In this document: positions 1 to 22,578 of the stretch, piece after piece
Numbering within the stretch: the first letter of the stretch is position 1
Layout of the letters: the number at the start of each line of letters is the position of its first letter
Translations under genes and position numbers: made by a program
The notes under the pieces: model-generated
Seen by the model: only the letters and a program-made list of their open reading frames with translations
Databases searched by the model: none
Told to the model about the DNA's origin: nothing
From: a virus
Lineage: Duplodnaviria; Heunggongvirae; Uroviricota; Caudoviricetes
Virus record (IMG/VR): IMGVR_UViG_3300048577_000420
Span: 1-22,578 of that record
DNA: 22,578 nt
Reading direction: 5' to 3' (one strand)

Positions 1-606
1 CTATCTCAAGTTCCCCGCTTCATCGAGCTCGAGCAACCGCCCGGACTGGGTGCGCCTCCAGCGGACACCGCGGAGATCGCGGAAGTCCATGATTGCCTCG
101 TAGTGACGGCCGCGCTCCCGCTGTATCTCCTCCGGCACGGGTGCTGTCTCTCGCACGTCACCCGGGATCACGGGGACCTGCAGTACTTCGATGAACTCGT
201 TGAGCCCTGACACGAAGACGCGGAGTCGCACGTCGAACAGCGGGCTCGATGAGTGGTTCACGTAGCGGCAACGAAACATCGTGCTCAGAGGCTCCCCCGA
301 ACCGTCGCTGATCACATGGGTCGCAGGCACTTCCTCCAGCCAGGCGATTACCTGCAACGCCTGCGACCGTCGAACTCCATCGGCCTGGGCAGCCTCCCGA
401 GAGGCCCGATAACGCTCCGCGGATGCTCGCTCCGCGGAACGCGCCTCCTCAGCAGCGGCAGCGCGCTCCTCAGCAACCTTTCGCGCACGGGCCTCCCGCC
501 GCACGCCCCACATCGCAACGACCACCGCGCCCGCCGTAGCGATGGCCCCGAGGATGTCCCAAGCGTCGTGCCAGGTGGTCGTCCATTCGTGCAGCCAGGC
601 AACCAC
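1..606 (-). CDS. Hypothetical protein with N-terminal transmembrane helix and Ala/Glu/Arg-rich coiled segment (201 aa)
   Basis: GTG start with AGGAGG upstream; TAG stop at 1-3; hydrophobic ILGAIATAGAVVVAMW followed by a helical charged stretch; lies 45 nt downstream of the AIPR gene on the same strand. Confidence 0.75.
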   Translation of the reverse strand: MVAWLHEWTTTWHDAWDILGAIATAGAVVVAMWGVRREARARKVAEERAAAAEEARSAERASAERYRASREAAQADGVRRSQALQVIAWLEEVPATHVISDGSGEPLSTMFRCRYVNHSSSPLFDVRLRVFVSGLNEFIEVLQVPVIPGDVRETAPVPEEIQRERGRHYEAIMDFRDLRGVRWRRTQSGRLLELDEAGNLR

Positions 607-651
607 GCCACTACCCTCCTCTGATCCGACTCCTCCTGGGCGCGCCCACTG

Positions 652-2466
652 TTAGGCGCCGCCGTCACTGGCGGGCGCTTGGCTGCCCTGTCCTGAGTCC
701 GTGCCACCGTCGGCCGGCTCACTGGGCGGCTCGGCTCGCGCAGTCGCCCCAGCAGCAACGCCGAGGAGGTGCTGCACGAACTCGGGCCCCTTTGCGATCT
801 TGTCGATCGGGTCCGTCGCCGCCGGGAACGTTCCGAGCGCCTCGCGAACCGCAGCAAGGCAGGCCGCGATGAGGTCGCTCGAGGCGATGGTGCCGGCGTC
901 TGCAAGCGCCGAAAGCTGACGAGGACTGTGCACCCGGGCCCCGAACTGTCGGGCCACGACCAACATCGCAAGATGGAATCGGAAGTTGGTTCTTTCTTGG
1001 GCACTCGCGCCAGCCTCGTCAGAGCTGAGGTAGCCGTCCACCGCCCGTTGCGTGCGCGCGAGCCACAAGTAAGTGGCGAGCGGAACGTCGCTCGAGAAGA
1101 TCTTCCGATAGTCGTCATCGCGCTTGAGTAGACTCGACGGTCGCGCGCGCGAATCGTCGGGCCGGCTCAGACCCATAGCCATCACCGCTTGGGCAAGCAG
1201 CGGAATGCCGATAATGCGATCGGGGCTCTTGCCTGCATTTCGATAGTAGTTCTTTCGGCGGTCATACCACCAGGAGTTCGCCGAGAAATACGACTCGATG
1301 TTGCGCTGGACTTCGTCGGTAGCGCGGAGAGAGGCGGCTGGCACGGACGTCTGTCGGTTGGTCGCCCGGATCACCTTGTCCCGAGTCGCCGCATCTCCTG
1401 CTATCACAAGTATGCGCACGAGGATCGCCCTGTCCCATGCGGGGTCGGCCAGTTCCGCGCCGTTTAGGGCGAGGAATATCGTATGGGACGTCTGGAGGCC
1501 ATTAACAATCTGGACATCATCGAGCGAGTACGTCTTGTTCGTGATGGTCGAGCGAGAGCACACGATCGTGACACCGTTGTTCAGCCACCAGAACTCGGGC
1601 CCGTCGGGGTCAGCGAGAGACTCGCTGATCTCGCGGTTCACCTCCACGTCCCCCTGGTAGTCGCGGACGTTCCAGTCAAAAATCTCTCGCCGCAGCTCAC
1701 CTGCCTGGTTTGTGAGGAAAGCGTAGTACTCACGCAGGGTAACGAGAGCAGCGCTGCCTGCAGTGGCGGACGCGTTCTCGAAATAGGTGAGTTGGGAGGT
1801 GTACGTCGCCACTTGGTTGTATCGAGCCCAAAGTTCACTCGCGCCGAGGAACTCGGTCTCCCCGCCCGCCTCCGATACAACCGCGCGAAACTGGCCCTCC
1901 AAGTCTCGCGCCTTGATTTGAACCTTGGTGTCAATGCCTTCGATCTTGCCCTTTGTCACGTAGCTGAACCGAGTGACAACTTTCGGGTGGCGACTCGCGA
2001 TCCGCGTCAGTGCCCTCCGGAAGAGACTGAACTTCGCTACGACGACGTCCGAGTAGAGCCCCCGCAGCGCTTCCTCGCTCTCGCCGAGATTCATCAGTCG
2101 CGACGCCGCTGAAGCAACCTTGTCGATTGCCGTCTCTGTGAATGACGTCTCGCGTTTGGCCTGTATGAGCCAAAGATCAAGGATGCTGCCCGGCGGGACC
2201 TTCGCCGGCGAGAAGTCATCGTCGAACACCTCGCTGTCTTCCGAGAGGAGCGCTCCGTTGAGGAACACGTAGATGGCGTCCAGTCCGCCATCATTGCCGC
2301 CACCGATGACGCCGTCAGCGACCTCGTCGACGGACAGGTCTCTTGACTTGATCACCTGTTGCGCCGCGAAGTGCTCGAAGGCCGTGTCCTCCTTCATCGG
2401 GATCGCTCGGTGCGTCTGCTGCTCCGCGAGCACCTGGTTGATGAGAACGACGTCGTTGTCCGCCAT
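652..2466 (-). CDS. AIPR family (abortive infection phage resistance) protein (604 aa)
   Basis: Motifs GNDGGLDAIY...IQAK (nuclease-like N-terminal part), IFDWNVRDYQG, VNREISESL, FWWLNNGVTIVC, QIVNGLQTSHTI and TNRQT match AIPR proteins. More A/T third positions than the phage-like genes. Confidence 0.9.
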   Translation of the reverse strand: MADNDVVLINQVLAEQQTHRAIPMKEDTAFEHFAAQQVIKSRDLSVDEVADGVIGGGNDGGLDAIYVFLNGALLSEDSEVFDDDFSPAKVPPGSILDLWLIQAKRETSFTETAIDKVASAASRLMNLGESEEALRGLYSDVVVAKFSLFRRALTRIASRHPKVVTRFSYVTKGKIEGIDTKVQIKARDLEGQFRAVVSEAGGETEFLGASELWARYNQVATYTSQLTYFENASATAGSAALVTLREYYAFLTNQAGELRREIFDWNVRDYQGDVEVNREISESLADPDGPEFWWLNNGVTIVCSRSTITNKTYSLDDVQIVNGLQTSHTIFLALNGAELADPAWDRAILVRILVIAGDAATRDKVIRATNRQTSVPAASLRATDEVQRNIESYFSANSWWYDRRKNYYRNAGKSPDRIIGIPLLAQAVMAMGLSRPDDSRARPSSLLKRDDDYRKIFSSDVPLATYLWLARTQRAVDGYLSSDEAGASAQERTNFRFHLAMLVVARQFGARVHSPRQLSALADAGTIASSDLIAACLAAVREALGTFPAATDPIDKIAKGPEFVQHLLGVAAGATARAEPPSEPADGGTDSGQGSQAPASDGGA

Positions 2467-2472
2467 GTCGCA

Positions 2473-2478
2473 ACCGTA
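2473..2478 (-). promoter_or_regulatory. -10 hexamer TACGGT, probable leaderless promoter of the AIPR gene
   Basis: TANNNT 6 nt upstream of the ATG with no Shine-Dalgarno sequence, the typical actinobacterial leaderless arrangement. Confidence 0.55.
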
Positions 2479-2647
2479 GGTGGAGTACTTCCCGGCGCGG
2501 GGCTGTTTGGCTCGCCCGTTCGCCCGGCACCAGTGGGTGGCCCTGCCGCTTCACCTGGGCGCCGCAGCCGGCCGGTACCCGAATGCTCCCGACGATCGCG
2601 CTGCCGTGCGGCGCACCTCGGCGCCCACGAGGAGTGGGGCCCCCGAA

Positions 2648-2692
2648 CGACAAAGGCCCCCGCCGCGTTTCCGCTGGCTGGGGGCCTTGTCG
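2648..2692 (-). terminator. Intrinsic terminator-like hairpin
   Basis: CGACA(A)AGGCCCCC...GGGGGCCTTGTCG inverted repeat; on the minus strand the 3' arm runs into GGGGGCCTTTGTCGTT. Confidence 0.65.
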
Positions 2693-2707
2693 TCGCTGTC
2701 TCAACGA

Positions 2708-2726
2708 GTGTCCGGAGGGGGAATCG
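2708..2726 (-). other. Degenerate tRNA(-Leu-like) 3'-end fragment, candidate att site
   Basis: Minus strand CGATTCCCCCTCCGGACAC resembles the actinobacterial tRNA-Leu(GAG) 3' end as I recall it (CAAGTCCCCCCTCGGACAC). It is followed by a terminator, and no 5' tRNA half lies upstream. Confidence 0.45.
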
Positions 2727-2803
2727 CCCACTAGCGACACACGTCTTCACCCTGCCGTCAGCCGCCTGACCTGCGGATATAGGTTCGAGTCGATAGGCAG
2801 GTC

Positions 2804-3124
2804 ATGGCGCAGGCGACCGACATCCCGGAGTCCATCCGCAGGCAGGTGCACGAGCGCGACGCCGGCTGCTGCCGGTGCTGCGGGATCTGGGCGGGCTCCC
2901 CGCACCTCCACCACATCGTCTACCGCTCGCACGAGCGCAACCGGCACACGCTGGAGAACCTCGTCTCGCTGTGCTGGCGCTGCCACAAGATCGCGCACGC
3001 CCACCCGAACGAGGTGCGGCCGGCGCTCCAGGCGGTCATCGAGCTCGGCCCCGGCACGACCGCGGCGCAGTGGCTCCGGTGGCACGGCGTCGACCTGCAG
3101 GCCCTCCAGCGCAACCTGGTCTAG
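2804..3124 (+). CDS. HNH endonuclease (106 aa)
   Basis: RRQVHERDAGCCRCCG...HLHHIVYRS...NLVSLCWRCHKIAH: CxxC, HH, N and CxxCH of the Zn-binding HNH fold. Confidence 0.9.
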   Translation: MAQATDIPESIRRQVHERDAGCCRCCGIWAGSPHLHHIVYRSHERNRHTLENLVSLCWRCHKIAHAHPNEVRPALQAVIELGPGTTAAQWLRWHGVDLQALQRNLV

Positions 3125-3516
3125 TCGACGCCGTCGCCGCGGCCCTCGATCGCTCCCCCGAGCTTCTTCTGCAGGAGCACGAGGTCGTCGCGGTGCCCGT
3201 TCACGACCCAGTTCTCCCCCACGAGCACGGTGACGTCGATGAGCTCGGTGCCGGTGAGCGTCTTGACCGCCTCGTCGCGCTTCTCCGTGCTGTCGTAGAG
3301 CACGAGCGTCGTCCAGTCGTTGCAGCTCGCCGTCCGCTCGCCGGTGACCTTGTACGCGGTGCAGCCCATGCCGGCGTCGACCACCGCGTCACGGAACGCG
3401 TCGAGCGAGGCGTACTTCTGCTTCCCGTCCGGGCTGGACGAGCATCCGGTGAGGAGGCTCGCGCCAGCGGCCACGAGTAGGGCCAGGGCGGCGGTGCGGC
3501 CGTGCGTGATCTTCAT
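3121..3516 (-). CDS. Lipoprotein (131 aa)
   Basis: Start re-called to ATG 3516: MKITHGR plus hydrophobic core and lipobox LTG-C; TACGGT -10 lies 7 nt upstream. Its stop shares CTAG (3121-3124) with the convergent HNH gene. Confidence 0.85.
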   Translation of the reverse strand: MKITHGRTAALALLVAAGASLLTGCSSSPDGKQKYASLDAFRDAVVDAGMGCTAYKVTGERTASCNDWTTLVLYDSTEKRDEAVKTLTGTELIDVTVLVGENWVVNGHRDDLVLLQKKLGGAIEGRGDGVD

Positions 3517-3523
3517 GTCCTGG

Positions 3524-3529
3524 ACCGTA
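3524..3529 (-). promoter_or_regulatory. -10 hexamer TACGGT, probable leaderless promoter of the lipoprotein gene
   Basis: TANNNT 7 nt before the ATG; no SD. Confidence 0.55.
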
Positions 3530-3649
3530 GCCAAGGAAGGACCCGCCTGGGCCGCAACCCGACGGGTGATCCTCACCGCTGGGTCACAGAGCGCGTAGCC
3601 TCCACCTGACCAAGGCGCTCTGGCGCCGCACTTGATCGCAGGGGATGAC

Positions 3650-3940
3650 ATGGCAGAGATCTACCGCGTCTCCGGTCCCGGTGTGTATGACGAGCTCTCC
3701 ACGCCGCCGGCCGAGGACAAGTACCCGAAGCTCAGTGACCCGATCATCGTCACGCGGTCCGACGGCAACACGGTGACCTACTTCGCAGCCGGCGGGCAGA
3801 GCATCTGGTACGAGATCGAGGAGGGGTTGCTGACGATCAAGGTCAACGGGGGCGACGTCGATACCTACTCGCCGTCCGGCTGGTGGAGCCTGACGCGGAA
3901 GACCCCGACCGCTGAGGACCTCGGCTCCCAGGTCTTCTAG
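3650..3940 (+). CDS. Hypothetical protein (96 aa)
   Basis: ATG 3650 preceded by CAGGGG; GC3-biased codons; divergent from the lipoprotein gene. Confidence 0.7.
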   Translation: MAEIYRVSGPGVYDELSTPPAEDKYPKLSDPIIVTRSDGNTVTYFAAGGQSIWYEIEEGLLTIKVNGGDVDTYSPSGWWSLTRKTPTAEDLGSQVF

Positions 3941-3964
3941 CCGGCGTCGGCGGCGCGGGCCGCC

Positions 3965-3986
3965 TGTCGGACCCCCGGGGCATCCT
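3965..3986 (+). promoter_or_regulatory. PafBC-type (RecA-NDp-like) promoter motif
   Basis: TGTCGG-N10-CATCCT, then 7 nt to ATG 3994. The known consensus is TGTCGG-N10-TANNNT; one mismatch (C for T). Confidence 0.55.
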
Positions 3987-3993
3987 GGTCCTC

Positions 3994-4293
3994 ATGCGCC
4001 CCGCCGTCCGCGAGTACGGGAACTGGATCGTCACGACCGGTGACCCGCGCCCCCAGCGCGTGCTGGAGCGCCCGTGGCGCGGCGTTGTCTACGGCCCGAC
4101 GTACGACGGGCCCTGGGTCACTCGGGAGGTCGACGTGGTTGCCGTGTCGCCCGAGCACCTGTGCGTGCAGCACGACTGCGACGACGGCGGCGTCTGGCTC
4201 GCGTGGGTTCCCAAGGCCTCCGTCACGCGGGTGGACCCGGGGGGTGCCCCGAACGCGAGCACCCCCCGGGCTTGTGTCACTCCGGCGGAGTGA
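3994..4293 (+). CDS. Hypothetical protein (99 aa), probably DNA-damage inducible
   Basis: Leaderless geometry behind the TGTCGG motif; beta-rich, Trp-containing sequence ending WLAWVPKASVTRVD. Confidence 0.6.
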   Translation: MRPAVREYGNWIVTTGDPRPQRVLERPWRGVVYGPTYDGPWVTREVDVVAVSPEHLCVQHDCDDGGVWLAWVPKASVTRVDPGGAPNASTPRACVTPAE

Positions 4294-4399
4294 AGGCGCC
4301 GAGCCCCGGCCGCTTGCGCTCCGGGAGCCTCTCGGCGATGAACACCATGACTTCGTGCGGCGGTGCGCCGACCATGCGGCGCGTGTAGCGGAAGCCCAT
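4277..4399 (-). CDS. Small hypothetical protein (40 aa, MGFRYTRR...)
   Basis: ATG 4399 preceded by strong GGAGAGGAG; promoter-like motifs upstream. Short, so uncertain. Confidence 0.45.
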   Translation of the reverse strand: MGFRYTRRMVGAPPHEVMVFIAERLPERKRPGLGAFTPPE

Positions 4400-4479
4400 C
4401 CGGGCTCCTCTCCATCTAGGCGGATCGCCGGTCCAGCAACGCCAAAGCGCGCACGGTAGGATCGCCACGCAGCCTGAGA

Positions 4480-4501
4480 ACTGTGGTAGCGGCCTCCGAC
4501 G
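4480..4501 (-). promoter_or_regulatory. Degenerate PafBC-type promoter motif
   Basis: CGTCGG-N10-CACAGT on the minus strand; same spacing as the other two copies. Confidence 0.35.
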
Positions 4502-4534
4502 AGCAACGGCTCATCGGGGGCCGCTGCTGTGTCC

Positions 4535-4556
4535 AGTATGTGTCATTCCTCCGACA
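4535..4556 (-). promoter_or_regulatory. PafBC-type promoter motif
   Basis: TGTCGG-N10-CATACT on the minus strand. Confidence 0.5.
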
Positions 4557-4593
4557 CCGTGAGGCCACACGCCCAGGAAATGCCGCCCTCTCC

Positions 4594-4668
4594 TGTGGAC
4601 AGGGTGTGCATATCTAGGTATTTCCGCACCTGGAATCTGTGCACAACGCTGTCCACAGTTGTGGAAAA
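4594..4668. promoter_or_regulatory. Cluster of DnaA-box-like 9-mers
   Basis: CTGTCCACA (minus, 4594-4602), TTGTGCACA (minus, 4638-4646), CTGTCCACA (plus, 4649-4657), TTTTCCACA (minus, 4660-4668), compared with actinobacterial TTGTCCACA / general TTATCCACA. Confidence 0.55.
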
Positions 4669-4737
4669 CGGCGATGGGGTGGAGGGACGTGGTCCGTTGA
4701 TCGGCGACAATGCCGGTGCACGCCCTGTGGAAGCCCG

Positions 4738-4771
4738 AATCCGGGACGGAACTTGGTGCCCGTCCCGGATT
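4738..4771 (-). terminator. Terminator hairpin closing the long minus-strand operon
   Basis: Perfect 12-bp inverted repeat AATCCGGGACGG/CCGTCCCGGATT starting 8 nt after TAG 4780; no U tract (common in actinobacteria). Confidence 0.7.
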
Positions 4772-4779
4772 GTGGACTC

Positions 4780-5466
4780 CTAACCCTCCGCCGCGTCCAA
4801 CTGCTGGGACGTGAGCTGAATCAGGTCGGTCCCGCGAGGGAGACCCAGCCGGTCGGCCGCCTGTAGCGCCATCGCCTCGATGTCCGCTCGCGAACGCTGC
4901 ACGACGTCCTCGGCGTGCTCGGTCAGGGACTGCGAGGCGAAGGCCAGGTTGGAGCGGGCGTGGGTCGTGGCATCGCGGATCCGGCTCATCGCCGCTCGCC
5001 TCTCCTTGGCGGTGGCCTTCGGGTCCAGCGCGTCGTAGGCCGCCACGGCGCGCTCGATCGCCCCGAACGTCCGCTCCGCCGCGCCGCGGACCTCGTCCAT
5101 GCTGTGGGCGAGGCGGGGATCGAACTCCAGACCGGGCGTCGCGTCGATCCCCCCGTCGACCCGGGTCATCCGGATGGTCACCGGCACGGCGGACGTGCCC
5201 ATCGACGAGACGAACGACGCCCACTGCGCCTCGCTCATCTCGACCTCGGTGATGATGTGGTCGGGGTGGATCCAGTCGCGGTGTAGGTCGCGACGCCGGC
5301 TGGCCGTGGTCAGGGTCACGACCACTGTGTGGCCGTGCCGGATGTCCGAGTCGAAGAGCACCGCCCCCGGCACTGAGCTGCGCCGGACGACCTGCAGCGC
5401 CCCGAACGCGGGGTGGGTCTCCCTTCCGGTCTCGTCCTTCTCGACAGGCTTGATCTCGCGCTTCAC
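4780..5466 (-). CDS. Phage-type hypothetical protein (228 aa)
   Basis: Start re-called to GTG 5466 (AGAGGAG SD, GTGA overlap). HPAFG...LFDSDIRH...EVEMSEAQWASFVSSMG resembles a widespread phage hypothetical family. Confidence 0.8.
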   Translation of the reverse strand: MKREIKPVEKDETGRETHPAFGALQVVRRSSVPGAVLFDSDIRHGHTVVVTLTTASRRRDLHRDWIHPDHIITEVEMSEAQWASFVSSMGTSAVPVTIRMTRVDGGIDATPGLEFDPRLAHSMDEVRGAAERTFGAIERAVAAYDALDPKATAKERRAAMSRIRDATTHARSNLAFASQSLTEHAEDVVQRSRADIEAMALQAADRLGLPRGTDLIQLTSQQLDAAEG

Positions 5467-6086
5467 GCGCTCTCCTCTCTGGTAGCGCCGGCGGAGAGCC
5501 AGCGCGAGACGGTGGTCTTGCTGACCTGCAGCTGGTCCGCGATGGCCCGCTGGGTCATCCCGGCGGACCGCAGCTGGACCGCGCGGACCGCGAGCGTGAG
5601 GATCGGGGCCGCGGCCTGGTCTGCTTGGTCTTCGGTGAGGTCCACGAGCGGACCGCGCTGGTCCGCGGCGGGCGGGGCGATCGCCAGTCCCGTGACCGTG
5701 TGGGTCGCCGCGAGGATCCCCAGCGGGGCGAGGCTCGCGATGCAGGCGCCGGCGGCGGTCCGCCAGTCCCCCGCGTCCCGCGATCCCAGGACGTGCGCGG
5801 CGTTGGCGGCCACCGAGACGAGCGTGAACGTGGCCAGGGCGGTCCAGGAGAACCGCGTGGACTCGCCGCGGGCCCGCTGGACGGCGATCGCGAGCGTGTA
5901 GGCCAGCAGCGCGCCGTCGACGAACACGGGCACGCCCCAGCGCAGGGCCGGCGGCAGGGCGGCCCACTCAGCGACGGCCACGAGGCCAGCGAAGGAGACC
6001 GCGAAGCTCACCAGGCCCAGGAACGCAACGAGGCCCGTGGTCGCAATGACCACGGGCCTCGTGTCGGGGTTGATGCGCGCCGTCAT
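5463..6086 (-). CDS. DUF2637-like multi-pass membrane protein with C-terminal HTH (207 aa)
   Basis: ATGA overlap start at 6086; four hydrophobic segments with SFAVSF..L, PVFVDG and SVAANAAH; C-terminal GMTQRAIADQLQVSKTTVSRWL helix-turn-helix. Confidence 0.8.
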   Translation of the reverse strand: MTARINPDTRPVVIATTGLVAFLGLVSFAVSFAGLVAVAEWAALPPALRWGVPVFVDGALLAYTLAIAVQRARGESTRFSWTALATFTLVSVAANAAHVLGSRDAGDWRTAAGACIASLAPLGILAATHTVTGLAIAPPAADQRGPLVDLTEDQADQAAAPILTLAVRAVQLRSAGMTQRAIADQLQVSKTTVSRWLSAGATREESA

Positions 6087-6235
6087 GCGCTGCCCCCGTT
6101 CGCCTCGGCGAGGTGCGCGTCTCCGGCCAGGCGGGCCGCCTCCCGCGTGGGGAACGGGCCCTCGCGCCACGGGCAACGACAGCCGACGTCGACGCCACCG
6201 GACGGCAGGGTCACGGTGGCGGTCATGTGGATCAT
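6083..6235 (-). CDS. Small hypothetical protein (50 aa, MIHMTAT...GCRCPW...)
   Basis: Not in the ORF track. Fills the gap exactly, with TGATG overlap upstream and ATGA overlap downstream. Confidence 0.6.
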   Translation of the reverse strand: MIHMTATVTLPSGGVDVGCRCPWREGPFPTREAARLAGDAHLAEANGGSA

Positions 6236-6450
6236 CACTTCCAGTCCCTCCCGTTCTCCGGGACGACCCGGGTGCGCCGCAGGACGTTGACGGGACGCCG
6301 ACCCTTGGTGATGGTCCGGCGCTGGGCCGGGGCCATCCGCCGCTGGTCCGTCTGCGGCCGGCCGAGCTTCTCCGGCTCGCCGGCCTCCTTGCCGATCTCG
6401 ACGTACGAGGTCGACACGCGGGCCATGCTCATGTTGGTGACCTCGGTCAT
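6235..6450 (-). CDS. Small basic hypothetical protein (71 aa)
   Basis: ATGA overlap with the RuvB-like gene; coupled to the next ORF. Confidence 0.6.
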   Translation of the reverse strand: MTEVTNMSMARVSTSYVEIGKEAGEPEKLGRPQTDQRRMAPAQRRTITKGRRPVNVLRRTRVVPENGRDWK

Positions 6451-7469
6451 GCCGCCATCCCCTCCACCAGGGCCGCGGCGCGCTCGACGCCCTCGGCCGT
6501 GAGCTCGCGGCCCTGCGGAGCGATGCGCAGCAGCCCCTTCTGGATGAGCAGCTTCTCCGTGTGGCGGGGCGGCGTCGGCTCGCCCAGCGCCTGGGCGATG
6601 GACTTCTCGCCGCCGCGGAAGTTCGGCTGGGTGAAGAGGATCGCGAGGTACTGCTGGGCCAGGCGGTCGAGGCCGTCCGGCGTCAGGCCGGACCAGCGGT
6701 ACATCGCGTCCATCGGGTAGGTGTCGACGTCAGCCGTGAGGCCGTCCGCGAGGGCGCTGTCGCGCAGGATCTTCAGGAGCTGGGTGATCGCCCGGGGGTT
6801 GCAGTTCGCGGCCTCCACGATCGCCCGGCGGTTCCACTCGGACGGCATCGCCATGCCGATCGAGCAGAAGATCCCGCGGGCCGAGACCTGGACGATCTGC
6901 TCGGCCTCCGCCGGGGTGTACGACTCCAGCACGGGCTTCACGGTGAAGCGCGACAGGATCGCCTCGGGGAGCTTCTGCGCGTCGGTCGTCGCGGCGATGA
7001 TCGTCACGTTCGGCACGCGGGTGATGCCGGTCGCCGTGACGATGACGCCGTCCTGCAGGTAGGAGAGCAGCCACTCGACCTTCGCCTTGCCGGCGGAGAC
7101 CGCGTTGTGGATCTCGTCCCAGAACAGGATGTCGCCGTCCTGCATCGCCGTGAGGATCCGGATCGCGTCGCTGACGTCGACCGGCCCCTGGACCTCGGCG
7201 AGGCCGACCTCCATCTCCTGGGCCACGAGGCGCACCAGCGCGCTCTTGCCGATGCCGGCCGTGCCAGAGGCGATGAGGACGTGGTCCAGGCGGGTGCGGC
7301 GGAACTTCGCCGAGAGCGCGGCGGCCCGCAGGAAGCCCTTGGCCTCGTCCTGGCCGACGTAGTCCTTCCAACGGGTCGGGTAGTCGGTGCCCTCGAACAG
7401 AGCCGCCCCGCGCTTGGGGCCGGGGCGGTTGGCGATGCGGTTCTGCAGCAGGGTGTTGGTGCTCGTCAT
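6447..7469 (-). CDS. ruvB: RuvB-like AAA+ helicase / branch-migration motor (340 aa)
   Basis: Start re-called to ATG 7469. PTRWKDYVGQ, LDHVLI, Walker A GTAGIGKS, GDILFWDEIH (Walker B), AATT (sensor I), LSRF (Arg finger), NPR (sensor II), GLDRL and a winged-helix-type tail LIQKGLLRIAPQGR. Divergent homologue, not the host ruvB. Confidence 0.85.
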   Translation of the reverse strand: MTSTNTLLQNRIANRPGPKRGAALFEGTDYPTRWKDYVGQDEAKGFLRAAALSAKFRRTRLDHVLIASGTAGIGKSALVRLVAQEMEVGLAEVQGPVDVSDAIRILTAMQDGDILFWDEIHNAVSAGKAKVEWLLSYLQDGVIVTATGITRVPNVTIIAATTDAQKLPEAILSRFTVKPVLESYTPAEAEQIVQVSARGIFCSIGMAMPSEWNRRAIVEAANCNPRAITQLLKILRDSALADGLTADVDTYPMDAMYRWSGLTPDGLDRLAQQYLAILFTQPNFRGGEKSIAQALGEPTPPRHTEKLLIQKGLLRIAPQGRELTAEGVERAAALVEGMAA

Positions 7470-8020
7470 GCGTTCTCCTCTCGGGGGCCGAACGTCTTGC
7501 GCAGCGTGTCGCGTGCGGGGGTGTCGGAGGCGGTCGGGGGGTTGGGGTCGACGTCGTCGTCGGCGGGGGCCAGGAAGCCCTCGGCGAGCATCGCGGCGAG
7601 CATGTTCGCGTCGCCGACGTACCCGGTGCCCGAGGGCTTGAGGACGAGGGTGCGGCCGTCCAGCCAGTGGCGGAGCGCATCCTCGGGGGACCCGTCGCCG
7701 AGTGGCTCGGCGGCGAGGGTGACGGTGGTGCTGGCGCTGGGCAGGCGCAGCGCCGCCTCCAGCGTCGCGACGTCCATGAAGGCGTCCAGGGCGTCGTCGT
7801 CCGGCACGGAGCCGGCCGGGACTGGATCGCCCTTGGTGACGTCGGGGTGCATCGCGATGAAGGTCTGCACACGGGAGATGGCGCGCTGGAGCGACTCCAG
7901 GGCCGGCGTGAGCTCGGCGATCGGGCGATCGTTCGGGAGCGCATCGGCGGCGAGCGTGAGCTTCATGACCTCGGTGCTGACCGCGCCGAACACCTCGCTC
8001 GCCTTCTTCATCATGGTCAT
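7466..8020 (-). CDS. Hypothetical protein (184 aa)
   Basis: TGATG and ATGA overlaps on both sides; AAGGAG upstream; GC3 bias. Confidence 0.75.
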   Translation of the reverse strand: MTMMKKASEVFGAVSTEVMKLTLAADALPNDRPIAELTPALESLQRAISRVQTFIAMHPDVTKGDPVPAGSVPDDDALDAFMDVATLEAALRLPSASTTVTLAAEPLGDGSPEDALRHWLDGRTLVLKPSGTGYVGDANMLAAMLAEGFLAPADDDVDPNPPTASDTPARDTLRKTFGPREENA

Positions 8021-9003
8021 CAGATCTCCTTCCCGGCCGCGAACTCGCGCGCGAGCGCCGCGAGGGACTTCTTCGCCACGTCGGACGCTCCGGCGGTGCG
8101 GTCGAGGCTCTCATCGAGCAACTCGGAGTAGTGGGCGGTGCGCTCCATGATCGCCGAATACCGGTCGCGGAGGGCCTTGTACGTCTTGGGCGTAATGGCG
8201 GTGGTTCGGGCCTTCTGGAGATCCACCACGAGCTCGCTCAACGCGGCGTCATTGTCGTCCTGGAATGCCGCGAGGATGTGCTCTCTCTGATCGGCAAGAT
8301 CCACGAGGGGGATGAGGTCCACCTTGCATCCCTTCAGCGTGCCCACGGCCTCCGCGAACCGACGGAGCTCGTCCGCGTGGGCAATGGGCACGAAGTGCAC
8401 CGAGCTCTTCAGTGGGACCGACTGCAGCCGCACCCGGAGGTAAGACAGGATCATGGCACGGATGCGCGTGCCCTCCAGCGAGTTGAGGTAACGGTCGTAG
8501 TCGCGGCGCACGGATGCACCCAGACGGCGCAGGTGCTCCATCTCGCCGGGCTGGAGCTTGGCGTCGGACGGTGCGAACTGGAACCGGGCGCCGCTCTCGT
8601 CGACGATGCCGCCGCGACGCGGCGCGCGGTAGAGGCGCACCTCACCGGCGTACTCCCAGCCCAGGGCGCTGCGCGAGTCGACACGCAGCTCGCGCATGAT
8701 GACGCGCAGCGAGACCTCGGACGGGTTCGGCGCCGCGACCTCGCGGAACTGGACCCGCGCCTCGACGTCGGCCGCGATCTGGTACTTCCACTCGTCGTGG
8801 TTGCGGAGCGCCTTCTTGAACGCGTCCACCGATCGCGAGACCGGCGGGATCTGGCTCACGTCGAGCCGGCGCGCCTCGAACTCCTCGACCAGCCGCGCGC
8901 GGTCGTGCTCGGCGTCGGCGCCCAGCGTGAGCGCGACGTAGCCCAGCAGCGCATCCTCCGGAAGACGCCCCGACGCGTCGAGGTATGCCTTCAACTTGCT
9001 CAT
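8020..9003 (-). CDS. Hypothetical protein, DUF6744/DUF3150-like (327 aa)
   Basis: N-terminal LLGYVALT...IPPVSRSVDAFKKALR and later SSVHFVP recall the DUF6744/DUF3150 proteins that accompany AAA/vWA genes in mobile elements. Recognition only; the ORF itself is well supported (GGGGAGG SD). Confidence 0.6.
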   Translation of the reverse strand: MSKLKAYLDASGRLPEDALLGYVALTLGADAEHDRARLVEEFEARRLDVSQIPPVSRSVDAFKKALRNHDEWKYQIAADVEARVQFREVAAPNPSEVSLRVIMRELRVDSRSALGWEYAGEVRLYRAPRRGGIVDESGARFQFAPSDAKLQPGEMEHLRRLGASVRRDYDRYLNSLEGTRIRAMILSYLRVRLQSVPLKSSVHFVPIAHADELRRFAEAVGTLKGCKVDLIPLVDLADQREHILAAFQDDNDAALSELVVDLQKARTTAITPKTYKALRDRYSAIMERTAHYSELLDESLDRTAGASDVAKKSLAALAREFAAGKEI

Positions 9004-9023
9004 GGTCCTCCCCTCTCATGACG

Positions 9024-9053
9024 GAGGCCCGCCCCCCGAAAGGGACGGGCCTC
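9024..9053 (-). other. 13-bp RNA hairpin with UUCG tetraloop
   Basis: Minus transcript GAGGCCCGUCCCU-UUCG-GGGGGCGGGCCUC; the DNA-level mismatches are U.G pairs only on this strand. Confidence 0.7.
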
Positions 9054-9054
9054 G

Positions 9055-9078
9055 CGATTCGTGCGCTAGCAGGAAGCG
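9055..9078. promoter_or_regulatory. Palindromic operator-like motif, copy A
   Basis: CGATTCGTGC-GCTA-GCAGGAAGCG; imperfect dyad, 23/24 identical to 22206-22229. Confidence 0.7.
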
Positions 9079-10557
9079 TCAGGATTGACGCATGATGTCC
9101 CGAACTTGCTGGACATCGGTGAGGTCGGCGACCGTCCTCAAGTCGTCGGCGATCTGGGCGAGCACAGCGGGCATTCCGCCGTGCCCGGACGTGACATAGA
9201 TCCCGAAGCACTTCGCCGTGAGACGGCGCCGGGATTCCGTCCACTCGTCGATGAATGCCGGCACGGGCGCCTGGCCGTCGGTGATGAAGACGATGTCCGG
9301 CCGCGCCTTGTCCGACGCACGGATGAGGTCGAGCGCCCGCCTGAGCGGCTTGTCGAAGGACGTGCCGCCGTTCAGGAAGCCCTCCGCCATGTCGAGCACG
9401 TCGAGCTGGTTCACGCGGCCGGCCGGGAACGAGAACTCCCGGAGCCCCTCGTACTCGGACCCGAAGCCGATGTAGTGGAAGTCGCGCTTCTGCCGCCGCG
9501 CCTGGTCGAGCAGCGCGAGGGCGAGGCCCTTGGCCCACATCTCGCCCGGCCCGTCCATCGAGCCGGACTCGTCGGCCACCACGATGATCGGGCCGCGGCC
9601 CTCGCGCTCGCGACCACGCAGCCGCTTGATGAGCAGGCCGCCCTCGACGTACCGACGCCAGAAGTCGTCCTCCGTCTCGGGCGAGGCCAGGTTGATCAGC
9701 TCCTGGGTGGTGAGGCGCGTGAGGTCGTTGCCGAACTCGACGCCCACCGCCTCGTCGGCGGCGTCGGTCACCCGGCGCCGGTACTCGGCAGACGCCAGCT
9801 GGCGGAACGCGCCGATCAGCTGGGCGAACTGCCGGAGCTTCTCGCCGGAGAGCCGCTGGGCCAGCGCGGCGCGCTCCTTGAACGACAGCCGCTGGAGCGA
9901 GCCCGGATCGATGCCGTACTGCAGCGCCGTCTCGTTCTCCTGCTCCGCCTGCTCGGCGGCGTCGTTCAGCGACTGGCGCAGCCCGTTGCGCAGGCCCGCC
10001 GAGGTGGCCTCGGCCTCGGCCTGCAGCTGGTCGGACATCTCCTGCGCCTGCTGGGCCGCCTCGTCGGCCGCCTGCTGGAGGTTCGGATCGCCGGGCGCGC
10101 CGGCGGCCTGCTCCGCAGCGTCACGGGCCCGCTCGCGGGCCTGCTGGGCGGCCTGGGCCTGCTCGCGCAGCTCCTTGGCCCGCTCCAGGGCCGTGTGGAG
10201 CGGCTTCTTGAGCGAGAGCATCCCCATCGCCGACGCGTAGTTGTCCGCGACGGTGAAGTTCCGAAGACGCTGGAGCTCGGGCAGGGACGCCATGTCCTGC
10301 ACGATCTGCCGGTTGGGGATGTGCGTGGCGCGCATCTCGTCCCGGGTGCGGAGCTCGGGGTCGCCCTTGGCCAGGAGGTTGAAGACGTCCTGCGTGAAGT
10401 CCTCGACGTAGTCGTAGGTCTTGCGCAGCCCGCCGACCATCTCGTCGAGCGCGGTGGAGTCCTCGCGGACCTCGTCCCACATCGCCTTGTCGAAGCGGTC
10501 GAACGGCACCGCGTCGGTGTGCTCCTGCTCGGGGTCCATCCAGTCGAACACGGTCAT
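9079..10557 (-). CDS. vWA (MIDAS) domain protein, ViaA-like (492 aa)
   Basis: C-terminal IIVVADESGSM (DxSxS), GGTSFDKPL and DIVFITDG; helical Ala/Gln-rich middle; directly downstream of the MoxR-type ATPase. Confidence 0.9.
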   Translation of the reverse strand: MTVFDWMDPEQEHTDAVPFDRFDKAMWDEVREDSTALDEMVGGLRKTYDYVEDFTQDVFNLLAKGDPELRTRDEMRATHIPNRQIVQDMASLPELQRLRNFTVADNYASAMGMLSLKKPLHTALERAKELREQAQAAQQARERARDAAEQAAGAPGDPNLQQAADEAAQQAQEMSDQLQAEAEATSAGLRNGLRQSLNDAAEQAEQENETALQYGIDPGSLQRLSFKERAALAQRLSGEKLRQFAQLIGAFRQLASAEYRRRVTDAADEAVGVEFGNDLTRLTTQELINLASPETEDDFWRRYVEGGLLIKRLRGREREGRGPIIVVADESGSMDGPGEMWAKGLALALLDQARRQKRDFHYIGFGSEYEGLREFSFPAGRVNQLDVLDMAEGFLNGGTSFDKPLRRALDLIRASDKARPDIVFITDGQAPVPAFIDEWTESRRRLTAKCFGIYVTSGHGGMPAVLAQIADDLRTVADLTDVQQVRDIMRQS

Positions 10558-10572
10558 CGCCTCCCTCGGGGC

Positions 10573-11727
10573 TCAGTCCTCGATGCCGAGGTGCTTGATG
10601 CCCTCCGCCTTGATCTCCGCGGCCTGGGCCAGCAGCGTGTCGATGACGCGGGTGGGCCGGCCGTTCGCCTGGACCTTGGCCAGGAGCTTCTTGGCGGCCT
10701 TCTCGATCTTGTTGACCTTGCCCATCGCCTCGGGGATGTAGGCGAAGAGCTTGTCCTCCGCCTCGCCCTCCTTGGCCCGCATGGTGGCGCGGATCTCGGC
10801 GAGCTCGTCCGCCAGGCCGGCGGCCTCGTCGGCGTCCGGGGACGCCACGGCGAGGATCGTGCGCTCGACCTTGGCCTTCTGCTCCAGGTCCTCCCAGAGC
10901 GTGTAACGCAGCGCGTAGAGGTCCTCGACCTCCGCGACGGCACGGCCGGCGAGCCAGGCCTGCGCCCGCACGACCTTCATCGACTCGCGCCAGCGGCGGT
11001 CCGAGACCGTGATGCCGAGCTTGCGCAGGTCGCCGCGGATCCGCAGGACCCCGTCGAGGACGTCGTCGAGCAGCACCACCTTCTCGACCTCGCCGCACGC
11101 CACCACGAGGTCGTCGTAGCTGATCGTGGTCGTGGTGCTCGGCGCGGAGGCGCGCTCCATGAGGCCCTTGAAGTCCGCGTCCGAGGCGATGTAGTCGACG
11201 ACGCACCGGAGCAGCAGGCGGTCCCAGAGCGCGGCCTCGTCCTCGCTCTCGGAGGCCGGCAGCTCGTTGCTGGCGGTGAAGGCCGAATGGAGCGGGATGT
11301 CGATGGCCGAGCGCTTGCCGTTGACCTCGTGCTTGATCCGCTCGTTGAGCGCGGCGAGAAGGTCGTGGCCGAGGGTCGGGCTGGCCTTGCCGACCTCGTC
11401 GAGGAAGGCGAACTCGACCGCGGTGAGGTAGCCCTCGTCCTTGCGGCGGAACTCGCCCTGGTCGCGCAGGAGCGGCAGGTCGTACGGGCCGAGCACCGCG
11501 GAGTCGGGCCGGTTCTTGCTGAGCAGCTGCTCGAAGTAGCGCGCACCGTCGATGCGGTCGACGAAGGCGCGCACGAGGAGCGACTTGCCGGTGCCGGGCG
11601 GCCCCAGGGTGAAGCTGTGCTGGCGCGTGAGCGCGGCCAGGATCATGCAGTCGACGGCGTCGGCGCGCTCGTAGAAGCCCTCGTTGAGCTCGCTACGGAT
11701 TGCGGCGATCGCCTGAGCGGTGGTCAC
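10573..11727 (-). CDS. MoxR/RavA-type AAA+ ATPase (384 aa)
   Basis: GFYERADAV, Walker A GPPGTGKS, FLDEVGKAS, LLAALNER, ASNELP, ALWDRLLLR and SDRRW match the RavA subfamily. Confidence 0.9.
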   Translation of the reverse strand: MTTAQAIAAIRSELNEGFYERADAVDCMILAALTRQHSFTLGPPGTGKSLLVRAFVDRIDGARYFEQLLSKNRPDSAVLGPYDLPLLRDQGEFRRKDEGYLTAVEFAFLDEVGKASPTLGHDLLAALNERIKHEVNGKRSAIDIPLHSAFTASNELPASESEDEAALWDRLLLRCVVDYIASDADFKGLMERASAPSTTTTISYDDLVVACGEVEKVVLLDDVLDGVLRIRGDLRKLGITVSDRRWRESMKVVRAQAWLAGRAVAEVEDLYALRYTLWEDLEQKAKVERTILAVASPDADEAAGLADELAEIRATMRAKEGEAEDKLFAYIPEAMGKVNKIEKAAKKLLAKVQANGRPTRVIDTLLAQAAEIKAEGIKHLGIED

Positions 11728-11784
11728 GCGGGTTCTCCTCCTTCTGGGGACGGTTGACGTTGCGGTGGTCGATGGCGAGCGGCA

Positions 11785-11904
11785 TCAGAGGCCCAGCCGC
11801 GCGTCGCGGTAGCGCTCGTAGGCGTCGTCGGGGTCGGGCTCGTCGTCGTCCTCGCCCTCACGGGTGAGCCAGCGCTCCAGCTGGGCGTCGGTCGGCGAGC
11901 GCAT
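11785..11904 (-). CDS. Small acidic protein (39 aa, MRSPTDAQLERWL...)
   Basis: TGATG overlap with the upstream gene and GGAGG SD. Confidence 0.6.
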   Translation of the reverse strand: MRSPTDAQLERWLTREGEDDDEPDPDDAYERYRDARLGL

Positions 11905-12410
11905 CAGTCCTCCGTGGGGCCGACGGCGAGCACCGCGAACTGGGCCACGAGGATGACTTCCTCCCCGGGGCCGAGCGGCTGGCGGGCGACGCTCTCGGCG
12001 GCCCGAGCCATGACCCAGCCGGTCGCGCTCTCCTCCGAGCGCTCCGCGGGCTCGACGAAGGCGTGGTCCTTGATGTCGAGCTCCGGGAAGCCGCTCTGCT
12101 CGGGCTGGTCGGCGTGCTCGGCGCGGCAGGTGCCGCAAGCGGCGCACGGCTCGGAGGCGTTGATCTGCTCCAGCGTCATCGGGTAGTAGGTGTCCGGTCC
12201 GACGTCGGTGTACGGGGCGCCGGCGATGATGCTGAGCGGGCCCTCCGGGAAGCGCCCGCGGATCGCGATGATCGAGTTCGGCTTGCAGGTGCAGACCGTC
12301 GGCAGCAGCTCCGGGAAGTCGGCGGCGGCCGGCCAGTTGTGCAGCCCGCAGTCGCTCTTGTGCCCGCAGCTCTCGCACGACGCGGGGTGCTCGACCGTGT
12401 AGTCGCGCAT
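11904..12410 (-). CDS. Cys/His-rich, probably metal-binding hypothetical protein (168 aa)
   Basis: CESCGHKSDCGLH, CTC and CAACGTC; GAGGAG SD. Confidence 0.75.
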   Translation of the reverse strand: MRDYTVEHPASCESCGHKSDCGLHNWPAAADFPELLPTVCTCKPNSIIAIRGRFPEGPLSIIAGAPYTDVGPDTYYPMTLEQINASEPCAACGTCRAEHADQPEQSGFPELDIKDHAFVEPAERSEESATGWVMARAAESVARQPLGPGEEVILVAQFAVLAVGPTED

Positions 12411-12420
12411 GTCTCTCCTC

Positions 12421-13320
12421 TCAGTAGACGGGCAGCAGCGCCAGCTGGTCAGCGGTCGCCGCGGTGATGGGCAGGTCGGTGCGCTGCCCGCGGTACACGG
12501 GGAAGCGCAGGGTGTTCTCGCGCGTGCGGTTGAGCGCGTCGACCTCGATCGCGAACATCTCGCCGGCGTCGAGGCGCCCCTGCAGGACGGCCTCCTCGCG
12601 GGCGCTCCAGCCGGTGCCGACCTTGCCGATCGGGATCGGCCCGTCCTCGCCGAGGAGCGCCAGCAGGATGGCGCCGAAGTCGCGCCGCTGGCCCTGCTCG
12701 TAGCCCGCGGCGATCGCCGTGAGCCGCTGGACGGCCTTGAACTTGACCCAGGAGGAGGCGCGCTCCCCCGGCAGGTAGAAGCTCTTGCGGAGCTTGACGA
12801 TGATCCCCTCGCCGCCGGCGGCCACGACCTCGTTCCAGAGGCCGAGGATGTCCCCGGACTGGCGCACGGGCCGCACGATCCTGCGGTTGCCGATGACCCC
12901 GCGCATGAGGGTGAGCCGGGTGTGCAGCGGCTGGGTCATGAGCGACTGGCCGCCGGAGCGGAGGAAGTCGAACGCCTTGAAGTAGCAGGGGTTCGCCTTC
13001 GCGGCCGCGGCGTACGCGCCGGTCTGCTTGTCACGCGTCGCCACGGTGCTGAAGAGCCCGTCTCGCGCGACGATCTCGCCGTCCAGGACGACGTCGCCGG
13101 CGGGCAGGCGGACGCGAGCGATCTCGGGGAAGCGCGCGGTGATGTCGATCATGCTCCGGTTCACGAGCCGGACCCGGTCGCCCTCCTGGTAGAGGATCGC
13201 GCGGATGCCGTCGACCTTCTCCTGGGCGATCCACTCGCCGCGGCCGGCGAGGTCGGTGAGGAGGATGGGCTGGCGGTTGCTGGCGCCCGAACTGGGCACC
13301 GCGAGCATCGGACGGATCAT
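12421..13320 (-). CDS. Minimal ATP-dependent DNA ligase (299 aa)
   Basis: Start re-called to ATG 13320. PMLA, EKVDG (motif I KxDG), LDGEI, AFD, EGIIVK, WVKFK and an OB-fold tail LRFPVY; no LigD polymerase or phosphoesterase domain. Confidence 0.92.
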   Translation of the reverse strand: MIRPMLAVPSSGASNRQPILLTDLAGRGEWIAQEKVDGIRAILYQEGDRVRLVNRSMIDITARFPEIARVRLPAGDVVLDGEIVARDGLFSTVATRDKQTGAYAAAAKANPCYFKAFDFLRSGGQSLMTQPLHTRLTLMRGVIGNRRIVRPVRQSGDILGLWNEVVAAGGEGIIVKLRKSFYLPGERASSWVKFKAVQRLTAIAAGYEQGQRRDFGAILLALLGEDGPIPIGKVGTGWSAREEAVLQGRLDAGEMFAIEVDALNRTRENTLRFPVYRGQRTDLPITAATADQLALLPVY

Positions 13321-13331
13321 GAGGCCCCCTC

Positions 13332-14081
13332 TCAACGGAAGATGTCGTGGGTGTGGATCGTGGGGTCGATGCCGGGCCGCTTGAGGCGGGTCACGTGCAC
13401 CCCGTCTCGCTGGCTGACGGCGAAGGTGCGGACGGCTGAAGGGCTCCAGTGCGGGTGCCGTGCGAGCTGCTCCGCGTGGGCCTCGCGCCACGCCGCGCAC
13501 CAGGCCTCCGCCTCCTCGCGGCTCAGGTGGGCTGACCACACGTGCTCGTCCCTGCGCATGGGGTTGGTCTCGGTGACGCACCACGTGCCCGGCGGTAGGA
13601 CGGCCTCCTCCTGGAGGGCGTCGAGGTAGAGGTAGGCCCGGAGCCGGGCGCCAGGCTCGGGGTGCGTGAACAGCGCAGGCAGCGCCGCCAGCATGGCCGC
13701 GGGGTCGGGCATGACCTCCTCGGTGTCCCGAGGGCTCATCGGCGGTGCGGTGTGGTGGCCGTTCTGCGCCAGGAAGGGCTTCAGCTCGGGGAGGTTGGCG
13801 GGCGGCCACGCCGCCGGCCGCTCCTCGTCCAGGTGGACGTACGGCACGACGTGGGCGATCCGGTACTCGCCGTCCTCATCCCAGTAGGCCAGCTGGATGC
13901 CCTCGGGAGTCGTGCTCATCGAGGCCATCGGGTCGCCGCTCTGGTTGTCGTGGATGATGACGTCGTCGCCCTCCTCCTCCCCATTGGGGAGGCGGAGGGC
14001 GAACCAGAAGTCGCCGCTGAGCGAGAAGGCGTGCACACCCGGCTGCGGCTCGTCGGCCTCCAGGTCCTCCTGGGTCGTCAC
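13332..14081 (-). CDS. Hypothetical protein with acidic N-terminal region (249 aa)
   Basis: GTG start overlapping the Ku stop (GTGA); sits between ku and the ligase gene. Confidence 0.75.
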   Translation of the reverse strand: MTTQEDLEADEPQPGVHAFSLSGDFWFALRLPNGEEEGDDVIIHDNQSGDPMASMSTTPEGIQLAYWDEDGEYRIAHVVPYVHLDEERPAAWPPANLPELKPFLAQNGHHTAPPMSPRDTEEVMPDPAAMLAALPALFTHPEPGARLRAYLYLDALQEEAVLPPGTWCVTETNPMRRDEHVWSAHLSREEAEAWCAAWREAHAEQLARHPHWSPSAVRTFAVSQRDGVHVTRLKRPGIDPTIHTHDIFR

Positions 14082-14917
14082 GCGACGGCCGCCTTCTTGC
14101 GCGACCGCGGCGCCTTCTTCGTCGCCGCGCCGGCGCCCGCGACCTGCGCGGCGAGCTTCGCCATGAGGTCGGCGACGTTGGCGGCCGGCGTCGCGACGGT
14201 CGCGCCCTCGGTGGCGATCACCTCGCGGCCGGCCACGATCTCGGCCATGCGCTTCTCGAAGGTAGAGGCGTAGGTCTCGGGGTCGTAGTCGGTGATCTGC
14301 CCGGGGAGCGCGAGTATCTGCTCGGCGAGCTGGACGAGCGCCTCGGGCACGTCGGCGTCGATCGCCGGCGCCTCGCGGACCTCGCCGGCACGCGTCCGCT
14401 CCTGCAGGACCAGCGCGCCGCCGTACACGCGCACCTGGAACTGGGAGGCGGAGGATCGGGGCGTCCACTGGGTCATGAACGCCAGGTCGGGGTGGGCCTC
14501 GATGAGCGCCCGGAGCGTGCCGTAGGTCGCCTCGTGGCCCTTCTCGGGCGCGAGGAAGTACATCTTCTCCCCCACGCTCGTGAGGACCTCGACCTGGGGC
14601 GCCGGGTGGGCGGAGACGTCGGCCTTCTTCTTGAACTTCTCGGCGTCGGCGTTCGCCTCCGCCAGGTCCTCCGCGGTCAGGAGGACGAGTCCGCCCTCGA
14701 CCGGCCGAGCCTTCTTGAGCTGCTGGGCGGGCACCTCGCCGCACGTGCCGCAGACCCGCGGCTGGCTGATGCGCTTGGGCTCGTGGCTCCCGAGCCCGTC
14801 GCAGACCATGACGTTGCCCGTGCTGCCGGTCTTCTCCAGCGCCGAGGTCATGCTGACCGAGGTCGAGATGACCCCGAAGGACAGGGCCACGCCCGAGGCG
14901 ATGCTGCGTGCTGCCAT
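14078..14917 (-). CDS. ku: Ku-like DNA end-binding protein (279 aa)
   Basis: MAARSIASGVALSFGVISTSV (compare Ku MR.IW.G.ISFGLV.IPV), RISQPRVCGTCGEV, VLLTAEDL, YFLAP, and a basic Lys/Ala tail KKAPRSRKKAAVA. Divergent. Confidence 0.85.
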   Translation of the reverse strand: MAARSIASGVALSFGVISTSVSMTSALEKTGSTGNVMVCDGLGSHEPKRISQPRVCGTCGEVPAQQLKKARPVEGGLVLLTAEDLAEANADAEKFKKKADVSAHPAPQVEVLTSVGEKMYFLAPEKGHEATYGTLRALIEAHPDLAFMTQWTPRSSASQFQVRVYGGALVLQERTRAGEVREAPAIDADVPEALVQLAEQILALPGQITDYDPETYASTFEKRMAEIVAGREVIATEGATVATPAANVADLMAKLAAQVAGAGAATKKAPRSRKKAAVA

Positions 14918-14966
14918 GCTGATCTCCCCTCTCTCACCTATGGCCGGCGGTGAGCTGATTCGGTAG

Positions 14967-15107
14967 TCACCTCCTGGTGAGGACCACCAGGAGCGGGATG
15001 AGGACGGCGGCGATGGCCGCGCCGATGACCGCGCCCGCCACGAGGGCTGACACGGTGGATGCGGTGAGGTCTGGTTCTGGCTCGGCGTCGTCGAGTTCGA
15101 CGATCAC
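14967..15107 (-). CDS. Small membrane protein (46 aa)
   Basis: GTGA overlap start; single hydrophobic helix followed by TRR. Confidence 0.65.
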   Translation of the reverse strand: MIVELDDAEPEPDLTASTVSALVAGAVIGAAIAAVLIPLLVVLTRR

Positions 15108-15370
15108 GCCGCCGGGATGCCGTAGAGCATCAGGTCGTTGACGGGTCCGTCGGTGCCCGTAGGCGGCCACAGGCCGGTCTCGTCCACCACGGGCAGGCGG
15201 GCGTCGTTCTCGACGACCAGGTAGGGCCTGCTCCCGTCGTGCGGGTAGTGCACGTAGGCGTGGACCTCGTCGTCGGCGCCGGGGCCCGTGACGATGGTCA
15301 CGAAGTCGTGCCGGTCGGCCGGGTCCTCGTAGTCCGCCGGGTCGCCGGCCTTGACGACGATGTGCGTCAC
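15104..15370 (-). CDS. Acidic hypothetical protein (88 aa)
   Basis: GTGA overlaps on both sides; GC3 bias. Confidence 0.75.
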   Translation of the reverse strand: MTHIVVKAGDPADYEDPADRHDFVTIVTGPGADDEVHAYVHYPHDGSRPYLVVENDARLPVVDETGLWPPTGTDGPVNDLMLYGIPAA

Positions 15371-15960
15371 GCGGCGGCCTCGAAGAGGGCCGAGACGGCC
15401 GCCTCCAGCGCGGAGTAGTCGGCCTCGACGAGCGGGATGTCGCCGGTCGGCTCACCGCCGGCGAGGTAGTGCTCCTCCGTGGGGTACGCCGCGACGGCGA
15501 ACTTGAGGGTCTTGACCGCACCGCGGTAGTCGGGCGCGAACGGCCCGATCGGGTCGCCGTCGCTCACGGCCACCACGCGGCCGTCCGGGGCCGCGGTCCA
15601 GACCACGACGGTTCCCCCGGCCGTGGCGAGCATCGCCCGCTTGTCCGCGTACTCGGCGTGGTCGAGCCAGAGCGCGTCGATGAGGCAGTTGCCGATCTGG
15701 GCGAGCCTGAACTCGTCGCGGTCGTCCTCGATGAACTCGGAGGACTCGAAGCTCTGCATCGGACCGATGACGGCGTCCTTGACGGCCTGCGGCATGTCGG
15801 AGGCGGCGACGTGCTCCATCTCCTCGCGCCACTCCGAGAGCGGGTAGCCAGCGCCGGGGTCGACGTCGTAGTGCTCGGCGTCCACCACCTCGCCGTCGAT
15901 GAAGACGGTGGCGGTGGTGGACGAGTCGGGATCGCGGACGGTGACGACGTAGAGGCTCAC
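15367..15960 (-). CDS. Acidic hypothetical protein (197 aa)
   Basis: Start re-called to GTG 15960 (GGAGG SD, GTGA overlap). Confidence 0.75.
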   Translation of the reverse strand: MSLYVVTVRDPDSSTTATVFIDGEVVDAEHYDVDPGAGYPLSEWREEMEHVAASDMPQAVKDAVIGPMQSFESSEFIEDDRDEFRLAQIGNCLIDALWLDHAEYADKRAMLATAGGTVVVWTAAPDGRVVAVSDGDPIGPFAPDYRGAVKTLKFAVAAYPTEEHYLAGGEPTGDIPLVEADYSALEAAVSALFEAAA

Positions 15961-16415
15961 GCGGCGACCTCCTTGTCCGAGCGCGACCGCCAGCCCTCCG
16001 AGGAGATGTCGACCCGCACGTCGCACCACGGCTCGGCGTTCATCCACGCGACCGCCAGGTCGCTGATGTCCTTGAAGCGCTCGGGCGCGCCCGGCCAGTC
16101 CTCGTCCGCGTCGCGGCAGGCGCTGTAGAGCTGCGACGGGGCCGGGTCGCCCTCGCGCACCTCGAAGTCGCCGTCGTGGGCGTAGTCGCCGACGAAGACG
16201 ACGCGGTCGCCGCCCCAGCGGCCGATGAAGCCGCTCGTGTCGGCGAAGTCCCCGCCCCCGCGGCTCTCGCCGGTGCCGGCCACGAGGAGTGCGAGGAGGT
16301 CGCCGGTGCTCCAGGCGCACCCCACCTGCTCCGCCTGCTTCAGGCCGAGGCCGAGCCGGTGCGGGTGGAGGTACTCCTTCCTGTCGAGGTTGGCGATGAC
16401 GTGGTACTGGCCCAT
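15957..16415 (-). CDS. Conserved phage-type hypothetical protein (152 aa)
   Basis: MGQY..IANLD.KEYL.P..LG.GLK...GRWGGDRVVFVGDY pattern recalled from phage hypotheticals; GAGGAG SD. Confidence 0.8.
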   Translation of the reverse strand: MGQYHVIANLDRKEYLHPHRLGLGLKQAEQVGCAWSTGDLLALLVAGTGESRGGGDFADTSGFIGRWGGDRVVFVGDYAHDGDFEVREGDPAPSQLYSACRDADEDWPGAPERFKDISDLAVAWMNAEPWCDVRVDISSEGWRSRSDKEVAA

Positions 16416-16428
16416 CTCGGGACTCCTC

Positions 16429-16608
16429 TCAGGCGGGGACCAGCGCGGGCTGCCGGGTTGCCAGCAGGGCGGCGGTCAGGTCGTGGATGTTGACGGTCGC
16501 GACCGTCCAGGTGTTCGCGTTGTGGATCGCGACCTCGACGGTGTCCGGCACCTCGCCGGCGATCACCTCGATGTCGGACTCGTCGTCAGCGAGGTCTCGG
16601 ATCTTCAT
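16429..16608 (-). CDS. Small acidic protein (59 aa)
   Basis: ATGA overlap start at 16608 with GGAGG SD. Confidence 0.7.
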   Translation of the reverse strand: MKIRDLADDESDIEVIAGEVPDTVEVAIHNANTWTVATVNIHDLTAALLATRQPALVPA

Positions 16609-17027
16609 GCGGCCTCCAGGGAGTAGGCGGGGTCGTGGGTGCCGTCGTCCTCGGCGATGGCCCGGTTGACGGCGTTGACGGCCTCGGACCAGGTCTCGAA
16701 GAAGGCTCCGTCGACGGCCGCGGCAGGGTTGTCCCCACGGGGGTACGGAGCCGCGTGGACGTGCCACGGGCGCCACTCGGGGCCGGGGTCGCCGCTCGGG
16801 TCGAAGACGATGTGCCAGCGCCGATGGGGCGCGAGCCCGTGACGGCGCAGCACGCGCATGATGAACTCGCGCGCGGCCGGCCAGTCGTCCAGGTCGTGCG
16901 TCGTGCCGTTCATTGTCATGAGGTCCCGGGCGAGCGCCGCGTCGCAGCACTGGTCCTGGGTGAGGTCGAAGTTGAGGACCGGGTTCGCCAGCTCGTCGAG
17001 CCGGTTGATCGTGTCGAGGAACGTCAC
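16605..17027 (-). CDS. Hypothetical protein (140 aa)
   Basis: Start re-called to GTG 17027 behind GGGGAG. Confidence 0.7.
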   Translation of the reverse strand: MTFLDTINRLDELANPVLNFDLTQDQCCDAALARDLMTMNGTTHDLDDWPAAREFIMRVLRRHGLAPHRRWHIVFDPSGDPGPEWRPWHVHAAPYPRGDNPAAAVDGAFFETWSEAVNAVNRAIAEDDGTHDPAYSLEAA

Positions 17028-17035
17028 GGCGGCGG

Positions 17036-17371
17036 CTACTCCCCGAGGAGCGCGCCCCGGACGTACGCGCGGGCCTTCTCCAGGACCACGTCGGCCGGGA
17101 TCGAGTGGTCGCCCTCGGGTACCCACGGGCCGTGCGTGTCGTCCGGGTCGTCGTCGCCGTAGGCGTGACCGGCCAGGAACTGCGCGGCGGCCTCGACGTC
17201 CTGGGACGCGACCGCCATGAGCGTCGCCATCGTGTCGGCCTCGGAGCACGTCATGTAGCTGCCGACGTCGTGGCCCAGCTCGGCGCTGCCGAACGTGTCG
17301 GCGAAGGCGGTGGCGGCCGACTGGATGAGCGCGAGGCGGGCCTCGGCGGGGGTCGTCGTGGAGGTCGTCAC
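17036..17371 (-). CDS. Acidic hypothetical protein (111 aa)
   Basis: GTG 17371 with AAAGGAG SD, which overlaps operator copy C. Confidence 0.75.
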   Translation of the reverse strand: MTTSTTTPAEARLALIQSAATAFADTFGSAELGHDVGSYMTCSEADTMATLMAVASQDVEAAAQFLAGHAYGDDDPDDTHGPWVPEGDHSIPADVVLEKARAYVRGALLGE

Positions 17372-17379
17372 GGTGATGC

Positions 17380-17403
17380 TCCTTTCTGCTGGCGCAGGAA
17401 TCG
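17380..17403. promoter_or_regulatory. Palindromic operator-like motif, copy C
   Basis: The reverse complement of 17381-17405 matches 9053-9077 at 21/25; one half-site is GCAGGAATCG. Confidence 0.55.
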
Positions 17404-17416
17404 CGCGGGGGATGAC

Positions 17417-17452
17417 TCGGCCCCGCTGCGCGGGAGGTCGCAGCGGGGCCGA
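17417..17452 (-). other. Perfect 14-bp hairpin downstream of the methyltransferase gene (terminator or processing site)
   Basis: TCGGCCCCGCTGCG / CGCAGCGGGGCCGA with an 8-nt loop. Confidence 0.65.
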
Positions 17453-17471
17453 AGGATGGGGAGGTCGGGGC

Positions 17472-18494
17472 TCAGGAAGCGGTGACGAGGTCGCCACCGA
17501 CGTACGGGATCGCCCGGTCGACCGCGTCGATGCGGCGGCCCAGCCAGGCGGCCGTGCCGGTGTGGATCGCGTTGCCGAGCGCCGTCCACCGCTGGCTGTC
17601 GGGCATCCCCTCGGTCCAGCCGTCCGGGAAGCCCTGAAGGCGCTCCCACTCGGTGAACGTGAGGGTGCGGAGGCGCCCGTGCTGGGCGATGAGGTGCGTC
17701 TGGCGGAGGGCGTTGCCGGAGTCGTTGCCAGTCAGCGTGTTGGTGTGCGTGGCCGGGACCCAGGTCTCGTAGCCGCCGGCAGAGAGCGCGGCGCGAGCTC
17801 GGGCGGACTTGCGCCAGATCACGGCTCCAGCAGGTCCGACAGGGCCTGGAGCAGGGCGGGGTCCGCCTTCGAGCCCGCCGAAGCGACGCGCGGCAGCAGC
17901 TTGCGCGCCTGCTCCGTCGTCACCCAGAACCGCCCATGCGGGTCGGGGGTCTCCTCCACGATGGCCGACCACGAGAACTCGACGGCGTCGCTGGGCTGTA
18001 CCGAGGTGTCCCCCGTCCACCACCCGGTAGGCCCACCCATACCCGAGGTCTTCCAGTCCACCCGCGACGGCAGCGAAGTCGTGCCCGGTCCGGCGGGGAC
18101 TCGTGAGAAGCCCTTCGGGGTTCTCGATGACGACCCATCGGGGTCGGGTCTCGTCGACCAGTCGGAGGTGCTCTTCGAGGAGTCGGTGGAACTCCCAGAA
18201 GAGGCCGGAGCGAGTGCCAGCGAGCCCAGCACGGTTGGGGGCGGCGATGCTGGTGTCCTGGCAGGGGAAGCCTCCGCAGAGGAGGTGGGGTCGCCCGAGG
18301 GCGGTCGCCTTGACGTCACGGATGTCTCCTTCCAGGGGGGTCTCGGGGAAGTGCCGGCGGAGCACCGCCTGGGCGGCCGGGTTGATCTCGACCATGAGGT
18401 TGTTGTGCCAGTTCAGCGGGGCGAAGCCGACCTCGAAGCCGCCGATCCCGGTGAAGGTCGAGGCCCACTCGAAGGGCTCTCGGCGCGCGTCCAC
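17472..18494 (-). CDS. C5 cytosine DNA methyltransferase, large polypeptide (340 aa)
   Basis: Start re-called to GTG 18494 (GGAGG SD). Motif I FTGIGG, IV GGFPCQ, SGLF, VI ENP, VIII QRRRRV, IX-like ERLQGFPD, X LGNA. Confidence 0.92.
   Translation of the reverse strand: MDARREPFEWASTFTGIGGFEVGFAPLNWHNNLMVEINPAAQAVLRRHFPETPLEGDIRDVKATALGRPHLLCGGFPCQDTSIAAPNRAGLAGTRSGLFWEFHRLLEEHLRLVDETRPRWVVIENPEGLLTSPRRTGHDFAAVAGGLEDLGYGWAYRVVDGGHLGTAQRRRRVLVVGHRGGDPRPAWAVLGDDGAGAQAAAARRFGGLEGGPRPAPGPVGPAGAVIWRKSARARAALSAGGYETWVPATHTNTLTGNDSGNALRQTHLIAQHGRLRTLTFTEWERLQGFPDGWTEGMPDSQRWTALGNAIHTGTAAWLGRRIDAVDRAIPYVGGDLVTAS
17819..18319 (-). CDS. Nested alternative-frame ORF, candidate small (beta) subunit of the methyltransferase (166 aa)
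   Basis: GTG preceded by AAGGAG at 6-nt spacing; C-terminal WKTSGM...WWT...QPS...FSWSAIVEE...RFWVT...LLQAL resembles the beta polypeptides of M.EcoHK31I-type enzymes. Confidence 0.7.
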   Translation of the reverse strand: MTSRRPPSGDPTSSAEASPARTPASPPPTVLGSLALAPASSGSSTDSSKSTSDWSTRPDPDGSSSRTPKGFSRVPAGPGTTSLPSRVDWKTSGMGGPTGWWTGDTSVQPSDAVEFSWSAIVEETPDPHGRFWVTTEQARKLLPRVASAGSKADPALLQALSDLLEP

Positions 18495-18505
18495 GGTGCC
18501 TCCTC

Positions 18506-19066
18506 TCAGGGGTGCAGGAAGGGGTCCAGGAGGGCCTGGACCTGGGCCACGACGCTGACGGGCGCCGTGTAGCGACGGGTGAGGAGCATCTGGCGGCCGC
18601 GGAGCACGACGCCCGTGGGGACGCCCCACTCGACGGTGACGCGCTCCTCGGCGTCGATCGCGCCGATCTGGCTGGCGAACGCGGCGACCTGGGCCTCGAC
18701 GTCGGGGTTGGGCTCGTCCATCGACACACGCGGCTCGTGCTCGTCGAGGGCGCGGTCCCAGTGGTCGTACCGCGTCCACGTCATGCCGAGGCCGATGTCG
18801 TAGAGGCCCTCGGCGTCCGGCTCGATGCGGCTCGGGGTCTCCGGGTACTCCGGGCTCGTGACGACGAGGGTTTCGCCGTCGAAGACCCACGTGTCGAGGG
18901 TCACGGCGTACGGGCTCGCCGCCGTCAGGACGGCGATCTGCTCGATGACGCGCCGGTTGGTCATCCACTCCGCCCAGCCGTTCCAGGCGCGGAGGAAGTA
19001 CCCCTCGAACGCCGGGTCGGGCTGGTCGTCGCCGGTGAACCAGTCACCGGTGAACCAGGTCCTCAC
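18506..19066 (-). CDS. Hypothetical protein (186 aa)
   Basis: GTGA overlap start at 19066 with GGAGG SD; FEGYFLRAWNGWA motif. Confidence 0.75.
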   Translation of the reverse strand: MRTWFTGDWFTGDDQPDPAFEGYFLRAWNGWAEWMTNRRVIEQIAVLTAASPYAVTLDTWVFDGETLVVTSPEYPETPSRIEPDAEGLYDIGLGMTWTRYDHWDRALDEHEPRVSMDEPNPDVEAQVAAFASQIGAIDAEERVTVEWGVPTGVVLRGRQMLLTRRYTAPVSVVAQVQALLDPFLHP

Positions 19067-19422
19067 TCGGACACCTCCCACTCGAAGAAGAAGCCCGAGG
19101 CGTGGAGCGTGTCGGGCGCGGTCGAGTCCTTGGACCCGTTGTCGCAGACGTACTGGTCGAGGTCGCCCTCCTGGCCGTCGTGCTCGGCGGCGTGCACGAG
19201 GCGTCGCGGCACGGTGGCCGTCCACGTCTCGGTGACCTCGGCCGTGTACGTGCGGCGGAAGGTGATCGCGACCTCGCCGCAGGCGTGGCCCTGCGCGACC
19301 GAGACGAGGACGTCCAGGTCGTCGCCGGGCTCGATGTCGCAGACGACCTCGCCGCACTCGGCGCACGTCAGCTCCAGGTCGCGCTTCAGGTCGTCGTCGG
19401 ACTGCTTGGCCTCGAAGGTCAC
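19063..19422 (-). CDS. Acidic hypothetical protein with CxxC (119 aa)
   Basis: GTGA overlap start at 19422 with AAGGAGG SD; CAECGEVVC...HAC. Confidence 0.75.
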   Translation of the reverse strand: MTFEAKQSDDDLKRDLELTCAECGEVVCDIEPGDDLDVLVSVAQGHACGEVAITFRRTYTAEVTETWTATVPRRLVHAAEHDGQEGDLDQYVCDNGSKDSTAPDTLHASGFFFEWEVSE

Positions 19423-20213
19423 GCCACCTCCTTCGTTGCGTAGGGAGAGAAGGCGTCCCGGGCGGCCTCGGCCGCCCACTTGTGGCCGACGAAGCCCCAG
19501 CAGTCGTCGGTGACCTCCCAGTCCTCGCGGTCGAAGTTGAGCGTGCGCGTGGAAGTCTCCGGCTCGGCGCCGGGACGGACGACGGTCTCGGTCGTGGTCG
19601 TTCTGCCGCTGCGCTGCACGCGCTCCTCGATGCGGTAGCCCCACACGTCGCCGGTCAGGTAGGCGTTGTAGGTCCTGACCTCGTCGGCCAGGCACTCCTC
19701 GACCCGATCGAGTGGGGTCCCGCATACCTCGCGGGTGCGCGCGGTGTCGAAGATGAAGCCGACGTAGGAGGTGTCCCAGCCGCCGGGGTCGCAGGCGAAG
19801 TGGTCGCGGCCACCCTGGCGCCTGCGGAAGTCCCTGTCCTGGACCATGTCCCGGCCGCCGCTGATGCTGATGCCGGAGTGGTCGAGCAAGTACAGCGGCA
19901 GGACCGCGGTCGCGCCGTGCTTGCGTACCAGGTGCTTGACGATCGCCTCGTTCAGCGCGGAGAGCGAGGGCATGAAGTCCTCGACCTGGCGGATGAAGTC
20001 GGTCAGGTCCTCGTGCTCGGGCGGGGCGGTGGTGGTCCGCGTGCGCCAGTGGTACTGCTCGTCGCCGAGGGTGTGGTCCCGGTACTTCACCCACATCACG
20101 CCGAGGTTGCAGTCGGTGTCGTGGCGAGGGTCGCAGCCGTCCGTGTCCTCCATCGGGAGAAGGGTGAGGCGGTGGGTGTCCGTCTCGGCGACGAGCTCCT
20201 GGTAGTCGCTCAC
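19419..20213 (-). CDS. Conserved phage/MGE-type hypothetical protein (264 aa)
   Basis: LPLYLLDHSGISIS, WDTSYVGFI, EVRTYNAYLTGDVWGY and DDCWGF match a hypothetical family I recall from phages and ICEs; GTGA overlap start. Confidence 0.8.
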   Translation of the reverse strand: MSDYQELVAETDTHRLTLLPMEDTDGCDPRHDTDCNLGVMWVKYRDHTLGDEQYHWRTRTTTAPPEHEDLTDFIRQVEDFMPSLSALNEAIVKHLVRKHGATAVLPLYLLDHSGISISGGRDMVQDRDFRRRQGGRDHFACDPGGWDTSYVGFIFDTARTREVCGTPLDRVEECLADEVRTYNAYLTGDVWGYRIEERVQRSGRTTTTETVVRPGAEPETSTRTLNFDREDWEVTDDCWGFVGHKWAAEAARDAFSPYATKEVA

Positions 20214-20701
20214 GCGGTCACCTGCCGGAGCCAGGCTCGGAGGCGGTACATGCTCGTGGCGTCGACGGCCCACTCGTCCGGGTAGGCGCCGTGGAGGAGG
20301 AGGCCGTCCGCGCCCGCGAGGATCGTCTCGACGAAGTAGTCGGAGACGAACTGCCCCGGCTGGTTCGGCCGGCCGATGTGGCGGGTGTCGAAGAAGCACA
20401 CGGTCAGCCGCGGGTCGACGGCCGTGAAGGTCTCGATGCGGGCGACGAAGGGGACGCCGTTGGCGGCCGTGAAGCCGTAGGTCGCGCCCACGGCGGGCGT
20501 CTTGCGCGGGCGGATGCGGTCTCGCTCGAACGCCTCGACGACCCGTGCCGCGTCCTGCTGGACGACGTCGTTCGGGTACGTGGGGACCTGCTCGCCCTCC
20601 CAGAGGTTGATCTCCCCCAGGTCCGGGTCGAAGGTCACGCCTCCGTCGTCGGAGACGGTGATGGCGACGGGCAGGCCGAGCAGGTAGGTGCGCTCGGCCA
20701 T
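20210..20701 (-). CDS. Hypothetical protein (163 aa)
   Basis: TGATG overlap start, GTGA overlap end. Confidence 0.75.
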   Translation of the reverse strand: MAERTYLLGLPVAITVSDDGGVTFDPDLGEINLWEGEQVPTYPNDVVQQDAARVVEAFERDRIRPRKTPAVGATYGFTAANGVPFVARIETFTAVDPRLTVCFFDTRHIGRPNQPGQFVSDYFVETILAGADGLLLHGAYPDEWAVDATSMYRLRAWLRQVTA

Positions 20702-20859
20702 CAGTCGACGTCCCCGCTCATACCCCAGGCGCGGGACTCGCCCGACTGGACGGAGGTGCGTGCCCGGCCGTCGCCACGGGTGCGGGCGATCCGCTCCGCG
20801 CTGGCGGCGTTGACGATGCTGGCGTCCTCGGTCCTGCCGAGGATCTCGGTCAGGGTCAT
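20701..20859 (-). CDS. Small hypothetical protein (52 aa, MTLTEILGRTED...)
   Basis: Not in the ORF track. GAGAGGAG SD; fills the gap with a TGATG overlap. Confidence 0.6.
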   Translation of the reverse strand: MTLTEILGRTEDASIVNAASAERIARTRGDGRARTSVQSGESRAWGMSGDVD

Positions 20860-20873
20860 GGGTGTGGCTCCTC

Positions 20874-22103
20874 TCAGGCCGCGAGCGGCACGGTGTTCTT
20901 GACGAGGACGTGGAAGTCGCGGCCGAGCGTCAGCCGACGGTGGTCCGGGCGACGGCCCTCCGGGACGTGCCGCAGGCAGCCCCGGGCGAGGGTCGTGCCG
21001 TCCGGGAGGATGGCGACCTCGGTCCCCTGGTGGTTGGTCCTGAAGATGTCGCCCCGCTTCATGAAGGTGGCGCCGGCCTTCGCCAGGGCACGCTTCGTCA
21101 CGGTCGGGACGGGGATGGCGAAGATGTCGCCCTGGCGCTTGACCTCGCGGCCCTGCGCCTCGGCCAGCCGGACGGTCTCCGGCTTGAGCGCCGCGTACGC
21201 CTCCTCCACCGTGGTGGGCTTGGCGCCCGGCGGCAGCTCGCAGAAGAAGTAGGACGGGCGGGGCTCGTTCTGGTCGAAGCCGGACAGGAAGAACGCCCGA
21301 CGGCGACGGCGGATGCGACCGTCGCAGCGGTCCCCGTGGCGGGGGCAGGAAGAGCCCACCCAGGAGTTGCGGTAGGCGTCCTCTGCCTCGCGGTAGGCGG
21401 CCGCGTCGGCACTGTCGAACCAGGCGCGCTCGGCCTCCGCGAAGTCACTCCACGTGGCGTGCTCACCGCGCCGCCAGCGCGGGCGGCTCTCGGGCCAGGT
21501 CGGCTTGGGCAGGGCGTACGTGGCGGGCTGGAACGACGTGCACCGCACGGTGTACGCGACCTCGGCGCTGATGAGGGACTCGCCGAGCCAGTGGCGCTGC
21601 GTGGTCCAGCGGTACGTCTGGCCGTCGAAGACGATCTCGCCGGTCTGCTTGGGGTACCCGTCGAGAAGGCGGACCTCCCACCCCGGTTGCTCGCGAAGGT
21701 CGACGAACATCCAGCCCAGCGGGGCGTCCTCGCGGCTCGTGGACTCGTGGCGCGTCGAGACGTAGCGGTCGCGGGTCACGTGGACGATGCGGACCGTACG
21801 GCGCTCGATCCCAGCGGCGTTGAGGGCCTCGTGCGGGATCGTGACGGTGTTCTGGTCGCGAAGGGCGGACCGGACCTCCTGCTGGTGCCTGGAGGTCGAG
21901 ACGGAGTACCGGTCACCGTTGAGCAGGAAGCCGTGCACGGTGCCGTTCGGGTTGCGCAGAGGGCGTGCCAGCTCGAAGTGGAAGCCGTAGGAGTAGATCT
22001 GGTCGCCGTCGACCGGCATCCGCTCGGCACGCAGGTTGGGCCGATCGGTCAGGCCCAGGCAGCGGTCGCGCCAGCGGCGCGCCACCTGCTCGTACGTGGT
22101 CAT
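20874..22103 (-). CDS. Phage-type hypothetical protein (409 aa)
   Basis: Start re-called to ATG 22103 (AGGAGGAG SD). IYSYG.HF, YSVSTSRHQ and a C-terminal RQGDIFAIP...H...DH...KNTVP pattern seen in phage proteins. Confidence 0.8.
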   Translation of the reverse strand: MTTYEQVARRWRDRCLGLTDRPNLRAERMPVDGDQIYSYGFHFELARPLRNPNGTVHGFLLNGDRYSVSTSRHQQEVRSALRDQNTVTIPHEALNAAGIERRTVRIVHVTRDRYVSTRHESTSREDAPLGWMFVDLREQPGWEVRLLDGYPKQTGEIVFDGQTYRWTTQRHWLGESLISAEVAYTVRCTSFQPATYALPKPTWPESRPRWRRGEHATWSDFAEAERAWFDSADAAAYREAEDAYRNSWVGSSCPRHGDRCDGRIRRRRRAFFLSGFDQNEPRPSYFFCELPPGAKPTTVEEAYAALKPETVRLAEAQGREVKRQGDIFAIPVPTVTKRALAKAGATFMKRGDIFRTNHQGTEVAILPDGTTLARGCLRHVPEGRRPDHRRLTLGRDFHVLVKNTVPLAA

Positions 22104-22129
22104 GCGATCTCCTCCTGAGAGACGCGGAA

Positions 22130-22155
22130 GGGCGCCGCGCCGATGCGCTGCGCCC
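22130..22155 (-). other. GC-rich hairpin upstream of an RBS
   Basis: GGGCGCAGCGC-ATCG-GCGCGGCGCCC, 10 of 11 positions paired. Confidence 0.5.
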
Positions 22156-22205
22156 TCACCTGTGGTGCTGGGTCTGAAGGTGTGCCGACCGACACTCGTG
22201 GCCGA

Positions 22206-22229
22206 CGATTCGTGCGGTAGCAGGAAGCG
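22206..22229. promoter_or_regulatory. Palindromic operator-like motif, copy B
   Basis: CGATTCGTGC-GGTA-GCAGGAAGCG; differs from copy A only in the central spacer. Confidence 0.7.
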
Positions 22230-22230
22230 C

Positions 22231-22458
22231 TCAGGGCGCCACGTACGCCGACGCGCGAAGCACGACGTAGGCGATGACGACGAGGGCGGGCAGGGCGACC
22301 ACGAGGCCACCCATGAAGGCGTTCACGAGCGCGAGCACGACGCGGCGGACCGTCCACCCGCGGACGGGCTGGGCCGCCGGGCGGGGCTTGCGGTGCTTGG
22401 GCCGCCCGGGCTCGGCGAGGCGCACGATGTCGCGCCAAGCGAGGTCGAGGTCCGTCAC
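22231..22458 (-). CDS. Small membrane protein (75 aa)
   Basis: GTGA overlap start; basic N-terminal region then a long hydrophobic segment. Confidence 0.7.
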   Translation of the reverse strand: MTDLDLAWRDIVRLAEPGRPKHRKPRPAAQPVRGWTVRRVVLALVNAFMGGLVVALPALVVIAYVVLRASAYVAP

Positions 22459-22578
22459 GCGGCCGCCAGGTCACGCACGCCGTCGATGAACCAGCGAGCC
22501 CAGCAGTCGTGGATGGTCGGAAGGTGGTGCCGCTCCTGGCGGACGAAGGCCTCCCAGAGCACGCCCCACGCCTCGCCG
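22455..22578 (-). CDS. Partial CDS, 3' end only (...GEAWGVLWEAF...GVRDLAAA*)
   Basis: Open frame from the window edge to a TGA overlapping the next GTG; GC3 bias. Confidence 0.65.
   Translation of the reverse strand, partial: GEAWGVLWEAFVRQERHHLPTIHDCWARWFIDGVRDLAAA

Follow-up and report, generated by a model that had tools for sequence, protein, structure and literature searches.

A MoxR-vWA-DUF6744 gene triad shared by phages and plasmids, a possible early counter-defence or DNA-establishment remodeller

Pairs of a MoxR-class AAA+ ATPase and a vWA protein have been annotated on mobile elements for years with no known client. Of the cellular counterparts, the RavA-ViaA pair has complex I and fumarate reductase as its reported partners (PMC3893208, PMC10585395). 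Links to anti-defence come from mobile elements. The MoxR gene of phage Bas54, which is not among the matches to the MoxR subfamily treated here, is needed against DS-28 (10.1101/2025.11.20.689424), and vcrx089-090 protects IncC plasmids against type I restriction-modification (PMC7498323, PMC11602122). The IncC phenotype was mapped to vcrx089-090 only, and not to the genes for the DUF3150 and vWA proteins of the same plasmids (PMC7498323).

The locus analysed here lies in a window of 22,578 nt, to whose whole length all coordinates refer, and occupies positions 6447-11727 on the minus strand. The prophage that harbours it is actinobacterial and 86.6 kb long, and the locus belongs to its early arm. 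It indeed consists, as the sequence-only reading had it, of five consecutive co-oriented genes whose products include two different AAA+ machines. Codon GC content in the five genes is 0.90-0.98 at position 3 versus 0.42-0.50 at position 2, and a GGAG/GAGG-type ribosome-binding site precedes each of the five start codons. The head and tail genes of the prophage are situated far from the block and on the opposite strand. A C5 methyltransferase gene is present in the same phage arm as the block (and also near the related loci L052, L053 and L055), and the prophage additionally carries an AIPR gene.

The first gene (10573-11727, minus strand) encodes a RavA-like ATPase of 384 aa, identified by NCBIfam, by sequence motifs and by Pfam (bpMoxR 119 bits, AAA_lid_8 61, AAA_5 50). 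Its Walker A/B, sensor and arginine-finger motifs are all intact, as expected of the MoxR class (Walker A GPPGTGKS at 42, Walker B DE at 110-111, SNE at 153, DR at 169 and SDRR at 242), and across 23 aligned rows their conservation is 90% or higher. The adjoining gene (9079-10557, minus strand) specifies a ViaA-like vWA protein of 492 aa, a putative adaptor with a VWA_2 match above the cut-off (30.6 bits) and an intact MIDAS (DESGSM at 329, GGT at 397, TDG at 426), of which D329, S331, T399 and D427 are invariant in 104 homologues; the two genes thus constitute a MoxR-vWA pair. The pair resembles Escherichia coli RavA-ViaA in the adjacency and identical order of the genes, in the AAA_lid_8 lid and in the intact Walker and MIDAS motifs, and RavA and ViaA are its top NCBIfam matches. 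However, the scores are far from those of equivalogs (175 bits versus a cut-off of 681 for RavA, 70 versus 500 for ViaA), the RavA match covers only model positions 8-331 of 498, so that the C-terminal third of RavA has no counterpart, and, unlike the E. coli pair, this one occurs on mobile elements together with a constant third gene. MoxR proteins of bicaudaviruses are weakly similar to the block ATPase.

The constant third gene (8020-9003, minus strand) encodes a 327-aa protein previously described as DUF6744/DUF3150-like. The first part of this label holds, as the protein matches PF20529 (DUF6744) with 50.1 bits versus a gathering threshold of 27 (model 40-293 of 314), and so do all its 135 homologues, PF20529 being the sole family found in more than three of them. 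The second part finds no backing at the sequence or profile level: PF11348 (DUF3150) is not among the families listed for the 135 homologues, and profile-profile comparison of the two families yielded non-significant probabilities of 0.2-0.5%, or at most 3% with trimmed cores. A 275-aa protein of phage Dylan is matched by both the DUF6744 and the DUF3150 model (E 2e-4 and 0.029), the lists of strong matches to the two models being disjoint. Structure searches, to which the sequence-only reading had looked, were unproductive. The DUF6744 structure, predicted with a pLDDT of 96, returned nothing from the PDB at E<=0.001 with Foldseek, and VIA-align matched only its C-terminal three-helix bundle, with Z up to 11.5, a value usual for bundles. 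The DUF3150 model behaved in the same way in these searches, and its core strands and helices follow one another in the same order as those of the DUF6744 model. Absence of a clear solved fold is no proof of a new one.

DUF6744 comprises 1001 clusters at 50% identity and is of uniform length, about 300-365 aa. Its alignment contains about ten conserved Lys/Arg positions (63, 64, 87, 100, 104, 126, 182, 199, 240 and 288), whereas acidic residues are all at most 83% conserved, a pattern more in keeping with nucleic-acid binding than with a metal-dependent nuclease; a median pI of 6.1, meaning that the protein is not basic overall, counts against nucleic-acid binding. We consider it probable that DUF6744 is a nucleic-acid-binding client or specificity subunit of the MoxR-vWA pair. 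Complex prediction for the vWA and DUF6744 proteins gave a score of 0.00, which we count neither for nor against binding.

The MoxR, vWA and DUF6744 genes are the conserved core of the locus and form an apparently undescribed mobile-element module. A literature search, with subscription papers mostly outside its reach, found no paper describing the triad. The neighbourhood check bears out the earlier proposal of a conserved module on mobile elements, but with three genes instead of five. In all ten related phage loci whose flanks are long enough, MoxR and vWA genes both lie upstream of DUF6744, even where DUF6744 identity falls to about 21%, and each of the 19 DUF6744 plasmids examined, which come from about six genera in three phyla, has a vWA gene within 5 kb of DUF6744. 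The triad recurs with no RuvB nearby on plasmids of three phyla and in Bacillus and Moorella phages. Tree distances of the three genes are correlated (Spearman 0.73-0.82, 22 loci), which shows shared inheritance and not co-evolution. Against a fixed linkage, three Bacillota genomes have DUF6744 with no vWA match; a DUF6744 match is likewise missing from 14 of 32 vWA-positive plasmids. On Acaryochloris and Chroococcidiopsis plasmids the place of DUF6744 is taken by another protein family, whose apparent likeness to DUF3150 stayed below that of shuffled controls (21.7 versus a shuffled maximum of 26.2), and we make no claim that the families are interchangeable.

The neighbours of the triad are varied. 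On the Streptomyces, Nocardia and Rubrobacter plasmids they include no recognisable anti-defence genes, whereas the copy on an Alicyclobacillus plasmid is adjoined by AcrIIA9, a DUF6094-helicase pair and dnaN, and that on a Pseudanabaena plasmid has ssb beside it. Two cultured phages, 0305phi8-36 of Bacillus (gp66/gp63/gp46) and MTATph1 of Moorella (CDS0115/0114/0119), have MoxR and vWA genes of the same subfamily, with 30-41% identity, and a DUF6744 gene in the same genome. Only the ATPase and the vWA protein are annotated there (as "metalloprotein chaperonin"), the third gene having been left unlinked, and, unlike in this prophage, RuvB-like, Ku and ligase genes were not found in the fetched flanks. 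A deletion in 0305phi8-36 that takes MoxR, vWA and eight other genes is viable, with smaller plaques but no loss of titre (PMC3357382), which fits an accessory function.

The remaining two genes of the block are additions to this core. The distal one (6447-7469, minus strand) encodes a divergent RuvB-like AAA+ motor of 340 aa, identified by a match to RuvB structures over its full length (E 1e-23), a RuvB_N match of 75 bits, a RuvB_C match of 24.4, slightly below the cut-off of 24.7, and scores below the RuvB equivalog cut-offs (TIGR00635 118 versus 299 bits, a second model 137 versus 282). Like bacterial RuvB, with which it shares a three-domain match at about 30% identity, it keeps the Walker A, DEIH, sensor I, arginine finger, NPR sensor II and C-terminal GR features in an alignment of 13 sequences. 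It differs in the presensor-1 hairpin, which binds RuvA in RuvB and which measures, from Asp to Pro, 14 residues instead of 22, i.e. eight fewer. Three head-domain arginines are needed in Pseudomonas aeruginosa RuvB (PMC10071043), of which, as mapped by motif, only the last is invariant in the RuvB-like proteins. With positive controls working, no RuvA_N domain was detected in three near-complete phages (G000, i.e. this phage, G002 and G003; 97-100% complete) and no RuvA_C domain in this phage. The motor is probably independent of a phage RuvA, and it may use host RuvA. Its gene is present in all 13 related high-GC phage loci and represents a lineage add-on to the triad. The same applies to genes outside the block for an ATP-dependent, LigD-ligase-like DNA ligase (12421-13320, minus strand; Pfam DNA_ligase_A_M and A_C) and a Ku-like protein (14078-14917, minus strand; Pfam Ku 30 bits, cut-off 25), found together in all nine related loci with sufficient flank; as had been supposed, these two and the RuvB-like gene do travel with the module within this phage lineage. 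The fourth gene (7466-8020, minus strand) encodes a 184-aa lineage-specific accessory protein with no match in Pfam, PHROG, NCBIfam or Atlas and no structural lead; it is optional, homologues occupying the same slot in six of the 13 loci and being absent from seven.

The palindrome TTCCTGC-N4-GCAGGAA has seven sites with at most one mismatch across the 86.6-kb genome and none in each of eight Markov simulations. One 18-bp copy with one mismatch is located at the vWA/DUF6744 junction (9058-9075) and is a candidate repressor operator, which is consistent with repression in the lysogen and points to expression in the lytic phase. The same junction contains a 13-bp GC-rich RNA hairpin with no U-tract (9024-9053, minus strand), 5' of the DUF6744 ribosome-binding site, the junction folding at -40 kcal/mol (z -3.0); a comparable hairpin is strong in the related loci L001, L018 and L019, weaker in L052 and absent from L004 and L006. 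Scans for sigma-70 promoters and U-tract terminators at 6000-12500 found none.

Our preferred interpretation, which we hold tentatively, is that MoxR-vWA-DUF6744 is an early counter-defence or DNA-establishment remodeller of phages and large plasmids. The triad would be expressed early, upon entry or induction, and would aid establishment of the element's DNA past host barriers. The MoxR protein, with its catalytic motifs present, would hydrolyse ATP, presumably as a hexamer like others of its family; the vWA protein encoded beside it would bind it as a MIDAS adaptor in the manner of RavA-ViaA; and the co-inherited DUF6744 protein would be a dedicated third subunit, probably binding nucleic acid. 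The ATPase might load DUF6744 on element DNA and recycle it from there, or DUF6744 might target the ATPase to a DNA-bound host defence complex, and the incoming genome would, by analogy, better survive restriction-type or other defences. In the actinophage lineage Ku, ligase and the RuvA-independent RuvB-like motor would belong to the same DNA-protection arm, probably working alongside the triad machine, in end joining and in the processing of junctions or forks, rather than inside it. The methyltransferase, AcrIIA9, DUF6094-helicase, dnaN and ssb neighbours noted above count in favour of this interpretation, and the absence of recognisable anti-defence genes beside the Streptomyces, Nocardia and Rubrobacter copies counts against it. 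The anti-defence precedents also speak for it, but count for less because the tested ATPases belong to other subfamilies (CbbQ type in IncC).

A plain DNA-repair role would account just as well for the constant company of Ku, ligase and RuvB. DUF6744 might be a DNA-binding recombination or replication-restart factor turned over via MoxR-vWA, which carries out circularisation and break repair, defence or not, in concert with the Ku, ligase and RuvB-like proteins. Such housekeeping agrees with the presence of dnaN, ssb, helicase and primase genes near the triad on plasmids and large phages, with the small plaques of the 0305phi8-36 deletion on a plain laboratory host, and with phage Ku being known to help circularise the genome (Pitcher 2006, cited in PMC12848934). 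We nevertheless regard it as possible but rather doubtful, since on plasmids and in Bacillota elements the triad is found away from any Ku, ligase or RuvB gene, and no DNA-processing neighbour is constant across phyla. A tighter coupling, with the chaperone pair acting as DNA loader for DUF6744, the 184-aa protein and the RuvB-like motor, and with DUF6744 or the 184-aa protein substituting for RuvA, would make sense of the fixed MoxR-vWA-DUF6744-RuvB order in the lineage, of the last three genes being translationally coupled by overlapping stop and start codons behind the operator-like site, and of the shortened RuvA-binding hairpin in phages with no ruvA. It is unlikely, given that seven of the 13 loci dispense with the 184-aa gene, that in L020 as many as nine unrelated genes intervene between DUF6744 and RuvB, and that DUF6744 is full-length with identical conserved residues in elements with no RuvB; with gene content varying in this way, the single five-gene unit proposed earlier was rejected.

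The likeness to RavA and ViaA might instead suggest a host-takeover role, the pair remodelling host respiratory, membrane or metabolic complexes with DUF6744 as specificity adaptor. We think this equally unlikely: besides the low scores and truncated RavA match, the triad is found in aerobes, anaerobes and cyanobacteria despite their different respiratory chains, and its neighbours are DNA-related. Still less probable is that the triad is a defence or superinfection system of the element, of the NTP-dependent ternary type that joins MoxR-vWA to an effector, and protects the lysogen or plasmid host. Such ternary conflict systems have been described (PMC7159879), the ATPase matches the bpMoxR model and an AIPR gene is at hand, yet VMAP, beta-propeller and enzymatic effector domains were not recognised in any partner, in the block or in the related loci, the block is placed behind operator-like sites in the early arm and is also present in the lytic phage 0305phi8-36, and the uniform DUF6744 length contrasts with variable effector slots. 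A virion-assembly chaperone, as proposed for MoxR-vWA of Acidianus two-tailed virus and jumbo phages (PMC7824862), has a further parallel in the bicaudavirus likeness, but we rejected it as the least credible alternative: it is largely refuted by the copies on conjugative and mobilisable plasmids, which speak against a virion role, and it accords poorly with the remote, oppositely oriented head and tail genes and with the undiminished titre of the 0305phi8-36 deletion.

With its constant third gene, represented by about a thousand clusters and present in cultured phages and plasmids, the module offers a concrete candidate client for MoxR-vWA pairs and makes the question testable. Should the counter-defence interpretation be true, the mechanism would be ATP-driven remodelling, in place of mimicry or modification of DNA, and would have a bearing on how IncC Vcrx089-090 counteracts restriction. 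A broader proposal, which we consider improbable at present, is that one fold has diverged into DUF6744 and DUF3150 and that a MoxR-class ATPase and a vWA protein with either of them make one counter-defence machine of phages, plasmids and archaeal viruses, using ATP-driven remodelling to dismantle host defence complexes on the DNA that enters and coupled in actinophages to a RuvA-independent RuvB and the phage NHEJ pair.

Among actinophages, a close parallel for Ku comes from mycobacteriophages Omega and Corndog, which likewise encode Ku in the early leftward arm; they use host LigD, whereas here Ku is accompanied by a phage ligase, the triad and the RuvB-like gene. Like the hde operon of the IncC plasmid pVCR94 (vcrx089-093, followed by DUF3150 and VWA genes) and its SXT/R391 homologues, the locus combines, on a mobile element, a MoxR-class ATPase, a vWA protein, a DUF protein of about 300-420 aa and adjoining break-repair genes. 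The IncC cluster invoked in the sequence-only reading does exist, with the layout AAA-hyp-ssb-bet-exo-DUF3150-VWA, though its anti-restriction activity resides elsewhere than in DUF3150 and vWA, as noted above. The idea that RuvB, Ku and ligase replace its Red-type genes finds no support, as a PD-(D/E)XK nuclease gene and a gene for an AAA_24 protein are present in the replication arm of the same phage and the triad is often near neither set; SSB, RecT and YqaJ matches are absent from the five block genes and the scanned flanking genes. Nor is there support for the locus being a direct actinobacterial counterpart of hde. Vcrx090 does not match DUF6744, and the block has no homologues of vcrx090, ssb, bet or exo. 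The module profiles recognise neither the IncC ATPase (Vcrx089 scores 3.5 bits) nor the IncC vWA protein, and orthology of the ATPases was rejected: Vcrx089 combines AAA_5 with CbbQ_C and the IncC vWA protein is of the CobT type, whereas the block ATPase has AAA_lid_8 and no CbbQ_C, and so belongs to a different subfamily.

All five minus-strand genes proposed by the sequence-only reading are indeed real: their third-position GC is 0.90-0.98, a ribosome-binding site precedes every start, and stop and start codons overlap among the last three. The first gene (10573-11727) encodes a MoxR ATPase with intact motifs, whose nearest model is RavA, at a score far under the RavA cut-off; the second (9079-10557), a vWA protein whose MIDAS is invariant and whose nearest model is ViaA; the third (8020-9003), a member of the DUF6744 family; and the fifth (6447-7469), a full-length match to RuvB. 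The 184-aa product of the fourth gene (7466-8020) has no family match. The window covers the first 22.6 kb of a single contig of 86,578 bp and 70.7% GC, classed as a complete provirus. The contig encodes a serine integrase and a primase-helicase, and its head and tail genes begin at about 38 kb on the plus strand. The GC content and the presence of genes for WhiB and Lsr2 on related contigs point to an actinobacterial host. The five-gene block belongs to a long arm whose genes, most of them small, lie on the minus strand; an ATP-dependent ligase (12421-13320), Ku (14078-14917) and a C5 cytosine methyltransferase (17472-18968; Pfam, 143 bits) are encoded there too. At the prophage end, a stretch of lower GC (about 60%) holds a minus-strand gene for a 604-aa AIPR-domain protein (652-2466; Pfam, 120 bits), which looks like an acquired, defence-associated gene. 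Elsewhere in the prophage genome (79420-80394; 12420-13391 of the fetched locus L068), DUF4406 is joined in one protein to a dATP/dGTP diphosphohydrolase domain; enzymes of this type are associated with modified phage DNA, and the fusion is possibly a further anti-restriction measure.

The five-gene neighbourhood was compared among 13 non-redundant relatives, all high-GC phage-like contigs. The order MoxR-vWA-DUF6744-RuvB-like is retained across them with variable insertions; MoxR and vWA genes occur in 10/10 and Ku and ligase in 9/9 of the loci with enough flank, and the RuvB-like gene in all 13 (shortened in relative L022). The 184-aa gene has homologues in six of the 13, and the RuvB-like gene is absent from the flanks fetched outside this lineage, where the MoxR-vWA-DUF6744 triad is retained. 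A gene fusing a DUF2637 membrane domain to a C-terminal HTH (5463-6086, minus strand) also has counterparts downstream of the RuvB-like gene in relatives L006, L007 and L009. A phage-wide palindrome occurs at seven sites at no more than one mismatch (none in simulations); one copy (9058-9075) lies directly past the vWA stop and is followed by a 13-bp hairpin, and two further copies (17383 and 22209) lie higher up the same arm. This arrangement would fit an operon that is used early in lytic growth and shut off by a repressor in the lysogen, and in which a control point separates MoxR-vWA from DUF6744-184-RuvB.

The DUF6744 family comprises 1001 clusters at 50% identity. It is found on twenty plasmids of Nocardia, Streptomyces, Rubrobacter, Brevibacillus, Alicyclobacillus and Pseudanabaena, with a vWA gene within 5 kb on 19/19 plasmids checked, and all three triad genes are present in phages MTATph1 and 0305phi8-36. 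The archaeal halovirus HVTV-1 encodes an unannotated homologue (gp25; L057 9815-10966; 94 bits) and, 15 kb away from it, a more distantly related AAA-vWA pair (an AAA_5 ATPase with a vWA protein). Among 400 genomes sampled from one phylum around a Bacillota-labelled assembly, eight besides the central one have DUF6744 over the cut-off: three with the triad within 10 kb, two with vWA on a different contig and three with no vWA match. The linkage is strong, and not absolute, since in some genomes vWA lies on another contig or is unmatched. A stand-alone DUF6744 gene (L045 9544-10512) was seen in genome G364, which has no match to the module vWA profile. Conversely, 18 of 32 vWA-positive plasmids carry DUF6744, and on nine cyanobacterial plasmids a different family is present, usually in its slot; an unnamed family of 440-470 aa takes the place of DUF6744 before the same MoxR-vWA subfamily on plasmids of Acaryochloris (L060 5826-7154) and Chroococcidiopsis (L062 2750-4159). 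On a Pseudanabaena plasmid (L058 9950-16570) an AAA_24 gene, ssb and a JAB plus ThiF/E1-like pair come after the triad. The trees of the three triad genes have concordant distances (Spearman 0.73-0.82), evidence that the genes are inherited together and of nothing beyond that.

The DUF6744 structure model (pLDDT 96) has a split core, with a first strand at 19-27, a helix-strand-strand-helix-strand unit at 178-234 and then three long helices, interrupted by a five-stranded antiparallel insert (about 70-175). The core is similar to ChrB_N/PaaX-type proteins (Atlas; TM 0.68 by target, 150 residues). Because its conserved positions are chiefly hydrophobic or basic (K63, K64, R87, R100, R104, R126, R182, K199, R240, R288) and no acidic residue is conserved above 83%, we infer a nucleic-acid-binding, probably non-catalytic protein.

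The RuvB-like protein retains Walker A, DEIH, sensor I, arginine finger, NPR and terminal GR in 13/13 aligned copies. The presensor-1 hairpin, the RuvA-binding element of bacterial RuvB, has 14 residues in the phage protein as against 22 in the bacterial one. Of the three head-domain arginines required by Pseudomonas aeruginosa RuvB (PMC10071043), the last alone is invariant when mapped by motif, and a search for ruvA in three near-complete phages found none. The protein looks like an active motor no longer functioning as standard RuvAB. A 173-aa protein of the prophage (78348-78869 of its genome) is RuvC-like by eye, with no Pfam match at E 0.001, and a PF02075 RuvC is encoded by the related phages L007 and L018; RuvB and RuvC may occur in these phages in the absence of RuvA. 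RuvB, Ku and ligase had been proposed to replace Red-type repair genes; they need not, as the replication arm encodes a PD-(D/E)XK nuclease and an AAA_24 protein, the latter presumably Sak4-like.

With belief and doubt nearly balanced, we tentatively regard the triad as a three-part remodelling machine aiding establishment of an incoming or induced element, the best supported of the readings. Established are the gene identities, the intact motifs, co-inheritance across phyla, and the fact that 0305phi8-36 can do without the MoxR-vWA pair, with smaller plaques, ten genes having been deleted jointly (PMC3357382). The vWA protein would be the adaptor of the MoxR ATPase, DUF6744 would bind DNA, and the machine would act on a defence-related target. 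Support of DNA repair or replication, independent of defence, seems rather unlikely. A genuine five-gene machine is improbable, given the patchy 184-aa gene, and RavA-like host takeover equally so. Still less probable is a defence encoded by the element, and least of all a chaperone of the virion.

The IncC layout given in the sequence-only reading proved correct, the pVCR94 row being AAA, hypothetical, ssb, bet, exo, DUF3150 and VWA. The published anti-restriction effect, however, comes from deletion of vcrx089-090, an ATPase and a gene without Pfam domain; depletion in the screen affected five genes, and those for DUF3150 and VWA lie beyond them (PMC7498323). The vcrx089-090 effect has been confirmed (PMC11602122). 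Moreover, the IncC ATPase Vcrx089 is CbbQ-type and the IncC vWA protein CobT-type, neither being recognised by the prophage module profiles, and sequence similarity between DUF6744 and DUF3150 is undetectable. The case for an actinobacterial counterpart of the IncC system is weakened on these three grounds. Vcrx089-090 and the Bas54 MoxR gene, required against DS-28 (10.1101/2025.11.20.689424), are precedents from subfamilies other than that of this module, or unplaced. In the DUF6744 and DUF3150 models the core elements follow the same order and the inserts differ, and both models hit a single protein of mycobacteriophage Dylan; remote homology is possible. Paired by length only, that protein is apparently gp94 (L056 12933-13760; 275 aa) of this cultured cluster O phage, encoded after a classical AAA ATPase and near Ku. 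MoxR-vWA pairs are already known from viruses and plasmids, and a search, weak in subscription papers, found no literature on DUF6744 or the triad; what is new here is a direct check on the IncC analogy, a comparison of the DUF6744 and DUF3150 folds, a DUF6744 homologue in an archaeal virus and the candidate internal operator.

Follow-up and report, generated by a model that had tools for sequence, protein, structure and literature searches.

In the Streptomyces phage phiC31, many inverted repeats of about 17 bp (CIRs) lie in intergenic DNA or near promoters and are bound by the c repressor, which silences the genome. The actinobacterial LexA (SOS) box is likewise a dyad, TCGAAC-N4-GTTCGA. Cluster A mycobacteriophages carry more than 20 dispersed repressor sites in short intergenic gaps, some of them beside stop or start codons. 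These stoperators (L5 gp71 family) are 13 bp long, asymmetric and oriented with transcription, and their binding protein is a monomer that has two DNA-binding domains (PMC9283540). A single protein is proposed to act against initiation as well as elongation, and its specificity diverges among related phages (PMC9283540). Cluster O mycobacteriophages carry a 17-bp dyad, TGTTCGG-N3-CCGAACA, in tens of copies genome-wide. Its arms are invariant, many copies are intergenic while one third lie in genes, there is no orientation bias with respect to transcription, and neither a binder nor a function is known (PMC4351075).

The window considered here, a stretch of 22,578 nucleotides, makes up the left end of the 86,578-bp genome of a temperate actinophage (IMG/VR record). 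The source element is an integrated phage of about 86.5 kb from a GC-rich bacterium and encodes a serine integrase, detected by domain scan. This phage, G000, was compared with the uncultured relatives G001, G002 and G004. The original prediction, made from the window, was of a 24-bp dyad operator in three intergenic gaps (sites A, B and C, Table 1), bound by a dimeric repressor of the element.

Table 1. Dyad sites and neighbouring features in the window.
Feature	Position	Strand	Description
DUF6744 gene	8020-9003	-	Downstream of A
GC-rich 12-bp hairpin	9024-9053	-	Between A and the ribosome-binding site of 8020-9003
Site A	9055-9078	no strand	CGATTCGTGCGCTAGCAGGAAGCG; dyad CGATTCGTGC-GCTA-GCAGGAAGCG; PWM 32.3 bits
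vWA-domain gene	9079-10557	-	Upstream of A; part of MoxR-vWA-DUF6744-RuvB-like module
111-codon gene	17036-17371	-	Ribosome-binding site overlapped by C
Site C	17380-17403	no strand	Weaker dyad; minus-strand reading CGATTCCTGCGCCAGCAGAAAGGA; PWM 24.4 bits
Terminator-like GC-rich hairpin	17419-17450	-	Between methyltransferase stop and C
C5 cytosine DNA methyltransferase gene	17472-18494	-	Upstream of C
Lone 9-mer CAGGAAGCG	17473-17481	no strand	Third occurrence; over C5-methyltransferase stop
409-aa gene	20874-22103	-	phrog_29643, no assigned function; downstream of B
Site B	22206-22229	no strand	CGATTCGTGCGGTAGCAGGAAGCG; dyad CGATTCGTGC-GGTA-GCAGGAAGCG; PWM 32.2 bits

Sites A and B are, as predicted, identical at 23 of 24 positions, with the single mismatch in the 4-nt spacer, and no match of this grade arose in 100 shuffles. 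The genes around all three sites are on the minus strand. The predicted placement of A and B at stop codons also holds: A directly adjoins the TGA of the vWA gene (gap 0 nt) and lies 51 nt ahead of the start of the DUF6744 gene, and B lies 1 nt past the TGA of a 75-codon ORF (22231-22458) and 102 nt ahead of the start of the 409-aa gene. Site C had been described as a member in opposite orientation with 21/25 identities. Its membership is clear, since it far exceeds the background maximum of 11 bits for the family PWM, but the recount of its minus-strand reading against A gives 19/24 matches (16 of the 20 specified positions). It covers the ribosome-binding site of the 111-codon gene (AAAGGAG, 8 nt ahead of the GTG), and its outer arm (GCAGAAAGGA) doubles as that ribosome-binding site, in agreement with the reported Shine-Dalgarno overlap. 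Sites A, B and C are not expected by chance. The half-site reported over the methyltransferase stop is present, stands alone without a second arm, and could be either coincidental or a relic. Promoter prediction gave no canonical sigma-70 promoter beside A, B or C, so a role of these sites in initiation stays putative.

The reported extent of three sites in 13 kb proved far too narrow. The PWM scan of the whole element, proposed with the prediction, separates two classes of score: 20 sites reach at least 14.5 bits, and everything else falls at or below 11. Markov simulations give about 0.1 expected sites per genome. The family comprises about 20 copies over 86.5 kb, and 15 of the 31 gaps of at least 50 nt hold one. 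Depending on start-codon calls, 13–17 of the 20 are intergenic, whereas intergenic DNA makes up 7–9% of the genome. The region 1-9054 contains no dyad site and holds an AIPR abortive-infection gene and other add-on genes; the next copy beyond the window, at 23765, is just past its end. The consensus is a 7-4-7 dyad, TTC[C/G]TGC-N4-GCA[G/C]GAA, with CGA/TCG flanks. The 7-bp inverted arms surround a 4-bp centre (GCTA or TAGC preferred) and are bordered by A/T-rich shoulders and CG ends, for a total of 24–28 bp with the conserved shoulders. Arm centres are about 10 bp apart, roughly one helical turn. In its strict form, the motif has a density of about 50 per Mb in G000 and G001 and of about 0.05 per Mb in 401 sampled Actinomycetota genomes, which contain no match to the large terminase; 57 of these genomes have one or two copies of the motif and none has more. 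Judged from sequence, these densities support a motif specific to this element and its relatives.

A site may be found over a promoter, upstream of one, on a ribosome-binding site, just after a stop codon, or inside the tape-measure gene. Early and late units have sites, and so do the integrase and accessory units. Sites lie anywhere between 0 and more than 100 nt from a -10-like element or start codon: at G001 32425, a -10-like hexamer (TANNNT) immediately follows the site, while at the integrase gene of two phages, such a hexamer lies 40 nt downstream of the site, before the gene. At a conserved early promoter, two sites lie fully upstream of the -35 element, with centres near -56 and -83, and a site ends 10 nt before it. 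The GCTA/TAGC centre, the sole asymmetric part of the site, appears both ways round among sites that share a direction of transcription. The integrase gene and, at the junction of the early region, a small leftward gene also have sites ahead of them, so the genes touched by the family need not all be silent in a lysogen.

The same architecture recurs in related phages. In G001, which is syntenic with G000 and about 70% identical to it in nucleotide sequence, 17 sites occur, many of them in orthologous gaps whose sequence has otherwise diverged, and the GCTA centre is inverted between orthologous sites of the two. G002 has seven. G004 carries 14 sites of a different type, TTT[C/G]CGC-N4-GCG[C/G]AAA, of which 13 are intergenic. 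At least nine occupy positions orthologous to G000 sites, including a double site 27 bp apart. Beside these 14 CGC-type sites, G004 keeps one TGC-type site, and an orthologue of site B with the same motif type is retained there. The available DNA of two distant relatives (L213 and L217, terminase 44–45% identical) contains no recognisable dyad family. A changed half-site at orthologous positions is as expected for a regulator that the element itself would encode, and the comparison supports this reading. It also fits a dimeric protein whose specificity would evolve with the phage.

On balance, A, B and C are probably three of about 20 putative operators of one dimeric, sequence-specific phage regulator with a role in global repression. 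We infer the binding by a protein, the phage origin of that protein, and repression over activation. As in operators of helix-turn-helix (HTH) dimers generally, the half-sites are inverted, lie about 10 bp apart, vary independently, and shift in specificity with the element. An HTH dimer would contact two successive major grooves via the arms, one helical turn apart. The sites delimit transcription units, and the bound protein would silence the prophage globally. Promoters would be occluded where a site overlaps or adjoins one; at A and B, past stop codons, or at C, on a ribosome-binding site, elongating polymerase or ribosome loading could be hindered.

The palindromes might instead work at the level of RNA or single-stranded DNA, as hairpins of the kind found in terminators, antiterminator targets or processing sites. 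A perfect copy would give a 10–12-bp stem with a 4-nt loop, and several sites lie in transcribed gaps, past stop codons or on a ribosome-binding site. Identical arms with GNRA loops are moreover a hairpin repeat widespread in bacterial genomes and in viral contigs with no relation to this phage. Scans for the pattern ATTCCTGC-N4-GCAGGAAT in genomes and viral contigs returned mostly this unrelated, directional repeat, with G001 among the viral-contig matches. The loops of the phage sites, however, are GCTA/TAGC rather than GNRA. Pairing is no greater within sites (6.86/10) than between them (6.89/10), and a typical site has one arm near consensus and the other degenerate. At W-W and S positions, almost no changes are compensated, with (T,A) seen 9–10 times and (A,A) once. 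The sites keep no fixed orientation relative to transcription, even among orthologues. No dyad site has a T-tract, and no Rfam family matches the dyad. The predicted fold is dominated by the separate GC-rich hairpins adjoining A and C. In the hairpin next to A, the sole mismatch becomes a G-U pair only in the minus-strand transcript, and the gap that holds it folds as RNA at -40 kcal/mol; two relatives have a hairpin at the equivalent junction, with a T-tract in G001. Site A has a terminator-like hairpin downstream of it, which is unusual for a promoter operator. The arms vary independently and the GCTA centre flips, without compensation, which points to a dimeric DNA-binding protein and against an RNA hairpin. 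The pairing test, the absent T-tract, and the lack of an Rfam match led us to reject an RNA hairpin or terminator, and hairpins of any kind are very improbable. Roles outside transcription are just as improbable, whether packaging recognition, partition or condensation, recombination hot spots, or a methylation target. The phage does encode a C5-methyltransferase, and the one HTH protein that tracks the motif adjoins the large terminase in all relatives. However, 20 dispersed sites confined to operon-start gaps are unlike pac, cos or parS, and the methyltransferase is missing from G001 and G004, both of which keep the motif family.

If a protein binds the sites, it could be a phage activator or timing factor that switches units on, for example with a phage sigma factor. 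A sigma factor (26446-27189) and a WhiB-like protein are among the phage's gene products, and the two early-promoter sites wholly upstream of -35 are where an activator usually binds, not a classical repressor. The lack of predicted canonical promoters at A, B and C could also mean unusual promoters that need help. Activation would nevertheless require a fixed geometry, whereas the spacing to -10-like elements and start codons is highly variable and sites fall on a ribosome-binding site, right after stop codons, and within the tape-measure gene. Such flexible positions suit an activator less well than a roadblock or global repressor, and sites in every class of unit fit global silencing better than timed activation; we consider an activator unlikely. 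A reading of the motif itself as a promoter of the phage sigma factor is not supported: the motif is symmetric, has no fixed -10-like spacing, and persists in G001, where sigma region 4 is degenerate. Alternatively, the binder could be a host transcription factor or nucleoid protein, with the G004 variant reflecting a different host. No phage-encoded binder was found among the candidates, host-type LexA boxes in G000 make host control plausible, and GC content differs among the four phages (65.8–70.7%), whose hosts may differ. Yet the strict form never exceeds two copies in any sampled Actinomycetota genome, and one old-type site beside 14 new-type sites in G004 is what phages with different regulators would produce by mosaic exchange. 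To our knowledge, the dyad matches no actinobacterial operator, and a host factor appears more unlikely still than an activator.

Of the dimeric element repressor originally proposed, the symmetric, dimeric-type site and the element specificity are supported in silico, but the obvious HTH gene does not track the motif. This candidate, HTH-250 (34731-35483), lies beside a divergent gap with two sites and was rejected, as the G000 protein is closer to that of G004, which has the other motif, than to those of G001 and G002, which share its own. HTH-194 (39197-39781) is the sole HTH protein whose recognition helix follows motif type: it reads MNPG in four lineages of the TGC type and MNRGN in the CGC-type lineage, a single evolutionary event. 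Its predicted structure is confident for the HTH domain only, and its PDB profile matches, to the HTH domains of the LacI family and C.AhdI, are weak. In all relatives, distant ones included, the gene is flanked by those of a conserved 240-aa protein and the large terminase; this location within the packaging cluster counts against a binder role. It is a tentative and rather doubtful proposal that an Xre/LacI-like HTH-194 binds the dyad, that the helix change from MNPG to MNRGN re-specified operators from TGC to CGC at no fewer than nine orthologous positions, and that mid-operon sites such as A act as orientation-independent dimer roadblocks, a symmetric counterpart of stoperators. If true, it would be a natural case of concerted re-specification of a regulator and its operators. 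The 85-aa product of the leftward gene beside the double site (67310-67567) has no Pfam, PHROG, PDB or Atlas match, and its AlphaFold model has a mean pLDDT of 62.

Among known systems, the LexA box shares the 4-nt spacer and actinobacterial setting of the dyad and differs in arm sequence. GAAC-N4-GTTC occurs in G000 at only three other intergenic places (35914, 38442 and 48240), with a dyad site upstream of each. The differing arms and these separate LexA-like boxes exclude LexA box identity, as the original prediction had held. The Cluster O dyads resemble the G000 sites in their 7-bp inverted arms, short variable centre, and dispersed copies, but the G000 arms are TTC[C/G]TGC and the spacer is 4 rather than 3 nt. 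Cluster O phages are not known as temperate, whereas G000 has its serine integrase; both G000 and the Cluster O phage Corndog encode a Ku homologue.

The proposed analogy with stoperators holds for distribution, as many G000 copies lie in short intergenic gaps genome-wide, and fails for the form of the site: stoperators are asymmetric, orientation-dependent and monomer-bound (PMC9283540), whereas the G000 site is a 7-4-7 inverted repeat with both arms conserved and no orientation tied to transcription. This symmetry and freedom of orientation imply a dimer. Pfam and PHROG scans gave no gp71-like annotation.

No homologue of the phiC31 c repressor was noticed among the approximately 80 proteins scanned. 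Like the CIRs, the family is a conserved inverted repeat present in many intergenic copies in a temperate actinophage. It probably differs from the CIRs in sequence; it has 7-4-7 arms with conserved shoulders, spans 24–28 bp, and consists of putative binding sites. Should the sites be operators of one regulator, they would provide a map of transcription units for an uncultured lineage of 80–87-kb actinophages and a handle on lysogeny maintenance within it. The G004 lineage, with the same architecture and positions and an altered half-site, would complete a pair for studying shifts of immunity specificity across an operator set. The dispersed multi-copy operator of temperate actinophages is an established principle, which the present case extends without a new mechanism.

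A symmetric 28-nt position weight matrix, built from 16 copies found by a relaxed scan, was run across the whole virus record (G000). It detected 20 sites scoring 14.5–33 bits against a background of at most 11 bits, and second-order Markov simulations give a chance expectation of about 0.1 matches per genome. The original prediction of a dyad repeated in intergenic gaps is borne out by a real and coherent family, with the consensus CGAWWC[C/G]TGC-N4-GCA[G/C]GWWTCG, invariant T-G-C and G-C-A, and a centre that is mostly GCTA or TAGC. Between 13 and 17 of the 20 sites are intergenic, the range being set by start-codon calls, in a genome where intergenic DNA makes up 7–9% of the total; 15 of the 31 gaps of at least 50 nt contain a site. 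Two gaps contain a pair: one is the divergent gap flanked by an HTH gene (HTH-250) and a helicase gene (35568 and 35850), the other lies where the late region meets the early region (67683 and 67710, a spacing of 27 bp). No sites occur in 1–9054, which holds add-on genes including the AIPR stretch. As a rough control standing in for the host chromosome, the strict motif WWCSTGC-KMKM-GCASGWW was counted in 401 sampled Actinomycetota genomes (the unpublished G006, G179, G231 and G053 being included by counts only). One or two copies were present in 57 of these, against five in G000 and four in its relative G001.

Within the window, the sequences proposed for sites A, B and C were all confirmed. 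A and B differ only at one spacer base in B, a match not seen in shuffled sequence, while C is a weaker, reverse-oriented copy matching 16 of 20 specified positions. Their predicted contacts with gene boundaries also hold: A abuts the TGA of the vWA gene, B lies 1 nt past the TGA that closes a 75-codon ORF, and the outer arm of C serves the next gene as its ribosome-binding site, AAAGGAG. The supposed half-site over the C5-methyltransferase stop is present as a lone 9-mer, but has no partner arm. Elsewhere, the dyad touches a stop codon at 38410 and covers the ribosome-binding site of the primase gene. In a codon-usage gene call, every gene between 4.8 and 24.9 kb is on the minus strand. After A come a 12-bp GC-rich hairpin, a ribosome-binding site and the start of the DUF6744 gene, and this hairpin is kept at the same junction in the related uncultured phages G001 (with a T-tract) and G004. 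B lies 102 nt upstream of a 409-aa gene, and C is preceded by a strong hairpin, itself downstream of the C5-methyltransferase gene. No canonical promoter was predicted at A, B or C.

G000 is a temperate siphovirus-like actinophage (86,578 bp in a single virus record, 70.7% GC, with the window as its first 22.6 kb). It encodes a large terminase, a portal-like protein, a 1741-aa protein, tail proteins and an endolysin, together with a primase-helicase, a Sak4-like protein, a PD-(D/E)XK nuclease, Ku and an ATP-dependent ligase. A MoxR-vWA module, an Lsr2-like protein, a sigma factor and a WhiB-like protein are also encoded, and a serine integrase lies at the far end. The record was probably cut from a bacterial contig; a 440,969-bp contig carries a protein 99% identical to one of those of G000. 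No close cultured relative was found, the best terminase match being 38.7% identical. The ligase and Ku genes are a phage-borne end-joining pair, and the mycobacteriophages Corndog and Omega carry a comparable one.

Coordinates of putative operators and associated features (in G000 unless stated; equivalent L-coordinates in brackets)
Feature	Position	Strand	Remarks
Site A	9055-9078		CGATTCGTGCGCTAGCAGGAAGCG
Site B	22206-22229
Site C	17380-17403
Lone half-site	35812-35821 (L001:13812-13821)		CGTTTCCTGC; divergent gap, 38 nt upstream of 35850 site
GAAC-N4-GTTC box	35914-35925 (L001:13914-13925)
GAAC-N4-GTTC box	38442-38453 (L001:16442-16453)
GAAC-N4-GTTC box	48240-48251 (L002:7240-7251)
Promoter and non-coding leader	67741-67920 (L003:7741-7920)
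AIPR (abortive-infection) gene	652-2466	-	low-GC (~60%) stretch at contig's near end; probably a prophage add-on defence gene
HNH gene	2804-3124		adjoins AIPR gene
DUF2637 membrane domain fused to C-terminal HTH	5463-6086	-	phrog_733, 'excisionase'; not conserved in relatives
MoxR AAA+, vWA, DUF6744, unknown gene, RuvB-like AAA+	6447-11727	-	conserved in G001, G004; site A inserted in G000 only
ATP-dependent DNA ligase	12421-13320	-	conserved in G001, G004
Ku homologue	14078-14917	-	conserved in G001, G004
409-aa gene	20874-22103	-
HTH-250 gene	34731-35483	-	adjoins two-site gap
HTH-194 gene	39197-39781		194 aa, Xre/LacI-like
TGC-type site of G004	71697-71720 (L205:11697-11720)		before orthologue of 409-aa gene

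Related phages carry the same family. G001 (83,979 bp with direct terminal repeats, 65.8% GC) was identified in IMG/VR through an exact-word scan and shows synteny with G000, nucleotide identity within genes being about 65–77%. Its 17 sites follow a cleaner consensus, CGCGATTCCTGC-TAGC-GCAGGAATCGCG, and many of them lie at orthologous gaps where the rest of the sequence fails to align. A, B and C lack orthologues in G001, whose left genome arm shows little conservation. G002, a 34-kb fragment with an 81% identical terminase, has seven sites. In G004 (80.9 kb, terminase 66% identical), there is only one site with these TTC[C/G]TGC arms (TGC-type), and 14 copies, 13 of them intergenic, of TTT[C/G]CGC-N4-GCG[C/G]AAA (CGC-type), with the 7-4-7 layout and GCTA/TAGC centre of G000. 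CGC-type sites lie ahead of orthologues of the sigma gene, the 240-aa protein/terminase operon, the capsid, tail and primase genes and the integrase gene; others occupy the divergent gap, and a double site with a spacing of 27 bp stands ahead of the early promoter. Because the lone TGC-type site of G004 stands before the orthologue of the 409-aa gene, it corresponds to site B; an exchange of modules between phages could account for it, as could dual specificity. A change of arm sequence across a whole operator set at fixed positions is the pattern expected from a trans-acting factor with lineage-specific specificity.

A dyad of this kind could act as a nucleic acid hairpin or as a protein-binding site. 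Comparison of arms at 44 sites from three phages showed no excess of pairing within sites (6.86/10, versus 6.89/10 between sites; permutation fraction 0.61). A typical site combines a near-consensus arm (1.1 mismatches) with a degenerate one (2.8 mismatches), and at the W-W positions one arm changed while the other was kept (T,A) nine to ten times, versus both changed (A,A) once. The asymmetric centre flips between orthologues (26110 in G000 versus 23263 in G001; 38410 versus 33719), neither T-tracts nor Rfam matches were found for the dyad, and the folds predicted at A and C are dominated by independent, adjoining GC-rich hairpins. Because of these observations the hairpin reading was rejected, and the sequence comparisons strongly favour a DNA site recognised by a dimer. 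The TT or AA shoulders at the W-W positions suggest to us shape readout. Pattern searches for the dyad are confounded by an unrelated directional hairpin repeat, GTC-ATTCCTGC-GNRA-GCAGGAAT-CCAG, whose arms are identical to those of the phage dyad and which has GNRA loops and oriented flanks. It is widespread, occurring in viral contigs L047, L065, L068, L035, L075, L050 and L069, and in 22 copies in a 1.8-Mb Actinomycetota genome (G005).

The placement of sites relative to promoter-like elements is variable. In a four-phage alignment of the early-region junction, exactly 10 nt separate the end of the proximal site from a conserved CTTGCG-N-TAGAGT promoter. This promoter drives transcription of a structured, conserved leader, about 170 nt long, with a terminator at its end. 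This leader is far more conserved across the four phages than the flanking genes, ends in a stem-loop and T-tract, and has no Rfam match. A -10-like TAGTGT immediately follows the G001 site at 32425, and in both G000 and G001 the site before the integrase gene has a -10-like hexamer 40 nt downstream. Owing to their positional freedom and their spread over early, late and accessory units, the sites would fit a global silencer better than an activator; such a silencer could act at promoters and possibly also as a roadblock. Three further boxes in G000 (CGAAC-N4-GTTCGAT), missing from G001, G002 and G004, look like host LexA boxes; all are intergenic, and each has a dyad site upstream and a start codon 18–35 nt downstream.

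Among candidate binders, HTH-250 is present in all four phages, but was rejected since its relatedness crosses motif types (the G000 protein is 32% identical to that of G004, with the other motif, versus 22% to those of G001 and G002, with the same motif) and the recognition helices differ. HTH-194, encoded next to the large terminase gene and conserved in all lineages, has a predicted recognition helix of MNPG[T/S/N] in the TGC-type lineages G000, G001, G002 and L223, versus MNRGN in the CGC-type lineage, a correspondence that represents one evolutionary event. Its gene keeps its place between the 240-aa protein gene and the terminase in more distant relatives too, a position suggestive of a role in packaging. 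For the conserved 85-aa leftward gene beside the double site, no match was obtained and the structure model is of low confidence.

Phage phiC31 has CIR sites and a c-repressor system, and the dyad family is of the same kind, with binding here putative. It is also of a kind with the 17-bp dyads of Cluster O phages (PMC4351075). The original prediction likened the dyads to mycobacteriophage stoperators, a likeness that holds for distribution only, as Cluster A stoperators are asymmetric, oriented and monomer-bound (PMC9283540).

What the first reader, a model, noticed from the sequence alone, without database searches (positions are those of the whole stretch)
17472..18494. Gene within a gene: two-polypeptide cytosine methyltransferase with an apparently unusual split
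A 166-codon +1-frame ORF (17819-18319) lies entirely inside the MTase gene. Its SD is built from main-frame codons GAA-GGA (L-E-G-D-I-R), atypical for this GC3-rich region, giving AAGGAG 6 nt before GTG. Its C-terminal half looks folded and conserved while the overlapping main frame after motif VIII is a low-complexity Ala/Gly/Pro linker. Known: M.EcoHK31I has a beta subunit encoded in an alternative frame that carries motif IX. Here the IX-like ERLQGFPD stays in the main frame, so the nested product would instead supply the segment following motif VIII. No cognate restriction gene is adjacent. Standard annotation would miss it.
Basis: partly seen in the sequence, partly recalled or inferred. 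Interest (0 to 1): 0.8.

Follow-up and report, generated by a model that had tools for sequence, protein, structure and literature searches.

The report
Methyltransferase gene with nested second gene
This prophage DNA cytosine methyltransferase gene carries a second, conserved protein-coding gene one base out of step inside it, whose product most likely clamps onto the enzyme as a small subunit; only one such enzyme (M.EcoHK31I) is described in the papers I could search.

Summary
Window 17472-18494 (minus) encodes a complete 340-aa C5 methyltransferase. The 166-codon +1 ORF (17819-18319, AAGGAG 6 nt before GTG) lies inside it.

It is not a high-GC accident.
- In 17 homologues (49-75% identity) the +1 frame has no stop where synonymous shuffles expect about 27.
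- All 17 keep a start codon and a purine-rich ribosome site there.
- Rare codons are frozen across motifs VII-VIII.
- In the main-frame linker the +1 frame is the better conserved one (51% against 34%).

Among 331 fetched C5-methyltransferase loci, the helical module of the nested protein lies in the +1 frame in 266. In 45 it is an in-frame C-terminal extension.

Enterobacterial loci that match the published description of M.EcoHK31I carry a homologous nested ORF (hhalign 98%). There it also holds motif IX; here motif IX stays in the main chain.

A complex prediction supports binding but does not show it (0.87; best control 0.00).

Best reading: a two-chain enzyme, a variant of the M.EcoHK31I layout. 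Translation and requirement are untested. This scan has reported nested methyltransferase subunits on many other genomes.

The parts
17472..18494 (-). Main-frame C5 cytosine methyltransferase gene, 340 aa, motifs I-X and TRD all in one frame; GTG start with GAGGAGG 5 nt upstream
   Evidence: PF00145 E 4e-42. Aligns to M.HhaI 14-172 and 235-317. AF2 model matches M.HhaI, TM 0.68/0.70. More than 5000 homologues, mostly 320-350 aa.
17819..18319 (-). Nested +1-frame ORF, 166 codons including GTG start, TGA stop at 17821-17819
   Evidence: Open in 17/17 homologues against 26.8 stops expected. The upstream part alone expects 18.1 stops and has none.
18326..18331 (-). Shine-Dalgarno-like AAGGAG for the nested ORF, 6 nt before its GTG, built from main-frame GAA GGA
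   Evidence: GGA or GAG at this Gly/Glu codon gives GGAG or GGAGGA in 14 of 17 homologues; the other three have other purine-rich runs (L253, L255, L257: AAGGGGA/AAAGGA-type).
18029..18055 (-). Codes nested residues 89-97 (W-K-T-S-G-M-G-G-P), the predicted beta-strand that pairs with the enzyme's motif VII strand; the same DNA codes main-frame E-D-L-G-Y-G-W-A-Y
   Evidence: Rare codons are fixed in all 17 homologues here: TAT 17/17, GGG 17/17, GAA 14/15. Lowest-error predicted contacts are nested 91-94 with MTase 154-158.
17822..18064 (-). Conserved C-terminal half of the nested protein (residues 86-166), under selection at the amino-acid level
   Evidence: Alignment A3 has mean column identity 69%. 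The profile finds 487 cluster representatives and a +1-frame hit in 232 of 331 MTase loci.
17828..17917 (-). Codes the nested two-helix hairpin (residues 135-164); the same DNA codes the main-frame linker (residues about 193-222)
   Evidence: AF2: nested helices 135-146 and 154-164 have pLDDT 82-90. Main-frame residues 193-217 have pLDDT below 50. Nucleotide diversity is inverted here, main-frame codon position 1 > 2 > 3. Amino-acid identity is 0.51 in +1 against 0.34 in the main frame.

Best explanation
One stretch of DNA encodes two polypeptides that probably form one enzyme.

The main frame gives a complete HhaI-like C5 cytosine methyltransferase: motifs I-VIII, a loose linker, a small TRD, then motifs IX and X.

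A ribosome starting at the internal GTG (18319), just upstream of motif IV, reads the +1 frame and makes a 166-aa protein. Its first ~85 residues are a Ser/Thr/Pro-rich stretch that is kept open but evolves freely. Its last ~80 residues are conserved: a short strand (W-K-T-S-G-M-G-G), a Trp-rich loop and a two-helix hairpin.

Inferred mechanism. The strand adds onto the motif VII strand (residues 154-158) of the catalytic domain, which I take to be the edge strand. The helices pack against the hinge and small domain. The small chain thus acts as a clamp or accessory subunit that stabilises the DNA-recognition half. Nesting guarantees co-inheritance and co-expression.

It is the counterpart of the beta chain of M.EcoHK31I, minus motif IX, which this enzyme keeps in the main chain.

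Shown here: purifying selection on the nested frame, its homology to the M.EcoHK31I-type nested ORF, and natural in-frame fusions of the module. Inferred only: translation, binding and need for activity.
For: 1. Selection on the frame.
- 0 stops against 26.8 expected in 17 homologues; the +2 frame and the flanks behave as expected.
- The upstream, non-conserved part alone expects 18.1 stops and has none, so the frame is read from near motif IV.

2. Start signal. ATG or GTG falls in a 6-codon window in 17/17 (chance per sequence 0.2-0.6), through alternative synonymous pairs: CGT-GAC gives GTG, CGC-GAT-G gives ATG. A purine-rich site lies upstream.

3. Synonymous sites frozen on non-preferred codons (TAT, CAT, CGT, GGA, CGA) in all homologues that share the residue (15-17 of 17) across columns 163-212. 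Four-fold sites elsewhere are scrambled.

4. In the linker the wobble pattern fits the +1 frame and the +1 protein is the better conserved one.

5. Breadth.
- The +1 module is present in 266 of 331 C5-MTase loci from many phyla.
- The frame stays open for 111-300 codons even at 41-45% GC.
- The first start lies a median 18 codons before motif IV, as it does here.

6. Link to the enzyme.
- In 45 loci the module is an in-frame C-terminal extension of the MTase.
- In 38 loci the nested ORF also carries motif IX.

7. Link to M.EcoHK31I. Kluyvera, Klebsiella and E. coli loci have a 309-aa main chain without motif IX and a 176-aa nested ORF with Met at 17 and 26. This matches the description in PMC2836561. 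Profile-profile match to the window's family: 98%, E 1.7e-13.

8. Complex prediction.
- Score 0.87, best of 3 controls 0.00. That mark was reached by 58 of 80 solved complexes and 2 of 110 mismatched pairs.
- The runs share at least 51% of contacts; partner pLDDT is at least 63.
- This supports binding; it does not show it.

9. Consistency with experiment. The published loss of alpha-beta association on deleting 42 N-terminal residues of M.EcoHK31I beta (PMC2836561) removes exactly the W-S-N-S-G-M strand homologous to the predicted contact strand.
Against: - No expression, proteomic or ribosome-profiling data for this gene or for any type-A relative.
- The main chain has all ten motifs and a whole HhaI-like fold, so it may be active alone.
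- AF2 folds only the last two helices of the nested protein with confidence; residues 1-130 have pLDDT below 50.
- Part of the profile similarity (the strand region) is forced by the conserved motif VII-VIII DNA underneath, so only the helical part is independent evidence of protein-level homology.
- The helical part of the window's own family is divergent. A profile of it alone found only 18 loci. The link to the wider module rests on the full-domain profile and on hhalign.
- Identification of the enterobacterial loci as M.EcoHK31I rests on matching published features, not on a named sequence record (one search shows no such name).
- The alignments given to the complex predictor were my own, so its calibration counts hold only roughly.
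Confidence: 0.75

Rival explanations
1. The nested ORF is a real, selected gene, but its product acts independently of the methyltransferase (for example as a regulator, a replisome- or host-binding peptide, or an anti-defence protein). It is an overprinted passenger, not a subunit.
For: The main chain is complete on its own. The nested protein has no Pfam or PHROG family. Most of it is predicted disordered, as is common for overprinted viral proteins.
Against: The module is fused in frame to the MTase in 45 loci. It shares a polypeptide with motif IX in 38 loci. It is homologous to the M.EcoHK31I-type nested chain, which published work shows is needed for methylation. The complex prediction passes with controls at 0.00. 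In this sample every module hit lay inside or fused to an MTase gene; free-standing copies outside MTase loci were not searched for.
Confidence: 0.12
2. The +1 sequence is expressed not from its own start but by a programmed +1 ribosomal frameshift from the methyltransferase frame. That would give a truncated enzyme with an alternative C-terminal tail.
For: Some database proteins join motif I in frame to the +1 stretch (P0141, P0153, P0177). Synonymous freezing at columns 163-212 could also hide a shift signal.
Against: A start codon plus ribosome site is conserved in 17/17. A +1 stop lies just upstream of it in 8 of 17, so the frame cannot be entered from further upstream. The frame is kept open for about 95 codons upstream of the conserved part, which a late shift would not need. 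M.EcoHK31I beta works when expressed from a separate plasmid, and silent removal of its start codons abolishes activity (PMC2836561). The joined database proteins are as easily explained by indels that expose an already open frame.
Confidence: 0.08
3. There is no second protein. The ORF is a high-GC accident, and the frozen synonymous sites reflect a nucleic-acid constraint (RNA structure, regulatory or recombination site) or an antisense gene.
For: At 71% GC long alternative-frame ORFs are common, and a 425-codon antisense ORF covers the same gene.
Against: The frame stays open at 41-45% GC in relatives. In the linker the nucleotides do vary, and they vary so as to keep the +1 amino acids: identity 0.51 against 0.34, and main-frame codon position 1 is the most variable. 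All three antisense frames carry stops in the homologues. The protein-level profile finds the module in frame as a C-terminal domain elsewhere.
Confidence: 0.03

Closest known systems
M.EcoHK31I (E. coli HK31, YGGCCR), the alpha/beta C5 methyltransferase of Lee, Kam & Shaw 1995, as described in PMC2836561 and PMC3404938
   Same: The second chain is encoded entirely inside the first chain's gene in another reading frame. The nested ORFs are homologous over the strand plus helical module (hhalign 98%, E 1.7e-13). The size is similar (176 against 166 aa). The N-terminal stretch overlaps the catalytic motifs. Annotation pipelines miss it: only the main-chain (alpha) CDS is annotated there, and the nested ORF is not.
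   Different: In M.EcoHK31I the nested chain carries motif IX and the main chain lacks it. Here motif IX, the TRD and motif X are all in the main chain, and the nested ORF stops right after the helical hairpin. The nested start lies about 18 codons before motif IV here, and about 17 codons after it in the EcoHK31I type. EcoHK31I sits beside a convergent gene of unknown function, possibly its endonuclease. The window's gene sits among phage early genes with no recognisable endonuclease.
M.AquI (CYCGRG), a two-chain C5 methyltransferase split in the variable region (PMC3404938)
   Same: A natural two-polypeptide C5 methyltransferase. A few relatives in my sample (L057, L068, L074, L157) have the +1 ORF in the same frame as motifs IX-X (separated by a stop in the three loci inspected), which resembles this end-to-end split.
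   Different: M.AquI divides the canonical motifs between two successive chains. Here nothing canonical is divided, and the second gene is wholly nested.
Single-chain relatives with the module as a C-terminal extension (45 loci, e.g. L011, L102, L178, L198; Bacteroidales, Clostridiaceae, Cyanobacteriota)
   Same: Same helical module (consensus Y-Y-L-[ST]-P-x-A-A-x-G-I-L-R-R), preceded by a Trp/Gly-rich stretch, attached to the same kind of C5 methyltransferase.
   Different: There it is translated in frame after motif X as part of one chain. Here it is a separate product of an overlapping frame.

Membership tests
C5 cytosine DNA methyltransferase (PF00145, HhaI-like) | Motifs I (F-x-G-x-G), IV (P-C-Q), VI (E-N-x), VIII (Q-R-R-x-R), IX (R-x-L-T-x-x-E-x-x-x-L-Q-G-F-P) and X (G-N-A) in one chain, in canonical order | tested here: met
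   PF00145 E 4e-42. Two-segment alignment to M.HhaI 14-172 and 235-317. All motifs are visible and conserved in 32 homologues.
C5 cytosine DNA methyltransferase (PF00145, HhaI-like) | Two-domain HhaI-like fold | tested here: met
   AF2 pTM 0.75. Foldseek best hits are M.HhaI, E 5e-17, TM 0.68/0.70. The small domain has low confidence, pLDDT 45-57.
M.EcoHK31I-type two-polypeptide methyltransferase | Second ORF lies entirely inside the first gene in another reading frame | tested here: met
   17819-18319 lies inside 17472-18494, +1 frame.
M.EcoHK31I-type two-polypeptide methyltransferase | Nested chain homologous to M.EcoHK31I beta | tested here: met
   hhalign of A3 against A4 (22 nested ORFs, including the Klebsiella L215 and metagenomic L132 loci that fit the published beta: 176 aa, Met17, Met26): 98%, E 1.7e-13, 78 columns. 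Caveat: the first third of the match is forced by the shared MTase DNA.
M.EcoHK31I-type two-polypeptide methyltransferase | Motif IX is on the nested chain and absent from the main chain | tested here: not met
   Motif IX is in the main frame, and the nested ORF ends before it. The window belongs to the 168-locus 'type A' class, not the 38-locus EcoHK31I class.
M.EcoHK31I-type two-polypeptide methyltransferase | Nested chain is translated on its own, and both chains are needed for methylation | not testable with these tools
   Only indirect support: conserved start and ribosome site, and a complex prediction of 0.87 against a best control of 0.00.
M.AquI-type split methyltransferase | Motifs I-VIII on one chain and IX-X on a second, successive chain | tested here: not met
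   All ten motifs are in one frame.

The most novel reading that the evidence does not exclude
Most members of a very large clade of phage, prophage and restriction-modification C5 cytosine methyltransferases are obligate two-chain enzymes. Their second chain is a strand-plus-helical-hairpin clamp that carries no canonical methyltransferase motif. It is hidden in the +1 frame of the catalytic gene (or fused after motif X in a minority). M.EcoHK31I would then be one special case of a general and unannotated rule, and the form seen in this window would be the commonest.
Probability: 0.45. Interest if true: 0.85.

Novelty: new variant of a known kind. Interest (0 to 1): 0.74.

Why it matters
If the nested chain is made and binds, three things follow.
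- Enzymes annotated as ordinary single-chain Dcm-like methyltransferases are really two-subunit holoenzymes. Cloning the annotated frame with recoded codons, as is routine in synthetic genes, would silently delete a subunit.
- This could explain inactive or altered recombinant phage methyltransferases. It bears on predicting phage methylation and restriction evasion.
- It gives a deep, well-sampled case of long same-strand dual coding in bacteria and phages: hundreds of lineages, 41-73% GC. That makes it a useful test bed for how two proteins co-evolve on one DNA.

It also shows that genome annotation misses the second chain even for the experimentally characterised M.EcoHK31I type in RefSeq E. 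coli genomes.

Tried and rejected
- Nucleotide search of INPHARED phages with the gene found nothing. tblastn there found only relatives at 45% identity or less.
- Pattern-based locus scans with the single protein returned only distant relatives, because generic motifs dominated. They later proved useful as the broad sample. Close homologues came from exact-protein look-ups and an alignment-based viral scan. Two look-ups gave no DNA.
- Pfam on the nested protein and its 16 homologues found nothing meaningful. PHROGs found nothing for the window's nested protein, though phrog_16143, annotated 'DNA methyltransferase', matches the EcoHK31I-type chain.
- A PDB sequence search with the nested-chain profile found no related solved structure.
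- A helical-only profile from the window's own family reached only 18 loci. A broader one was needed.
- I considered that the module is the canonical post-motif-VIII segment of ordinary enzymes read out of frame. That is not supported. Among the 331 fetched loci no case was seen with it in frame between motif VIII and the TRD; every inspected in-frame copy sits after motif X.
- The antisense 425-codon ORF (17295-18572, plus strand) is rejected, because the antisense frames carry stops in homologues.
- The original 1995 M.EcoHK31I paper (PMC306636) is not held.
- Literature searches for a description of the 'motif IX stays in the main chain' form found none. That is absence in the held library only.

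Full report
**What is there**

The window has about 71% G+C and belongs to a virus record.

On the minus strand, 18494->17472 encodes a 340-aa protein. Its start is a GTG with GAGGAGG 5 nt upstream. It is a C5 cytosine methyltransferase:
- PF00145, E 4e-42.
- It aligns to M.HhaI in two blocks: residues 10-179 to HhaI 14-172 (motifs I-VIII) and 240-321 to HhaI 235-317 (motifs IX-X).
- An AF2 model (pTM 0.75) matches M.HhaI over nearly its whole length, TM 0.68/0.70.

So the main chain is complete. Thousands of homologues, mostly 320-350 aa, exist.

It runs 18319->17819, +1 frame, 166 codons. GTG is the first start after the upstream +1 stop. AAGGAG lies 6 nt before it, made from the main-frame codons GAA GGA.

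**Is it more than chance?**

On its own, no. At this G+C, long alternative-frame ORFs abound; a 425-codon antisense ORF covers the same gene.

I therefore collected the DNA of 16 homologous genes at 49-75% protein identity: ten by exact-protein look-up and six from IMG/VR. I built a codon alignment from them. Five results follow.

1. Stops. The +1 frame has no stop between alignment columns 63 and 241 in any of the 17 sequences.
   - Shuffling synonymous codons within each gene, with the protein kept, predicts 26.8 stops in total.
   - Outside the region the +1 frame has 90 stops against 63 expected.
   - Inside, the +2 frame has 56 against 54.
   - The upstream part alone (columns 68-162) expects 18.1 stops and has none.
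2. Start signal. Every sequence has ATG or GTG in a 6-codon window, with a chance of 0.2-0.6 each.
   - The start is reached by different synonymous routes: CGT-GAC reads GTG, CGC-GAT-G reads ATG, TGT-GGA reads GTG.
   - A purine-rich site lies upstream.
   - In eight sequences a +1 stop sits just before it.
3. Synonymous sites. They are almost frozen at columns 163-212, on codons that a high-GC genome avoids: TAT, CAT and GGA 17/17, CGT 16/16, CGA 17/17 and 15/15, GAA 14/15. Four-fold sites elsewhere are scrambled.
4. The main-frame 'linker' (columns 209-241). Nucleotide diversity is inverted: codon position 1 is 0.50, position 2 is 0.41, position 3 is 0.37. That is the wobble pattern of the +1 frame. 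Mean pairwise amino-acid identity is 0.51 in the +1 frame against 0.34 in the main frame.
5. Antisense. All antisense frames carry stops in the homologues.

The sequences are related, so multiplied probabilities overstate the case. The pattern is nonetheless one of purifying selection on a second protein.

The first ~95 nested codons are only kept open. Their amino-acid identity is 0.45, the same as the out-of-frame background. The last ~80 codons are constrained at the amino-acid level.

**The wider picture**

A profile of the conserved half (A3) found 487 cluster representatives in the 1.84-billion-protein library. Inspection showed that they read as the +1 frame of canonical motifs IV, VI, VII-VIII, followed by a helical module. 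Sometimes they are joined to motif IX/X or to motif I.

- With a profile of the helical part only, built from 187 nested ORFs, the module lies in the +1 frame relative to motifs I-VIII in 266 loci.
- It is an in-frame extension after motif X in 45 loci.
- It is absent in 20.

Two main nested layouts appear:
- 168 loci are like the window, with motifs IX and X in the main frame.
- 38 loci have the nested ORF continuing into motif IX while the main frame keeps only motif X.

The nested frame stays open for 111-300 codons (median 175), even in genes of 41-45% G+C. Its first start lies a median of 18 codons before the P-C of motif IV, exactly as in the window.

**Link to the known enzyme**

The second layout fits what PMC2836561 and PMC3404938 report for M.EcoHK31I: alpha carries motifs I-VIII, the TRD and X; beta lies wholly inside alpha in another frame and carries motif IX.

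Loci from Kluyvera, Klebsiella and a metagenome have a 309-aa main chain without motif IX. Their 176-aa nested ORF has Met at positions 17 and 26, the internal starts that PMC2836561 mentions. The main chain is common in E. coli and other Enterobacterales. RefSeq annotates only that chain.

I take these loci to be M.EcoHK31I or close orthologues. This is inferred from matching features, not from a named record.

A profile-profile comparison of the window's nested family with 22 such nested ORFs gives 98% probability, E 1.7e-13, over 78 columns. The first third of that match is forced by the shared DNA under motifs VII-VIII. The helical part is the independent evidence.

**How it probably works**

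AF2 on the nested protein alone gives confidence only for two C-terminal helices, 135-146 and 154-164 (pLDDT 82-90). Residues 1-130 are below 50.

Those helices are encoded by the same bases as the main-frame linker. The main-frame model leaves that linker disordered: residues 193-217 have pLDDT below 50.

A complex prediction of the enzyme with the nested protein scored 0.87, 0.86 and 0.87. The best of three controls was 0.00.
- That mark was reached by 58 of 80 solved complexes and 2 of 110 mismatched pairs.
- The runs agree in at least 51% of contacts, and partner pLDDT is at least 63.
- My own alignments were used, so the counts hold only roughly.
- The result supports binding and does not show it.

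In the model:
- Nested residues 89-97 pair with enzyme residues 154-158, the motif VII strand.
- The loop and helices (105-163) touch residues 181-193, 219-227, 240-247 and 261-286, that is, the stretch after motif VIII, the small domain and motif IX.

A published result fits. Deleting 42 N-terminal residues of M.EcoHK31I beta abolishes association with alpha (PMC2836561). That deletion removes the W-S-N-S-G-M strand homologous to the predicted contact strand.

The in-frame fusions in 45 relatives tie the module to the enzyme independently.

My reading is a small clamp subunit made from an internal start. I cannot say whether the enzyme needs it.

**Rivals**

- An unrelated passenger protein is disfavoured by the fusions, the homology and the complex prediction.
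- A programmed frameshift is disfavoured by three things: the conserved start and upstream stop, the need to keep ~95 upstream codons open, and M.EcoHK31I beta working in trans.
- A nucleic-acid constraint or a GC artefact is contradicted.

**Context**

None of the ten neighbouring minus-strand ORFs has a recognisable endonuclease domain. One is Ku-like. This is consistent with an orphan phage methyltransferase, but it is weak evidence.

**Novelty**

In the literature I could search, only M.EcoHK31I is described as nested. I did not find the form seen here, a complete ten-motif main chain plus a motif-less nested chain, described in print.

This scan has reported nested methyltransferase subunits on more than 150 other genomes. 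At least two reports look like this form.

I class it as a new variant of a known kind.

Noticed in passing
L331:3001-4858 (E. coli S43, NZ_CP010237.1) and L182:3007-3933: The M.EcoHK31I-like 309-aa methyltransferase occurs in 81 of 5426 complete E. coli genomes. RefSeq annotates only the main chain; the 176-aa nested chain is not annotated. A convergent 315-aa 'hypothetical protein' overlaps its 3' end and may be the endonuclease. SIR2-family and ATP-binding genes lie next door, between integrase fragments and IS elements.
   Followed up: partly
L011, L091, L094, L095, L102, L105, L109, L114, L178, L198, L226 (about 355-365 aa after the MTase start): In 45 relatives, mostly Bacteroidales, Prevotella, Clostridiaceae and Cyanobacteriota, the helical module is an in-frame C-terminal extension after motif X, not a nested ORF (consensus Y-Y-L-T-P-N-A-A-E-G-I-L-R-R-V-D).
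   Followed up: partly
L057, L068, L074, L157; library proteins P0147, P0202, P0138, P0228: In a few genes motifs IX-X (and, in the library proteins, the TRD) lie in the same +1 frame as the nested ORF; in the library proteins they are joined in one chain, in the three loci inspected a stop lies between. Either way it is an M.AquI-like end-to-end split. Real variants and frameshifted pseudogenes were not told apart.
   Followed up: no
window 17295-18572 (+): A 425-codon antisense ORF covers the whole methyltransferase gene. Homologues carry stops in all antisense frames, so it is a high-GC artefact.
   Followed up: yes
window 18506-18512 and 17472-17497: The upstream gene's TGA stop lies inside the purine run that forms the methyltransferase's ribosome site (C-T-G-A-G-A-G-G-A-G-G). 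The longest reading of the downstream ORF (17036-17497) overlaps the methyltransferase 3' end by 26 nt; its true start was not determined. This suggests tight translational coupling along a leftward operon.
   Followed up: no
window 14078-14917 (-): A Ku-like protein (PF02735, E 6e-7) lies a few genes downstream in the same orientation. The other nine neighbouring ORFs scanned have no Pfam family.
   Followed up: no
INPHARED records such as PQ184790.1 62930-64018 (Mycobacterium phage Dove genes 107/108): Many mycobacteriophage records annotate two adjacent or overlapping 'DNA methyltransferase' CDS under one tblastn match to this enzyme. That may be the same two-frame layout, annotated piecemeal.
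   Followed up: no
window 18029-18055 (-): In the predicted complex, the nested strand (residues 89-97) pairs with an enzyme strand (residues 154-158) that is encoded by largely the same nucleotides in the other frame.
   Followed up: no
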